Below, piece by piece: positions 1-64,000 of a stretch of 64,000 bases of DNA; the first letter of the stretch is position 1; the number at the start of each line of letters is the position of its first letter. The notes under the pieces are model-generated. The model made no database searches, was not told the DNA's origin, and worked only from the letters and a program-made list of their open reading frames with translations. The position numbers and the translations under genes were made by a program. Location of the stretch: the NCBI GenBank assembly GCA_963755915.1, contig CAVWLP010000002.1:2336001-2400000 (forward strand). Reading direction: 5' to 3'. Source of the stretch: an uncultured Phycisphaerales bacterium (GTDB lineage Bacteria; Planctomycetota; Phycisphaerae; Tepidisphaerales; Tepidisphaeraceae).

Positions 1-2088
1 CGGGGCTGGTGCGGATCGCTTACACCCTTCCGCCCGTCCTCCAGGTGACCGATCAGAATCAGCCGATGGAGATGTTCGGAACGTTCATGCAGTCGCAGCA
101 GATGCTGATCTCAAGCCGGCGAGTGACGGACATGGCGATGGAAGATCCTGTGTGGAGAACCACGGGCCATGCCGTTCCCGCGGATCCTGGGAGCTACTTC
201 GCCAACAACCTGCTGGTGTCGATTAAGCCCGGAAGCGAATACATCGAGATATCGGTAACCGATCCCGATCCGGCGACCGCCGCCGCCGCGGTCAACTCGG
301 TGATTAACGCCTACGTCGAGCTGTACAACGGCCAAAGCCAGCAACTGGAGCGCCAGCGCATGGGCGTTTTGGAGGAATCGCAAAGGAACCTCAAGGACGA
401 CATCGAAAATCTCAACGGACAGATCAACGCGGGAATCGCCAAATATGGGACATCCGATCTTCAGTACTTTTACGAAGATGCGGTCGCCCGGCTGAACAAA
501 ATCGAGACGGCGATTGACGACACCAAGTCTGCGATCGCCGTCGCGCCCACCCACGGCGCACCGGGGAACCCGTTCGTTTCGCCCGATTCGGGATCGCCTG
601 CCGATCTTACCGACGACCAGATCGCCGCGAGCGACGGGACCATGCGAAGATATCTCGATGAGCGCGACCGCCTCAACGAGGAGCTGCGCCGATTGAAATT
701 CCTCGGCTACGACCAGCAGCATCCCCAGGTTGTGCTGGATCAATACCAATTGAATCGGGTGATGGCGGAGATTCACCAGTACGGGGAGCAGGTGCGTGTT
801 TTCCAGTCGGCAACCGGAGCGGGGTTCAGCGATGGCAGCCATTCGGTCGCGGGTGCGCCGGCGGTCGCGCAGAAATCCGCCACGGATCTGCGCACCGATC
901 TGGCAAATCTCACAAGCCTTTTCGAGGAAACCAAGTCCGAAATGCTCGCGATCGGCGCGGACCGCAAGAAATTCGAGGACTTCAACCATCAACTCACCTC
1001 CGACCAGGACCAACTGGACGCGCTGAACAGGCGCATGGAAACGCTGAAAACCGAGGACGCGCTCGGTGGGCGCCTCAGCGTCGATTCCACGGGAGAGATT
1101 CCGATTTCTCCCGATAAAGACCGGCGCGCTCTTACGCAATTGCCGGCGGATTGGGAGGCGCGCTGGCGCCGTCCGCAATCCTGCTCCTTACGGTAATGCT
1201 GACCTCCAGAAAATATCTCTATTCCGAGGAGACCGAGGCCGGTGTGCAATTGCGCGCTCCATTGCTCGGAATTGTCCCGGTGCTGGGCCCGCAACCCGTG
1301 AATGCCGACGGCATGATCGACGCTGCCCAAGCCGTTCACCAGATACGCGTCAGGCTTCGGTCGCAATCAGCGCAGGATGCGTCTTCGGTGTACATGGTCA
1401 CAAGCGCCACATCGGGCGACGGAAAGACCAGCCTCACCATGGCGCTGGCCATCTCCTGCCTGCGGCACGGCTGCGAACGCTGGTGATCGATTGCGATCTT
1501 TCCGCCTGCCAGCTTACACGATTGCTCAAGGCCGACGATGTTCCCGGGTTGCAGGACGCTCTGATAGGGCACACCGTCAAAAACCCCGCCAAGAAGATCG
1601 CACCGTATCTCTTTGTGCTGCCGGTCGGAAAAACCTCGATGTCGCCAACGTCTCTTCCGACTGCCGCGATCCGCGTGCTGATCAAAGCGGCCAAGCGCGA
1701 ATTCGATCTGGTGCTTTTCGACACCGGGCCGATTCTTTCCAGCGTCGAAGCCGCGGTGCTGGCGCAGGAGGTGGAGGGGATTATCTTCGCCATCTCGCGC
1801 GGACAGCATCGCTCGATCGTGCGCCGCGCCGTTCGAAGACTTGATGCGCTGGGGGGCAAAATAGAGGGATTTATCTTTAACCGCGCCCAGGCAACTGATT
1901 TTCTGGAAACGTCGTACGGATCCAGCTCCCATCGCTCATCGAGGGCGAGCACCCCCCGAAGCGGCAATCACAACGGTATAGGCAATGGCAATGGCCATTC
2001 CCTCGTGCCGCGGTTCGATTCCGAAACATTCAGCGAGTTCGGCCCGCTGGTGCAGGCGGTAGCCTGCGACTGGCAACAGGCAAACTAA
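1..2088 (+). CDS. Wzc/GumC-type polysaccharide co-polymerase with BY-kinase domain (5'-partial, frameshifted near 1130 and 1460)
   Basis: Coiled-coil periplasmic region (ORF 9..1196), TM segment plus Walker A VTSATSGDGKTS (ORF 1151..1486), then LVIDCDL, FDLVLFDTGP and IFN motifs (ORF 1066..2088). Confidence 0.85.
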
Positions 2089-2101
2089 TTTTTATTTTCT
2101 T

Positions 2102-3522
2102 ATGACTGCGAGTTCCATTCCTGAAGGGCTACTGCGCTCGCCGCGCGGTGTGAGCCTGAGGTCCGCCTGTCGAGCGGGCGGCGCGGACCTACCCCGGCGT
2201 GGCCGCCGAAAGTTTGCGCGGGGCTCTGGGTTTCGCGCTGTTTCTGCTCGTGAATCTGATTCTATTCATCAGGCCCGGAGAACTCATTGCAAGTCTGGAT
2301 GACTTCCCGATTTATGAAATCGTCATTACCTTTTGCCTGCTTGCATCGTTTCCACTGGTTGTTCGGCAGCTCGCTTGGCGGTCTTTGAAGTTCAGCCCGA
2401 TTACAGTGTTCGTTCTGGCTCTTCTGCCGGCCATCATTTTGTCGTCAATCGGCCACCACCTTTTCTGGATGGGAAGGGAATTGAGCGTCAACATGCTCAA
2501 GATTCAGGCCTATTTCCTTCTGCTTGTCGGCCTGGTGAATTCCGTCCGGCGTTTGCGGAGCTTTCTGCTGTTCATCTTCGTCGCTATGACGCTGATGAGC
2601 ATCATCGTTTTGCTGGGCAACTTCGGCATTATCGACGTGTACAGTCTCTCCAGCGTTGGGAAGCAAACGGCGGGTCAGGTTGGGGGGGTGGACATCGGCC
2701 GCGTCCGCGGGCTGGGAGTCTTCAACGATCCCAACGATCTGTCGCTGATCATGGTGGTGGGTGTACTCATTGGTCTTCATTTTCTGATCGGGTGCAAGGG
2801 CTGGATTGGGCGCTTTTTATGGGCGGCGCCGATCGCTCCGCTTCTGTGGGTGTTTGCGTTGACCGCTTCGCGTGGAGGGCTTTTATCGCTGTGCGCCGGT
2901 CTGAGTGTGTTGACCACCACCCGATATGGATGGAAGCGGGCGATCCTCATTGCCTGCCTTGTCGGACCGATCCTGGCGCTAACACTGGCGCTCGCCAGAC
3001 CAACCTCGATTTTTCCAACCCCGGCGACACGGCGCAGGGGCGAATGCTGCTTTGGCGGGACGCAATGGTGTTGTTTCACCACGCCCCGATTTTGGGGATC
3101 GGAGCGGGCGAACTTACTCAGACCTACCACCAGGTGTCTCACAATTCATTCGTGCAGACGTACGCGGAGATGGGATTGGTTGGGGGAACGATTTTCGTGG
3201 GGGTGATGGTGATGCCGATTTTCGTTTGCCGCGCGATCGCGAAAAGCCTGCCAAAATCGTCGGCGGATGAGCTGAGGCGATGGAACTTCACAATTCTGTC
3301 GATCACCGTGGGGTATATCATCGGAATGTGCTCGCTTTCGCGGAGCAGCACGGTTCCGACATTCATTCCGCCGGCTCTGGCGGGGGCGCTATCGGCGATA
3401 GTGACGCGCGCCTATCCGTGGTTTCGGACGCCGCTGAATTTCGCCATCGTGCGCCGTATCTGCATCGCCTCTGCGGTTGCCGTCGCAGCTTTGGAAATCT
3501 GCCGCGGTACTTCATCAGTTGA
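2102..3522 (+). CDS. O-antigen ligase / Wzy-like polymerase family membrane protein (frameshifted)
   Basis: Multi-TM protein with GVFNDPND, LTASRGG, R..LW...PILGIG and SHNSFVQTYAEMGLVG motifs across ORFs 2199..3206 and 2333..3880. Start and stop inferred. Confidence 0.8.
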
Positions 3523-3544
3523 TTCATCTGCCGAATCTGAAGCA

Positions 3545-4518
3545 ATGCTGGATGTTTTCCTTACCGTCGACACGGAGTTTTATCCGCTGCGGCCCGACTG
3601 GCGCATTGCGGGGCTGAGCCGCGATATCGCCCGTGACCTCTACGGCAAAACCGAGCGCGGAGAGTTCGGCGTTTCCTATCAACTGAATGTTCTGGCTGCC
3701 AACGGCCTGAAGGCAACATTTTTCGTCGAAGGCCTCTGTGGCAGTGCCGCCGGCGACGAGGTGCTTGGGCGGCTGGTTGATGAAATTCAATCGAAGGGGC
3801 AGGAAGTTCAGCTCCATCTTCATCCGGAATGGCTTCAGTGGATGGCCAATCCGCCGGTTCCCAGCCAGGGCGCGAACTGATCGCCCAGTTTTTCGCGTCG
3901 GAGCAGCGGCAACTGATCGCCATCGCCCGCGAAAACGTGGTCCGGGCGGGCGCTGAAAACATAATGGCGTTTCGTGCGGGTGATTACGCCGCCGGCGCCG
4001 ATACGCTTGCGGCCCTGGCCGACAACGGTATCCGCATCGACACCAGCTACAACGCCTGCCACGCGAAATCCCTGGCCGATGTCGCCGAGCTTGAGGGTGC
4101 TCATCAGCCCGTGGAAGTTTCGGGGGTGTGGGAGTTTCCCGTGGCGGTCTGGAGTGACGGGCTTGGGTCTCATCGCCCGGCGCAATTGTGCAGTTGTTCC
4201 GCCTCGGAGATGCAAGGATCGCTCATCAGTGCCTGGAAGAACGGGTGGAAATGTTTTGTGATCGTCTCCCACAGCTTTGAATTGCTGAAGAAGCGCCGCC
4301 AGCGCGTTTCGCGCCCAATGCCCGATCCGATTGTCGTCCGCAGATTTACGCAGCTATGCGAATTTCTGCGGGCCAATAACGATAAATTCCGCACCGGTCA
4401 CTTCCGCGATGTTGAGACCCATTTGCTGGGCGTCGCCGAGCCGGCCAAACCGATCCGTTCCCCGGCCTACCGGACGGCCTGGCGTCTGGCGGAGCAAACC
4501 TGCCGGCGCCTCGGCTGA
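3545..4518 (+). CDS. Polysaccharide deacetylase family protein (frameshift near 3870)
   Basis: MLDVFLTVDTE start, ATFFVE, QLHLHPEW, AFRAGDY and SHSFELL motifs of the NodB-like fold. Confidence 0.8.
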
Positions 4519-4529
4519 CCAAAACTGCG

Positions 4530-5735
4530 ATGACCCGATTGCTGGAAATTGAATCGCCCGCGCCGGCCAAACGGCCCGCGTTGCCGTCTGGTCCGGATGT
4601 GCCGGCTATCGCCGTGGCGCACGTCGTGCTCTCTCTGGAGATCGGCGGGCTTGAGCGTGTGGTGGTCGATCTCGTCCGCGAGGGGATCCGGCTTGGCCAG
4701 AAGGTTTCGGTGGTCTGTCTGCAACGATTGGGCGAACTGGCCGATGAGGCGCGTGAGGCGGGCGCCGAAGTTGTTTGTCTCAACAAACTGCCTGGAATTC
4801 GTTTTGAACTCTCCAGAAAGATTGCGGCGCAATTGTGCGAATTGAAGCCTGATGTCGTTCACAGCCATCAGGTGGGAGCGCTGTTTTACGCGAGCGGCGC
4901 CGCCCGCCGTGCGGGTGTGCCGGTCGTCGTTCACACTGAACATGGCAAACATTATTCCTCACGATGGCGGACACGTGTTCTCGGCCGACACGCGGCGAGG
5001 CGCGTGAATCGGTTCTTCTGTGTTTCCGGCGATATCGCCCTGGAAGCCTGCCGCTGCCGGATCGTCGATCCTCGAAAGCTCGTTGTTCTGCCGAATGGAA
5101 TCGATCTCTCGCGATTTCGCCCGCAATGCGATGATTCGCTTCGCGCTCGGTTCAATATTCCAGCGGATTCCCCCGTCATCGGCACTGTCGGCCGTCTCAG
5201 CGAAATCAAGCAGCAGCACATATTGCTGCGGGCCCTGGCGGAAATCGCGCCGAAGTTTCCGACAGCGCAGCTCCTGCTCGTCGGAGACGGCCCCTTACGC
5301 TCGGAACTGGAGCAATTGGCTGATGGGCTTGGGCTGAGCGAGCGCGTTCATTTCGTCGGTTATCAGGCGGAACCGCAAAAATTTCTTGCGATGATGAATG
5401 TTTTCGCTCTGACCAGCCGCTCGGAAGGGATGCCGCTTTCGGTGCTGGAAGCCTGGGCCGCGGGGCTGCCCGTGGTGGTGTCGGCGGTGGGCGGTTTGCC
5501 GGAATTGATCGGGAATAGCGGGGCAGGTTTGCTGTTCCCGTCCGGTGATGTCGCGGCACTGGCGTTGCGACTTTCGGATTTGCTCGCAAATGAGCGATCC
5601 CGTTTGGAGATGGGTGGGCGGGGGCGCGAAGTCGTCGAAAATTCGTATAGCGTTCAACGAATGGCCGGCGATTATCACCGGCATTACGTCTCCCTGCTCG
5701 GCAAGGCGCATCATGCGCGTATTAGCCATCACTAG
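4530..5735 (+). CDS. Glycosyltransferase family 4
   Basis: GGLERVV, HTEHG, NGID, GTVGRL, SRSEGMPLSVLEAWAAG. Confidence 0.9.
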   Translation: MTRLLEIESPAPAKRPALPSGPDVPAIAVAHVVLSLEIGGLERVVVDLVREGIRLGQKVSVVCLQRLGELADEAREAGAEVVCLNKLPGIRFELSRKIAAQLCELKPDVVHSHQVGALFYASGAARRAGVPVVVHTEHGKHYSSRWRTRVLGRHAARRVNRFFCVSGDIALEACRCRIVDPRKLVVLPNGIDLSRFRPQCDDSLRARFNIPADSPVIGTVGRLSEIKQQHILLRALAEIAPKFPTAQLLLVGDGPLRSELEQLADGLGLSERVHFVGYQAEPQKFLAMMNVFALTSRSEGMPLSVLEAWAAGLPVVVSAVGGLPELIGNSGAGLLFPSGDVAALALRLSDLLANERSRLEMGGRGREVVENSYSVQRMAGDYHRHYVSLLGKAHHARISHH

Positions 5736-6916
5736 CTGTCATCCCAGTCCGCACAGCCCGCGGCATTGCATCTATCACCAACACAAGATGCGCGCTGTCG
5801 CGGATGCACGATCTGCGCCTGATTGTTCCGGTCGCCTGGCGAAAACGATTGGGGACGCCGGCAATCGCGGCGAATGATGGACCCGCAAACGTCTCATTCC
5901 CAACGTACTGGTATACGCCCAGGATTCTCGAACAGTTTTACGGACGTTTTTATCTCGCCAGCATCAAATCAGCCGTGCGTCTCGCTGTGCAGAATTTTCA
6001 GCCCGACTTGGTGTTTGCATGCTGGGCCCATCCCGACGGATGGGCGGCGGCGCAGATCGCCAAACGGCTCGGCGTGCCGGTTGTCATCAAGGTCATCGGC
6101 TCTGATGTGCTCGTCCTCTCCAAACGCCCGAAGCGCCGCGGAATTTTGGCCCAGACGCTCCAATCGGCCGATGCCGTCATTGCGGTGAATCACGATCTTG
6201 CGAATCATGTCAATCAGCTCGGGGTGAATCCCAGAAACATTCATGTCGTCCCCGAAGGCATCGACACCGACGTTTTCCGCCCGGGCGACCGATCAGCGGC
6301 AAGAACATCCCTGGGGATTCCGGACTACGCGAGAATCCTCCTCTTCGTGGGCAATCTGCTGATGAGCAAAGGGGCAGGCGTGCTGATCGAAGCCTGCGCG
6401 AAGCTTGCAGCGAAAGTCCCCGACTTCAGATGTTATCTTGTCGGCAGCGGCGACGACGCGACGGCCCTTCACCGAATGGTGCAATCTCAAAGGCTGGATG
6501 GTCGCGTATTTTTCGCCGGTTCATGCACCCAGGGGACGCTCGTCCAGTGGTATCACGCCTGTGATGTCGTCGCACTTCCGAGCTTCTCGGAGGGAATACC
6601 TAATGTTCTTCGCGAATCGCTTCAATGCGGTCGCCCGTTCATTGCCACGCATGTTGGAGGCATTCCGGAAATCAGTGATTCAGCATACAGCCGGCTGGTT
6701 GCGCCCGGAAACATTGGCGAGCTGGCCGCGGCTTTGGAATCGATGCTTCTTTCGCCGCCGGTTGTCGAAGCAAGCGCCGCCGCGCGCGTCAACATAACCT
6801 GGAGCCGTTCAGCGGAAATGATTTCCGATGTCTTTCGTCGCGTTTGCGAGGCGAAATCGACGGCGGTTCCATTGCATTCTGCCGTTTCGGAGCTTTCAAA
6901 CCTAGCCGCCCAATGA
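5713..6916 (+). CDS. Glycosyltransferase family 4, TuaC-like (frameshift near 5800)
   Basis: MRVLAITS N-terminus in ORF 5545..5877 continues into ORF 5804..6916 with WAHPDG, GSDV, LFVGNL, SFSEGIPNVLRE. Confidence 0.85.
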
Positions 6917-8127
6917 CGACCACTCTGATCGATCAAACGCAGGCATACGAGTGTCCCGTGCCGGCGGCGTTCGAAGGCCGCGACATGCTCTGCTTCAGCC
7001 ACGACTGGAGCGGCGACCCGCTTTCCAAGACCCACCTCATGCGTCTTCTGGCCCGCCGCAATCGGGTGCTGTGGGTGAATTCGATCGGATATCGTGCGCC
7101 TACGGTTTCGCGGAGAGATATCCGCCGGGCTTTTGCCAAGCTTAGCGCCGCCGCCGCGCCGATTCGCGAGCCGGAGCCCAACATTTTCGTCATGAATCCG
7201 CTGGCGATTCCCGCCTATGGGAACCCGCTGATTCGCAAGGTCAATCAGCGAATCCTGCGCATGCAGGTCAGGCGGGCGATGCACAAGCTGCGGTTTCGCC
7301 GGCCGATCAACTGGGTCTTCAACCCCGCGGCGGCTGTTGTGGCCGGCACGCTTGGCGAAGACAGGATTATCTACTACTGCGTCGATGAATACACCGCATT
7401 TTCCGGAGTCTCCGGCGGACATCTGGCGCAGCTCGAAGAACAGCTTCTGGGCCGGGCCGATCTCGTCATCGTTTCCGCCGAGCCCTTGCTCCAAAGCAAA
7501 AAGCAGTTCAACCCGCGCACGATCCTCGTGCGCCACGGCGTCGACCATGCGCATTTCCGCAAGGCGCTCAATAGCAGCACACAAATCCCGTCAGAGATCG
7601 CCTCCCTTCCGCACCCAATCGTCGGATTCTTCGGTCTCATCGCCGACTGGGTCGACGTCGATCTCATGGCCCAGGTCGCAAAACATTTCTCGACAGGCTC
7701 GCTTGTGGTGCTCGGTCGTGCTACCACCGATATCTCGGTCCTCCAGGGAATTCCTAACGTGCATATCCTGGGCAGAAAACCGTACGAATCTCTGCCGGCG
7801 TATTGCAAAGGATTCGACGTGGCCATTAATCCATTTCGGATCAATCGCCTCACAATCAACGCCAACCCGCTGAAGGTGCGGGAATATCTGGCGGCCGGTC
7901 TTCCGGTTGTCTCCACCGCGATTCCCGAAGTCGAAGCGCTGGATGTGTGTCGGATTGGCCGGGAGAGCGAGGGATTCATTCGGGAAATTGAAGAGGCTTT
8001 GAAAAATCCTGGTCCCTCCACCGCGCGAAGCGATGCCATGCGCAGCGAGAGCTGGGAAGAGCGGCTGAATTCGATCTCCCGCCATTTCGGCGAAATGTGC
8101 GGCGAGAAACAGGGGAGCGTTGCGTGA
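6913..8127 (+). CDS. GT-B glycosyltransferase, TuaH-like
   Basis: YYCVDEY, HGVD, VGFFGLIADWVD, NPLKVREYLAAG; ATGA overlap with the upstream gene. Confidence 0.85.
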   Translation: MTTTLIDQTQAYECPVPAAFEGRDMLCFSHDWSGDPLSKTHLMRLLARRNRVLWVNSIGYRAPTVSRRDIRRAFAKLSAAAAPIREPEPNIFVMNPLAIPAYGNPLIRKVNQRILRMQVRRAMHKLRFRRPINWVFNPAAAVVAGTLGEDRIIYYCVDEYTAFSGVSGGHLAQLEEQLLGRADLVIVSAEPLLQSKKQFNPRTILVRHGVDHAHFRKALNSSTQIPSEIASLPHPIVGFFGLIADWVDVDLMAQVAKHFSTGSLVVLGRATTDISVLQGIPNVHILGRKPYESLPAYCKGFDVAINPFRINRLTINANPLKVREYLAAGLPVVSTAIPEVEALDVCRIGRESEGFIREIEEALKNPGPSTARSDAMRSESWEERLNSISRHFGEMCGEKQGSVA

Positions 8128-9221
8128 AAATCCTCCTCGTCGCCGCGTGCCGCCCGAATTTCATGAAGATCGCCCCGCTCATGTGGGAAATCCGCAAGCG
8201 CGGTAACATCCAAAGCTTTCTCGTTCACACCGGCCAGCATTACGACCAGCAGATGTCGCAGATTTTCTTTGAGGAGTTGGGGATTCCTCAGCCGGATGTC
8301 GACCTGGGCGTCGGGTCCGGCTCGCATGCGGTCCAGACGGCGGAGGTGATTCGCAAATTTGAGCCGGTGATTCTCGAGTACAAGCCCGATGTTGTTGTGG
8401 TGGTCGGAGATGTCAATTCAACTTTGGCATGCGCGATCACCGCGGTGAAGCTGGGGATTGTGGTTGCTCACGTCGAGGCGGGTTTGCGCAGCTTCGACCG
8501 GACGATGCCGGAGGAAATCAACCGCATCCTTACCGATTCCATCAGCCGCTGGCTGTTCGTCAGCGAGCGCAGCGGCGTGGAGAATCTCCGACGCGAGGGT
8601 GTCAGCGATGAGCGTATTTTCTTCGTCGGCAACGTCATGATCGACACGCTCCTCGCTTGCCGAAAACGTGCGGAGGGATCGAAAGTTCTTCAGACGCTGA
8701 ACCTGGAAGACGGGAACTATGCAGTCGTCACCCTTCATCGTCCTGCGAATGTTGATGATGCCGGGGCCCTGGGGAAACTGCTCGAAGCGCTCGAGGACGT
8801 CGGCCGCGAAATGGCCGTGGTTTTCCCGGTGCATCCGCGCTCGCGAAAGGCGCTCAATGGGCGGGCGATTTCCGCTTCGCCCAACCTGCGGCTTATCGAC
8901 CCGCTGGGTTATCTTGATTTCGTAAAGCTGATGTCCCACAGCCGCGTCGTCTTCACCGACTCGGGCGGGATTCAGGAAGAGACGACCGTGATGGGCATTC
9001 CCTGCCTGACGCTTCGCGCCAATACCGAGCGGCCCGCGACGGTTTCCCAGGGAACGAACCTGCTGGTCGGCACCGACCGCGACAGCATTGTCCGAGCGTT
9101 CCACGAAACCGTGAGCCATCCCAAGGCCGGTCGAATTCCCGAGCGGTGGGACGGCCTGGCCGCCCATCGCGTGATCGATGTGCTGGAGAGCACGATCAAT
9201 ACCCCTCCATCCAGTTGGTAA
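8124..9221 (+). CDS. wecB: UDP-N-acetylglucosamine 2-epimerase (non-hydrolysing)
   Basis: RPNFMK, HTGQHYD, HVEAGLRS, PEEINR, TDSGGIQEE, TERP. Confidence 0.95.
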   Translation: MKILLVAACRPNFMKIAPLMWEIRKRGNIQSFLVHTGQHYDQQMSQIFFEELGIPQPDVDLGVGSGSHAVQTAEVIRKFEPVILEYKPDVVVVVGDVNSTLACAITAVKLGIVVAHVEAGLRSFDRTMPEEINRILTDSISRWLFVSERSGVENLRREGVSDERIFFVGNVMIDTLLACRKRAEGSKVLQTLNLEDGNYAVVTLHRPANVDDAGALGKLLEALEDVGREMAVVFPVHPRSRKALNGRAISASPNLRLIDPLGYLDFVKLMSHSRVVFTDSGGIQEETTVMGIPCLTLRANTERPATVSQGTNLLVGTDRDSIVRAFHETVSHPKAGRIPERWDGLAAHRVIDVLESTINTPPSSW

Positions 9222-9225
9222 GCCC

Positions 9226-9840
9226 GTGCCCGGTCTTCTCGAAACAATCCGCTATGATGTGCGATGCAAAGCGCAGTGGTGCTATGAGAACACCGCCGCC
9301 CGGAGCATGGTGAAGGCCCTGCTCACCGACGGAACCACGGCGATGCTGATTTACCGCCTGATGCAATGGTCCGGCCGTCATGGGCTGTGGCCGCTGGAAA
9401 TGCTTTTCAACAAGCTCAATGCGGTGCTGAATCAGTGCATCATCGGGCGCGGGGCCGACTTTGGGCCGGGTTTCGTGCTGATTCATGCAACCGGCGTCAT
9501 CATCAACGGCGACGTTCGCGGCGGCGCGCGAATCTATATCGAGCACCAAGTGACCATCGGCGCCGACAATCGCCGCAGCCCGGTGCTCGAAAGCGACGTA
9601 TTCATCGGTGCGGGGGCAAGAGTGATCGGAAATGTAAAAGTCGGGGAGGGGGCGAGGATCGGAGCCAACGCGGTCGTCGTTGAAGATGTGCCCGATCACT
9701 GTACGGTCGCCGGTGTTCCCGCAAAGGTGGTTCGCCGGCGGACGCCTGCTCGGGCTGAAAATGAAAAACCCGTCGTCGCGCAGTTGACGCCTGCCCTGGT
9801 TCCGAAAAGCTCAACATTTAATTCGGCCGACCATCCGTGA
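9226..9840 (+). CDS. Serine-acetyltransferase-like hexapeptide-repeat O-acetyltransferase
   Basis: Left-handed beta-helix repeats; IGAGARVIG, IGANAVVVEDVP, GVPAKVV. Confidence 0.85.
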   Translation: MPGLLETIRYDVRCKAQWCYENTAARSMVKALLTDGTTAMLIYRLMQWSGRHGLWPLEMLFNKLNAVLNQCIIGRGADFGPGFVLIHATGVIINGDVRGGARIYIEHQVTIGADNRRSPVLESDVFIGAGARVIGNVKVGEGARIGANAVVVEDVPDHCTVAGVPAKVVRRRTPARAENEKPVVAQLTPALVPKSSTFNSADHP

Positions 9841-11066
9841 TGACAGTGGTTCATCAGATCGCAGCGGCTCTTTTCTGGCTGAGCATTGGCGCTATTGCTT
9901 ATGCTTACGTCATCTATCCCGTCGTGCTGTGGATAGCCGCCGGAATATTTGGTCGCAAGGCTGATCCGTCGCCGCTGGCCGATGAGTCGTTGCCGTTTCT
10001 CTCAATCTTGATCGCAGCTCATAACGAGCAAAGTGTAATCCATCGCCGGATTCAAAACGCACTGGAACTGAATTACCCGGCGGAAAAGTTTGAAATCGTC
10101 ATCGCCTCCGATGGGAGCACCGATTCCACAGCGGACGTTTGCAGGCAATTCGAAGATCGACGTGTTCGCGTGCTCAATTTTCCTGTTCGGCGCGGCAAAG
10201 CCGCTGTTTTGAGCGCGGCGATGACCGAAGTCCGCGGCTCGATCGTCCTGCTTTCCGATGCAAACACATTTACGGATCAATCGGCGGCCAAATCACTGGT
10301 CCGGTGGTTCACGGATGAAAAGGTTGGCGCAGTCTGCGGCCGCCTTGTTCTGCAAGACTCCACAACTGGAAAAAACGCCGACGGCCTCTACTGGCGATAC
10401 GAAACCTTCCTCAAGATGCACGAAAGCCGCCTCGGCGCGCTGCTCGGCTCAAACGGCGCGATCTACGCCATTCGCCGCGATTTATTTCCACAGCTTTCGC
10501 CGTCAACCATTGTGGAAGACTTTGTAATTCCGCTGCTGGCCCGATTAAAAACCAACTGCCGGATCATCTATGACGCCGACGCCGTCGCGCACGAGGAATC
10601 CGCTCCCGATATTCAGAGCGAATTTCGCCGCCGCGTACGGATCGGCGCCGGCGACGTGCAGGCGATAAAGACGCTATGGCCGCTGCTCAATCCCCGCCAC
10701 GGCTGGATCGCTTTCACCTTCTTTTCGCACAAGGTCCTTCGCTGGTTTGGCCCGCTGTTTCTCGTGATGGCTCTGCTCGCAAACGCGGCACTGCTCGATC
10801 TGGAATTCTATCGGCGCCTCGGTTTGCTCCAGCTTGGCGGATATGCAATGGCGGGCATCGGGGCGCTCGTACCCAGGGGCATTCCCGGTTGGAAGCTCCT
10901 GCGGCTTTGCAATCTCTTTGTGACCATGAACGCGGCGCTGCTGGTTGGATATTTCTCGATCTTCTTCGGCTCGGCGAGCAGCGCGTGGAAACCGACGAAA
11001 CGCTCCGGCAGCGATGAATCTCTTCCCGATGAATCCCCGATTGTGGCCGCTGAGGCGGTTGAATAA
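9837..11066 (+). CDS. Glycosyltransferase family 2 with TM segments
   Basis: IAAHNE, SDGSTD, SDAN, GAIYAIRR, EDF, RRRVRI, SHKVLRW. Confidence 0.9.
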   Translation: MMTVVHQIAAALFWLSIGAIAYAYVIYPVVLWIAAGIFGRKADPSPLADESLPFLSILIAAHNEQSVIHRRIQNALELNYPAEKFEIVIASDGSTDSTADVCRQFEDRRVRVLNFPVRRGKAAVLSAAMTEVRGSIVLLSDANTFTDQSAAKSLVRWFTDEKVGAVCGRLVLQDSTTGKNADGLYWRYETFLKMHESRLGALLGSNGAIYAIRRDLFPQLSPSTIVEDFVIPLLARLKTNCRIIYDADAVAHEESAPDIQSEFRRRVRIGAGDVQAIKTLWPLLNPRHGWIAFTFFSHKVLRWFGPLFLVMALLANAALLDLEFYRRLGLLQLGGYAMAGIGALVPRGIPGWKLLRLCNLFVTMNAALLVGYFSIFFGSASSAWKPTKRSGSDESLPDESPIVAAEAVE

Positions 11067-11071
11067 TCACA

Positions 11072-11991
11072 ATGTTCAAAGCCGCGAATCCAACCATTTC
11101 ATCGACGCAATCAGTGTGCACGACGCGCGACTGGATGATCGCCGCCGCAATGCTCCTCACCGCCGTCGGCGCAACCTTCGACGCCTGGCGCGACATTTTC
11201 CGCCTCGGCTTTAACGACGAGGAGCTGAGTTACGTCATGCTCGCCCCGATCGTGATTTTCAGCCTGGCGTGGTCTCGCCGGCAGTCGCTCAAGAATGGGA
11301 TCGTCACCGGCACGTGGCTCGGCGTCGTGCTTTTGGCCTTGAGCGGGGCGGTTCTCTGGTACGGGTATTACTACGACCCGGTCATCTGGCGCGCGGCGCG
11401 GTCCTGATCGCCGCCGCGACTTTGATCGCCGCTTTGGGCACCAATTTCGCCCGCCGCCTCGCCCCGGCCCTGCTGGCGATGATTTTCCTGATCCCCATCG
11501 ACCCCGATGGCCGTTATCACATTGCCGGCCCCCTGGAAACTTTCACCTCCCGCGCCGCCCAGGTTTGCTGCGACATTCTGGGCATGTACGTTCAGCGCGA
11601 CGGGAATCTGCTCATCATCAACGGCGCGGCCGTCACCGTCGCCGAGGCCTGCAACGGCGCACGGATGGTTCTCTCGCTCTTCATGGTCTGCTATTTCGTG
11701 GCGTTCTCACCGCCGCCGCGTCCCTGGTGGATACGCCTTGTCGTGCTGGCGCTCAGCCCCATCGTAGCGATTGTCGCCAATGTCTTGCGCCTCATCCCCA
11801 CGATCTGGGCTTTCGCCCATCTCTCAGCACCCGTCGCCGAGCGATTTCACACACTCGGCGGCTACGTCATGCTCGTCGCGGCATTCATCGCGTTGATGGC
11901 ATTGATGAGATTTCTGGGTCGGCTGGCGCGCCCATCCACGGCCCCGGTGCACACCGAATTTGAAAGCGTGGCCCCGGCCGTACTCTTATGA
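11072..11991 (+). CDS. Exosortase (EpsH/Xrt family; frameshift near 11395)
   Basis: Multi-TM protein with catalytic-type VAEACNG, AN.LR and FH motifs; directly followed by an EpsI-like gene. Confidence 0.88.
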
Positions 11992-12683
11992 TCGCAAACT
12001 CAAAAGTCATTTCCCGCATCGCTGCTCTAATTCTTTTGGGCGCTGTCGCTGTTCAGAATTACGCAGCCCGCCTCTCAGCGCCGGATTTCGAAGCCTATCG
12101 CGCCTCTATCCGAGAAGCTGCGGCACGAATTCCCGATCGCATCGGGCCGTGGATCGGCCACGACGTTCCCGTGCCGACGCGGGCACTCACCGTGCTCCAG
12201 CCCAATGTCATGATCAGCCGGGATTATTTGAATATTGAATCGGGGCTTCATGCGGGCGTTCTGTTCGTTCACTGTGCCGATGCGCATCACATGGTCGGAC
12301 ACTTTCCAGCCCGCTGCTTTCCCGCCGATGGCTGGCAGTTCGTGGGCAGCGGGCCCATCGATTGGCGGGCGGGGAACCTTCCCCTCGTCGGGACCGAATA
12401 CGAGTTTTTCATGCAGGAGATCGGGGAAGACGTCAGCGGCCAGCAGCGGATCATCGTCGATAATTGCCTGCTTCGCCCCGGCGGGCTGATCCTTCGCGAT
12501 ATGAACGGCGTCAGCGATTCCATCGTCGGCGCCACCGGCCAGGCCAGCGGCGTCGGCGAAATCCAGTTCTATTTTGATGCTTCAATTCCCAAGGCCCAGC
12601 GCGACAAAGCGATGACAGAATTATCTGCCGGCTATCGTCCGCTGATCGACGCGGTTCTTTCGGCGCCCAAAACCTCAAAATGA
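11988..12683 (+). CDS. Exosortase-associated EpsI-like periplasmic protein
   Basis: N-terminal TM, IPDRIGPWIG, ISRDY, GHFPARCFPADGW (HxPxxC..GW); overlaps the exosortase stop. Confidence 0.8.
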   Translation: MIANSKVISRIAALILLGAVAVQNYAARLSAPDFEAYRASIREAAARIPDRIGPWIGHDVPVPTRALTVLQPNVMISRDYLNIESGLHAGVLFVHCADAHHMVGHFPARCFPADGWQFVGSGPIDWRAGNLPLVGTEYEFFMQEIGEDVSGQQRIIVDNCLLRPGGLILRDMNGVSDSIVGATGQASGVGEIQFYFDASIPKAQRDKAMTELSAGYRPLIDAVLSAPKTSK

Positions 12684-12686
12684 TTT

Positions 12687-15600
12687 ATGACCCCAAGACG
12701 TAAAACAATCGCCATTACGCTCGCGGTTGTGCTGATCGGCGGAAGCGCCGGTGCGTATTTCGTCGCGCGAGATATTCTCATCCACCGCCTGAATTCCTGG
12801 CGTGCGCAAGGGATCGCCGCCTCTATCGCCGGCGATAATGAAAAGGCCGTTACCCTCCTTTCCCGCTACCTCAATCGCCGGCCGCAGGATGAAGAGGCCC
12901 TGAGCTATTACGTGAATTCCCGCGAGCTGGTCCCTCTTCCCAACGGCCAGCATCTCGCCCAGACGGTCGACGGGCTGAAAATGCTCCTGGCGCTCGATCC
13001 CAATCGCATGGATGACCGCCGTCACCTCATGAAGTTGTATTACCAGCTCGATCGCCTTCCCGAAGCCCTCGATTTGGCGAACGCAATCCTGGCAAAACTT
13101 CCCAAAGATCTGGTCGCGCTGGAGATTAAGACGCAAGCACTGACCCGGCTGAACGAAAATCACGAGGCGATGGACGCTGTCGATGCCTGGGCCGCCGCCG
13201 CGCCCACGCTCCTTCCGCCTGAGATGATGCGAATCGCCCTCGAGCAGCGGCTGGGCCGCTCCAGCGACCTCATCGTCGCCGACGTCACTATGCAGCGCGA
13301 AAGTCATCCGGGAGATCCGCGTTTCGAGTTTCTCGAGGGATTCGCCTACGAACAGGTGGGCGACAATGCGAACGCCACCCGTTGGCTCAAGCTCGCCGCG
13401 AGCCATTCGAACTTGCAGAAGGACCTTGTTCAATTCCTCGTCGAGCAACTCGACCTTCAGGGTCTGGGGAATGATTCCCTCACCCTGATGGAGCGCACGG
13501 AAAAAGAAACCGGCGACGCCGACCTGCGGCTGACCCTGGCCCAGCGGTATTGGGAGATGCATCGCTGGAAAGATGTCGCGACAATCCTTCAGGCCGTTGA
13601 TCCAAATAATCCCGCGTCGGATGCGACGACCATTGCCCTGAAGGCCGATGCGCTTGCCAACCTCGGGCAGACATCCGATTTCGAAGTTTGCGAAAAGGCC
13701 CTCGCAGCGCGCACCGATCCAGCGTCGCAGGCCTGGGCGAGCATTCTCAATCAACCTGCCGATCCCTCGCCCGCGGACATCCGCAATACCGTACATGCCT
13801 GCTCCGCCGCCGCGAGTATCGATTCCACCAATCCATATTATTTCTATTTTCTGGGGGCGTCGTACGCCCAGCTCGGCGAGGTCGATCTCGCAATCGTCAA
13901 CTATCGGCGATCGATGGATTTGGATATTGCCTGGAGCCTTCCCCCCGCCCGGCTCGTCGAGGCATTGCTATTCAAGGGCCGCCCGGATCAGGCCTTCGAT
14001 GTCGCTACTACCGCCGCCCAGCGCGGTCCCACCAACGCCGCCGCGATCCTCGCCCTGGCGCGGGCGTGGTCCGCGGGAGTTGAAAACGGAAGCATCGGCA
14101 AGGCCGATGAGCTGCTGAAGATGGTCCTGCTGATCGAAAAAGACCTGCCCAACGACGATCAGATGTCCCTGATTCAGGTTCAGCTTCTTGCCAAGCAGGG
14201 ACAAAAGTCAGAGGCATCCCGTGCCGCACTTGAAAAGCTGTCCCGCAAACAGCCGCCCAGTGAATCGTTTTTCCTCGCGGTTGTCGCGCTCAGCCATAAG
14301 TATGGTTTGGGGATTCAGCAGCAGTGCATGGAGAAGTGGCGCACAGATTACGGCGCTACGCCGCTGCTCGCGTATGCCTCGGCCGTGGATCGGCTTCTCG
14401 ACGGTCACGGCGACGAAGGTTTGTCGCTTTTCGACAGTTTGGCGAATCAGAGTGGCCACGCCGGCGACCTTGCCTGGAAGCTGCCTCGGGCCAAATACCT
14501 CGATATCTCGCGCGACCCATCTGCCAAATCCGCCTGGATCGCGCTTCGCGATGCCTATCCGAACGATTTGTCCGTCCAGCAGGCTGTTGTTTCGGCCCAA
14601 ACCGTGCAGGGAGACTGGGACGTTCTCCAGCCCGCGATCGATCATCTTCACGCGCTCACCGGCGACAACGCGCTCGCCTGGCGGCTGGCGCAGGCTCGGC
14701 TACTGGTTGAATCTCCCCGAACCGACCAGGACAGCGAAACCGCCGCCGTTCAGCTCAACAAGCTCGTCCAGCGTTATCCCGACTCCCCCGAGATTCACGT
14801 CCTGCTCGCCCGCGACCTGGTCAGGCTTCAGCGGATTGACGCGGCCGTCGAGCAATTCACCACCGCGTCGAAGCTCGATCCCGCGGATGTCGCGATCGCG
14901 CTCCAGCTCGCCTCGCTCTTGCAGTCGCAGGGCGATTTTCAGCGCGTACAGGACGAGCTCGACAAAATCTCGCCCCAGTTGCGCTCCGATTCTGATCGCG
15001 AGCAAGCCGCCATTCTGCTCGACAAACAGGGCCAGGACGCAAAGGCAAGCCAGCTCCTGGAGCAGCCTCCCTCCACGGTGGATGAATCCAGCAACGCGCG
15101 GAACAACGCCGATCTTTTGCTAGCCTATCTCTATCGCCGCCGTCATGATTATCCCCGTGCCGAGGTCATCATCGGCCGATTGCTTCAACATCCCAACCCG
15201 ATGATCGTGGGGTTGGCCGCGTCCATCTATACCGATGAGGGCAAAACTTCGCAGGCCGAGCAGGCGCTTCGGATCCTCGACACCCTGAAACTCCCGCCGG
15301 GGATAAAAGAAATCCTATGGGGAAGCCACTACGCCGAGACCGGTGATTTTGCGGATGCAACGCCGCACTATCTCGCCGCAACGCGCGAGCGCGGTGCTCC
15401 GTCTCTTGCCTGGCAGTTACTCGCCGCCTGTCAATTCGGGCTGGGGCAGCGCGACCAGGCGATCGCAACGATTGCGGCCGGCCTCAAGGCCAATCCCAAA
15501 GACCAGGGGCTCTCGATGCTTGTCCAGCAGTCTGATTTGCTCTACGCAAGCGCGCAGGACTCTCGTCTCGATCCAATCATTACCGCGATCGTACGTGATC

Positions 15601-16847
15601 CGATCTCTGACAGTGCGGATCTGGAATTGCTTCAGGCGATCGTCCAGGCATGGGGATCAAACGACAGCCAGCTCCTCGCCACCCGCCTGCAAGATTTTGT
15701 CGGCAGCCATCCGGATTCTCTCAATGGGCAGGTCCAGTTGATGGAATGCTATGAAACAATGGGCCGCGCTGCCGATGCCGTTTCGGTCGCGCACAAAGCG
15801 GTCAACGCTTTTCCGACGGATTTTCAGGTGGTGCGTTCCGCGGTGAAGATCTGCGAATTGTGCCGCCAGTGGTCGGATCTTTCCGAGTTCGCCCAGGAAC
15901 TGAAGCGGCGCTCCCCCGGCGACGCGCAGGAGGCCGACACCGCGCTGGCGATGGCCGACCTTGGCCAGAACCAACCCGTCGCCGCGGTCAGTGTGCTCGC
16001 CCCATATCTCTCAGCGGCGAAGGCCAATCCCGACCAGAACGCCGATTTTCTTTCGCTCTACGCGTGCGCTACCGCCGACGCGGGAAATCTGCAGGAAGCG
16101 TTCGACCTGATCTGGCCGCTGGCGCTCGCTGAGCCGCAGTGGCGCCAGCGGTGGGTAGGCATCGCCAGAGGCCTGCCCGATAGCGTCCAGGCCGTTGCCT
16201 GGCTCGATCGACTCGCTGCCGCCAGGCCTTCGGGTGATCCGGATCTCCTCGCGTCAATCGCCGAAGCCTACAACGAGCTGGCTGCCGTTCAGCACGACGC
16301 GACATTGACACAAAAATCGAGCAGGCTTTTCGCGACCGTTGCTGCCTCTCCGACCGCCAGCACGTCGTCGCTCATAATGGCCGGCCTCCAGGCCGAAAGC
16401 TGCTCCGATTGGTCGCGTGCGCAAGCCGACTACCGACTCGCACTCCAGCACGATCCCGCGTCTTATATCGCCGCCAACAACCTGGCGATGTTGCTCATCC
16501 GCCACGGCGGCGATCCACACGAAGCCCTGCAATTCGCCCAGCGCACCGTTCAGCTTCAGCCGCGCGTGGCGACGTTTTACGACTCCCTGGCCGCCGTTCA
16601 CCAGGCGCTGGGCGACGCCCAGGCCGCCATGGCCGATGAGGCCATCGCAACCCAGCTCGATCCCGATGGCGTCCAGTGGAAAGTGCACAGCGCCCGTTAC
16701 CATCTCGACGCCGGCGATCCTGCGGCCGCCGCTCGGATCATCCAGGACATGGATCTGAGCGGTTTGTCATCCCAGACCCTTTCCGAATCACTCCAGAAAG
16801 AGCTCGAATCGGTCCGCGTGCGCCTCAAGCACAACAACCTTGGCTGA
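12687..16847 (+). CDS. Large membrane-anchored tetratricopeptide-repeat protein (1386 aa)
   Basis: N-terminal TM followed by many Ala/Leu-rich helical repeats; AANNLAMLL...YDSLA C-terminal TPRs. Confidence 0.85.
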   Translation: MTPRRKTIAITLAVVLIGGSAGAYFVARDILIHRLNSWRAQGIAASIAGDNEKAVTLLSRYLNRRPQDEEALSYYVNSRELVPLPNGQHLAQTVDGLKMLLALDPNRMDDRRHLMKLYYQLDRLPEALDLANAILAKLPKDLVALEIKTQALTRLNENHEAMDAVDAWAAAAPTLLPPEMMRIALEQRLGRSSDLIVADVTMQRESHPGDPRFEFLEGFAYEQVGDNANATRWLKLAASHSNLQKDLVQFLVEQLDLQGLGNDSLTLMERTEKETGDADLRLTLAQRYWEMHRWKDVATILQAVDPNNPASDATTIALKADALANLGQTSDFEVCEKALAARTDPASQAWASILNQPADPSPADIRNTVHACSAAASIDSTNPYYFYFLGASYAQLGEVDLAIVNYRRSMDLDIAWSLPPARLVEALLFKGRPDQAFDVATTAAQRGPTNAAAILALARAWSAGVENGSIGKADELLKMVLLIEKDLPNDDQMSLIQVQLLAKQGQKSEASRAALEKLSRKQPPSESFFLAVVALSHKYGLGIQQQCMEKWRTDYGATPLLAYASAVDRLLDGHGDEGLSLFDSLANQSGHAGDLAWKLPRAKYLDISRDPSAKSAWIALRDAYPNDLSVQQAVVSAQTVQGDWDVLQPAIDHLHALTGDNALAWRLAQARLLVESPRTDQDSETAAVQLNKLVQRYPDSPEIHVLLARDLVRLQRIDAAVEQFTTASKLDPADVAIALQLASLLQSQGDFQRVQDELDKISPQLRSDSDREQAAILLDKQGQDAKASQLLEQPPSTVDESSNARNNADLLLAYLYRRRHDYPRAEVIIGRLLQHPNPMIVGLAASIYTDEGKTSQAEQALRILDTLKLPPGIKEILWGSHYAETGDFADATPHYLAATRERGAPSLAWQLLAACQFGLGQRDQAIATIAAGLKANPKDQGLSMLVQQSDLLYASAQDSRLDPIITAIVRDPISDSADLELLQAIVQAWGSNDSQLLATRLQDFVGSHPDSLNGQVQLMECYETMGRAADAVSVAHKAVNAFPTDFQVVRSAVKICELCRQWSDLSEFAQELKRRSPGDAQEADTALAMADLGQNQPVAAVSVLAPYLSAAKANPDQNADFLSLYACATADAGNLQEAFDLIWPLALAEPQWRQRWVGIARGLPDSVQAVAWLDRLAAARPSGDPDLLASIAEAYNELAAVQHDATLTQKSSRLFATVAASPTASTSSLIMAGLQAESCSDWSRAQADYRLALQHDPASYIAANNLAMLLIRHGGDPHEALQFAQRTVQLQPRVATFYDSLAAVHQALGDAQAAMADEAIATQLDPDGVQWKVHSARYHLDAGDPAAAARIIQDMDLSGLSSQTLSESLQKELESVRVRLKHNNLG

Positions 16848-16861
16848 TTACTTCCGATCCA

Positions 16862-18011
16862 ATGCGTAAACTCGCGGCCTCCTGGTTTCCCGCTTGCGCA
16901 GCTCGCTCGCTCAAATCGGCGATTTCGCCGCCAAAGGGCCAGATCGAAATGCTCCTCTGCATCGCCGATCATTTCGAGCCCGGCGCCGGCGGCGCAGCGC
17001 GCAGCTCGCGGATGAAAGGGTCAACCGCTGGGTCGAAACCTACCCTCGTCTTTTCTCCAGCTTTCGCGACAGCGACGGGCACCCGCCCCGGCACACGTTT
17101 TTTTATCCCCTGGAAATGTATCGCCAAAGTGAATTGGCCCGTCTTTCCGATCTTTGCCGGGACGGCTTCGGCGAAGTCGAAGTCCACCTGCATCATGACA
17201 ATGACAATGCCGGGAATCTTCGGGCAACCCTTGATGACTACTGCCGCAAAATCCACCAGGAGCACGGCCTCCTCACACGCGACCGCCAGACCGGTCAAAC
17301 CCGTTACGGCTTTGTGCATGGCAACTGGGCACTGAACAACAGCCATCCCTCGGGCCAGTGGTGCGGCGTAGACAACGAACTTGCGATCCTGCGCGATACC
17401 GGCTGCTACGCCGATTTCACATTCCCTTCTTACCCCAGCCCGACGCAGCCGCGCAAGATTAACAGTATTTACTATGGCTCTACGCGAGATACCGGCCGCC
17501 ACTCGTTGGATTTCGGACGAGAGGTCGGCGCCGGTTCTCCCCAGTCGGACAGCCTGATGCTCATCCAGGGCCCGCTTGTCCTCAACTGGCATTCGCGGAA
17601 ATTCGGCTTGTTGCCGCGCATCGAGAACGGAAACATCCAGGAATCCCAGCCGCCAGCGCCTTGCCGTATCGATCTCTGGCTCAGCGCAGGGTGCAGATCC
17701 CAAGCCGCCCAGATTGGTATTTCGTTAAGCTGTACGCGCATGGAGCGCCCGAACCCGGGCAAAGAATTCTTCTTGGAAAGGCCATGCAGCAATTGCACGA
17801 GGCCCTCGCCCAGCGGGCAAACGCCAAACCCGATTTCCGTTATCACTACGTAAGCGCGCGCGAGATGTACAACCTGGCCCGGGCCGCCAAGGCCAATTGG
17901 CCCGGCTCAGTCAATCAGGCCCGTGATTTTGAGCTGCCACCCCCTTCTTCATCAGAACTGAACAACAATTTCCGAAAATCTCTCACCGCAGCATGTCAAC
18001 CGATCTCCTGA
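16862..18011 (+). CDS. Conserved hypothetical protein of glycan loci, possible metal-dependent carbohydrate esterase (frameshifts near 16995 and 17690)
   Basis: Joined from three frames: CIADHFEP, HTFFYP, EVHLHHDND, FVHGNWAL, GCYADFTFPS, FVKLYAHGA, HYVSAREMYN. Confidence 0.7.
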
Positions 18012-18922
18012 AAATCGAACCAGCCGCTGATTCCCCCGCACCATCCGGGAATCTCCCCGCCGCGGACAAATCGTCTGCGATTGCTCCGCTCCCTCCCACG
18101 GTCATCCGCCCCCCGCGCGGTTGGCAATTCATCAATATCCGCGAGCTCTGGGACAGCCGCGAACTCCTGGCTCACCTCGTCTGGCGCAACGTCAAGGTCC
18201 GTTACAAGCAGACCCTCCTCGGCGCCGCCTGGGCGGTCCTCCAGCCGCTGCTGATGATGGTTGTCTTTACCATATTCTTCTCTCACGTTGCCAAACTTCC
18301 CGCGGGCAAGCTCCCATATCCCATATTCGTTTTCGCCGGACTTCTGCCCTGGACATTTTTCTCCACCGCCATCGCCAACGCCGGCAACAGCGTCGTCGGT
18401 TCCGAGCGACTGATTACCAAGATCTATTTCCCGCGTCTGACCGTTCCCTTCGCCACCATCGGCGCCGCCTTGGTCGATTTCGCCGTCGCCTTCTGCATGT
18501 TGGTCGTCATGATGTTCTGGTATCGGATCCCCCCGACCGCCTCGATCCTCTTCACACCCGTGATTGTCACGCTCATCCTTTTCGAAGCCCTTGGCGTCGG
18601 AACCCTTCTGGCAGCGTTGAACGTCGCCTACCGTGATTTCCGATACGTCATTCCCTTCCTCACCCAGCTTTGGATGTTCGCAACCCCAACCGTCTACATG
18701 CAGCCGACGCACGCCACCGGCGCCACGTCCTTCGGTATCGCAAGATATCTGCTCATCCTCAATCCCATGACCGGCCTCATCGGAACCTTCCGCGCCGCCG
18801 TGCTGGGTGAGCGGATTCCCTTGCACGAGTTCGGCAGTGCCGCGGCGATGGCCATCGTCATGTTCGTCATCGGCTGTTTGTACTTCCGCCGGGTTGAAGA
18901 CGATTTCGCGGACCTGGTTTGA
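17993..18922 (+). CDS. wzm: Polysaccharide ABC transporter permease
   Basis: KVRYKQTLLGAAWAVLQPL, KIYFPRL, YRDF, ATP..Y, LNPM. Confidence 0.92.
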   Translation: MSTDLLKIEPAADSPAPSGNLPAADKSSAIAPLPPTVIRPPRGWQFINIRELWDSRELLAHLVWRNVKVRYKQTLLGAAWAVLQPLLMMVVFTIFFSHVAKLPAGKLPYPIFVFAGLLPWTFFSTAIANAGNSVVGSERLITKIYFPRLTVPFATIGAALVDFAVAFCMLVVMMFWYRIPPTASILFTPVIVTLILFEALGVGTLLAALNVAYRDFRYVIPFLTQLWMFATPTVYMQPTHATGATSFGIARYLLILNPMTGLIGTFRAAVLGERIPLHEFGSAAAMAIVMFVIGCLYFRRVEDDFADLV

Positions 18923-18935
18923 AACCGTCCTATCC

Positions 18936-20228
18936 ATGTTCAAAAAATTCGTGATTCTCGTTTTTGTCGCCTTCGCCGTGCGAACCGCCGACATGTTCGC
19001 CGCCCGAATCTGGGCCGTACCGCTCCACGGTGAACCCTCTGAGGAAGTTCGAATTGCTCAGCACGTGGAGGCCGGTCGCGGCTTTGTCACTCCATTCTAC
19101 AACTCCCTCAAGGATCCCCTCTCCCCATCAGCCCACTCTCCACCGGCATACGTTTATTTCCTTGCAGGCCTAATCCGCCTCGGAAACATTTTCGGCGCAG
19201 GCGCCCTGGTTCCTTATCGCGCCGCGATACTGATCAATGCCCTCCTCGGCGCCATCGCAGTCGCTTTTCTGGCTGCCGCCGGCGCAAACCTCGCCGGGTC
19301 CGTCGGTTTCTATTTCGTCGGATACATCGCGGCCCTCTGGCCAACGCTCGTGACTCAATCTCTGGTCATATGGGATACCGGATTCACCGTTCTCTTTCTG
19401 GCAATCGGAATCTGGCTGGCGACTTCGCCCTACATGCGAAGTGCCCATTCAAACCGGCGCTGCCTGCTCATGGGAATCCTTGGCGGCGTTGCCACTCTGA
19501 TGAACCCAATCGCAGCCCCATTTCTCGCCGCGGTGTTCGCCTCGCGACTCTTCCGGGCAGGTTCAGCGATTCGGCCTTATTTGCTCGTCGCCGCCGCATG
19601 GTTGGTCTGTATCACCCCTTGGACGGTTCGCAACGCCCTGGTGTTTCATCGCTTGGTTCCAATCCGACACAACTTCGGCTTCGAAGTGTGGCTCGGCAAC
19701 GTGCCCGGCTGTGACGGAACCGAGCAGTCTGCCGCCCCTCATCATCCGCTCGATAACCCCGCGGAACGCAGGCTGGCAATCCAGCTCGGCGAGAGCCGAT
19801 ACATGCAGCTCAAATCGCAGCAGGCAATCGACGCAATCCGCGCTAACCCGGCCCACTTTGCCCGGATGACCGCGAATCGGATCGTCTTGTACTGGTTCGG
19901 TGATGTGCGCCGCCCGACCCGATTATTTGGCGTGACCTTTCCCATGTTCCACGAGGCCAACCTCGTGAAGATTCTTGCCAATGCCTCTTTTCTTGGAGTG
20001 GCACTCGCGAGTCTACTTCGGCGGGGCTCCTTCGCCGGAAGATTCGCACTGGCTCTTGGAATTCTTGTCCTGCCGCTGCCTTTTTATATCACGCACGTCG
20101 GCCCCAACTATCGCGTTTTTGTCGATCCAATCCTTTGCGTTTTAGTCGGCATAACGCCGCTGTGGATCAGCGAGCGCCTGTCGGCGATGCGTTCCGCCGA
20201 GCAACCTGCCGCGCTGGGGCAAAGATGA
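18936..20228 (+). CDS. GT-C (ArnT/PMT-like) polytopic membrane glycosyltransferase
   Basis: GRGF...SAHSPPAY, many TM helices, PWTVRN, periplasmic C-terminal loop. Confidence 0.7.
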   Translation: MFKKFVILVFVAFAVRTADMFAARIWAVPLHGEPSEEVRIAQHVEAGRGFVTPFYNSLKDPLSPSAHSPPAYVYFLAGLIRLGNIFGAGALVPYRAAILINALLGAIAVAFLAAAGANLAGSVGFYFVGYIAALWPTLVTQSLVIWDTGFTVLFLAIGIWLATSPYMRSAHSNRRCLLMGILGGVATLMNPIAAPFLAAVFASRLFRAGSAIRPYLLVAAAWLVCITPWTVRNALVFHRLVPIRHNFGFEVWLGNVPGCDGTEQSAAPHHPLDNPAERRLAIQLGESRYMQLKSQQAIDAIRANPAHFARMTANRIVLYWFGDVRRPTRLFGVTFPMFHEANLVKILANASFLGVALASLLRRGSFAGRFALALGILVLPLPFYITHVGPNYRVFVDPILCVLVGITPLWISERLSAMRSAEQPAALGQR

Positions 20229-21498
20229 AGGGCTCGCTCGCCATGCAAGCTTCACCGATCGTTTCACCGGAAGCTACCTTTTCCCCGCGCACCGGCCTCC
20301 TTCCGGCGATCGCCTGGTTGTTTCTCGGTGGACTGGTTATTCGCCTAGCGATCGCCTTATTTCTGGGTATCCACGCAAAATTGGAGTCCGACGAATTTGA
20401 ATACTACAGCGCGGCGGTCTCGGTGGCGCACGGAGATGGATATTGCCTCGTCCCGCAGCAATCCCCCGACGGTGTCCCTCATTTGACCGCATATCGAATG
20501 CCCGGCCCGGCCCTCATCATGGCCTTGGTTTTCAGAATGACGAACGCAAGCGTACCGGCCGCCCGTCTGAGTTCCGTCATTTTTGGAGCTGTCGCTGCGC
20601 CGTTGATGTTTCTCTTCGCCCGGCAGTTTAGCGGCAGCCTCCCCGCGCTGATTGCAGGCGCCGCTGTTGCAGTCCATACCGTGTGGAACTTCATGGCTCC
20701 CGCGATCGAATCCGAATCATATTTCATCCCCCTGCTGATCTTGGCTCTGTGGCTCACTGCCTGCTCGTGGCGGCGCAGGATGGAATCGCATTCCCGGCAG
20801 GACTCGCCTGGGGTGCCGCGATGCTCACGCGGCCCCATGCTCTCCCAATGCTCGTGCTCATTGTTCTGCTCGCGCTGGTCTCCCGCCGCTGGAAAATCGC
20901 CTGCCTCCATGTGGTCGCTTTTCTCGTCATGATCCTCCCCTGGACGGTCCGCAACTACATCGTTTTCCACCGTTTCGAGTCCCTGGAAACTTGCAGCGGA
21001 GAGACCCTCCTCGGGGCCAACAATCCATACGTACTCTCCAATCCAGCTCTCCACGGGATGTGGATCTCTCCCCTGGGGATTCCACAGTATCGCAGCCGCC
21101 TCAAATCTGTGCACGACGATTTCCAGCGATCCGAGCTCCAGCGCAGCATCGCATTGCAGTTTCTCCGCGGCCATCCAACCGAAATCCCCCGACTCGTCGT
21201 TTATAAACTCTGGAGATGGCTCACTCCCATCACCGGTTCCCGTGGCGCGGTCCGATGGCTTGTGCTGCTCTCCTACGGTTCGCTTTTGGCTTTGCTGGCG
21301 CTTGGATTACCCTTGGGGGTCTTCAAGCCCACCATCGAGTTGAAGTTGGCGCTTCTTTGCACCCTCGCATTAGCGGTCTCCACGATGGTTTACTGGGGAA
21401 ACCTCACCCGTGGTCGTATCCCCCTGGAATTCATCTGGCTCCCATGGGCGTGCGCCGCCGCCTGCCGGCTCGTGCAGCCCGCGAGGAAACCTTCATGA
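20225..21498 (+). CDS. Second GT-C (ArnT/PMT-like) membrane glycosyltransferase (frameshift near 20780)
   Basis: DEFEY, TAYRMPG, ESE, LTRP, PWTVRNY, GANNP. Confidence 0.72.
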
Positions 21499-22760
21499 GC
21501 GTCGCCATCGAGGTGGAAAACATCGGCAAGCGTTATCGCATTCGCCACGAGCGCGAAAGTCACAGTTCCTATCGCACTCTGCGCGACACCCTGACGGATA
21601 TCGCCAAAGCGCCGCTCCGCTATTGGACCCGCGAAGTCGAAAGCGAGAAGCGGGAGGACTTCTGGGCGCTCAAAGACGTGAATTTCAGCATTCAGCATGG
21701 CGAGGTCGTCGGAATCATCGGCCGCAATGGCGCGGGAAAATCCACGCTCCTTAAAATCCTCAGTCGCGTCACCAAGCCCACCTCCGGCCAGGTCATCCTG
21801 CGCGGCCGCGTCGGCAGCCTGCTGGAAGTCGGCACCGGCTTCCACCCCGAACTCAATGGCCGCGAAAACATCTTTCTCAATGGCTCCATCCTTGGCATGA
21901 CCCGCAGGGAAATCCAAAAGCGCTTCGACGCCATCGTCGATTTCTCCGGCGTTGAAAAATTCCTCGACACCCCCGTAAAGCGCTACTCCAGCGGTATGTA
22001 CGTCCGTCTCGCCTTTTCCGTCGCGGCTCATCTCAATCCGGAGATTCTCATCGTGGACGAAGTCCTCGCCGTGGGGGATGCGGAATTTCAAAGGAAATGT
22101 CTCGGCAAACTCAGCGAAGTCTCGCGCAGTGGGCGAACCATATTGCTAGTCAGCCATCAGATGCCGTCCATCGAAAAACTGTGCGACAGCGCGATCCTGC
22201 TTTCCGCCGGTGCAGTTGCCGAGTACGGCCCCACGTCGCAGGTCATCGCGAAATATCTCGCCATTTCGCAGAGAACCGCCAGTTCGTCTTACAAGGCGGC
22301 AGCCCCGGGAAAAGAATCGGCATATCTTCTCAGCGCGGAAACGCTGGACTCGGAGGGATTGCCTTGCGATACCCTTCGCTTCGGCGAACCGTTCTCTATT
22401 CGGATGCGCTGGCATCATAAGACGAGTCTGAACGGTGTCCTCTATGGCTTTCGTCTCTTTGACAGTCAGGAACGCGACGTCTTCCGAGTTAACACCCGAA
22501 GTCAGGAACATCTCGATTTGAATCGCCCCGGCGACCACTTTGTCACCACTCACTTCCCGGTCAATATTCTCCCGCCGGGGGACTACTTCGTTACGATCGC
22601 GGCCTGGCAACATGTGGGTGGAGGAGTCGTTCAGGCTCTGGAGCGATGCCTGAGAATTACAGTGGATTCTGCCCCGTTCTACTCCGACCACCGCTTCGAG
22701 GTCGCTGGGTCACCCGCTGCTGCCGTCCGGGCGATCTGGCGCGATGAAACCGGTTCCTGA
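21495..22760 (+). CDS. wzt: Polysaccharide ABC transporter ATPase with C-terminal Wzt domain
   Basis: GRNGAGKST, YSSGMYVRL, ILIVDEVLAVGD, plus a C-terminal beta domain. Confidence 0.93.
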   Translation: MSVAIEVENIGKRYRIRHERESHSSYRTLRDTLTDIAKAPLRYWTREVESEKREDFWALKDVNFSIQHGEVVGIIGRNGAGKSTLLKILSRVTKPTSGQVILRGRVGSLLEVGTGFHPELNGRENIFLNGSILGMTRREIQKRFDAIVDFSGVEKFLDTPVKRYSSGMYVRLAFSVAAHLNPEILIVDEVLAVGDAEFQRKCLGKLSEVSRSGRTILLVSHQMPSIEKLCDSAILLSAGAVAEYGPTSQVIAKYLAISQRTASSSYKAAAPGKESAYLLSAETLDSEGLPCDTLRFGEPFSIRMRWHHKTSLNGVLYGFRLFDSQERDVFRVNTRSQEHLDLNRPGDHFVTTHFPVNILPPGDYFVTIAAWQHVGGGVVQALERCLRITVDSAPFYSDHRFEVAGSPAAAVRAIWRDETGS

Positions 22761-22807
22761 GCAGGCTTCATGTTCGATCACCACGGTCTGGCCCCGAGGA
22801 AAACCGC

Positions 22808-23701
22808 GTGAAAGAATTCGGAAATTCAGTTGGCGGCCAATTTGCCTCTCCGGAAGGCATTTGTTGTGCCGGTGGAAAAGCTGTGACGTCCGACTTTGAC
22901 TCCAGCAACCCGCGAATTGCCGTGATTAGCTGCATCTTCGGACGATTGTTCAGGAGGCTCCATTCTGCTCCCCAACAGTACGACTGCCACTTCTACTCCA
23001 ACAATCCGAGACTTGAACCTCAGGCTCGTCGCAAGGGCTGGAGGTTCCACTACGTGGCAGTACCGTTGTCTAAAGACTTTGCCGTCTCCTCCTTTCAGGC
23101 CAAGTACGTCAAATACCTGCAAATGAGAAAGGCGAGTGAGCACAGATATCTCGACCAGTACGACGAGGTTCTTTACGTGGATCACAAGGGCATGATCGAG
23201 GACCAACATGTCAGAATGTTCCTGAACCTCAAGGAACAGCCTATTCTGATCAGGAAGACGCCGCGGTTGAAGACCACTGTTTGGGATGAGGTCAAACAGG
23301 CGGAATTGGAGGAGAGATACTCAAGGTACATGAAGAAAACGATGGAATACATCCACGCCCGGCTGGCCAACGGCTGTTCCGAACAAATTCGGGTTTGCAA
23401 TACCGGACTAATTTGCTATTCGATGCGGAACTCGGCGGTCTTGGAACTTGCCGACGAAGTTTACTCGGATCTCTGCAAGGTCGGTACCCCGGAATGCCAG
23501 ATCATCTGGTGCATGGCATCTCAAAGATACAGCTATCTTATTCAGCAAATAGAATTCGACCGGATACCGCTGCCGTGGAGGGAACCACCGAGGCTAACGG
23601 ATGCGCTTCCGTGGGGACTACGTCATCCGCTGGCGACTCTCTCGAAGTTTTGCGACCGCTGGAAAGCAGAGTCGTCTCGTCCGGGCCTGGGGCGACCTTA
23701 G
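22808..23701 (+). CDS. Hypothetical protein, possible DUF616-like glycosyltransferase
   Basis: 297-aa ORF with lower GC; AVISCIFG, AKYVK, YVDHK, NTGLI, ECQI resemble GT-A-like DUF616 proteins. Confidence 0.5.
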   Translation: MKEFGNSVGGQFASPEGICCAGGKAVTSDFDSSNPRIAVISCIFGRLFRRLHSAPQQYDCHFYSNNPRLEPQARRKGWRFHYVAVPLSKDFAVSSFQAKYVKYLQMRKASEHRYLDQYDEVLYVDHKGMIEDQHVRMFLNLKEQPILIRKTPRLKTTVWDEVKQAELEERYSRYMKKTMEYIHARLANGCSEQIRVCNTGLICYSMRNSAVLELADEVYSDLCKVGTPECQIIWCMASQRYSYLIQQIEFDRIPLPWREPPRLTDALPWGLRHPLATLSKFCDRWKAESSRPGLGRP

Positions 23702-23733
23702 TTTCGTGCGCTTATGTTTCGTGAGATTTCACA

Positions 23734-24076
23734 GTGAATGAAGAATCTTCCCAGGTTATATGCATCACCGGTATGCATAGGTCGGCTACATCGCTGGCCG
23801 CAAATTGGTTACAAGCGTGCGGGTTCGCGATTGATGATGGCCTCACGCTCGGTTCACCCATCGGGAATCTTAAGGGGCATTTTGAAGATGAAGATTTTTT
23901 TGAAGCGGCACCATGACGCCATCGAGCGCGAAATGCCCAAATCAGGCGGTTGGATGGTGAAGCTATCTTTGCCGATTCCCACCGGCCCTGATTTCGAAGC
24001 TGCTGCCCGCCGCTTAATCGTGAAGCGAAACGCCAAATATGCGCTATGGGGCAATCGCCGTCGCACGGCATCGTAA
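23734..24076 (+). pseudogene. Truncated sulfotransferase remnant
   Basis: ITGMHRSATS (PAPS 5'-phosphosulfate loop) and GNLKGHFED; after a frameshift it ends at LWG without the KDPR motif or C-terminal half. Confidence 0.65.
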
Positions 24077-24098
24077 ACCCATCGTCCCAGGTGACACT

Positions 24099-25837
24099 AT
24101 GACGGCCGCACTCGATTCATTTATCCGCGAAAATTGCGATGGGCTGTACCTTCATCCGAACAACAGCTCCATTAGTTATTCTGACGGCGACTCGGTCGAA
24201 GATGAACTCTACGGCGCGCTGCAGACTGTGTCGGACCGCGGCACCCTGTCCGACGAACTTCCTCGGCTTATTCACAATTGGGAAACCGAATACCATTTAT
24301 CGCCCTGTCGCCCCAATCTTCTTCGTCACATACCGTTTAAACCGACCGACCGGGTTCTGGAAATCGGATCAGGCTGCGGCGCTATTACCCGATATCTCGG
24401 TGAAACAGGCGCAATGGTTACCGCGATCGAAGGCTCTGAACTCCGAGCACGATGCACGGCCGCACGCTGTCGCGACCTTCCGAATGTTGAAGTCTTTTGC
24501 AGCAGCTTTGAAGATATCGTCCTTGAACCGCAATACGACTACGTCCTTTTAATCGGGGTTCTCGAATATTCTTCATTATTTATCAAAGCCAGCGCACCCG
24601 AGCTGCGATGCCTGGAGCTGGCGCGACAGGCGATGAACCCCCAGGGGACTCTTCTTATAGCCATCGAAAATAAGTTGGGTTTGAAATATTTCATGGGAAT
24701 GGGTGAAGACCACACGGGAAAGGCCTATTTCGGCTTACAAAATCTTTATGACCGCAAGACGGCTCGCACTTTTGGCCGGCTGGAACTTTCTCGACTCGCG
24801 GGAGACGCTGGGTTCAAGAACGTCCTCTTCCATTATCCCTTTCCAGACTACAAGCTGCCTCGAGCGGTGTTCACCGAAGAGGCGTTTGCCTGTCCCACGT
24901 TTGAACCGGCTCAAATTATTCGCCAATATTCCGCGCCGACTACGGTTCCGCAAGATCGCCAAACTTCTCCGAAGCATTGGTATGGCCGCAGCTTGCGGCC
25001 AACGGCCTGATCCCTTCGTTCGCGAATTCATTTTTGATGTTGGCATCGATCATGCCGATCGAATCCGATCCGGCGTTTTTAGGCGCTGTTTACAATGTGA
25101 ATCGACTGGCTCCATTTCGCACCGTCACGCAGTTTCTGCGCAAAACCGGCGGATCGGTTTCTGTTTCGAAGCGGCGGCTGGGAGGCGGCGAGCGTACATC
25201 GAAACTCAATTTGCGCATGCGAACGGGAGAATGCTCCTATTGCCGCGGGCCCACGCTGGCCATGTTGATGCTCGAGGCAAAACTGCGGCGAGACGATACC
25301 GGCTTTGAGGAATTGAGCCGTCGCTGGTTCGCATTCCTCGCTGAACGTGCATCTCAGCCGTCCCATCTGCCGTCGCCATCTTCAGCCAATCTTCCCGGCG
25401 AATATCTTGATTGCCTGCCGCATAATCTAATCCAGACCGATGCGGGATTTGAATTTATCGATCAGGAATGGAGCATTCTCAGTGATGTGCCGCTCGTTGT
25501 GATACTGCTGCGTGGATTTTATTACCTGCTTTCGTGCAGCCCCGAAATACAGAAATGTTTTGGTAACTACCAATTACGCCGCATTATCGACAGGTGTGTT
25601 TTCGGCGCGTCGGGTCAAGCGGTGAAGAATTGGGCGTGGGAGGAATTTATTCGCATCGAGAGCACGGTCAGCTCGGAAATTGCCGGCGTCAACGATGAGG
25701 CGCGGTTACGCGCCGAAATTTACCTTCGGCCGCGCATCCAATCCGCCCTGATGGGGAAAATGAAACGGGTGTTGCAAAAAGCCGGACTCACTCAAATTAA
25801 GGGATCGAACCGGCGCACGCTTGCCGTAAAAACCTGA
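24099..25837 (+). CDS. Class I SAM-dependent methyltransferase with C-terminal extension (frameshift near 24935)
   Basis: YHLSPCRPNLL, VLEIGSGCGAITR, LIGVLEY, AIENKLGLKY, YPFPDYKLP, FANSFL. Confidence 0.82.
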
Positions 25838-25849
25838 ATTGATTCCCCG

Positions 25850-26801
25850 ATGGCAACCGTTTCAAACACGCGCACCGCAGAACGGGCAAATGAACCCCCG
25901 CGCATTTCGGTTGTTATTCCCAGCTACAACGGCGCGGCGTATTTGTCTGAGGCGATCGAAAGCTGCCTGCAACAGACGATGATCGATTTTGAGATCGTGA
26001 TCGTGGACGACGCCAGCCCCGATGATTGCGCAAATCGCCGAGCGATTTGCCCGCTCCGACGGCCGGATCCGGCTGATCCGCCGAGAAAAGAACGGCGGGG
26101 TCTCGGCCGCGTTCAATAGCGGCTTCGCCGTCGCGCGGGGCCGATTTTTCACGCGGCTGGCCCAGGACGATGTCTTTTATCCCGATGCCCTGGCGAAGCT
26201 CTGCGGATGCCTGGAAGCGAGTCCCGAAACAGGCCTGGTCTACGGCGGCTGCGAGGAGATCAACGAAGACGGCAGCCTGCGCGGCGCGGCAAGCGTCCCC
26301 GACCCGGAAACGGCGCTGCTCTTCGGCAATCGCCTGGGCCTCTGTGCCGCGTGGCGGCGAGAAATCTGGGAAAAGCTTGGCGGATTTAATCCGCATTTCG
26401 ATGCGGCCGAGGATTACGAATACTGGGTGCGCATCTGGAATCACTATCCGATCAAAAGCTGCGGGAGCGCACCACTGTTGCGTGCCCGCCGGCATGCGGA
26501 GATGGGATCGCTGCTTTATGCGGAGAGACAGGAACGGGCGACGCTTCGCGTCCTGCGCGAGTCGTTTCCAACGCGGATTACACCGCCGTGGCGGCGAAAG
26601 CTGGCCCAGCGGGCGGCGATTTCGCGGACGCTCTTTGGGGCGGCGACACAGTATCGCTGGAAAGGGCAGACGCGTCTGGCGCTGACGCGCGTGGTCGGGT
26701 CGCTGCTTGTCTGGCCGTTGCCGTACAAGCATAGAAGCAGCAGGACCTGGTTTCCGCGGATTCGATGCCTGCTTTCGCTGATGGTTTCAGCGGCGCGATG
26801 A
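25850..26801 (+). CDS. Glycosyltransferase family 2 (frameshift near 26030)
   Basis: SVVIPSYN, IVDDASPD, NGGVSAAFNSG, LAQDD, AEDYEYW. Confidence 0.88.
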
Positions 26802-26826
26802 ACGAAGTTCTTACTTTGGGAGCAAC

Positions 26827-27108
26827 ATGGAAGACAAGCTGCACGATACTTTGAGGCAAATGCTGGTGAATGATCTTTATGTGGAAATGCCGCCGGAGCA
26901 GATCGGGCTGGATGATGGGCTGCGGACGGTCGTCGGTCTGGATTCGGTTGGTTTCGTCGAAGTGCGCGTGCTTTGCGAGCGCCGGTTCGGCATTCAGATC
27001 AGCGATGACGACTATACGCCGGAGAATTTCAGCTCGATTCGCCGGCTGGCGAACCTGATCCAGCGGCTACAGGCGGCGCAGAAGTCGCCGGCGGGAAAGA
27101 GCGCGTGA
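26827..27108 (+). CDS. Acyl carrier protein (Cfa1-like)
   Basis: 93-aa acidic protein with GLDSVG phosphopantetheine site and PENF motif; GGAG RBS. Confidence 0.9.
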   Translation: MEDKLHDTLRQMLVNDLYVEMPPEQIGLDDGLRTVVGLDSVGFVEVRVLCERRFGIQISDDDYTPENFSSIRRLANLIQRLQAAQKSPAGKSA

Positions 27109-28199
27109 GAGTCGGCGTGAGCGGTATGGCGTGGACGACGCCGCTCGGCGACTCGCTGGAGGGCGTGTGGGAATCCCTGCTGGCGGGCAGGAGCGGGATT
27201 CGGCCCGTCGCGCACCAGGGGCGTTTGCGGAATGACCTGGCGGCGCCGGTTGCGGAGCCGGATTTGAGCGTACCGCCTGGTTCGCGGCTGCATCATATGG
27301 CGTGCAGCGCGATCGCGCGGGCGCTTCAGTCGGCGGGGAAGACGGCGAGCGATCCGACGGTTCAACTGGTCGTCGGGACGAGCCTGGGGACTTACCTGGA
27401 GGATCCGCCGGAGGCGCCGCTGTATGGGTGGATCGAAAAGGTGGCGGCGGAGTTGGGGTTGGCGTCGAAGCCGATCGGCGTGTCGACGGCTTGCTCTTCG
27501 GGGTCGGATGCGATTTTGCTGGGGGCGGAGTTGATTCGCAGCGGCGCCGCGTCGTGCTGCGTCTGCGGGGGGGCGGACGTGCTGACGTGGAGCAAAAGGA
27601 TCGGGCACTCAACGCTGGGGACTATGTCGCCGACGATGCTGCGGGCGTTTGATCGCCGGCATGATGGGACGCTGCTGGGCGAGGGGGCGGGGTTTGTGGT
27701 GCTGGAGGCGGATCCGGTTAAGTCGCTGGCGGTGCTCCGCGGGTGCGGGTCGGCGAACGACGGGACGGGGATGACGTCGGCGGATACTTCGGGGAAGTGT
27801 GCGCGGTTGGCCGTCGAAAGATCGCTGATGGACGCGGGACTATCGGCGGGGGAAGTGGGGCTGGTCAATGCGCACGGGTCGGGGACGCAGATGAATGATC
27901 TGACGGAGAAGAATGCGCTGGGTGAAGTGTTCGCGGGCTCGCGGCCGCTGGTGTTTGCGACGAAGGGGAATTTCGGGCACAGCCTGGGGGCGACGGGGGC
28001 GCTGGAGGCGATTGCGTTGGTGATGGCGATGAGAAGCGGGCGGGTGCCGCCGATTATTGGGCTGGAGGATCCGGATCCGGAGTTTGCGCTGCCGCTGGCG
28101 CGTGGCGGCGCCGTCGAGCATTCGGCTCGGTTTGGGTTGAGTTTGACACTGGGGTTTGGGGGGTATGACACGAGCCTGGTGTTTGAGGTGGTGCAATGA
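27105..28199 (+). CDS. Beta-ketoacyl-ACP synthase (type II KS, Cfa3-like)
   Basis: TACSSG, GEGAG, NAHGSGT..ND, NFGHSLGA, GFGG: Cys-His-His triad intact. Confidence 0.92.
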   Translation: MRVGVSGMAWTTPLGDSLEGVWESLLAGRSGIRPVAHQGRLRNDLAAPVAEPDLSVPPGSRLHHMACSAIARALQSAGKTASDPTVQLVVGTSLGTYLEDPPEAPLYGWIEKVAAELGLASKPIGVSTACSSGSDAILLGAELIRSGAASCCVCGGADVLTWSKRIGHSTLGTMSPTMLRAFDRRHDGTLLGEGAGFVVLEADPVKSLAVLRGCGSANDGTGMTSADTSGKCARLAVERSLMDAGLSAGEVGLVNAHGSGTQMNDLTEKNALGEVFAGSRPLVFATKGNFGHSLGATGALEAIALVMAMRSGRVPPIIGLEDPDPEFALPLARGGAVEHSARFGLSLTLGFGGYDTSLVFEVVQ

Positions 28200-28750
28200 T
28201 CGTGGTGGCGGCAAGAGGCGAAGCGAGTGAGCCGGTGATGAGCTGCTTTGCGGCGGCGGTTCGGAATGCCGTGAGGTATGCGGATCCGATTTCCTGGATG
28301 GGGGCGACGGCGGCGGCGATGGCGCTGAAGGAGCTGGGGGAGAAGATCGGGGCGATGCGGGATTCGATCGGGGTGATCGCGATGAGCAATGATGGGCCGG
28401 CGCAGGCGATCGCGGCGGTGGCGGAGGCGTCGGGGGCGGGGTTTTCGTCGCCACTGAAGTATCCGGCGGCGAATCCGGGGTCGCTGGCGGGGGTGACTTG
28501 CATTACGCAGGGGTTGCATGGACCGACGATGAATCTTGTTATGCCGCTGGAGGGGGCGATTGGGGTGGGTGTGGGGCTGGCGCGGGGGTGGGTGGAGAGA
28601 GGGGTTTGCCCGCTGGTGGTTTTGGTGGCGGCGCGGAGGGATCGGGCGAGGTGCCTGGTGGTGGGGAAGTCGGGGGGCGAGGCGCTGAAGGGGGGAGATG
28701 AGGTGTGGCTGGCGATGGGACCCGGAGGGGGCGGATCTGACAGAATCTGA
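28196..28750 (+). CDS. Small KS-N-terminal-like protein (Cfa4-like)
   Basis: 184 aa; YADP..W and SPLKYPAANPGSLAG..CI...GP; overlaps the KS stop; no KS catalytic motifs. Confidence 0.6.
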   Translation: MIVVAARGEASEPVMSCFAAAVRNAVRYADPISWMGATAAAMALKELGEKIGAMRDSIGVIAMSNDGPAQAIAAVAEASGAGFSSPLKYPAANPGSLAGVTCITQGLHGPTMNLVMPLEGAIGVGVGLARGWVERGVCPLVVLVAARRDRARCLVVGKSGGEALKGGDEVWLAMGPGGGGSDRI

Positions 28751-28797
28751 CAAAATCTGACACTTTTCCGATTTTTGTTATTATTTACTAACTTATT

Positions 28798-30210
28798 ATG
28801 CAAATGGTTGACGTACAAAGGGTTGCGGATTTTATGGGTGGGGTGACGGATGCGGACGAGACGGCGCCTGGGGCGGGAGCGTCGTTTTTGGAGATTGGCG
28901 AGGGGTGGAAACGGGCGGGGCTCGGGGCGGGGGATGTGGTGCTGGTTTGTCTGCCGAATGGGAAGATGCTGCTGGAACATTTTTTTGGGGTGATGTTGGC
29001 GGGAGGTGTGCCGGCGCTGGTGGGGCCGGGGACGCCGGGGGCGCGGGTGAAGGAGCTGGTAGGGGCGCTGGGGGCGAGGGCGGTGGTGTCGCTTAGGCCG
29101 ATGGCAGAAGGGGATTTGAGATTTGAGATTTCAGATTTGAGGGCGGAGAGAATTGGCGGGGCGAGGGTTTATTGGTTTTCGAAGGGGGATGGGCCGGCGG
29201 CGAAGGCGGGGGAAGTGATTTTGCTTACGTCGGGGACGAGCGGGTTTGCGAGCGGGTGTGTGCATGATTTTTCTTCGCTGATGCTTAATGCGCGGCGGCA
29301 TGCTGAATCGATTGGGCAGACAGCCGGTGATACGGTGCTGGTGAGTTTGCCGCTTTATTTTTCGTTTGCGCTGGTGGCGCAGGCGATGGGGTCGCTGGTG
29401 ACGGGGAATCGGCTGGTGATTGGGGGGCCGCCGTTTCATGTGCCTAGTTTTGTGAAGTCTATTGAGAAGTTTGGGGTGACGGTTTCGTCGCTGACGCCGG
29501 TGCTGGTGGGGTCGCTGCTGCAGAGTGGGGTGGAGATTCCGGCGCGGTTGCGCGTGCTGACGGTGGGGGGGGATGCGCTGGCTTCGGCGACGGTGGAGGA
29601 ATTGATTCGGAGGCGACCGGGCGGGGAGCTTTATCTGACGTATGGGCTGACGCAGGCGGGGCCGCGGGTTTCGACCCTGGCGGCGCACCGGGAACCGGCG
29701 GGGCGGTATGGGTCGGTGGGGGTGCCGCTGGAGGGGACGGGGGTGAGGCTGGAAGAAGTCGAGAGGAGCGGGGGGATGGAGCAGCTTTTTGTTTCTTCGG
29801 AGACGGTGATGAAGAGGAGGGTTGGGGCTTGTGATGGGGGGGTAAATAGAGATTTGAAATTTGAGATTTCAGATTTAGGGAGGCGGGAAGTGGCCACCGG
29901 GGATGTTTTCACGCGGGATGAGGAGGGATATTTGTACTTCCGGGGGCGGATGTCGGATTACATTGTTCGGCATGGAGAGAAGGTCTGCCTGGCGGCGGTG
30001 CGGCGGGTGGCGATGGGGTTTGCCAATGTGGTGCGGGCGACGACGCCGGTTAGCAGACATGAGTATGGGGAGGATTTTGATCTGGTGCTGGATATCAGTG
30101 GAGCAGAGGAGGATTATCATGTGCTGCTGCGCGGATGGCTGAAGAAGTCGGAGATGCCGAGGGAAGTGAGAGTGGTGAAGAAGGCGATGAGTGAGGTGGG
30201 ATATAAATGA
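28798..30210 (+). CDS. AMP-dependent acyl-CoA/acyl-ACP ligase (Cfa5-like)
   Basis: LTSGTSG, YGLTQAG, ATGD, YFRGR adenylation motifs. Confidence 0.88.
   Translation: MQMVDVQRVADFMGGVTDADETAPGAGASFLEIGEGWKRAGLGAGDVVLVCLPNGKMLLEHFFGVMLAGGVPALVGPGTPGARVKELVGALGARAVVSLRPMAEGDLRFEISDLRAERIGGARVYWFSKGDGPAAKAGEVILLTSGTSGFASGCVHDFSSLMLNARRHAESIGQTAGDTVLVSLPLYFSFALVAQAMGSLVTGNRLVIGGPPFHVPSFVKSIEKFGVTVSSLTPVLVGSLLQSGVEIPARLRVLTVGGDALASATVEELIRRRPGGELYLTYGLTQAGPRVSTLAAHREPAGRYGSVGVPLEGTGVRLEEVERSGGMEQLFVSSETVMKRRVGACDGGVNRDLKFEISDLGRREVATGDVFTRDEEGYLYFRGRMSDYIVRHGEKVCLAAVRRVAMGFANVVRATTPVSRHEYGEDFDLVLDISGAEEDYHVLLRGWLKKSEMPREVRVVKKAMSEVGYK
29113..29140 (+). repeat. 4x7-bp tandem repeat (GATTTGA) in-frame in the acyl-CoA ligase
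   Basis: gatttga gatttga gatttca gatttga; second copy at 29851..29878. Confidence 0.85.
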
Positions 30211-30293
30211 ATGCCGAATGCCAAATGCCGAATGGGAAGGGCGGAAATTCGAAATTCGAATGACGAAAGAGTGACATTTGCGAGTGAAATGAA

Positions 30294-31114
30294 ATGACCG
30301 ACAGCAGGGCGTATTCCAAGGATGAGTTTGCGGCGGGTGAGGCGGTAGAGAAGCCGCGCGCACGTCGGAATTGGCATAAGTATCTGGCGGAATCGGAGGG
30401 GAGTTTTGCGCGGGCGGTGCGGGGGGTTTATCGGGGGGTGAGGACTTTTTCGTTGCCGGCGCCGCGGGTGATTGTGCGGCCGATGGCGGTGGGGATCGAG
30501 GGAGTGCGCGGCGCTTACTATCAGCTTCTGCGGATATTTATTTGTGAGCCATATTTCAAGGCGCACTGGCGCGGTATGGGAAGAATCTGCGGGCGGATTG
30601 TTATTTGCACTGGTTTGATGGGAAGGGGGACATTATTTGCGGGGATGGGGTGAGGGTGGATGGGAAGTGCGCGTTTTTGTTTGGGGCGCGTTTTTCGGAG
30701 AGGCCGGTGCTCGAGTTTGGGGATAACTCGGGGTGCGGGCATGGGTGCCGGTTTGTGGTGGGGAAGAGGATTTCAATCGGGCGGGATACGGTGATCTCGG
30801 CTGAGACGATCATCATGGATTCGAACGGGCATCGGACGGATTTTGCGTCGCGGATGTTGAAGGAGCCGCCGAGGGATGAGGAAGTGCGGCCGGTGATTAT
30901 TGGGAATGGGGTGTGGATCGGGACGCGGTGCATGATTTTTCCGGGGGTGAAGATCGGGGATGGGAGCGTGGTGGCGGCGGGGTCGGTGGTGAGGTCGCAT
31001 GTGCCGGCGTATACGGTTGTGGCGGGGAATCCGGCGCACGTGGTGTTCAGGTTGAAGAAGGAGGAGAAAATGCCCATTGCCGATCGCCAATTGCCGAATG
31101 GGAATGTGTCATGA
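30294..31114 (+). CDS. Hexapeptide-repeat acyltransferase (frameshift near 30570)
   Basis: IMDSNGH, PVIIGNGVWIG, VVAAGSVV, VAGNPA. Confidence 0.85.
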
Positions 31115-32217
31115 GCGAAACGCGTGCGAAAATAGGATTGCAGGAGCTCGAGGCCGAGATTCAGACCGGTCGGAAGTTGGCGACGCAGTCGGTGCGGGAG
31201 TTTCTCTCGACGGTGGCGCTGGTTTCGGAGGTGAATCTGGCGCAGGTGCTGATCGCGCTGTGGGACAGCGGGTTTTATGAATATGTCAGAAAGCATGAGC
31301 GTGTGGAGCCGGCGCGGTGCTGCGAGGAACTGGGGCTGGAGCCATCGATATTCAATGAGTTGATTAATTACCTGGTGGGGCGGGGGATTTTTGAGCCGGT
31401 TGATGGGGGGCTTCAGTTAAGTGAGAAGGGGCGGCCGTATTGGAATTATGTGACGCGCGGAGTGCTGACGGCGCATGTGGGGGGATATAACCAACTCCTG
31501 GTGCATCTGGGGCCGCTGGTTCGGGGGGAGATGAAGCTGGACGATCGGCGGTTGGATCGGGATGGGAGGCTGGTGGGGGTGGGGGCGAATTATACGCTGC
31601 TGGGGAGCGGGACGGTGCCGTGGGTGGCGCGGGTGATCAATGAGCTGGGGGGGAAATTTGTGCTGGATGTGGGATGCGGGGGGGGATTGTTTCTGGTGCA
31701 TTTGGCGCTGAAATGGCCGGGTGGCGGGGGAGTGGGGATCGATATGGATGGCGGGGCGATCGCGGCGGCGAAGAGGCATGCGGAGGATTATGGGGTGAGC
31801 GATCGGGTGAAGTTTAGGCAGGCGAAGCTTTCGCCCGAGCCGATCGATCTGCCGAGGGAGACGATTGAGAAGGTGGATGTGGTGACGGCGATGTATGTGC
31901 TGCATGAATTTGGGGGGATGGGTGGGGTGGAGATGATTTCGAAGATGATCGGGTGGATTAAGAAGCAGTTTCCGGGGAGGAAACTGATTCTGGCGGAGGG
32001 GACGCGGGCGGATCCGGTGGCGATGTGCAAGAATCCACCGGCGACGTATGCGCAGCTCGATTATTCATTTTTTCATCCGCTGTCGAGGCAGGGGCCGCTG
32101 CGGACGCCGGAGGAGTGGAAGGGGATTATTGAGAATGCGGGGGCGAAGCTGGTGGAGAGGATCGGGGGGTTTGGGACGATTCCGGGGTGGATATCGTTGT
32201 TTGTGATTGAGCTGTAA
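31111..32217 (+). CDS. SAM-dependent methyltransferase with N-terminal helix-turn-helix dimerisation domain
   Basis: VLDVGCGGG, GIDMD, MYVLHE, FFHPLSRQG; ATGA overlap. Confidence 0.85.
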   Translation: MSETRAKIGLQELEAEIQTGRKLATQSVREFLSTVALVSEVNLAQVLIALWDSGFYEYVRKHERVEPARCCEELGLEPSIFNELINYLVGRGIFEPVDGGLQLSEKGRPYWNYVTRGVLTAHVGGYNQLLVHLGPLVRGEMKLDDRRLDRDGRLVGVGANYTLLGSGTVPWVARVINELGGKFVLDVGCGGGLFLVHLALKWPGGGGVGIDMDGGAIAAAKRHAEDYGVSDRVKFRQAKLSPEPIDLPRETIEKVDVVTAMYVLHEFGGMGGVEMISKMIGWIKKQFPGRKLILAEGTRADPVAMCKNPPATYAQLDYSFFHPLSRQGPLRTPEEWKGIIENAGAKLVERIGGFGTIPGWISLFVIEL

Positions 32218-32256
32218 AGACAGGTGTGAAGGTAAGAAGGTGAGAAGGTGTGAAGG

Positions 32257-32981
32257 ATGTCTAAGACGGCGGTGATTACGGGAGCTTCGGGGGGGATTGG
32301 GCGCGCGGTGTGTAAGACGCTGGCGGGGATGGGGTTCGGGGTTGTGATGGTGGGGAGGGATCGGGAGAAATTGGAGCGGGCGCGGAGGGAGATGGAGATT
32401 TCCGAAGGCGCGGCGAGGATCTTTGTTTGTGATGTGACGGATCGTGGGGCGGTGAAGGGGATGGTGGAGGAGGTGGGACAGGTTGATGTGCTGGTGTGTG
32501 CGGCGGGGATCAATATTGCGCAGAGGAGTTTGCGGTCGCTGGATCCGGGGGAGTGGGACCGGGTGATCGATGTCAATCTGAACGGGGCGTTTAATGTGAT
32601 TCATTTTGTGCTGCCGGGGATGCGGGCGCGGGGGGATGGGATCATCATTCAGATTGGATCGGTTTCGGGGTTGCGGGCGAATGTGCTGGCGGGGCCGGCG
32701 TATTCGGCGTCGAAGTTTGCGCAGATGGCGCTGGGGGTTTGTATTGGGAGGGAGGAGCGGGGGAGGGGAATACGATCTACGGTGATTTGTCCGGGGGAAG
32801 TGAATACGCCGTTTTTGGATCAGCGGGCGGGAAGGCCGGGGGGGACGGATGGGGCTGGGCGGAGGGAGCTGATTTTGCAGCCGGAGGATGTGGCGGCGGC
32901 GGTGAAGTTTGTGGTGGAGCTGCCGGCGCGGCGCATGTGCCGGAGCTGGTGATTAAGCCTACGATTGATGATTTTTCATGA
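32257..32981 (+). CDS. SDR family oxidoreductase (frameshift near the 3' end)
   Basis: TGASGGIG, CAAG, YSASK, PGEVNT; C-terminus HVPELVIKP in an alternative frame. Confidence 0.9.
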
Positions 32982-33058
32982 TGCGACTTGGAAGGGCGAA
33001 GACACCTGCCGACTAAAGTCGGCAGACCGGGTGGGTCATTCATAGGGATTAGGTGGCG

Positions 33059-33896
33059 ATGCGGGCGACGCAGATAGCGAAACGATTTGAGCGGGCGATA
33101 AAGCGTCGTGGAATACTGGGCGCGCTTGCGGTGGCGCCGCGCGGGATGGGCTTCGCTTCGGCCGATCCTGCCCGGATCGGCGCGGCGCGGCAAAAAGCAG
33201 CTTGAGATGGAGCAGCAGTGGGACCTGGAACATGGAGTGGAAACGGAGGGTGTCGTTCATCCTGCAAATCTGGATGCATGCACTGAGAATTGGGTGCATG
33301 GGGTTCAGTATCAGCCGAGTGCTCCGGTGGAATTTCATCGGGTGATTTCGTCGGTGTCACTGGAGTTCGAGCGATTTATTTTCGTGGATGTGGGCTCGGG
33401 GAAGGGGCGCGGACTGGTACTGGCCGCCCAGTATCCGTTTTGCAAAATCATCGGGGTGGAGTTTTCCAGGGGACTTCATGCGGTGGCGCAACGGAATGTC
33501 ATCCGGGCGGGGTTGAACGGGCGCGTAGAGCTGGTTTGTGCGGATATTCTGGATTGGCCGCTGCCGTTCGTTAGAGGGTCACACTTGGAGGGACGCGCTG
33601 CTCTTGATGGGTCGACGCTGCGCCGCGGAGTCGCGGGCAAACGGGGGGAGGAAGTTGCTGATGCGTTGGGTCTGGCGATTTATCTTTATAACCCGTTCGA
33701 TATGGTGGTGATGCGGGGGTTTGTCGCGAGGGTGGAGCGATCGCTGCGGGAGAATTGGCGGCCGACGTGGGTTTTCTATTCGAATCCAAGGGAGGCGCGG
33801 GCGTGGGATGAATCTTCGTCGTTCCGGCGGGCGGCGGAGGGACGGGATGGAGATGGGTACGTGGTTTGGCGGAGCGTGGAGCAGGAGAAGAAATGA
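33059..33896 (+). CDS. Class I SAM-dependent methyltransferase (frameshift near 33140; internal ~35-aa insertion)
   Basis: YQPS, FVDVGSGKGR, IGVEFS, YLYNPF, YSNP. Confidence 0.82.
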
Positions 33897-35091
33897 GCGG
33901 TTTGCCAGTGAGCGTTGGAACGGAGGTGAAGGAGGGGGATCGCGGCGCGGAGCCTACGCGAGAGAAGAGCGCGGCAATTCGGCGCTACGCGGGTGCGGAA
34001 TGTTTGGAATTGATCGCCAATTGCCGTGAAGAATGGATGAAGGCGCTGAGAAGGGGTGCGGGGGGTGCGGTGGACTTGCACGCGGATTTATTAGATTCCG
34101 CATGGGGGGAACGGGCGGTGGTTTTATTCAGCGAGGCGGATGATGAGGGGGAAGGCGCGCGGTTCGCTGCTTTGGCGGGCCAGCCGATCATTTTGCGAAT
34201 GCTGGCGAAACCAAGGGTGCGGGTGCGCCTGTCCGGCCATCGGCTGATCGGCAGCGAGATCGTGGGATGCGCGACGGCGCGGGAGCGCCGTCCGTTCATC
34301 GAGGGGATGTTCGATCTCGTGGCTGGGCGGGAGACCGAATGCGTTATGGTGGACGACCTGGAGGTTGGCTCGGCGATGCAGGAGGCGCTGGCGTCGCAGG
34401 CCGGATCGGATCGGCGCATCATGCTGCATCAGCCGGCGGCATCGCAAGCGAGATGGTGGATTGAGTTTGGGGGAGATCCCGGGCGATATTGGGAGAAATT
34501 TTCGAAAAAAACCCGGGAGACGCTGCGAAGCAAGGTGCGGAAACTGGGGCACGAACTGGTGAAATTCACATCGGTTGACGAGGCGCTGGAATTCTTGAAG
34601 TTGGCGGAAGAGATTTGCGCACGAGCTGGCAGAGCAAGCAGATGGGCTTGCGCATCTCGGATAGCGCGGGATCACGGGAATATTGGCGGAAGGTGGCGGG
34701 AATCGGAGCGTTTCGATCTTATGTTCTGCGGCAGGGGGAGCGACCGATTGCGTTCATGGTTGGACGGCAGTGGGAAGGGAAATTTTATTATGAGGAGGCG
34801 GGATACGATCTGGCGTTGGCCAAGCAATCGCCGGGGACGGTGCTGCAGGTGCGAGTGATTGAGGATTTGATCGAACACGACACGCCGCGTTTATTCGATT
34901 TCAGCTTTGGCGATGGAGAGCACAAACGGTTTTTCGGGAATCGACAGACGAGCAGCGCGGCGGTTTTGGTGCTGCGGAGGTCGTGGAGAAACCTGGCGAT
35001 TTCGGGACTTCAGCGGGCCAGTGCCTCGGCGGTGGCGAGTCTTCGTTCATCGAGGTTGTACAAGCGACTGCGCCGGGCGCAGCGGGCGTGA
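33893..35091 (+). CDS. CelD/BcsL-type GNAT acyltransferase (frameshift near 34620)
   Basis: FSKKTR, SWQ, GYD...SPGTVL, FDFSFGDGEHKRFFGN. Confidence 0.82.
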
Positions 35092-35097
35092 ATCAGG

Positions 35098-36075
35098 ATG
35101 AATCGAAGGGCGTATATTCTGGTTCTGATGGTGGCGGCGCTGGCGGGGACGATGTGGGTGATCTCGCCACAGGCTGACGTGGCGGACACTACGGCGGGGG
35201 CGAGTACGCAGCCGGATCTGGGGGTGGGGGCGAGTTTGCACGGCCGGCGGATGTTTCCGGCGGATAACTGGTGGAACCGGGATATATCGAACGATCCGGT
35301 AGATGCGGATTCAGATGCGATTGTGGCGGGGATCGGGGTGGGGAAGTCGCTGCATCCGGATTTTGGGACGGGGCAGAACGGGGCGGCGTATGGGATTCCG
35401 TATATGGTGGTGAGCGGGGACCAGGCGAAGGTTCCGGTGAGGTTTTCGACGAATGATGAGAGTGATGCGGGGCCGTATCCAATTCCGCCGGACGCGCCGG
35501 TGGAGGGGGGAGCGAACAGCGACGGCGATCGGCATGTGATCGTGCTGGATCGGGACCACTGGATGTTGTACGAGATTTTTGCGGCGCGGCAGAATCCGGA
35601 TGGGTCGGGATGGAGCGGGTATTCGGGGGCGATTTTTGATCTGAATTCGAATCGGCTCAGGCCCAGCGGGTGGACGAGCGCGGACGCGGCGGGGTTGCCG
35701 ATATTGCCGGGGCTGGTGAGATATGACGAGGTGGTGGAGCAGGGGCATATCGATCATGCGCTGCGGTTTACGTGCCGGCGGACACGGCGGGCGTTTATCG
35801 CGCCGGCGACGCATTTTGCGGCGCATTCGGACAGTGCGGATTTGCCGCCGATGGGCATGCGGGTGAGGCTGAAGGCGTCGGTGGATATTGACGGGTTTCC
35901 CCCGACGGCGCAGGTGGTGCTAAAGGCGTTGAAGCAGTATGGGATGATATTGGCGGATAATGGGGGGAGTTGGTTTATCAGCGGGGCGCCTGATCCGCGG
36001 TGGAACGATGCGGAGATCGAGACGCTGAAGCGGGTTCATGGGGGGGATTTTGAGGTGGTGCAGATGGAGCAGTAG
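35098..36075 (+). CDS. Conserved exported hypothetical protein
   Basis: Signal/TM N-terminus; FPADNWWN, GDRHVIV, GWTSADAAGLP, IDHALRF, YGMILADNG. Confidence 0.8.
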   Translation: MNRRAYILVLMVAALAGTMWVISPQADVADTTAGASTQPDLGVGASLHGRRMFPADNWWNRDISNDPVDADSDAIVAGIGVGKSLHPDFGTGQNGAAYGIPYMVVSGDQAKVPVRFSTNDESDAGPYPIPPDAPVEGGANSDGDRHVIVLDRDHWMLYEIFAARQNPDGSGWSGYSGAIFDLNSNRLRPSGWTSADAAGLPILPGLVRYDEVVEQGHIDHALRFTCRRTRRAFIAPATHFAAHSDSADLPPMGMRVRLKASVDIDGFPPTAQVVLKALKQYGMILADNGGSWFISGAPDPRWNDAEIETLKRVHGGDFEVVQMEQ

Positions 36076-36079
36076 ATTC

Positions 36080-36114
36080 GATTGCCGAATGCCGATTGCC
36101 AAATGCCGAATGAA
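36080..36114 (+). repeat. 5x7-bp tandem repeat (GAATGCC-type)
   Basis: gattgcc gaatgcc gattgcc aaatgcc gaatgaa; related arrays at 30209 and 31069. Confidence 0.85.
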
Positions 36115-36192
36115 AGGCGCGTAGGGCGTGCCTTTTGTTCGGCATTTGTCGTTTGGGGGGAAAGGGAACTGAGGAGCGTTGGCGGATTTTGC

Positions 36193-36220
36193 TTGACGGA
36201 AGGAGAAACCGCTGTAGCAT
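36193..36220 (+). promoter_or_regulatory. Putative sigma70 promoter for the GH10 PEP-CTERM gene
   Basis: TTGACG-N16-TAGCAT, about 75 bp upstream of the GGAGG-preceded ATG at 36295. Confidence 0.4.
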
Positions 36221-36294
36221 AGTAACCGTTTACTCTGAAGATTTCCGAGCGTTTTAGAGGTTGCCGAGCAATTTGTTTGCGGAGGACTCGGTCA

Positions 36295-39252
36295 ATGAAA
36301 TCGTTGAAGCGTTGCCTGGCGGCGGCGGTGTGGGGAGTTCCTGCGTTTGGCTGGGGGCAGACGGTAATAAACGGGGACAACATGGCGCTGCTATCGAGCG
36401 GCGCGGCCAGCGGGAGCGGCTGGACATTGAGCAGCGATGGGTATGTGGGGAGCTACATCACCCTGGGGACCGCGGAACCGGTGACGTTTACACTGAATGC
36501 AAGCGGTGTTGCGTCGAACGGGCTGAATCCGGACATGTCGCTGTCGATCGCGGACAGCACGGATTCGTTCAGCGTGACGCCGGGGAGCTCGAATAATTAT
36601 ACGTATACGACGCCCACGCTGCCGGCGGGGACGTATCTGGTGCGGACGCAACTGGACAACCAGAATGCGACGCAGACGCCGAGTTTGACGGTGAATTCGA
36701 TGACGGTTTCGGGGGCGGGGATCTCGGTTTTGCAGGGGTCGGCGAACAACAGCAGCACCAATGCGATGGCGGCGGCGACGACATATGCGCAGAATTTCCG
36801 GTCGGGTTCGGCGACGATTTCGCTGACGAATGGAAATGGGCTGCAGCTTGGGGCGGGGACACAGGTGCAGGTGAAGCTGATCAGCAATGCGTTTACGTTT
36901 GCGGGGGCGGTGTATGGGTTCGATCCGTACTATGAGCCGGCGCAGTGGTTAAACGGAGGGGTTTCCACGCCGGTGAGCTCGGCGCCGAACACGACGGAGG
37001 AGATCAGTTATCAGAACGCGATTCTGTCGAATTTCAACGCGATTGTGCCGTCGAATGCGGGGAAATGGGGGAACAACGAGAACACGCAGGGAAGCGTGAA
37101 CATGAATACGGTTGACGCGATGACGGATTTCGCGGTGCAGCATGGGCTGGCGGTGCGGATGCATAACGGTTTTTGGGGGGCGACGGAGCAGCCGGGGTTC
37201 GTCAATACCTGGTTCAGCGCGATCGACAGCGGGTCACCGAACGCGGCGGCAGATCTCGCGTCCCTCAAGAGCGCGATGACGAGCCGGGTGAATTATTATT
37301 TGTCGGGAAACAACGGGGCGCTGGGGACGCCGCGGACGGACAGTTACCAGGAAGTGGATCTTTTTAACGAGCTTTGGCATACGCAGGCGGATTCGGACAA
37401 TTACCTCGGGGTGCTGGGGTATCAGGGGGTGGCGAATTATTACGCGCAAGCGGCGACGGATATTAAGAATGCGGGGGCGAATACGCGGCTGTACACGAAT
37501 GAGTACAACGTGCTTCAGTTTTCGCCGGCGACGATAAGCAGCAGCGGCGCGGCGAGCGGGTCGGACCCATATGCGAACTGGTATTTGAAGGGGATTCAGA
37601 CGATTCAGAACGATGGGGGGCCGATTTCGGGGGTGGGGATGGAACTGTACGTCGATACGAACGACGCGGTGAACGCGGCGCAGATGGAAGATGCGATGCA
37701 GAATTTGTCGGTGGACAAGACGGCCAGCGGAGCGGCGGCGGCGTTGTCGCTGACGGAATTCGGGGTTGGGACGGGGGATTCACCGTCGAACAGCACGTAC
37801 GATACGGATTTGACGACGGCGCTGACGATGATTTACGGGACGCCGCAGGCGACGACGTTTGGGTATTGGGCGGGAATTGGGGGACCGAACGACAACACTC
37901 CCTACTCGCTTTACAACAGCAGCTATCAGCTCACGTCGGCGGGGCAGACGTTTGAGAACTGGATGAGCCAATGGCAGACGAACGATACGCTGACGACGAA
38001 TTCCAGCGGGCAGGTTTCGTTTAACGGGACGTATGGCCTGTACGACGTGATCGTGGACGGAGTGACGTATGAGCTGGACCTGGTGAAGGGGACGACGAAT
38101 TACGGGATGATGACGCCAATCAGCGGGGCGACGTGGACTGGGGGTGGCGCGGATAATAATTGGAATACGGCTGGGAACTGGGGGAGCACGGCGCTGACGG
38201 CGAATGCGCCGCTGGTTTTTGCGGGGAATGCGAATCTTTCGCCGAACAATAACTCGGCGGCGAATACGGCTTATTCGGGGATTACGTTCAATCCGGGGGC
38301 GGCAGCGTTTTCGATCGGGGGGAATGCGATTGAACTCTCTGGGAACATCGTGAACAACAGCAGCAATTCGCAGGCGATCAACCTGAACATCGCGCTGGAA
38401 GCGAACGCGACGCTGAATACGGCAAGCGGGAACCTGGCGATCGGGGGGAATATCAGCGGGGCGTTTTCGATCACCAAAACCGGGGCAAATATCCTGACGC
38501 TTTCGGGGACGAACAGTTACAGCGGTGCGACGACGGTTAGCACGGGCGGGCTGGTGGTGGGGTCGGCGGGGGCGCTGCCGGCGATGACGAGCCTGGCGAT
38601 TGGGAACGCGACGTCGGTGCAGCTAAGCACCGGCGTCGGGCAGGTGACGGTGGCGGGGCTGTCGATCGCGGGGACAGGGGTGCTGGATATCACGAACAAT
38701 CACATGATCATCACCTACGGGTCGAGCGATCCGATCGGGACGATCGAGGGGTATCTTGCCAGCGGGTTTAACAATGGGGAGTGGAATGGGCCGGGGATTA
38801 TTTCTTCGGCGGCGCAGACGCTGAATAATGGGCTGGAGTATGGGGTCGGATTCGCGGACGGGGCGGATGGGGTGGTGGCGGGGTTGAGTTCGGGGCAGAT
38901 TGAATTGAAATACACCCTGCTGGGAGATGCGAATCTGGATGGGACGGTGAACGGGTCGGACTTCAGCATCCTGGCGTCGAACTTTGGAACCGGGGCGACG
39001 AACTGGGACCAGGGGAATTTTCTGTTCAGCAGCTCAGTGAATGGGTCGGATTTCTCGGCGCTGGCGGCAAACTTTGGGCAGGGAGACAACGGGGCGGATA
39101 ATGAGGTGACGCCGGCGGACGTGGCGGCGCTGGATGCGTTTGCGGCGGCGAATGGATTGCTGGCGGATGTTCCGGAGCCGGGGTGCGCGGCGCTGGCGGG
39201 GATTGGGGTGCTAATCGCGGCGCGACGGCGTGTGCGGCGCGTGGGGAAATAA
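36295..39252 (+). CDS. GH10 glycoside hydrolase with autotransporter-associated beta-strand repeat, dockerin-like region and PEP-CTERM signal
   Basis: Signal peptide; NAGKW, RMHNGFW, DLFNE (acid/base), YTNEYN, LTEFG (nucleophile); TKTGANILTLSGTNSYSGAT; GDANLDGTVNGSDF; VPEP+TM+RRR. Confidence 0.88.
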   Translation: MKSLKRCLAAAVWGVPAFGWGQTVINGDNMALLSSGAASGSGWTLSSDGYVGSYITLGTAEPVTFTLNASGVASNGLNPDMSLSIADSTDSFSVTPGSSNNYTYTTPTLPAGTYLVRTQLDNQNATQTPSLTVNSMTVSGAGISVLQGSANNSSTNAMAAATTYAQNFRSGSATISLTNGNGLQLGAGTQVQVKLISNAFTFAGAVYGFDPYYEPAQWLNGGVSTPVSSAPNTTEEISYQNAILSNFNAIVPSNAGKWGNNENTQGSVNMNTVDAMTDFAVQHGLAVRMHNGFWGATEQPGFVNTWFSAIDSGSPNAAADLASLKSAMTSRVNYYLSGNNGALGTPRTDSYQEVDLFNELWHTQADSDNYLGVLGYQGVANYYAQAATDIKNAGANTRLYTNEYNVLQFSPATISSSGAASGSDPYANWYLKGIQTIQNDGGPISGVGMELYVDTNDAVNAAQMEDAMQNLSVDKTASGAAAALSLTEFGVGTGDSPSNSTYDTDLTTALTMIYGTPQATTFGYWAGIGGPNDNTPYSLYNSSYQLTSAGQTFENWMSQWQTNDTLTTNSSGQVSFNGTYGLYDVIVDGVTYELDLVKGTTNYGMMTPISGATWTGGGADNNWNTAGNWGSTALTANAPLVFAGNANLSPNNNSAANTAYSGITFNPGAAAFSIGGNAIELSGNIVNNSSNSQAINLNIALEANATLNTASGNLAIGGNISGAFSITKTGANILTLSGTNSYSGATTVSTGGLVVGSAGALPAMTSLAIGNATSVQLSTGVGQVTVAGLSIAGTGVLDITNNHMIITYGSSDPIGTIEGYLASGFNNGEWNGPGIISSAAQTLNNGLEYGVGFADGADGVVAGLSSGQIELKYTLLGDANLDGTVNGSDFSILASNFGTGATNWDQGNFLFSSSVNGSDFSALAANFGQGDNGADNEVTPADVAALDAFAAANGLLADVPEPGCAALAGIGVLIAARRRVRRVGK

Positions 39253-39278
39253 AAAAGGCCCGCTCACAAGAGCGGGCC
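39251..39278 (-). terminator. Intrinsic terminator between convergent PEP-CTERM genes
   Basis: GGCCCGCTC-acaa-GAGCGGGCC stem next to an A6 run (U-tract on the minus strand). Confidence 0.75.
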
Positions 39279-39301
39279 GATGTGATTTTAGCATTAGACA
39301 A

Positions 39302-39949
39302 CTAAATCGCAGTTGAGCCGTCAATCAGGCGACGGTTTTGCGCCCGGCGACCGAGCAGAGCTGCGCTGGTCAATCCCATAATAGCGAGAGTGGTGGGCTC
39401 CGGGACGTACGGAGTGGTGATGGTGTTGACCACTTTTTGGTTGCCGGTTTCGGTGTCCTCGGCACCAGAGGCGCCGTAGGTGTTGACGCCTGTATTGAGG
39501 TCGGTGGTCCAGAGGGTCAGAATTCCGCTTGCGCCTGCGCCGGGTTCGGAGTAGCTGGAGCCGTTGTAGGCGAAGCTTAGATTCTCAATGCTGGGATTGT
39601 CTACGTGTCCCAACGAGGCCATCTGGGTATTGAGAGCGGGATCGATGGCATTTCCGGTTAGTTGCTGGGTGAGATTGAGGTTGGCGGTACCGAAGCCAGT
39701 GATTCCGGTGAGGGACCATGCGTCGGGGCCAGTAGTGATAAGGTCGGGGAAGTCGTAGATGACAAATCCCTGGCCTGTATTGACGGTCCCGTTACTGGCG
39801 GCGACGAATGATATTGAATACTGATATTCGCCCGTCGCCGGGTTGGATGAGGAGTTGCCGATACTGAAGGTTGCCCTTGCGGCTTGGGTGCCGAAGAGCA
39901 AGACAGCGACAGTGAGACTGCCCAAAAGCGATAGATTCTTTCCGATCAT
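39302..39949 (-). CDS. PEP-CTERM surface protein
   Basis: GGAGGGG RBS, signal peptide ending ARA, Ser/Thr/Asn/Gly-rich body, VPEPTTLAIMGLTSAALLGRR. Confidence 0.88.
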   Translation of the reverse strand: MIGKNLSLLGSLTVAVLLFGTQAARATFSIGNSSSNPATGEYQYSISFVAASNGTVNTGQGFVIYDFPDLITTGPDAWSLTGITGFGTANLNLTQQLTGNAIDPALNTQMASLGHVDNPSIENLSFAYNGSSYSEPGAGASGILTLWTTDLNTGVNTYGASGAEDTETGNQKVVNTITTPYVPEPTTLAIMGLTSAALLGRRAQNRRLIDGSTAI

Positions 39950-40093
39950 AAGGCCCCTCCGGGGTTGCCGAATGTTTGTGCCAAAAAGCGACATACAATC
40001 CTTTAAACGCGACAGATAAGTTGCAAAAAAAATCACTTCCGAACAAAACTTCAACTGATTATTCGACCACGACTGCCTTCGCCTGAAGAGGAA

Positions 40094-40759
40094 TTAATTC
40101 AAAGCCTCCGGTGGCAAGCGGAGTTTTTTCGCGAGCCCCGCACAAAGGAGCAGGGACATTAAGACGCCGCCGCCCCAGAACGACGCGGGGAGAGCGACGG
40201 GTATACTTCCAAATGTCGGGCTTCCGGGAACATAGACGGTGCTGTTGTCGAGCGCCGCTACTATCGAAAGATTCGACGGGGGTTGTCGTATATCCGCTGG
40301 TGGGAAGCGCGGTAATGGTCAAGATTCCCGTGTAAGTGGAGTTAGTGATTTCGGGGCCGGTATAGGAGTAGCTCAGATTGGTAAAGCCGTTGGTGCCACT
40401 AGTGCCGGCGTTATTGTCCAACAAGTTGTTGGTGAGGGTGACCGTAGAGGCAGGGAACATCACGGGCCCGGAAGATGAGGAGATGGCGTTGAAGAAGGTG
40501 CTGGTGGTCGGGGAGAAGGTTCCGGGCAGGCCGGGGATGGTGAGGCTCGAACCTGTAAATCCGGCGATGTTGTAAATGACGAATCCATTGCCGTTGGTGA
40601 CGTCGGCAAGAGGATCGATAGAAATATTGTAGGTATAAACGCCGGCGCCAGGATTGACCGAAAAAGAGGTGACGCTGATGGTGTCGGCACCGGCGAATCG
40701 GCAAATGGACAGAAGGCAGCCGAGAGCGACGACGGACAGGATGGTGGATCGTGGCGCAT
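40094..40759 (-). CDS. Paralogous surface protein with VPLPA-like (VALPASFWGG) sorting signal; several frameshifts
   Basis: Reconstructed: signal peptide STILSVVALGCLLSICRFAGA, then GVYTYNI...GNGFVIY...NLSYSYTG...GILTI, ending IPVALPASFW(G)GGVLMSLLLCAGLAKKLR. Confidence 0.7.
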
Positions 40760-40876
40760 AATTGCATCCCCTTTCCGTGCACGATGGATTTTTACGGCTT
40801 TATGCATTTTCTCCGACCTCGCCGTAAGTATGGACTTGTCTGAAGGCAGTACACCCGAAACCTGACTTCAGCCAAT

Positions 40877-40905
40877 AAAGTAACGGTACAGGCCGCAAGT
40901 GTCAA
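40877..40905 (-). promoter_or_regulatory. Putative sigma70 promoter for the minus-strand surface-protein pair
   Basis: Minus strand reads TTGACA-N17-TACTTT in an AT-rich intergenic region. Confidence 0.55.
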
Positions 40906-41141
40906 TCAAATTAACATTATTTAACGGTTCCTGCGATTGGGGAGCAAACGGTTGCATAAAGCCAAGGGCTGTCGCAATCGACGCATCCATAAATCGCCGT
41001 ATGTTATTTATTTGAAATAATTTAGCATACGATTAGGAAACGATGGATTTTATTTGTTGGATTGGAAGGGTGGCGTGCGTTATATCCTAACATTATACGA
41101 ACTAAAGATTCTCCGCATTTTTTGCGCGAGTTTGCGTGCAT

Positions 41142-41270
41142 ATGTTCGCCGAACTGGGGGCGATTGGGATTGCCGACCTGAATACTTTGAGCGGAGTGGT
41201 GCGGGCTCATCAGGGGGCGAAGGAAGCGGGGCGCCGGCTTTGCGTGGGTGCGCAATGCGGTGGGTGGTAA
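41142..41270 (+). pseudogene. dnaE2: Remnant of the error-prone DNA polymerase DnaE2 PHP N-terminus
   Basis: 42-aa ORF MFAELGAIGIADLNTLSGVVRAHQGAKEAGRRLCVGA matches the DnaE2 N-terminal pattern with an internal deletion. Confidence 0.7.
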
Positions 41271-41339
41271 TCGAAAGACGCGCCCCACAAGTGGGGCGGC
41301 TACACGGAAGAGGATGCTCTGGGATCGCGCCTGTTCTTT

Positions 41340-41804
41340 TCAGGTGCGATGCTGTCCCGGCTGGTATTGACCCGCGACGGTGCGGAAGGCGACGCTGAGG
41401 CGGTTCCAGCCGTTGATGGTGACGATGGCCATTGTGAGCTTGACGAGTTCTTCCTCGCCGAAATGGGCGCGGACGCGGTCGTAGACGTCGTCGGGGACGA
41501 AGCCGTCGGTGAGAAGGGTGACGGATTCGGTCCATTCGAAGGCGGCGCGTTCGCGGTCGGTGTAGTAGGGGTTTTCGCGCCAGGCGGTGAGGCCATAGAG
41601 GCGCTGTTCGGTTTCGCCGGCGGCGCGGAGGTCCTTCCAGTGCATGTCGATGCAGAAGGCGCACTGGTTGATCTGGGAGGCGCGGAGTTTGACGAGCTCG
41701 ACGAGCCGTTGGTCGATGCCGCTGGAGCGGACATAGCGTTCCACGGTTGCCTGGGCTTTGTATGCGTCGGGAACCAACTCGTGCCAGTTGATTCTTTCTT
41801 TCAT
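41340..41804 (-). CDS. AhpD-like / carboxymuconolactone decarboxylase family protein
   Basis: LVKLRASQINQCAFCIDMH, ERAA..WTE, INGWNR. Confidence 0.92.
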   Translation of the reverse strand: MKERINWHELVPDAYKAQATVERYVRSSGIDQRLVELVKLRASQINQCAFCIDMHWKDLRAAGETEQRLYGLTAWRENPYYTDRERAAFEWTESVTLLTDGFVPDDVYDRVRAHFGEEELVKLTMAIVTINGWNRLSVAFRTVAGQYQPGQHRT

Positions 41805-41825
41805 TTTTGGGGGCTCCGAGTTTTT

Positions 41826-42170
41826 TTAATGGGCGGGGGCGCGCAGATGGATGATCGTGGGGGCGCCCGTCGCGGGTTCGATGCGGAGGTGGACGTCGCC
41901 GTTGTGGTCGGTTACCTCGCGGATGTTGAGGGGCAGGTGGATCATGTGATCGAGGTGAGGATTGTCTATACCGCCGGCGCTGATTTGCACGGTGGAGGGG
42001 CGTGTGCCCTTGGTGTCGAAGCTGATGCCGTGGAAGGCGAGGCAGGCGGCGAGGCTTTTCTCGCCGAAGCTTTCCTGGATTTCGATGTTGGCGGTCCAGC
42101 CCTCGTGATCGCGGCTGAACTGAGAGAAGAATGCGGACCACTGTTCGGGCGGGATGGTTTGGTTCTGCAT
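41826..42170 (-). CDS. DUF5335-like hypothetical protein
   Basis: IPPEQWSAFFSQFSRDHEGW...GISFD...HMI..P. Confidence 0.7.
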   Translation of the reverse strand: MQNQTIPPEQWSAFFSQFSRDHEGWTANIEIQESFGEKSLAACLAFHGISFDTKGTRPSTVQISAGGIDNPHLDHMIHLPLNIREVTDHNGDVHLRIEPATGAPTIIHLRAPAH

Positions 42171-42287
42171 GATGCGCCTCTGAAAATACCGTAGCGCGCG
42201 AGAGGATGAAGACGAGGGAAAAATCGGGGATGGTGGGAAAAAATGTCGCATTCGGTGCGCAAGTAGTTGGCGTATATGATCCGCCAC

Positions 42288-43643
42288 ATGAAATCGCAGG
42301 GCGACCATATTGAAGTGATGGCGGGGATCGCGTCGGACGAGGACCGGCTTCCGAATCGGCCGCTGCAATGGCTGGCGCTGATGGTGATCGCGGCGTTTGT
42401 GGGGGCGGTGACGGGGCTGGTGGGGGTGGCGTTTCGGATATCGCTGATGTGGGCGGATTATCGGCGCAATCAGATGATCGCGTTTGCACATGCGCATTTT
42501 CCAGGATGGATCGGGTGGGTTTTGCCGGTGGGTTGCTGCGCGGTGGGGGCGGGATTGGCTTTGTGGCTGACGCAGCGGCTGGCGCCGCAGACGGCAGGGA
42601 GCGGGATTCCGCGGGTGGAGTCGGTGGTGCGGAATCATTTGAAGCCGGCGAACCTGGAGATTCTGCCGGTGAAATTTTTCGGCGGGATCCTGGGGATTGG
42701 AAGCGGGCTGGCGCTGGGGCGCGAGGGGCCGACGGTGCAGATGGGGGGGACGGTCGGGCGATTGACGGCGGATGGGCTGAAGAAGATTGTGCCGGAGCCC
42801 TGGACGTTTATCGCGGCGGGGGCGGGTGCGGGATTGGCGGTGGCGTTTAACGCGCCGCTGGCGGCGGTGCTGTTTGTGGTGGAGGAGCTGCTGCATCGGT
42901 TTTCGACGCGGGTTTTCAGCGCGACGCTGGTGGCGTGCGTGACGGGGACGGTGGTGCTGCGGCATTTTCTGGGGAACGTGACGGATTTTGGGGCGCCGGT
43001 GATGGGCGAGATGCCCTCGAGAGTTTTGCCGCAGTATCTGCTGCTGGGGCTTGTGGCGGGGTTGGTGGGCGTTGCGTACAACCGCGGGCTGCTGCTGTCG
43101 ATGGATATTTTGGGCGGCGCGCAATTGGCCGCGCGGCACGAAGGCGGCGGTGGTGGGGGCGGGGGCGGGGCTGCTGGGTATTTTTCGCCGGGGTTGGTGG
43201 GTGGGGGGGAGAATATTGGGGAGCTTGCGATCACGGGGCACATTTTTCTCTGGACGGCCATCTGGATTTTTGCGGTGCGGTTTGTGCTGGCAATGTTTTC
43301 ATATGGGTCGGGGGCGCCGGGCGGGGTTTTCGCGCCGCTGCTGGCGATAGGGGCGGTCTTGGGGCATATTTTTGTTGGGGGTTGGGTTTTGATGGGCGGG
43401 AAAATTGGGGAGCCGGCGGCGTTTGCGATTGTTTCGATGGCGGCGCTTTTCACGGCGACGATTCGCTCGCCGCTGACGGGAGTGGTGTTGCTCCTGGAGA
43501 TGACGGGGAGCTGGACGCTGATTCTGCCGATGATGGCGGCGTGTTTGCCTGCGTATGCGGTGCCGGAGCTGCTGGGAAATCTGCCGCTTTATGATTCGCT
43601 GCGGGAGCGGGATGAGAAAGTGGAGGGCGCGGAGCGGCAGTGA
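42288..43643 (+). CDS. clcA: CLC H+/Cl- exchange transporter
   Basis: GSGIP, GREGP (gating Glu), AFNAPL..VEE, GGVFAP, LEMT, PLYD. Confidence 0.92.
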   Translation: MKSQGDHIEVMAGIASDEDRLPNRPLQWLALMVIAAFVGAVTGLVGVAFRISLMWADYRRNQMIAFAHAHFPGWIGWVLPVGCCAVGAGLALWLTQRLAPQTAGSGIPRVESVVRNHLKPANLEILPVKFFGGILGIGSGLALGREGPTVQMGGTVGRLTADGLKKIVPEPWTFIAAGAGAGLAVAFNAPLAAVLFVVEELLHRFSTRVFSATLVACVTGTVVLRHFLGNVTDFGAPVMGEMPSRVLPQYLLLGLVAGLVGVAYNRGLLLSMDILGGAQLAARHEGGGGGGGGGAAGYFSPGLVGGGENIGELAITGHIFLWTAIWIFAVRFVLAMFSYGSGAPGGVFAPLLAIGAVLGHIFVGGWVLMGGKIGEPAAFAIVSMAALFTATIRSPLTGVVLLLEMTGSWTLILPMMAACLPAYAVPELLGNLPLYDSLRERDEKVEGAERQ

Positions 43644-43649
43644 GGGGAA

Positions 43650-44418
43650 TTATTCGGAGGCGGAGATGGGGATGGGCGTTCCCTGGGGTTGGGGTTGGCG
43701 GGAGTCGGAATCTGTCGAGAGGTTTCGGGGGTGCCACTCGAGACTTTCGGTGCCGGGGTTTGCGGCGAGTTGCGCGACGAAGTCGGGAGGGTGGGTTTCG
43801 GTGGGGAGTTGGTGGCGCTGGACCTCAGCAATGATTTTACGGCGGCCGGTGGGATTGAAATAGGTGATTCCCCAGGAGATGACGCGGCAATGGGATTGGG
43901 CGATGGAGTCGCGCAGTTGCTGGTCGGTGGGACCGGTTTTGGAGAGCGTGATTGTGAGGGTTGCGCGTCTCTTCTTTTAAGGCCTGCTCGAAATGTTTGA
44001 GACCCCAGAGAGTGGCCAAACCCAGGGTGAGGGCGGCGATGCCGAGGGCGATCTGGCCACCGCCGAAACAAAGGCCCATGACGGTGGTGAACCAGAGTGT
44101 GGCGGCGGTGGTGATGCCGAGGACAAGGGTGCCTTTGCGGAGGATGGCGCCGGCGCCGATGAACCCCATGCCGGAGAGGATGCCGAGGGGGAGGCGCATG
44201 AGGTCGAGAACGACGAAGGAGTTGGAGGTTTTGCCGACAGAATTCATGAGGAGGTTGGCCTGGATCATGGAGATGGAGGCGGCGAGGCAGACGAGGAGAG
44301 TGGTTCGCATGCCGGCGGGGCGACCGTGCTCTCCGCGGTTGAAGCCGATGATAAGCCCGGCGATGACCGTGAGAAGCAATCGGAGGGAGACCTGTTGCCA
44401 GGAAAGGGTTACGGGCAT
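43650..44418 (-). CDS. MgtC/SapB family protein (frameshift near 43970)
   Basis: PAGMRT, GILSGMGFIGAG, GITTAATLW; C-terminal domain continues in another frame to TAA at 43650. Confidence 0.85.
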
Positions 44419-44511
44419 AGAGCAGGGTCGAATATATCAGCGAGCTGTGCGGGTGGGAGGGCGGGAAATTCTCAGTTGTTTGGGGATGTGGAGGGGTACT
44501 ACGATTCAAGC

Positions 44512-45660
44512 ATGTTTGGAAAATCTTATCGCTTGCCGGGTACGTTGCTGGGAATTCCGGTTTATGTGGATCTATCGTTCATCCTGATTTTGCCGCTGCT
44601 GGCGTGGATCATTGGGAGCCAGGTGGGGTATTTCGCGAAGATGTTTGGGATATCGATGGATGCGTCGCTGACGAGCGGGGCGATGCCGTATGTGCTGGGG
44701 CTGGTGGCGGCGTTGGGATTGTTTGTAAGCGTGGTGGTTCACGAGTTGGGACATGCGGTGACGGCGCGGGGGTATGACGTGAAGGTGACGCGGATCACGC
44801 TGTGGTTTCTGGGGGGCGTGGCGCAGTTTGAAGAGATGCCGAAGCAGCGCGGGGCGGAGGCGGTGGTGGCGATTGTGGGGCCGATGGTGAGCCTGGCGAT
44901 CGCGGTGGTTTGCTGGGGGATTTTGCGGGCGACGGCCGGCGCGGGGGCGGGGGTGCATTTTGTGCTGGCGTATCTGGTGTACATGAACGTGGTGCTGGCG
45001 ATATTCAATCTGATACCGGCGTTGCCGCTGGATGGGGGGAGGGTTTTGCGGTCGGTGCTGGCTCTGGGGATGCCGCAGGCGCGGGCGACGGAGATCACGG
45101 CGGGGATCAGCAAATTTCTGGCGATTCTGATGGGGGTATTCGGGTTGTTCAGCCTGAACTTTTTTCTGCTGCTGGTCGCGATATTTATTTATATGGCGGT
45201 GAGCGCAGAGACGCGGACGGGGCAGTTGGAAGATTTGTTGCGCGGGGCGCTGGTGAAGGACCTCATGAATCCGGACGTGCATACGGTTCCACCGGACCTG
45301 AATGTTTCGGAGCTTGAGCAGCGGATGTTTCGGGAGCATCACCTGGGGTTTCCGGTGATCGATGCCGGCGGGAATTTGCTGGGGATGGTGACGCTACACG
45401 ATGTGGAGGGGAGGGATCCGACGACGCTGGTGAGGGAGGTGATGACGCCGGACCCGCCGACGTTGCCGGAGAAGGCGACGGCGGTGGAGGCGCTGCATTT
45501 GATGAGCCGAAACGGGTTTGGAAAAGTGATCGCGACGCGAGAGGGGGGGAGGATGAGCGGGATAATTACGAAGAAGGATTTGATGCGATTGATTCAGCTT
45601 CGGCTGGCGGGGTGGGGCATTTCGCAGCCACCGGCGTATGCGGGAGCTGATCGCCTATAA
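44512..45660 (+). CDS. Site-2 (M50) zinc metalloprotease with CBS pair
   Basis: HELGH, NLIPALPLDGG, two CBS domains. Confidence 0.92.
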   Translation: MFGKSYRLPGTLLGIPVYVDLSFILILPLLAWIIGSQVGYFAKMFGISMDASLTSGAMPYVLGLVAALGLFVSVVVHELGHAVTARGYDVKVTRITLWFLGGVAQFEEMPKQRGAEAVVAIVGPMVSLAIAVVCWGILRATAGAGAGVHFVLAYLVYMNVVLAIFNLIPALPLDGGRVLRSVLALGMPQARATEITAGISKFLAILMGVFGLFSLNFFLLLVAIFIYMAVSAETRTGQLEDLLRGALVKDLMNPDVHTVPPDLNVSELEQRMFREHHLGFPVIDAGGNLLGMVTLHDVEGRDPTTLVREVMTPDPPTLPEKATAVEALHLMSRNGFGKVIATREGGRMSGIITKKDLMRLIQLRLAGWGISQPPAYAGADRL

Positions 45661-45700
45661 TCGGGATTGATCGCGCTACGTGCGATTGTGGTCAATCACG

Positions 45701-46714
45701 ATGGCATCTGATCCACTCATCATAAACACCGCATCGGGGCTTTATTGTCCGGTCGGGGATTTTTATATCGATGCCTGGCGTCCGGTGGGGAAGACGATCG
45801 TAACGCATGCGCATTCGGATCATGTGCGCATCGGGTCGGAGAAATATCTGACGGTCATTGATGGGGTGAATGTGCTGCGAAGGCGGCTGGGGGAAGGGGC
45901 GGTCATTGATTCGGTGGAGTATGGAGAAACTCTCGAGATCGGCGGGGTGCGGGTTTCGCTGCATCCGGCGGGGCATGTGCTGGGGTCGGCGCAGGTGAGG
46001 CTGGAATATGGCGGGGAGGTTTGGGTTTTTACGGGGGATTACAAGCGGCAGAGCGATCCGACTTGCCGGGGGTTTGAAGTTGTCCGGTGCGACACGCTGA
46101 TCACGGAGTGCACGTTTGGGCTGCCGATTTTTCGGTGGGGGGATGCGGGAGCCGTTATCGGCGAGATCAATCAGTGGTGGCGGGAGAATCAGGAACTGGG
46201 GCGAACGAGTGTTCTCATTGCATATTGCCTGGGGAAGGCGCAGCGGGTTTTGGCGCAATTGAATCCGGAAATCGGGCCGATTTTGCTGCATGGGGCGATG
46301 CTGGGGATGGTGGAGGCGTACCGGGAGTCGGGGGTTTTGCTGCCGGCGACGGAACATGCCTCGGCGGAGAATGCCAAGAAATTCAAAGGGAAGGCGATGG
46401 TGCTGGCGCCGCAATCGGCGCTGAGCACGACCTGGGTTCGGAAGTTTGCGCCGTTTTCGGATGGGATCGCGTCGGGGTGGATGCAGGTGCGAGGGTTTCG
46501 AAGGCGCAGGAGCGCGGATCGGGGGTTTGTGCTTTCGGATCATGTTGATTGGCCAGGGTTGATGCAGACGATTGAAGAGACGGGAGCAAAGCGGGTGATC
46601 GCGACGCATGGATACACGGGGCCGGTGGTGAGGTATTTGAACGAGCGGGGAATGGATGCCGCCGCATTTGAAACGCGATTCAGGGACGAGGGCGAGGAAG
46701 AAGAAGCGGTTTAG
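45701..46714 (+). CDS. Ligase-associated DNA damage response exonuclease (metallo-beta-lactamase/beta-CASP)
   Basis: THAHSDH, AGHVLGS, TGDYK, ECTFG, LSDHVD, THG. Confidence 0.92.
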   Translation: MASDPLIINTASGLYCPVGDFYIDAWRPVGKTIVTHAHSDHVRIGSEKYLTVIDGVNVLRRRLGEGAVIDSVEYGETLEIGGVRVSLHPAGHVLGSAQVRLEYGGEVWVFTGDYKRQSDPTCRGFEVVRCDTLITECTFGLPIFRWGDAGAVIGEINQWWRENQELGRTSVLIAYCLGKAQRVLAQLNPEIGPILLHGAMLGMVEAYRESGVLLPATEHASAENAKKFKGKAMVLAPQSALSTTWVRKFAPFSDGIASGWMQVRGFRRRRSADRGFVLSDHVDWPGLMQTIEETGAKRVIATHGYTGPVVRYLNERGMDAAAFETRFRDEGEEEEAV

Positions 46715-46719
46715 GGCAC

Positions 46720-48350
46720 ATGCGGCGGTTTACGGAATTGTTTTTGGAGCTGGATCGGACGACGCGCACGAGCGAGAAGCTGGCGGCGCTGCGGCGGTAT
46801 TTTCTTGAAGCGCCGCCGGCGGATGCGGTGTGGGCGGTTTATCTGATGACGGGAAGGAAAATCGGGCGGACGGTTTCGTTTCGGCTGCTGCGGGACTGGG
46901 TGGCGGAAATTTCGGGGTATCCGAAATGGCTGGTGGATGAGTGTTATACGCTGGTGGGAGATCTTTCGGAGACGCTGTCGCTGCTGCTGGCGGGGAGATC
47001 GGATGGGGCGGAAGCGCCGGGGCTGCATGAACTGATCGAGGGGACGCTGAAGCCGCTGGGGATGATGAGCATTTCACAGCAGCGGGAGGCGATTGTGCGG
47101 ACTTGGGGAAGATTGAACGGTGCGCAGACGCTGGTGTTTCATAAGCTTTTGAGCCGGGAGTTTCGGATTGGAGTTTCGCGGCAACTGGTGGTTCGGGCGA
47201 TGGCGGATGCAGCGGGGGTGGATGCACAAGTGATGGCGCATCGGCTGGCGGGAAACTGGACGCCGGATGAGGCGACGATGCGGAAGCTGCTTGCGCCACA
47301 AACCGAGGATTCGCGGGAAAAGCGCGAGGGGACTTTGCCATATCCGTTTATGCTGGCGCAGCCGCTGGGGGAAGAGGTTTCGACGCTGGGGGAGATCGGC
47401 GAGTGGATGCTGGAATGGAAGTGGGACGGGATTCGGGGCAGATCGTCCGGCGGGATGGGCAGACGGCGATCTGGTCGCGCGGGGATGAGCTGGTGAGCGG
47501 GGCGTTTCCGGATATCGTGCATGAGGCTGCGGCGCTGGCGGAGGGGACGGTGCTGGATGGGGAGATCGTGGCGTTTGACGAGTCGGCGGGAAGGCCGATG
47601 GCGTTTGCGAAATTGCAGCCGCGGATTAATCGGAAGAATGTGGAGATGAGTTTTTGGCCGGAAGTGCCGGTTGTGTTTATTGCGTTCGATCTTTTGGAAA
47701 TTGAGGGGCGGGATGTTCGGGGGGAAACGCTGGAGAGTCGGAGGGGGCGATTGGTCGAGGTGATAGGGAGATTCGCGGCCGGGTCGATTGTTCGGATTTC
47801 GGAGCCGGTGAATTGTGCGAGCTGGGAAGATGCCCGGCAGTCGCTTGGGCAATCGCGCGAGCGCGGGGTTGAGGGATTGATGATCAAGCGGCGGTCGTCG
47901 GTGTATCAGGCGGGGCGGCCGACGGGTTTGTGGTGGAAGCTGAAGGTTCAGCCGTACACGGTGGATTGCGTGCTGATCGCGGCGCAGTCGGGGCATGGAA
48001 GGCGTGCGGGGCTGCTGACGGATTATACGTTTGGGGTTTGGGATGAGGGGGGGAAAGAGTTGGTGCCGGTGGCGAAGGCTTATTCGGGGTTGACCGATGA
48101 GGAGATCGCGGAAGTGGACCGGTGGGTGAGGCGGCACACGATCGAGCGATATGGGCCGGTGCATGTGGTGCAGCCGCTGCGGGTTTTTGAGCTGGGGTTT
48201 GAGGCGATTCAGGCTTCGGGGCGGCATAAATCGGGGATTGCGGTGAGGTTTCCGCGAATGCTGCGGGAGCGGACGGATAAGAAGGTGGCGGATGCGGATA
48301 CGTTGCAGTCGCTTCGGCAACTTCTGGCGAAGACCAAGGCGCGATCGTGA
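46720..48350 (+). CDS. ATP-dependent DNA ligase (frameshift near 47435)
   Basis: EWKWDGIR adenylation site, LDGE, EGLMIK, WWKLK, AVRFPR. Confidence 0.92.
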
Positions 48351-50927
48351 AACAGTCGGCGGGACGAGAGCGCGTGGAGAAATGGTTTGCGGGGAAGGGG
48401 ATTGAGCCGTTTGCGTTTCAGGCGCGGCTTGGGAGGCATATGTGGCGGGGAAGAATGGGTTGATTAAGGCGCCGACGGGGATGGGGAAGACGCTGGCGGG
48501 GGGGTTGGGGATGGTGATTGAGCATTTTGACCTTAGCGAGCGACGGCCCCCTCCCCAACCCTCCCCCGGAGTACCGGGAGCGGGGGAAAAAAAAGAGGGG
48601 GAAAGAGGGGCAAAGAAGGCGCGGGGGCGGGGGTTGCGGATGATTTGGATTACGCCGTTGCGGGCGCTGGCGGCGGATACTGTGAAATCTTTAACCAGCG
48701 CGTTTGAGGAATTGGAATTGAACTGGAGCGTGGAGCTGCGGACATCCGATACGAGCGCGGCGATGCGGAAGAAGCAGAGGGAGCGGCTGCCGACTGTGCT
48801 GGTGACGACGCCGGAGAGTATGTCGGTGTTGCTGTCGTATCCGGATTCGGACGAGCGGTTTGATTTGCTCGAAGCGGTGGTGGTGGATGAGTGGCACGAA
48901 TTGCTGGGGAGCAAGCGCGGGGTGCAGACGGAATTGGTGGTGGCGAGACTGCGGGGAATTCGGCCGGGGATTCGGGTTTGGGGAATTGGGGCGACGCTGG
49001 GGAATATCGAGCAGGCGTGTGCGGCGCTGGTGGGGCCCGAGGGTGTGGGGGGCATGGAGATTGTGCGGGGGCCGGATGAGAAGAGGATTTCGCTGGTGAG
49101 CGCACTGCCGGAAACGGTGGAGCGGTTTCCGTGGGCGAGGCACCTGGGGCTGAAGATGACGGAGGCGGTGGCGCGGCGAATTGAGGTGGCCGGGACGACG
49201 CTGGTCTTTACCAACACGCGGTCGCAGACGGAGCTTTGGTTTCGGGCGCTGCTGGAGATTCGGCCGAAATGGATCGGGAATATTGCGGTGCATCATGGGT
49301 CGATCGACCGGAAAATCCGGGGGCGCATCGAGCAGATGCTGCGAGAGGGGACGCTGCAATGTGTGGTGTGTACGTCGAGCCTGGATTTGGGGGTGGATTT
49401 TTGGCCGGTGGATCAGGTGATTCAGATCGGCAGCCCCAAGAGCATTGCGCGGACGATTCAGCGGGCGGGGAGGTCGGGGCATCGGCCGGGGGCGGAGAGC
49501 AGGATCGTCTGCGTGCCGACGCAGGCGATTGAGATTGTGGAATTTTCCGCGGCGCGCTATGCGATCGAGCGGAGGCAGATCGAGCCGAGGGAGCCGGTGA
49601 CGATGGCGCTGGATGTGCTGGCGCAGCATTTGGTGACGATCGCGGCGGGGAATGGATTTGATGAGGCGCAGATGCTTCGCGAAGTGCGGGCGACGAATGC
49701 GTTTGCGGGGATGACGGACGAGAATTGGCAATGGGTGATGGATTTCGTGAAGCGCGGCGGGCCGAGCCTGACGGCTTATCCGCGGTTTGCGCGGGTGGTG
49801 CAGGGTGAGGGGGGAAATGGGTGGCGGCTTCTGAGTCGCTGGCGCGGATGCACCGGATGAATATCGGGACGATCGCATCGGATGGGGCGGTGATTGTGCA
49901 GTTTGTTGGCGGGAAGAGGTTGGGGGCTGTCGAAGAATCGTTTGCGGCAAAGCTGAAGGCGGGGGATGTGTTTACGTTCGCGGGGAGGTCGCTGGAGTTT
50001 GTGCGGATGCACGAGATGACGGCGCAGGTGCGGACGGCGAAGAAAAAGAAGAGCATGGTGCCGAGGTGGATGGGGGCACGGCTGCCGATGTCGAGCAGCC
50101 TGGCGGAGGCGATGCGATTGAGGCTCGACGAAGCGGCCCAGGGGATTTTTGCGGATGAGGAGATGCAGCGGGTGCGGGCGGTGCTGGAACTTCAGGGACG
50201 TTGGTCGCGGCTTCCGCGGCTGGGGGAAGTGGTGATCGAAAATACGAAGATGCGCGGGAACCATCACGAATACCTCTTTTTCTTTCAGGGCCGGCTGGTG
50301 CATGAGGGGATCGCCGCGGTGGTTTCGTACCCGCTGGCGCGGCGGGGGATTTCGCCGGTGACGGCGACGTTTAACGATTATGGAATCGAGCTGATGTCGC
50401 CGATGGCGATGGCCGGGGATGAGAAGACTTGGCGGGAGCTGCTGACGACGGAGAATCTGATCGAGGATGTGTTGGCGTGCGTGAACGGCAGCGAACTGGC
50501 GCGGCGGCATTTTCGGGAGATCGCGCATATCGCGGGGCTGCTGAATCCGGCGCGGCCGGGCGGAAAACGCGGGGTGCGGCAGCTTCAGGCGTCGAGTGCC
50601 TTGTTTTACGACGTCTTTGTGGAGTTCGATCCGGGGAACCTTTTGCTCGATCAGGCGCGGCGGGAGGTGCTGGCGCAGCAACTGGAATTTGCCCGGCTGC
50701 GAGCGGCGCTGGAGCATTTGGCGGAGCAGAAGATTGTGATGGTGCACACGGAGAGGCTCTCGCCGCTGGCGTTTCCGCTCTGGGCGGAGGGGATTGGGTC
50801 GCAGCAATTGAGATATGAGAAGAATGTCGATCGGATCGAGCGATTGGCGCGGCAACTGGAAGAGGCGGCGGCGAAGGAGAATTTTTCGTCCAATCCCGCG
50901 GCAAATGATAAAATCGAGGCGCGATGA
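48347..50927 (+). CDS. Ligase-associated Lhr-like DEXH helicase (frameshifts near 48425 and 49815)
   Basis: APTGMGKT, TTPES, DEWH, HHGS, SLDLGVD, QRAGRSGH, IGTI. Confidence 0.92.
48547..48586 (+). repeat. REP-like palindromic element in-frame in the helicase
   Basis: CCCCCTCCCCAACCCTCCCCCGG-AGTA-CCGGGAGCGGGGG, a C-rich hairpin within G-rich coding DNA. Confidence 0.7.
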
Positions 50928-52066
50928 GGTGGATGCTGGCGATCATTTGCTTGCCGTTTCTGATTATCTCGGGGGCGCTGCTGGCGCTGAGTTTCCGGAG
51001 CATTATGTACATGGATGTGATTTCCCGGCATGAGAATCAACTCCTGCCGCCAAGGCTGGTGGAGAAGGTCGCGACACTGGAATCGATGGACCGCGAGTTT
51101 TATTTCGCGATTAGGGTCTGGCAATATCCGTCCACGCTGATGAACGCGCCGGGGATGCAAGGTGTGATCGTGCCGCAGACCTACTGGAGATACTTTAGCG
51201 AGTCGCAATCGACACTTCCCGGGTTGCGAAAGAATCGCGGGGCTTGGGATTTCTCGTTTTCGTACCGGGGGGGGAATCCGGTGAGTTCCTGGGATGGACG
51301 ATTTCCGCAGTGGCTGCCGATCGTTTTGACGGGGTTGCCGCCGATGGTGTGGGTTTTTATAATCGGCGATTTATCCGCCAGCGGTGGCGGGCGCTGCGGG
51401 GAATGTGCGAAGTGTGCGGATACGATTTGCGCGACGCCGGATCAGTGCCCGGAATGCGGGACGGTGGGGGCGAAGGAGAATGTTTCGTCCGGTCCCAAGA
51501 CAAATGATAAAATCGAGGCGTGATGAGGTGGATCCTGGCGATCATTTGCTTGCCGTTTCTGATTGTTTCGGGGGCGCTGCTGGCGCTGAGTTTCCGAAGC
51601 ATCATGTACAGTGATGTGATTTACAGGCATCAGAATCTACTCCAGCCGCCGAGGCTGATGGAGAAGGTCGCGCAACTGGAATCGATGGACCGCGAGTTTT
51701 ATTTCACGATTGAGGTCTGGCAATATCCGCCCGCGCTGATGAACGCGCCGGGGATGCAAAGTGCCGCGGCGCAGCAGACCTTCTGGCGATACTTTGGCGA
51801 GTCGCATTCATATGCTCCCGGTTGGCGAAGGAATCGCGGGGCTTTGGATTTCTCGTTCTCTTACCGCGGAAATCCGGTGAGTTCATGGGAGGTACGATTT
51901 CCGCAGTGGCTGCCGATCGTTTTGACGGGCCTGCCGCCGATGGTCTGGATTTTTTACAATCGGCGATATCTTCGCCGGCAATGGCGGGTGATGCGGGGGC
52001 AGTGGCGGAATGCGGATACGATTTGCGGGCGACGCCGGAGCGGTGTCCGGAATGTGGGACGGTGGC
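50871..52066 (+). repeat. ~600-bp diverged tandem duplication
   Basis: gcgaaggagaat.tttcgtcc...caaatgataaaatcgaggcg.gatgaggtggat at 50871 and 51470, collinear thereafter. Confidence 0.92.
50924..51523 (+). CDS. Two-TM protein with C-terminal CxxC-CPEC zinc ribbon, copy 1
   Basis: N-terminal TM, P.WLP TM segment, CEVCGYDLR / TPDQCPECG across frames. Confidence 0.65.
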   Translation: MRWMLAIICLPFLIISGALLALSFRSIMYMDVISRHENQLLPPRLVEKVATLESMDREFYFAIRVWQYPSTLMNAPGMQGVIVPQTYWRYFSESQSTLPGLRKNRGAWDFSFSYRGGNPVSSWDGRFPQWLPIVLTGLPPMVWVFIIGDLSASGGGRCGECAKCADTICATPDQCPECGTVGAKENVSSGPKTNDKIEA

Positions 52067-52091
52067 GAGGAAGGAAGCTGTCTCAAGTTGA
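51523..52091 (+). CDS. Two-TM protein with C-terminal zinc ribbon, copy 2 (frameshift near 52003)
   Basis: Closely similar to copy 1; ends ECGYDLRATPERCPECG. Confidence 0.65.
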
Positions 52092-52113
52092 AAGACGCGG
52101 TGAAGGTTTCCGG

Positions 52114-52758
52114 GTGCTGGCGATTGATTTCGGCGGGGAGCGGCTGCATCTGCTGCCGCAGCGGGCGGTGTGGTGGGAAGCGCGGCGAACGCTGCTGCTG
52201 GCGGATGTGCATTTTGGAAAGAGCGCCGCGTTCCGCGCGCTGGGTGTGCCGGTGCCGGGAGGGAGCACGGCGCGGGATTTGGCGCGGATCGGGGAATTGA
52301 TCGCAATCACCGGTGCGCGGCGGCTGATTATTCTGGGAGACCTCGTGCATGGACCGGTGGGCGAGAATCTGGAAATGGTGAAGGCGGTTTCCGCCTGGCG
52401 CAAGGAACAGGGGGAGTTGAAGATAATGCTGGTGCGGGGAAATCATGACCGGGCAGTTGGGCCGGCGGTGGATGAGTGGCGGATGGAGGAGGTTGGAGAG
52501 GAGTTCGAGGAGGAGGGGTTTCGGTTTTGTCATGTGCCACCGGAGGGGTGTGAGGGGCCGACGTTTGCCGGGCACGTGCATCCGACGGCGCAGCTTCGGG
52601 ATTTTGATGGATCGGTGGTTTGGGCGCCTTGTTTTGTGGTGGAGGGAAATTGCCTGATCGTGCCGTCGTTTGGGACGTTTACGGGCGGATATCCGGTTTA
52701 TTTAGAGGAATCGCGTCAAATTTTTGTCGTTTCCCGGACGAGGGTCGTAAAAGCTTGA
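52114..52758 (+). CDS. pdeM: Ligase-associated metallophosphoesterase/endonuclease
   Basis: ADVHFGK, LGDLVH, RGNHD, GHVHP, PSFGTFTGG. Confidence 0.9.
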   Translation: MLAIDFGGERLHLLPQRAVWWEARRTLLLADVHFGKSAAFRALGVPVPGGSTARDLARIGELIAITGARRLIILGDLVHGPVGENLEMVKAVSAWRKEQGELKIMLVRGNHDRAVGPAVDEWRMEEVGEEFEEEGFRFCHVPPEGCEGPTFAGHVHPTAQLRDFDGSVVWAPCFVVEGNCLIVPSFGTFTGGYPVYLEESRQIFVVSRTRVVKA

Positions 52759-52792
52759 ACGGCGCGGGGGTTGTGCTTTAAGTTGGATTAAT

Positions 52793-53626
52793 ATGAGCAA
52801 ATTCGGCGGATTTCTGGCGGTTGTATTTGCGGTGTTGGCGATGCAGATTGGGGCGGTTCGGGGGGATGATGCCACGACGCGGGGATCGTACGCGGTGCGG
52901 ATCGTTCTGGCGGGCGATTCAACCACGGCGGTGGGGAGCGGCTGGGGGCCGGGGTTTATGAAATGCCTCGGCGATGACGTGCAGTGCATCAACATGGCCC
53001 GAGGCGGACGAAGCAGCCGGAGCTTTATTGCCGAGGGAAGGTGGAAGCAATGCCTGGATCTGAAGCCGGACTACGTGCTGATTCAGTTTGGGCATAACGA
53101 TCAGCCGGGGCATGGTGCGGCGCGGGAGTCGGATCCGGACGTGGCGTACCGGAAATTCATCAACCAGTATGTGGACGACGCGCGGGCTGCCGGCATTAAG
53201 CCGATTCTGATCACGCCCATGAGCCGGCGGCAGTGGGGGTCGGATGGGAAAATTCATTCGACTCTGGAGCCATATGCGAAAGTCGTGCGCGAGATCGCGG
53301 CCCAGAAAAATGTTCCGCTGATCGATCTTCATGCAATGGCGATTGAGTTGTACGAGCGGCTGGGGAAAACGGAGACGAACACGCTGGCGCCGCTGAAGGA
53401 TATCGTGCCTAAAGGGGCGAAAGCGCCGGCGAATGCGGATGATCTGGTTGCGGCAACACAGATGAGCCAGGGGCAAACCAGCACGACGCAGCCTTCGCCG
53501 GGCAAGACGTTTGACGGGACGCATCTGAATCCGAAGGGTTCGGCCCTGGTAGGGGCAATGGTGGCGGGGCAATTGGCGAAGGTCGTGCCGGACTTGGCAC
53601 CGTATATTCATGTGCCTGCGCAGTGA
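52793..53626 (+). CDS. Rhamnogalacturonan acetylesterase-like SGNH hydrolase
   Basis: Signal peptide; GDST, GGRSSRSF, QFGHND, DGTH. Confidence 0.9.
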   Translation: MSKFGGFLAVVFAVLAMQIGAVRGDDATTRGSYAVRIVLAGDSTTAVGSGWGPGFMKCLGDDVQCINMARGGRSSRSFIAEGRWKQCLDLKPDYVLIQFGHNDQPGHGAARESDPDVAYRKFINQYVDDARAAGIKPILITPMSRRQWGSDGKIHSTLEPYAKVVREIAAQKNVPLIDLHAMAIELYERLGKTETNTLAPLKDIVPKGAKAPANADDLVAATQMSQGQTSTTQPSPGKTFDGTHLNPKGSALVGAMVAGQLAKVVPDLAPYIHVPAQ

Positions 53627-53660
53627 GCCCTGGGGGGGCGGAAGCACTGCGATCGGGGCA

Positions 53661-54623
53661 TCAGGGGGTGAACGTCAATATCAAGATAATCAGTGCATAC
53701 GCAATCGGATATGCGTAAAGGGAAATCTTGTCGATGCGAGCGGAGTGATGCGCCTTGCCTTCGTGGAAAAATCGCAGCGAGAGGCTCGACTGAAGGAGCG
53801 AGAGGAAAATCACAAACAGGCTGAAAAGGTGGATCTTATCGACAAGAGTGAGGTAGGGCATCTCCGGCAGGTTGCTGGTGGCGACGATTTCGGAACTGAC
53901 CGCGGCGAAGATCGCAGCGACGCCGACGGCAAATCGCGAATCGACGTCGCCCGGCTTGAAGAGGAAGGAGATGAAAGAGATGCCGACGGCGATGAAGATT
54001 CCTAAAAATGTCTTCACGTAGATCGAGGCGCTGTGGCGGGAAATGTCGATCGAGCAGATCAGACGGGAATAGGTTGAGTGGCCGCCAGCCGACTCGCTGG
54101 GGAGGCCGAAATTGGTGTGATATTCATGATCGACGACCTGGAACTGCGGCTGGGCACAGGTCCATCCGCTGAGGGAGAGCGGGCGAAGGTTCTGCATGTT
54201 GTCGCCGTCGATGATGTATTTCAGTTGACCCGATTCGTAGAAGCCGTCTTCCATTTCGAGCACTAACTGGTGATCGTCGAGGGGATAGCGGTGGTAGTCG
54301 AAGGCGATGTGAAAGACGCCGCGGCAGTGATAGGAGAGGTAGTGGTATCCGCCGACGGCTGGCGGACTGTATGGGTGTTCCTTTAACTGGAGCTCGGCGT
54401 TGAGAAATTCAAAGTTGCTGGGGTCGACATTTCCCCGCCAGCGGAACCAGATGTAGAAATCGACTGTGTAAGTGGAGCTTTTCAGGTCGAGGCCGTGGAT
54501 GTCGTTGATGTAGATTCCGACGTAGGTCGGTTGCGGGGCGTCGGATTGGGCGAACGCCGCCGGGGCGGCGAAGAGGGGGAAGAGAACCGCAAATAGCAAG
54601 AGGAGCCCGGATCGCGAATCCAT
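53661..54623 (-). CDS. Prokaryotic pentameric ligand-gated ion channel homologue (GLIC/ELIC-like)
   Basis: Signal peptide, beta-rich ECD (VGIYI..I...D...YTVDFY.W.RW), YPLD Pro-loop, GW, four TM helices with LP..PYLT. Confidence 0.75.
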   Translation of the reverse strand: MDSRSGLLLLFAVLFPLFAAPAAFAQSDAPQPTYVGIYINDIHGLDLKSSTYTVDFYIWFRWRGNVDPSNFEFLNAELQLKEHPYSPPAVGGYHYLSYHCRGVFHIAFDYHRYPLDDHQLVLEMEDGFYESGQLKYIIDGDNMQNLRPLSLSGWTCAQPQFQVVDHEYHTNFGLPSESAGGHSTYSRLICSIDISRHSASIYVKTFLGIFIAVGISFISFLFKPGDVDSRFAVGVAAIFAAVSSEIVATSNLPEMPYLTLVDKIHLFSLFVIFLSLLQSSLSLRFFHEGKAHHSARIDKISLYAYPIAYALIILILTFTP

Positions 54624-54683
54624 GCCGGGGAGTTTACAGAAAAGCGAGCGGAATTGCCGGATGCGATGGCGCATCCGCCAGTG

Positions 54684-56141
54684 CTACTCCCACCCCCCGC
54701 CCAGCGCCTTGTAGACTGCCACCAGGTCGATCGTTACCTGCTCCTCGCTTTGTGCCATTTCGTCTTCGGCGGCGAAGAGGCTGCGCTGGGCGTCCAGGAC
54801 GTACAGAAAATCGGTGCTGCCTTTTTCGTAAAGCTCGGTGGAGAGATCGACGGCCTTCTGGTTGGCGGTGACGGCGCCTCGCAACGCTTCGAGACGGACC
54901 TGCTCGCGGTTGAAGGAGACCAGCGAGTCATCCACATCGCTGATGCTCTGGAGGACGACCTTGCGGTAAGCCTCCAGCGCCTCGGCCTGGCGGGCGTTTT
55001 GCACGTCGATGTTGGAGGAGACCTTACCGGCGTTGAAGATGTCCCAGGAGACGCCGGGAACGATCTCATACGTTCGGCTGGTCCAGTCAAAAATACTTTT
55101 GAGAGACTCGGATTCATCGCCAAGGGCGCCGGTGATGGAGAACTTGGGGAAGAGGTCGGCGGTGGCGACGCCAATGTTGGCGGTCGTCTCGGCAAGCTGG
55201 CGCTCGGCGCGGCGGACATCGGGCCGGCGGCGAAGCAGATCGCCCGGCACGCCGGGCGGAACATAGGATGGGCCGACGGGAATCGGGCCGACGGGATCCA
55301 ATTCCGCCTGAAGTGAGCCGGGAAACTGGCCGAGCAGTGTGCCCAGATGGTGCATGTTCAGGCGGATTTGCGCCTGGAAGCTGGGGATGGTCGACGCGGT
55401 GCTGTCAACCTGCGCTTCCTGCTGGGCGACGTCGAGATAGGGAACCAGCCCGCCCTCGGCCTTTCGGCGGGTGAGGTCGAGCGTCTGCTCCTGGCTGTGA
55501 AGATTGTCCTGGGCGATCTGCAGTTCGCGCTGGGCGGCGCGAAGCTCGATATAGTTGGCGGCGACATCGGACATGAGCGAGATGAGGACATCGCGCTTAT
55601 CCCACCATGCGGCCTGATACCCGTAATTCGCCGATTCGATCTGGCGGCGATTTTGACCGAAGACGTCGATTTCCCAGTTCATGTCGAAGCCGGCCTGCCA
55701 GGTGTCCGATTCGATTCCCGGGAAGGAGCCTCCGCTGCCGCTGGTGGAAGAAAATTCCTGTATCGCGGCGAGGTTCTGGCTGACGCGTTCGTGGGTGTAA
55801 CTGCCGTCGGCGCCGATATCGGGGAAGAGTCCGGCGACGTAGATGCCGCGGTTGGCGCGGGCTTCGCGGATGCGCGCCTCGGCGGCGATGATGTCGGGAT
55901 TGTTGACCACCGTGCGCTGGATCAGCGAATTGAGGATTGGGTCGTCCATCGTTTCCCACCAGCACTGGTAGTCGGGCTGCGTGGTGGCGCGGGCGGAAGG
56001 CTCGGAGGTCGGCTGGGTGGCGGATTCGATCTCGTTGAACTGCGCCGGCATTGCCGTATTGGGCGTTTTATAGTTCGGCCCAACCGCGCAGCTGCAGAGG
56101 ATCAGCACCAGGACTACGGACAGTGCGGTAATTCGATACAT
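54684..56141 (-). CDS. Outer-membrane efflux lipoprotein (NodT/TolC family)
   Basis: Lipobox ...SCAVGP, WEIDVFG, LLRRRPDV, YKALGGGW. Confidence 0.93.
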   Translation of the reverse strand: MYRITALSVVLVLILCSCAVGPNYKTPNTAMPAQFNEIESATQPTSEPSARATTQPDYQCWWETMDDPILNSLIQRTVVNNPDIIAAEARIREARANRGIYVAGLFPDIGADGSYTHERVSQNLAAIQEFSSTSGSGGSFPGIESDTWQAGFDMNWEIDVFGQNRRQIESANYGYQAAWWDKRDVLISLMSDVAANYIELRAAQRELQIAQDNLHSQEQTLDLTRRKAEGGLVPYLDVAQQEAQVDSTASTIPSFQAQIRLNMHHLGTLLGQFPGSLQAELDPVGPIPVGPSYVPPGVPGDLLRRRPDVRRAERQLAETTANIGVATADLFPKFSITGALGDESESLKSIFDWTSRTYEIVPGVSWDIFNAGKVSSNIDVQNARQAEALEAYRKVVLQSISDVDDSLVSFNREQVRLEALRGAVTANQKAVDLSTELYEKGSTDFLYVLDAQRSLFAAEDEMAQSEEQVTIDLVAVYKALGGGWE

Positions 56142-56146
56142 GCATT

Positions 56147-56179
56147 AATCCTTGAAATTCGTCAATCCTTGAAATTCGT
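56147..56179. repeat. 16-bp direct repeat x2 at the MFP-OMF junction
   Basis: AATCCTTGAAATTCGT at 56147 and 56164. Confidence 0.8.
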
Positions 56180-57276
56180 TTGGGGCGTTTCGATAAAAAC
56201 GTCCATTTGTTGCCCCACATAGATCGGCTTATCGCCGACGTCGAAAGTATATAGTACCTGGAGCACGCGCGTGTCCACTCGCTCGGTGCTGTCGCCGGTG
56301 AGGGACTTCTTGGGGATGACGTACGGCTCGATCCGATAAAACTTGAGGTCGCAGCCTATATCGCGGTTCCCGCGAAGTATGCGACAGCGCGAAGCCCGCC
56401 ATCCGGATGCCGGGGCACCCGCCAGGCGTCGTTTTCGTCCACATCGGTGCGGACGACGAGCTTATCAAGATTTCCGATGAGCATGAGCGGATTTTGAAGC
56501 TCGCCGGCCGGAGCGTATTCGCCGAGATGGATTTTCACCTGCAAAATCTGCCCGTCGATCGGGGCAGTCACCGTCAGGCGGTCGATCAGGGTCTGGTCGT
56601 TTTGCACCTGCGCCTGGGCGGCGGCGAGGCTGGCCTTGGCGCTCTCAATGTCGGCCCGGGCGACTTTCAAATCTTCGTTCCAGGAACCGTCCTTGAGCAG
56701 CTCCAGATCGGCCTGGGATTCAGCGAGGTGAGCCTTGGCGATATCGACGGCGTGGGTGCGGCGATCGAGATCGTCCTGGCTGAAGGCCCTGGGATCAGAA
56801 ACACTTTTCAGGGTTCGGAGCTGGTCCTGAGCGTCCTCGAGGCTGTGCAGGTCGGCATCGACGCGGGCCTGGGCCGGCGGAATTTCTTCCGGACGCGGCA
56901 TCTGCTTGAGCCGATCAAATTTTGCCTGCACGGAGTCCAGCATGGATTGCTGCACCGCCACGTCGGCATATTTGGTCGCCAGATCTGCCCGGAGATCGCG
57001 ATCGTCGATGAGCCACAGCGGCTGGCCTTTGGTCACGTGATCGCCGACTTTCACGTAGATCTTCGTCACCACGCCCGGCACGACGGAGCCGACCTGGATG
57101 TTTTCGCTGAGGGGCTCGACGATGCCCGCACCGGCGACGTAATTGTCGAACGGCGCCTGGCTCGGCTCGGCCGCGGGGGGGGCGATGGGCGACGGGCGGC
57201 TGCCGGCGACGACCGTGTAGACGGCGAAGATGACGCCGACAACTGCGAGAAACGGCAGAAAAATTTTGCGGATCAT
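56162..57276 (-). CDS. HlyD-family membrane fusion protein (frameshift near 56360)
   Basis: N-terminal TM, lipoyl half-motifs (VKVGD.V.KG; APIDG), C-terminus EPYVIPKKSLTGDSTERVDTRVLQV...VGQQMDVFI. Confidence 0.88.
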
Positions 57277-57301
57277 GACGGACTCCGATGGTTTGGTGCT
57301 T

Positions 57302-58049
57302 TCAGTTTTGCAAATCTTCCGGGGAATCAACGACGCGCTGGATGATGCCGTCGTCCATCTGGGCGATACGGTCAGCAAATTCGAAAATGCGGGCGTCGTG
57401 CGTGACGATGACAAGCGATCGGCCGCTGCTCATGGCGGTGGAGCGCAAAAGCTCCATGATCTGATGCCCGGTTTCGTGATCGAGGGCGCTGGTCGGCTCG
57501 TCGCAGACGATGATCTTGGGATCGTGGACCAGGGCGCGTGCGATGGCGACCCGCTGCTGCTGTCCGCCGGAAAGCTGGCGGGGCAGCGATGCGTGGCGGG
57601 GGCCCAGGCCGACGTGCTCGAGCATTTCCCGAGCACGGGCGATGGCCCGCGGGCGCGGGGTTTTGTTGATGAGCAGGGGAATCGCCACGTTCTCGGCTGC
57701 GGTGAGCGTGGGGAGAAGGTTGAACGATTGGAAAACGAAGCCGATCGTTTGTCCGCGCAGGCGGGTCTTTTCGCGCCGGCATCGATTTGAAATCGTGGCC
57801 GAAGACGCTGCACTGGCCCTCATCGTGATTGAGGATGCCGGCGATGCAGCTAATGAGCGTGGTCTTTCCGCAGCCGGAGGGGCCGACGAGCATGAGCAGC
57901 TCGCCGCTGCGCACGTCGAGGTCGATTCCGCGCAATGCGGCCACTTTGGAATTGCCCTGGCCATAAGACTTGGTGACCCCCTGGCAGGAGACAGCCAGTT
58001 CCGGCGCCCTGGGCACGATCGACTGATATTCGGGAACGATCGAGGTCAT
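57302..58049 (-). CDS. ABC transporter ATP-binding protein, LolD/MacB-like (frameshift near 57775)
   Basis: GPSGCGKT, LSGGQQQR, CDEPT, VTHD. Confidence 0.92.
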
Positions 58050-58053
58050 TACA

Positions 58054-59204
58054 TCACCCTTTAAAAACAATCGCGGGATCGACGCGAAGCACGCGAATGA
58101 TGCTGAAGCCGGCTGCCCCGACGCAGCAGAAAAGAATCGCCACGGCGCCCAGGACCGGGATTTGCCAGGGCATTTCAAAGGCGACGCCGATTTTGGAGAA
58201 GACAAATCCGGTAAGCGCCGCGCCGCCGACGCCCAGCCCGTAGCCGATTCCACCGGCCCACGTGGCCTGAAGTGCGACCATCTGAATGATCTTCAAATTT
58301 CCCGCGCCCATCGCCTTGATGGCGGCGAAATGGCGGATGTTGTCGAGCATAAAGGTGTAGAGCGTCTGCCCGCTCACCAAAACGCCGATGAGAAAACCCA
58401 GGCCGATGGTGATGCCGAAATTCACCAGGATTCCGGTTTTCTTCAGCACGTAATCCATCGTGATCGCGGCAAACTGGTTTGGCGTGACCGCCTTGAGGCC
58501 GGGAAGCTGATCGATGCGGCTCTGCACATCGGCGATCTCGAAACCGAGGCGGACTTTGACCAGGACGTAGCTGGTCATTCGTCGTTCCGACGGGGCCATC
58601 GTCAGGGCGCGGGTGTAGGTCGTGTAGATGACCGGGTCCCAGAAGAATTCGGGGGTCGCTCGGTAGGTGCCGGCCACGACAGCCTCGTGATCGTTGATAT
58701 CGATGCTGTCGCCGACGCGCAGCGGCGCGGGGGATTGGCGCGATTGAGCTTGAGAATGTCCTTCGCCTGATCGACGTTGATGAAGACGGCGCGGTCCTGG
58801 CGGAGGTCGTCGATTTTTCCCTCGACCATCCGGGCTGGAGCGCCGGTGAGAGTGGCGTCATCGACGCCGATCACGCGGACTGACACTTGCGTGCCGTCCG
58901 GCAGGCGCGATTTGAGATAGCTGCGCGACATCGGCACGGCCCAGAGCACGCCGCTGATGCCGCGGACGCGGTCGAGATTGGAGTCGAGAATCGGCTTGTT
59001 GGCTTCCGTGAAGTCGGCCTGATCGTTCATCACCCACAGATCGCAGCAGCGCTCGTCGTGAATCCACGAGCCGGTGCGGAGGGCGTAGCCGCAGAAGATC
59101 GACGCCTGCTGAGTCACCAGCAGCGCGGCAAAGGCGAGGCCGGCCACGAGGCTGATGTATTTCAGCCGATCACCGACGAGCATTTTCATGGCGAGAAAAT
59201 TCAT
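58054..59204 (-). CDS. ABC transporter permease, FtsX/MacB-like (frameshift near 58725)
   Basis: MLVGDRLKY, periplasmic domain, GQT.Y.F..DN...F..IKAMGA, DPAIVF. Confidence 0.9.
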
Positions 59205-59827
59205 CGCAGCATCCCGTGAAAAAGGCTATCGAGCATGAGCTTCATGCGCTGATCAAACGGCCGCCACTCCAGCCAGGCATCTTTGGCCTTGGTGACCTGC
59301 AGAGAGACCAGGCCATGCACGCCGGCCCAGAGGACCTGGGAAATCAGGTGCGCGTCGGTTAAGCCGTCGCGGAATTTTTTCGCTTCGATCGCCTGGCCGA
59401 CGGTGTAATGCAGGAACGCGTAGGCGTCTTCATCCGGGTTGCCCTTGCGGCACTCGTCCGATTCGTCTTCGCGGACGCCGTGGTAGGGGGTCATGAACAT
59501 CAGGCGATAGTGATTGGGATACGCCAGGCCGAACCGGCCATAGGTGACTCCGATTTCGTAAATGCGCTTCAGGGGGTCTTCGATCTTGGCCAGCTCCTGA
59601 AACGTCTCCGCCAAAGTCGCGAAATCCTCGGAGCAGATTTCGTGCAGGAGGGCCTCCTTGTCGGCGAAGTATTGGTAGATGACGGTGGGGGAGTATTCGA
59701 CGACGTCGGCGATCTTGCGCATCGAAACCGATTCCACACCTTCGGTGACGAATAGGTCTCGGGCGGCGTTGATGATCTTCGCCTTCACATCATCCCGTTG
59801 ACGTTGTCTTCGTTCTTTGGATCCCAT
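59201..59827 (-). CDS. TetR/AcrR family regulator
   Basis: SMRKIADVVEYSPTVIYQYFADK HTH; WAGVHG C-terminal motif. Confidence 0.92.
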   Translation of the reverse strand: MGSKERRQRQRDDVKAKIINAARDLFVTEGVESVSMRKIADVVEYSPTVIYQYFADKEALLHEICSEDFATLAETFQELAKIEDPLKRIYEIGVTYGRFGLAYPNHYRLMFMTPYHGVREDESDECRKGNPDEDAYAFLHYTVGQAIEAKKFRDGLTDAHLISQVLWAGVHGLVSLQVTKAKDAWLEWRPFDQRMKLMLDSLFHGMLR

Positions 59828-59873
59828 AACGTCGTTAATATAGTTAACAGTGTTATATTTGTCAACAGTGTTT
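59827..59873 (-). promoter_or_regulatory. Sigma70 promoter overlapped by three palindromic operator-like sites
   Basis: Minus strand TTGACA-N17-TATATT-N9-ATG; TAACGTCGTTA (59827), TAACAGTGTTA (59845), CAACAGTGTTT (59863) at 18-bp period. Confidence 0.75.
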
Positions 59874-59877
59874 TAAA

Positions 59878-61053
59878 TTATGTCTTGAATACGATCGCCG
59901 GTTCGAGACGAAGCACGTTGTAAATGCTTATAAGCGATGAGATTATGCAGATGAAAAGAACCGCAACGGCGCTGATGGCCAGCAGTTGCCAGGGCATCCA
60001 GAAGGCGAGCTCGGTTTTCTGGGTGAAGACGCCAAAGACGCTGGCGAGGCCCACCCCCAAGCCATAGCCGATGGCGCCGACGAGAACGGCCTGGACGAGA
60101 ATCATTCGCAGAAGGATTGCCGAGTCAGCTCCCATCGCCTTGAGTGCGCCGAAATGTTTCAGGTTGTCGAGGGTGAAATTGTAGAACGTCTGACCGGCAA
60201 TGATGGTGCCAACGAAAAAGCCCAGGGCCACGGAGATGCCGAAGTTGATCGGGATGCCGGTGTTGGCCATGAAGTAGTCGACGGTTTTCCAGACGAATTG
60301 CGAGCGAGTGAATGCGCCCAGTCCCGTGGCGGCGGTGATGCGCTTGCACAGCTCGGCCGGATCGACGCCGCCCTGGGCTTTGACGAGAACGAAGCTGAGC
60401 AGCTTCCGCTCCTGCGGCGCGAATGTCGTGGCGCGGTTGTATGTCGTGTAAACGACCGGCTGGCTTTGGAACGTGCGCGAGACCTGGCAGAGCCCGACGA
60501 CGATGGCGCGGTGATCGTTGAGTTCCAGTGCGTCGCCGACTTTCAGAGAGATCGGCGCGCCGCCGTTATCGGGGATCTTCGCGAGCTTATCGTCCGCGCC
60601 GACTTTATCGACGATGACCGCCTCCGAGCGGCGGAGGTCTTCGATGCGGCCGATTTTTCCGGTCGAATCGGGAACCATTTTCGGCGGGCCGCCGATCAGC
60701 GTGGCGTCGTCGAGGCCGATGACGTTGCAGGTCTGGAAGTTGCCGTTCTCCAGGCGGGCACGGATGAGGCCCTTGTAAAGCGGCACCGCCCACTCGACGC
60801 CGGTGACGCCGCGAACGCGGTAAAGCTGCGTGTCCTGCATCGGTTTGATGTCGTCGATGAACTGGACTTTCTTGTCCATCACCCAGATATCGGGCTGGCC
60901 CAGATCGGTGATGGCGCCGAAGGTGCGGGTCATCAGTCCGCAGAAGATGGCGGTTTGCTGGGTGATCAGCAGGGAGGCGAAGGTGAGGCCGATGAGAATG
61001 CCGATGTACTTCGCCCGGTCTCCGACGAGCATTTTGATGGCGATGAAATTCAT
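59878..61053 (-). CDS. Second ABC transporter permease, FtsX/MacB-like
   Basis: MLVGDRAKY ... GQTFYNFTLDN ... LEPAIVF; paralogue of 58054..59204. Confidence 0.92.
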   Translation of the reverse strand: MNFIAIKMLVGDRAKYIGILIGLTFASLLITQQTAIFCGLMTRTFGAITDLGQPDIWVMDKKVQFIDDIKPMQDTQLYRVRGVTGVEWAVPLYKGLIRARLENGNFQTCNVIGLDDATLIGGPPKMVPDSTGKIGRIEDLRRSEAVIVDKVGADDKLAKIPDNGGAPISLKVGDALELNDHRAIVVGLCQVSRTFQSQPVVYTTYNRATTFAPQERKLLSFVLVKAQGGVDPAELCKRITAATGLGAFTRSQFVWKTVDYFMANTGIPINFGISVALGFFVGTIIAGQTFYNFTLDNLKHFGALKAMGADSAILLRMILVQAVLVGAIGYGLGVGLASVFGVFTQKTELAFWMPWQLLAISAVAVLFICIISSLISIYNVLRLEPAIVFKT

Positions 61054-61691
61054 GACGGCCTCTGGTATCGCGCGGCGATTTCGCGGATGCCTCCCAGCGA
61101 AAAGCGCGTGATGTGATCGGCCAGTTCTTCGACGTGCTGGTCGAGATCGGCGTAGATGGGGCTGAGCCGCTTGAGGACCGGGCGGGCGAAGTGGTAGTGG
61201 AGCATCTGGCCGACAACGCTGACGGTGCATTTGGCGATGACGCGCGGCGGGAGGTCGCCGAGCAGGTCGTGAACGATTTCCTGGAGAACCGTCTGGTTTG
61301 GCCGGACGTGCTCGTCGACGAAGGAGTCGAGGGCGCCGGATGGTTCGGTCATTTCACGGGCGAGGAGCCGGGTGAACCAGGACGGACGGCCGGGGTCGAG
61401 CAGGTGGCGAAGGAATTGGCGGATGAATTCGCGGAGACGTTGCTCGGGAGAGAGTTTCGGTGAGGGGGCCGGGTCGCCATCCGCATGCAAGCGGCAATCT
61501 GCAAAGACGGCGAGATAAAGCTTCTGCTTGTCGCCAAAGTGGTAGTTGACGGCCGCGATGTTGGCTCCGGCCTTTTTGCAGATCTCGCGAACGGTGCTGT
61601 TCGCGAAGCCCTTCTCGGCGAAGACCTCGCCGGCAGAGTCCAATAATCGGCGGCGGGTTTCGAGGGAATTATCAGTGGTAATGTCAGTCAT
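61050..61691 (-). CDS. TetR family regulator (CecR-like, DUF1956-type C-terminus)
   Basis: TVREICKKAGANIAAVNYHFGDK HTH; REMTEPS; FSLGGI. Confidence 0.88.
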   Translation of the reverse strand: MTDITTDNSLETRRRLLDSAGEVFAEKGFANSTVREICKKAGANIAAVNYHFGDKQKLYLAVFADCRLHADGDPAPSPKLSPEQRLREFIRQFLRHLLDPGRPSWFTRLLAREMTEPSGALDSFVDEHVRPNQTVLQEIVHDLLGDLPPRVIAKCTVSVVGQMLHYHFARPVLKRLSPIYADLDQHVEELADHITRFSLGGIREIAARYQRPS

Positions 61692-61709
61692 TTGTTTCAA
61701 TCTATTATT

Positions 61710-61725
61710 TCAAACATATGTTTGA
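61710..61725. promoter_or_regulatory. Perfect 16-bp palindrome, probable TetR operator
   Basis: TCAAACATATGTTTGA just upstream of the regulator start, next to a TTGATC -35-like box on the minus strand. Confidence 0.7.
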
Positions 61726-61781
61726 GATCAAGTAAAAAAAGGAATTGGATCAGGCGAATTATATAACTTAATGTTAGTAAA

Positions 61782-62216
61782 TCAGTTAGCTTTCGCTGGC
61801 GGATTTGAATATCCGATGCGATAGTTTCCGTCGAGGATTGCTCCAGCGCCTACCGCCAGCGACGGGGCCAGCACATCGCCCTTGATTTCGGCTTCTGGGC
61901 CGACCAGGACCGGGCCGTGGCTTGTGACTGTGGCTTTGACCTTTCCCTTCACCACGAGCCCACCGCAGAGAACCCGATCGGCGACGATGTTCCCCTTCTT
62001 CTCCACGCTGACGATGCCGCAGGTTTCGAAGCTGCGGCGGGCCTGATAGTCTTTTACGCGTAAATCTTCCAGCCGCAGTGACTTGTGGCAGAACTTGCAG
62101 ACCACCGACAGGGCCTTGCGGGAGACCGGCTGCGATTGGCCGCAGTGAAGGCAGACGATGTTTGGCCCATCGTCGCCAGTGGGAGAATTTTGGATCGGCT
62201 CTAGCGGGATCGCCAT
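61782..62216 (-). CDS. Bactofilin-domain protein with N-terminal CxxC-CxxC zinc ribbon
   Basis: CLHC...CKFC followed by beta-helix repeats (VKGKVKA, IKGDV, GAILDG). Confidence 0.8.
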   Translation of the reverse strand: MAIPLEPIQNSPTGDDGPNIVCLHCGQSQPVSRKALSVVCKFCHKSLRLEDLRVKDYQARRSFETCGIVSVEKKGNIVADRVLCGGLVVKGKVKATVTSHGPVLVGPEAEIKGDVLAPSLAVGAGAILDGNYRIGYSNPPAKAN

Positions 62217-62258
62217 GTGCAAGTCACCCGGTAGCCTCAATCGGCAAGCGGGGTGATT

Positions 62259-62687
62259 TTACCCCACTTTAGCCGGTAGCGGGGCGGGCGAACTCGAAAT
62301 GCGGGGATTGACCTGCACCGAAACGCGCGGTGTGCCGCCGGTCTTCACGGCGTCTGGACCCACACTGACATGCCCACTGAAAACGGCGCCTTCCTCGACG
62401 ATGAGCTTGTTGGCCCGCATATCGCCTTCGTATCGGGCGCTGCTTTTGAGCTCGATCCGGTCAGACGCTGCAAGATTGCCGTGAATCTCTCCCTCGACAA
62501 GAAGCGAACCCGCTTCGATGTCGGCCTGGACCTTCGCCTCCTTGGCGACGTGAACCCGGCCGGCAGTGTTGACCTTGCCTTCGAGGCGGCCATGTATCCG
62601 CATGCCCTTCTCGAACGACAGCTCGCCCTTGAAGCTGGCGTCCGGCCCAATGACAGTCGGGAAATCCTGCGGTGATGAATCCGCCAT
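62259..62687 (-). CDS. Bactofilin (polymer-forming cytoskeletal protein)
   Basis: TVIG...FKGEL...IHGRLEG...VEGEIHG...IVEEGAVFSG; GGAGG RBS. Confidence 0.92.
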   Translation of the reverse strand: MADSSPQDFPTVIGPDASFKGELSFEKGMRIHGRLEGKVNTAGRVHVAKEAKVQADIEAGSLLVEGEIHGNLAASDRIELKSSARYEGDMRANKLIVEEGAVFSGHVSVGPDAVKTGGTPRVSVQVNPRISSSPAPLPAKVG

Positions 62688-62898
62688 TTGGAATCCTCCA
62701 AAAGTTGACATTTTTGCCGGCCATCCAAGCCGGTCATTCTTTCTTTGCGCGATTATAACGAGAGAATCCGCGGTAACCAGAGCTTACGCGCAGATTTTGC
62801 GCAAAAGAAAAAGGGGTGGTCTGTTTGGACTCCATGTCGAAATACGAATTCCCCACGGCGGCGCCGTGGGCGTTCTGGGAGTGAACGACCCAGTAATG

Positions 62899-62930
62899 AA
62901 AAAGGCCCCGACTTTTTCGAAGTCGGGGCC
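62899..62930 (-). terminator. Intrinsic terminator downstream of degP
   Basis: GGCCCCGACTT-tttcg-AAGTCGGGGCC 11-bp stem with an adjacent A5 run (U-tract on the minus strand). Confidence 0.78.
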
Positions 62931-62959
62931 GTCAAGCGCGGTTGCACGGGCAGCGTTTC

Positions 62960-64000
<1,041 letters not shown>

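Follow-up and report, generated by a model that had tools for sequence, protein, structure and literature searches.

A probable minimal-type AmcB/F/G/H cassette and its hexapeptide acyltransferase in an exosortase-linked glycan locus of an uncultured Phycisphaerales bacterium

What would a coronafacic-acid-like set of genes make amid the exosortase and polysaccharide genes of a soil bacterium? The question is raised by a stretch of 64,000 nucleotides (hereafter, the window) from an uncultured Phycisphaerales bacterium whose genome is 81% complete. A preliminary description noted that an acyl carrier protein (ACP), an intact ketosynthase (KS), a 184-aa KS-like protein and a ligase, closely packed and co-oriented, resemble Cfa1/3/4/5. 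All are indeed encoded on the forward strand at tight spacing (Table 1), and all four pass the curated equivalog cut-offs of the NCBIfam models for the cispentacin families AmcB, AmcF, AmcG and AmcH, homologues of Cfa1/3/4/5: the ACP scores 115.6 bits against AmcB (NF058660; cut-off 80), the KS 483.6 bits against AmcF (NF058662; cut-off 325), the KS-like cyclization factor (CYF) 105.5 bits against AmcG (NF058659; cut-off 80) and the ligase 502.4 bits against AmcH (NF058661; cut-off 370). By these scores, the proteins genuinely belong to the Cfa1/3/4/5 (AmcB/F/G/H) system. The match to family-specific models, at 105-502 bits, is far beyond chance, the AmcG model having no match in 14 control genomes and exceeding its cut-off in 2 of 61 related genomes and in 1 of 401 genomes of a phylum sample. 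Assignment of the KS as a generic FabF and of the ligase as a fatty-acid ligase, the alternatives named in the preliminary description, was rejected: the KS scores 190 bits with the FabF model, whose cut-off is 494, and the best fatty-acid ligase models remain far under theirs.

The expected functional residues are in place. The ACP (Pfam PP-binding, 39.6 bits) carries Ser40 in an LDS motif, and the KS triad Cys130/His257/His292 is intact and does not vary among the 13 homologues aligned. No Pfam family was found for the CYF, which is related to Streptomyces proteins named "coronafacic acid synthetase" by NCBI (35% identity, E 1e-23); its motifs YADP..W and SPL..ANPG.LAG..CI...GP form the conserved core of the family, and an alignment of 49 family members contains no invariant Cys or His. 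The AF2 model of the CYF (pLDDT 89.7) has FabF and KS partners/CLFs as its closest PDB folds. The predicted KS-CYF heterodimer scored 0.97 in three of three runs, with 0.00 for the best of three controls, a partner pLDDT of 90 and at least 95% of contacts common to the runs; the mark for this score is reached by 58 of 80 solved pairs and 2 of 110 mismatched pairs, and the score may mirror likeness only, because KS-CLF complexes have already been solved.

The components of the larger systems are missing. Across the organism's own genome (81% complete), the best matches to the AmcE/Cfa2 and AmcC models reach 31.6 bits (cut-off 140) and 80.9 bits (cut-off 600), respectively, and the type I PKS marker PF16197 has no match, so the preliminary statement that Cfa2 and type I PKS are absent from the window extends to the genome as sequenced. 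The cassette comes with no thioesterase, AmcC/D/E or type I PKS. Because AmcE/Cfa2, AmcC and the type I PKS marker are lacking, positions 26827-30210 very probably represent a type II PKS-like AmcB/F/G/H cassette of the "minimal type" of Hibi et al. 2023. The chemistry of the family was established in 2023: AmcH loads 2-oxoglutarate, KS-CYF forms the ring, and Cfa2/AmcE acts as a decarboxylase, not as the dehydratase of the preliminary description (PMC10698177). Four-gene "minimal type" clusters without assigned products are already catalogued (PMC10698177), so the cassette itself is not undescribed; of the "undescribed pathway" proposed earlier, the association with the genes of a hexapeptide (LbH) acyltransferase, a methyltransferase (MT) and a short-chain dehydrogenase/reductase (SDR) is what is new.

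Table 1. Features of the cassette and its surroundings (window coordinates).
Feature	Position	Strand	Remarks
Exosortase (11269-11991), EpsI/DUF3485, 1386-aa TPR (PrsT-like)	11269..16847	+	upstream of cassette
Conserved protein, HLHHD / HGNWAL motifs, possibly CE4-like	16894..17853	+	co-occurs with cassette; no Pfam family
Wzm/Wzt ABC glycan exporter, PMT_2-like fragments between	17993..22760	+	
GT2 glycosyltransferase, split ORF	25850..26801	+	directly 5' of ACP gene
ACP, AmcB/Cfa1 type	26827..27108	+	93 aa; NCBIfam NF058660, Pfam PP-binding
KS, AmcF/Cfa3 type	27105..28199	+	364 aa; NCBIfam NF058662
CYF, AmcG/Cfa4 type	28196..28750	+	184-aa non-catalytic KS-like; NCBIfam NF058659
AT-rich spacer with promoter-like site (28757-28784)	28751..28797	+	10/12 matches; site counts not above shuffles
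Putative adenylate-forming 2-oxoglutaryl-ACP ligase, AmcH/Cfa5 type	28798..30210	+	470 aa; AMP-binding; NCBIfam NF058661
LbH (hexapeptide) acyltransferase	30294..31114	+	Pfam Hexapep; ~85-aa N-terminal extension; candidate off-loading transferase
SAM methyltransferase, alpha-keto-acid beta-C-methyltransferase lineage	31111..32217	+	368 aa from ATG 31111
FabG-like SDR	32257..32981 (window ORF stops 32952)	+	adh_short, KR domain, FabG-type NCBIfam
Second class I methyltransferase	33108..33896	+	Methyltransf_25/11
Acetyltransf_6 (FemAB/CelD/BcsL-type) GNAT	33866..35091	+	PF13480 60.1 bits, 3' part; split in assembly
Secreted protein, N-terminal signal-like segment	35098..36075	+	325 aa; no Pfam/NCBIfam family
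Terminator-like hairpin, 20-bp stem	36102..36146	+	likely transcription-unit end
GH10 + PATR repeat protein, C-terminal PEP-CTERM sorting signal (exosortase substrate)	36277..39252	+	PF07589 21.1 bits, cut-off 20.7

The genes listed earlier as following the cassette are all present, in the corrected order LbH, MT, SDR, MT, GNAT. The closest NCBIfam models of the LbH are WbbJ/WcaF types, and its closest solved relatives are maltose, galactoside and polysialic O-acetyltransferases, all users of acetyl-CoA. Members of its subfamily are also found fused to other domains, as A-PCP-LbH (53% and 51% identity), LbH-PCP-class II aaRS-like-GNAT (49%) and MaoC-SDR-LbH (60%), with GT2-LbH fusions being more distant (38-39%). 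The top NCBIfam model for the first MT is 2-ketoarginine methyltransferase (110.5 bits, below the cut-off of 425), and its top PDB matches are the 2-ketoarginine MT 8r4z (3e-16) and MppJ (2e-11); the SDR scores 159 bits against adh_short. The second MT has a homologue only in G001, a genome of the same genus, and is local to the genus, outside which the GNAT is likewise not kept with the cassette.

Four-nucleotide overlaps join ACP to KS and KS to CYF (ATGA) and LbH to the first MT (ATGA at the LbH stop), the ACP gene starts 26 nt past the GT2 gene, and a scan from 26.8 to 36.1 kb revealed no hairpin comparable to the one at the end of the unit. Upstream, the window also encodes GT4s, WecB and a GT2, and two PEP-CTERM proteins are encoded downstream; the protein at 16894..17853 gives weak leads to polysaccharide deacetylases (model pLDDT 54.8). 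Codon composition changes sharply and precisely where the ACP gene begins (G3 of 0.5-0.69 downstream, G3 <= C3 in most upstream genes), so that the cassette may have a history different from that of the glycan genes upstream.

A one-base frameshift breaks the LbH gene of the window, and another breaks its GNAT gene. An extra C after 30568 in one soil-metagenome contig (run X2) yields a single LbH ORF of 273 aa, and an extra C after 34616, in one contig each of soil runs X1, X2 and X5, yields a 408-aa GNAT ORF; soil contigs further carry an extra G after 32929, which moves the SDR stop to 32981 (241 aa), and an extra CG after 33137, which alters the 5' end of the second MT. The genes are intact in the soil-metagenome contigs, and what look like frameshifts are indels of the assembly. 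In the spacer preceding the ligase gene, contigs of several soil runs part ways (loose ends at 28734-28775), and one divergent X5 contig seems to pass from the end of the ligase gene straight to the start of the SDR gene, skipping LbH and MT, a weak indication given its flank of 24 nt.

Related loci were collected from Planctomycetota, Acidobacteriota, Verrucomicrobiota and Lentisphaerota MAGs; nine are long, or eight when the window and G001 are counted once, and they are not fully independent because four come from the probable phylum of the window organism. The LbH gene lies 3' of the ligase gene in 11 of the 12 loci with enough 3' sequence (directly in 10, after one inserted ORF in L034), L035 being without LbH and MT. 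Homologues of the alpha-keto-acid-type MT and of the SDR occur in 7/9 and 8/9 long loci. Thus, across four phyla, the core four genes travel with the LbH and, in most cases, with the MT and FabG-like SDR.

The linkage to glycan genes, on which the preliminary description hinged, recurs in other phyla: polysaccharide or exosortase clusters host 6 of the 8 independent long loci and have homologous genes in common. L029 carries two GT4s and WecB beside the cassette; L030, a deacetylase, GT4, GT2 and Wzx plus an exosortase, EpsI and TPR protein (52%, 46% and 34-44% identical to those of the window); L031, a TIGR03013 XrtA/PEP-CTERM glycosyltransferase (434 bits, cut-off 393), a PEP-CTERM-type ATPase and a GT4; L035, Wzy, Wzx, GT4s and WecB; and L040, a sugar-nucleotide-type oxidoreductase and an epimerase. 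Homologues of the window's TuaH-like (60%), WecB (63%) and SAT-like (62%) proteins are found in these loci, and the 16894..17853 family recurs in G001, L029, L030 and L040 (40-59% identity). In L031 and L043, a DltB-like MBOAT is encoded directly 5' of the ACP gene, with SGNH/GDSL proteins added in L031. The window has no MBOAT near the cassette; the genome encodes four, the nearest ~125 kb from the cassette and ~89 kb past the window end.

As in the homologous cispentacin enzymes, which have been reconstituted (PMC10698177), the ligase would adenylate 2-oxoglutarate and load it onto the ACP, and the KS-CYF heterodimer would add one malonyl-derived C2 unit and then close a five-membered ring, the expected product being 3-oxocyclopent-1-ene-1,2-dicarboxyl-S-ACP. 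In all likelihood, the core chemistry is as in those enzymes, with family membership established and substrate and product predicted. The first MT would most likely methylate C3 of the 2-oxoglutarate unit, giving a ring methyl, and the SDR would most likely reduce the ring ketone, beta to the thioester; both substrates are guessed from the families that the two enzymes resemble. The LbH is proposed as the release step because thioesterase, AmcC/D/E and type I PKS are all lacking: it may take the ACP-bound acid via the pantetheine arm and transfer it, as an ester, to a sugar hydroxyl on the polysaccharide that the exosortase/Wzm-Wzt locus makes. The comparative data make a reduced, methylated product transferred to glycan plausible, with the LbH as candidate transferase. 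Glycan acylation by the LbH, drawn entirely from gene context and domain fusions, is nevertheless tentative, falling just short of an even chance: the enzyme could merely acetylate a hydroxyl, because its closest solved relatives use acetyl-CoA, and its fusions with carrier proteins fit on-carrier tailoring as well as off-loading. As a whole, a ring-forming cassette with LbH-mediated glycan acylation is the best explanation, which we consider evenly balanced between right and wrong.

The seven-gene unit could instead produce a free, diffusible small molecule, a cyclopentene dicarboxylate that is methylated, reduced and perhaps O-acetylated and that acts as a signal, a chelator or an antimetabolite. 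The LbH would then be a tailoring acetyltransferase, an unlinked hydrolase would release the product, and the glycan neighbourhood would stem from co-regulation or from hitch-hiking within variable islands of surface and secondary-metabolism genes. This alternative is rather unlikely, even though the acetyl-CoA relatives of the LbH and the composition boundary agree with it, as do the characterised products of the family (cispentacin, coronafacic acid and FR900452; PMC10698177), all of them small molecules or building blocks thereof. Two of the eight independent long loci, L032 and L033, show no glycan genes; both encode B12-radical-SAM methylases, and L033 an MFS transporter as well. That the other six lie within glycan clusters and have partner genes homologous to one another argues against a free product, together with the MBOAT-ACP adjacency in two loci, the fusion of GT2 to LbH relatives and the absence, across the related loci, of a thioesterase or exporter conserved with the cassette.

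Exosortase loci may use carrier-type acylation, and one NCBIfam family of acyl-CoA ligases is labelled "exosortase A system-associated". The acceptor might accordingly be a membrane lipid or, while the exosortase processes it, a PEP-CTERM protein or the glycan that it carries; the two PEP-CTERM proteins directly downstream, the exosortase, EpsI and TPR genes adjoining the cassette in the window, G001 and L030, and the fatty acyl-AMP ligase beside the MBOAT of L031 are consistent with this. Such an acceptor is improbable, as an exosortase lies within the fetched flank of only 3/9 long loci, the window ligase scores 69.4 bits against the exosortase-A-associated model TIGR03098 (cut-off 592), and the WbbJ/WcaF/maltose O-acetyltransferase lineage of the LbH points to sugar hydroxyls. 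An ordinary fatty-acid or aryl-polyene KS/CLF with a fatty acyl ligase, or a cassette decayed by frameshifts, would account for the generic KS domains and the broken LbH and GNAT genes of the window, but is contradicted by the family-model scores, by the rarity of AmcG matches, by the short-read-type soil contigs that supply the missing bases and by the breaks in G001 at other positions, and is thus extremely improbable.

If glycan acylation is the correct reading, the slime layer of the bacterium may bear an unusual decoration, a ring-shaped acid. The MBOAT-ACP adjacency in L031 and L043 follows the logic of Dlt and Alg systems, namely carrier-protein-fed acylation of extracellular polymers, and the proposed acidic ring acyl decoration would be functionally comparable to the succinylation of exopolysaccharides.

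The genes for an acyl carrier protein (ACP), a ketosynthase (KS), a 184-aa KS-like protein and an AMP-binding ligase, which had been likened in a preliminary description to Cfa1, Cfa3, Cfa4 and Cfa5 of coronafacic acid biosynthesis, encode members of the AmcB, AmcF, AmcG and AmcH families. All four products pass the cut-offs of the respective curated NCBIfam equivalogs, namely AmcB for the ACP (NF058660, 115.6 bits, cut-off 80), AmcF for the KS (NF058662, 483.6 bits, cut-off 325), AmcG for the KS-like protein (NF058659, 105.5 bits, cut-off 80) and AmcH for the ligase (NF058661, 502.4 bits, cut-off 370), and the proposed kinship with the Cfa proteins is thus upheld. The generic models fail: a common FabF or aryl-polyene KS is ruled out by a score of 190.1 bits against the FabF cut-off of 493.75, a fatty acyl-CoA ligase by 85.6 bits with the best long-chain ligase model against a cut-off of 476, and the exosortase-A-associated acyl-CoA ligase (TIGR03098) by 69.4 bits against 592.35. 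Cys130, His257 and His292 of the KS are present and invariant in 13 of 13 homologues, and the phosphopantetheine serine of the ACP lies in an LDS motif, as is also described for AmcB (PMC10698177). The KS-like protein, a cyclization factor of the AmcG/Cfa4 type (CYF), has no Pfam match and shares 35% identity (E 1e-23) with Streptomyces proteins named ‘coronafacic acid synthetase’ at NCBI; an alignment of 49 relatives contains no invariant Cys or His. Its AF2 model (pLDDT 89.7) matches FabF enzymes, small KS partners and chain-length factors, including 7f28_C, 6qsp_B, 1tqy_B and 6kxd_B (query-normalised TM 0.60-0.68, E to 2.7e-7). A heterodimer of KS and CYF is predicted: three runs of the modelled complex each gave 0.97, where the best of three controls gave 0.00, with a partner pLDDT of 90 and at least 95% of contacts common to the runs. 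Of solved pairs, 58 of 80 attain the score mark, and of mismatched pairs 2 of 110; since KS-CLF complexes have already been solved, this score shows likeness and is not a proof of binding.

In the cispentacin pathway, as Hibi et al. [quoted passage not shown] By homology, 2-oxoglutarate is the predicted substrate of the window ligase as a member of the AmcH family. The earlier observation that Cfa2 and Cfa6/7 are not visible in the window extends to the whole genome at its 81% completeness, in which the best AmcE match reaches 31.6 bits (cut-off 140), the best AmcC match 80.9 bits (cut-off 600), and PF16197, the KS-AT linker that marks type I PKSs, has no match. With only contiguous B, F, G and H homologues in this 81%-complete genome, and with AmcE, AmcC and PF16197 missing from it, the cassette falls into the ‘minimal type’ of Hibi et al. 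This kind of cassette has been known since 2023, when the KS-CYF machinery was worked out, and minimal-type clusters are already listed: amcBFGH examples given by that paper include the FR900452 producer Streptomyces sp. B9173 and clusters of Agrobacterium and Burkholderia, the phyla named are Proteobacteria, Actinomyces, Firmicutes and Ignavibacteriae (its supplementary lists may hold others), and the products are described as mostly not known (PMC10698177). Literature searches found no paper on Amc machinery in polysaccharide or exosortase loci or on the extension described below, and no later work on AmcF, AmcG or Cfa4 beyond Hibi et al.; the 2006 PEP-CTERM paper does not mention an acyl carrier or acyl-CoA ligase, and the epsSMASH preprint does not mention polyketides, ketosynthases or acyl carriers.

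Features of the cassette locus and its surroundings in the window
Feature	Coordinates	Strand	Remark
Protein with HLHHD, HGNWAL and CYADFT motifs	16894-17853		no Pfam or NCBIfam assignment
PMT_2-like protein	18807-21498		split
GT2	25850-26801		split
ACP	26827-27108	+	LDS motif, Ser40
KS	27105-28199	+	AmcF type
184-aa protein (CYF)	28196-28750	+	no Pfam family
AMP-binding ligase	28798-30210	+	AmcH type
Hexapeptide (LbH) acyltransferase	30294-31114	+	split
Methyltransferase (MT)	31111-32217	+
SDR	32257-32952	+	FabG-like
Second methyltransferase	33108-33896	+
Acetyltransf_6 GNAT	33866-35091	+	split
Secreted protein	35098-36075	+	family unassigned
Terminator-like hairpin	36102-36146		first strong one, 20-bp stem
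GH10, PATR repeats, PEP-CTERM signal	36277-39252	+	just after operon
Second PEP-CTERM ORF	39302-40054	-	convergent
ATP-dependent DNA ligase	46720-48350		split
Lhr helicase	48442-50927		split

All genes named in the preliminary description are present, and their order downstream of the ligase is corrected to a hexapeptide left-handed beta-helix (LbH) acyltransferase, MT, SDR, second methyltransferase and GNAT. Four-base overlaps join ACP to KS, KS to CYF and LbH to MT, and the GT2 gene ends 26 nt before the start of the ACP gene. Upstream of the cassette are encoded an exosortase, an EpsI/DUF3485 protein, a 1386-aa TPR protein, Wzm/Wzt and the PMT_2-like protein, together with GT4s, WecB, a serine-acetyltransferase-like LbH protein, the GT2, and Wzy-like and tyrosine-kinase-like genes. 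The stretch 22000-26000, which has a G+C content of 0.535-0.544 against ~0.60 and encodes a methyltransferase and two proteins that match no known family, is missing from the syntenic locus of the same-genus genome G001. A sharp switch of codon composition coincides exactly with the ACP gene (1-26 kb versus 26.8-54 kb): plus-strand genes upstream have G3 of 0.22-0.32 and C3 of 0.26-0.53, and genes from ACP to ~54 kb, housekeeping genes included, have G3 of 0.50-0.69 and C3 of 0.06-0.23, with a 2-kb GC skew of up to +0.46. The boundary is the same in G001, and KS homologues in 10 other loci have no G3 bias; a replication origin or replichore pattern is ruled out by the patchy genome-wide skew. 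Further downstream, the run at 45680-52758 (a metallo-beta-lactamase-fold protein, an ATP-dependent DNA ligase, an Lhr-type helicase with DEAD_assoc and a calcineurin-like phosphoesterase) looks like a DNA-repair cluster.

The AmcG family is small, with 314 clusters at E <=1e-3 among 1.84 billion representatives, some of which are KS-CYF fusions. Its model was passed in none of 14 control genomes, in two of 61 related genomes (the host and G001) and in one of 401 genomes sampled from the phylum, which added no further carrier and does not amount to absence from the phylum. The best named matches of an M50 housekeeping protease come from Tepidisphaeraceae MAGs (72% and 67%), by which the host is probably a soil planctomycete of this family. 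Within the genus the entire locus is common only to G001, the sole genome with a Wzt orthologue (72%), the other 11 having paralogues of at most 64% identity. AmcG-model matches at E <=1e-3, mostly weak, occur in 11 of the 12 other genus genomes and pass the cut-off in G001 only; in the host itself a weak match (25.5 bits, G000:C2:3972471-3972653) falls in a 360-aa KS-like ORF (locus L002, 1096-2178, minus strand), which is ruled out as a second cassette by its merely partial match to the ketoacyl-synt N-domain. Scans with the CYF alignment retrieved 8 loci from species genomes, contributed by Tepidisphaeraceae, Thermoguttaceae, Phycisphaerales, Planctomycetales, two Acidobacteriota, one Verrucomicrobiota and one Lentisphaerota MAG, and 14 metagenome loci (L039 duplicates L029 and L044 duplicates L032). 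A tblastn search of PLSDB plasmids with CYF gave a single record, from Kitasatospora (31%), and no P. syringae-type plasmid, so the reference sequences for the tree had to be taken from cluster names. In the FastTree phylogeny of 164 members, the window CYF belongs to a 72-row clade (support 88) that is separate from the half holding the Streptomyces ‘coronafacic acid synthetase’ cluster.

The cassette is the front part of a conserved seven-gene unit completed by LbH, MT and SDR, as established by tblastn of the window proteins against related loci. The LbH gene comes next after the ligase in 11 of the 12 loci with enough 3' sequence (the window, G001, L028-L035, L040 and L049), directly in 10 and past one inserted ORF in L034; in L035 no LbH gene follows the ligase. 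Among nine long-flank loci, homologues of MT are found in seven (missing from L033 and L035) and of SDR in eight (missing from L033). In soil-metagenome run X5, a divergent contig joins the ligase end to the SDR start with 30 other letters between them (30232-32222), a weak hint, as one flank is only 24 nt, of a relative that like L035 is devoid of LbH and MT. The best relatives of MT are a 2-ketoarginine methyltransferase (PDB 8r4z, 3e-16) and MppJ (2e-11), both C3-methylases of alpha-keto acids; the 2-ketoarginine methyltransferase model, its best NCBIfam match, gives 110.5 bits, below the cut-off of 425. Since the predicted cassette substrate is itself an alpha-keto acid, MT would methylate C3 of 2-oxoglutarate, the later ring methyl. 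Likewise, a ring ketone beta to the thioester and a FabG-like SDR make ketoreduction the natural guess. Accessory genes encode a TPP enzyme resembling acetolactate synthase or 5-guanidino-2-oxopentanoate decarboxylase in L029, L031, L040 and L047, and PhpK/HpnR-like B12-radical-SAM methylases in L032, L033 and L048, which suggests sub-variants of the ring product.

No conserved thioesterase gene accompanies the cassette in the related loci, and LbH is the candidate release enzyme. The enzyme falls into the WbbJ/WcaF/maltose-galactoside O-acetyltransferase branch, and its N-terminus carries a conserved extension of ~85 aa. A search for longer proteins containing this domain returned eight at E <=1e-20: adenylation-carrier protein-LbH fusions (P0325, 53%; P0326, partial, 51%), LbH-carrier protein-class II aaRS-like-GNAT fusions (P0327 and P0328, 49%), a MaoC-SDR-LbH fusion (P0324, 60%), a ligase-LbH read-through in L030 (P0329) and GT2-LbH fusions (P0330 and P0331, 38-39%). 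These fusions argue for action of the LbH subfamily on substrates bound to carriers and, at a greater distance, for cooperation with glycosyltransferases; they fit carrier cargo as donor (off-loading) or as acceptor (tailoring) alike.

The association with glycan genes, noted earlier for the window, recurs: counting the window and G001 once, six of eight long loci lie inside polysaccharide clusters, often with homologous neighbours, so the linkage is a conserved one. The cassette is accompanied in L029 by two GT4s and WecB; in L030 by a polysaccharide deacetylase, GT4, GT2 and Wzx, followed by exosortase, DUF3485 and TPR genes; in L031 by the XrtA/PEP-CTERM glycosyltransferase TIGR03013 (434 bits, cut-off 393), a PEP-CTERM-type ATPase, a fatty acyl-AMP ligase, an SGNH-like protein, a GDSL protein, a GT4 and, directly before the ACP gene, a DltB-like MBOAT; in L035 by a tyrosine kinase, TPR, Wzy, Wzx, GT4s, an oxidoreductase, an epimerase and WecB; and in L040 by a GFO/IDH/MocA oxidoreductase and an NAD-epimerase. 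Homologues of window genes include TuaH-like (60%), WecB (63%) and SAT-like (62%) proteins in L035 and the exosortase (52%) and EpsI (46%) in L030. Four of the related loci are planctomycete, like the probable host. In the short locus L043, too, a DltB-like MBOAT precedes the ACP gene; in the window none adjoins the carrier or ligase gene, the nearest of four in the genome lying ~125 kb from the cassette. L032 and L033 have no glycan-related genes around the cassette. The family of the HLHHD protein travels with the cassette and the glycan locus in Planctomycetota and Acidobacteriota, being found also in G001, L029 (5466-6578), L030 (4852-5829) and L040 (7465-8652), with 40-59% identity in the last three. 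A weak lead, from an Atlas score of 0.82 and a Foldseek E of 7e-5 obtained with a poor AF2 model (pLDDT 54.8, four-sequence alignment), points to a CE4-type polysaccharide deacetylase; if it de-N-acetylates a sugar, this protein could create an acceptor.

Judging from the characterised homologues, the ligase would load 2-oxoglutarate on the ACP, and KS-CYF would carry out one elongation followed by ring closure on the ACP; that the cassette performs this chemistry is very probable. Family resemblance suggests that MT C-methylates the 2-oxoglutarate unit and that SDR reduces the ring ketone. LbH may then esterify a sugar hydroxyl of the locus polysaccharide with the ACP-bound ring acid, leaving a free carboxylate; such glycan acylation, to which the context and the fusions point, has a little less than an even chance of being correct. 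The complete proposal, which is put forward tentatively, is that in soil Planctomycetota, Acidobacteriota and Verrucomicrobiota, exosortase-associated exopolysaccharides or PEP-CTERM-protein glycans are esterified with a 2-oxoglutarate-derived methylated cyclopentene or cyclopentanol dicarboxylate, built on the ACP by KS-CYF and off-loaded by a carrier-dependent LbH enzyme. Release of the product as a free small molecule, with which the tailoring reading of LbH and the surroundings of L032 and L033 are consistent, is less likely given the recurring polysaccharide clusters. It is improbable that the acid ends up on a surface acceptor of another kind, for example a lipid or a PEP-CTERM protein: PF07589 (PEP-CTERM) does score 21.1 and 26.9 bits (cut-off 20.7) in the GH10/PATR protein and the convergent ORF, respectively, but the WbbJ/WcaF lineage of LbH points to sugar hydroxyls.

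The integrity of the genes bears on a third alternative. In the window, LbH is split near 30568 and GNAT near 34616, in addition to the other split genes in the table; G001 has its breaks at other positions. Contigs from soil-metagenome runs carry an extra C after 30568 (X2, one contig, depth 3), an extra C after 34616 (X1, X2 and X5), an extra G after 32929 (X1 and X3) and an extra CG after 33137 (X1 and X5), with which LbH has 273 aa, SDR 241 aa and GNAT 408 aa. The breaks in LbH and GNAT are hence assembly indels, and decay into pseudogenes is ruled out; the widespread split genes and the four indels in this genome (6.63 Mb, 3 contigs, 81% complete, 8% contaminated) look like the product of an indel-prone long-read assembly. 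A generic or dead cassette, which the split genes could have indicated, is therefore very remote, given also the scores of the generic models.

The locus and its relatives, from abundant, poorly cultured soil phyla, form a coherent seven-gene variant of minimal-type clusters that has a plausible enzyme for release and repeatedly lies in a polysaccharide or exosortase setting. Should the complete proposal be true, a bacterial polysaccharide would for the first time be seen to carry an acyl decoration of the polyketide type, and type II PKS-like systems would have a release logic that is new. With the product on the glycan, the substituents of exopolysaccharides would gain a new chemical class, with an influence on flocculation, on metal binding and on the charge of the matrix; LbH acyltransferases would be able to off-load PKS carrier proteins, and the long-unexplained acylation genes accompanying exosortase systems would gain a testable function. 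If the product is not on the glycan, the cassette remains the mark of a small-molecule family yet to be explored.

Several known systems resemble the proposed pathway in part. The Dlt system (DltA-DltC-DltB-DltD) D-alanylates teichoic acids and AlgI/J/F/X acetylate alginate; the proposal shares with them an adenylating enzyme that loads a carrier protein and a cargo that decorates an extracellular polymer, and in relatives the likeness extends to the MBOAT adjoining the ACP gene (L031 and L043) and to SGNH proteins (L031). In contrast to these systems, the window cargo would be a ring acid assembled by a PKS and handled by a soluble or membrane-associated LbH enzyme with no linked MBOAT. LpxA and LpxD are acyl-ACP-dependent LbH acyltransferases, and the LbH fold, a pantetheine-linked acyl donor and a sugar acceptor are common to them and to the proposal, in which donor and acceptor are predicted; the window enzyme, however, is of the WbbJ/WcaF branch and reaches only 30 bits with the LpxD model. 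Succinoglycan succinylation is an acidic O-acyl decoration that, like the proposed one, is a half-ester leaving a free carboxylate on the polysaccharide. The AmcB-H system of Streptomyces for cispentacin (amipurimycin) has the same ACP, KS, CYF, 2-oxoglutaryl-ACP ligase and KS-CYF pairing and the same expected ring intermediate, whereas the window has LbH, an alpha-keto-acid-type MT and SDR in a polysaccharide setting in place of the AmcE decarboxylase, the AmcC aminotransferase and apparently also the AmcD thioesterase, and the family tree puts its CYF on another of the major branches. The coronafacic acid/coronatine clusters of Pseudomonas syringae and Streptomyces scabies (Cfa1-Cfa5) share homologous ACP, KS, Cfa4 and Cfa5, and are distinguished from the window genome by Cfa2 and the type I PKS Cfa6/7. 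The minimal-type clusters have the same four Amc genes and the same predicted branch point at 3-oxocyclopent-1-ene-1,2-dicarboxyl-ACP; the window differs from them in its partners LbH, MT and SDR, in its phyla and in its glycan and exosortase context.
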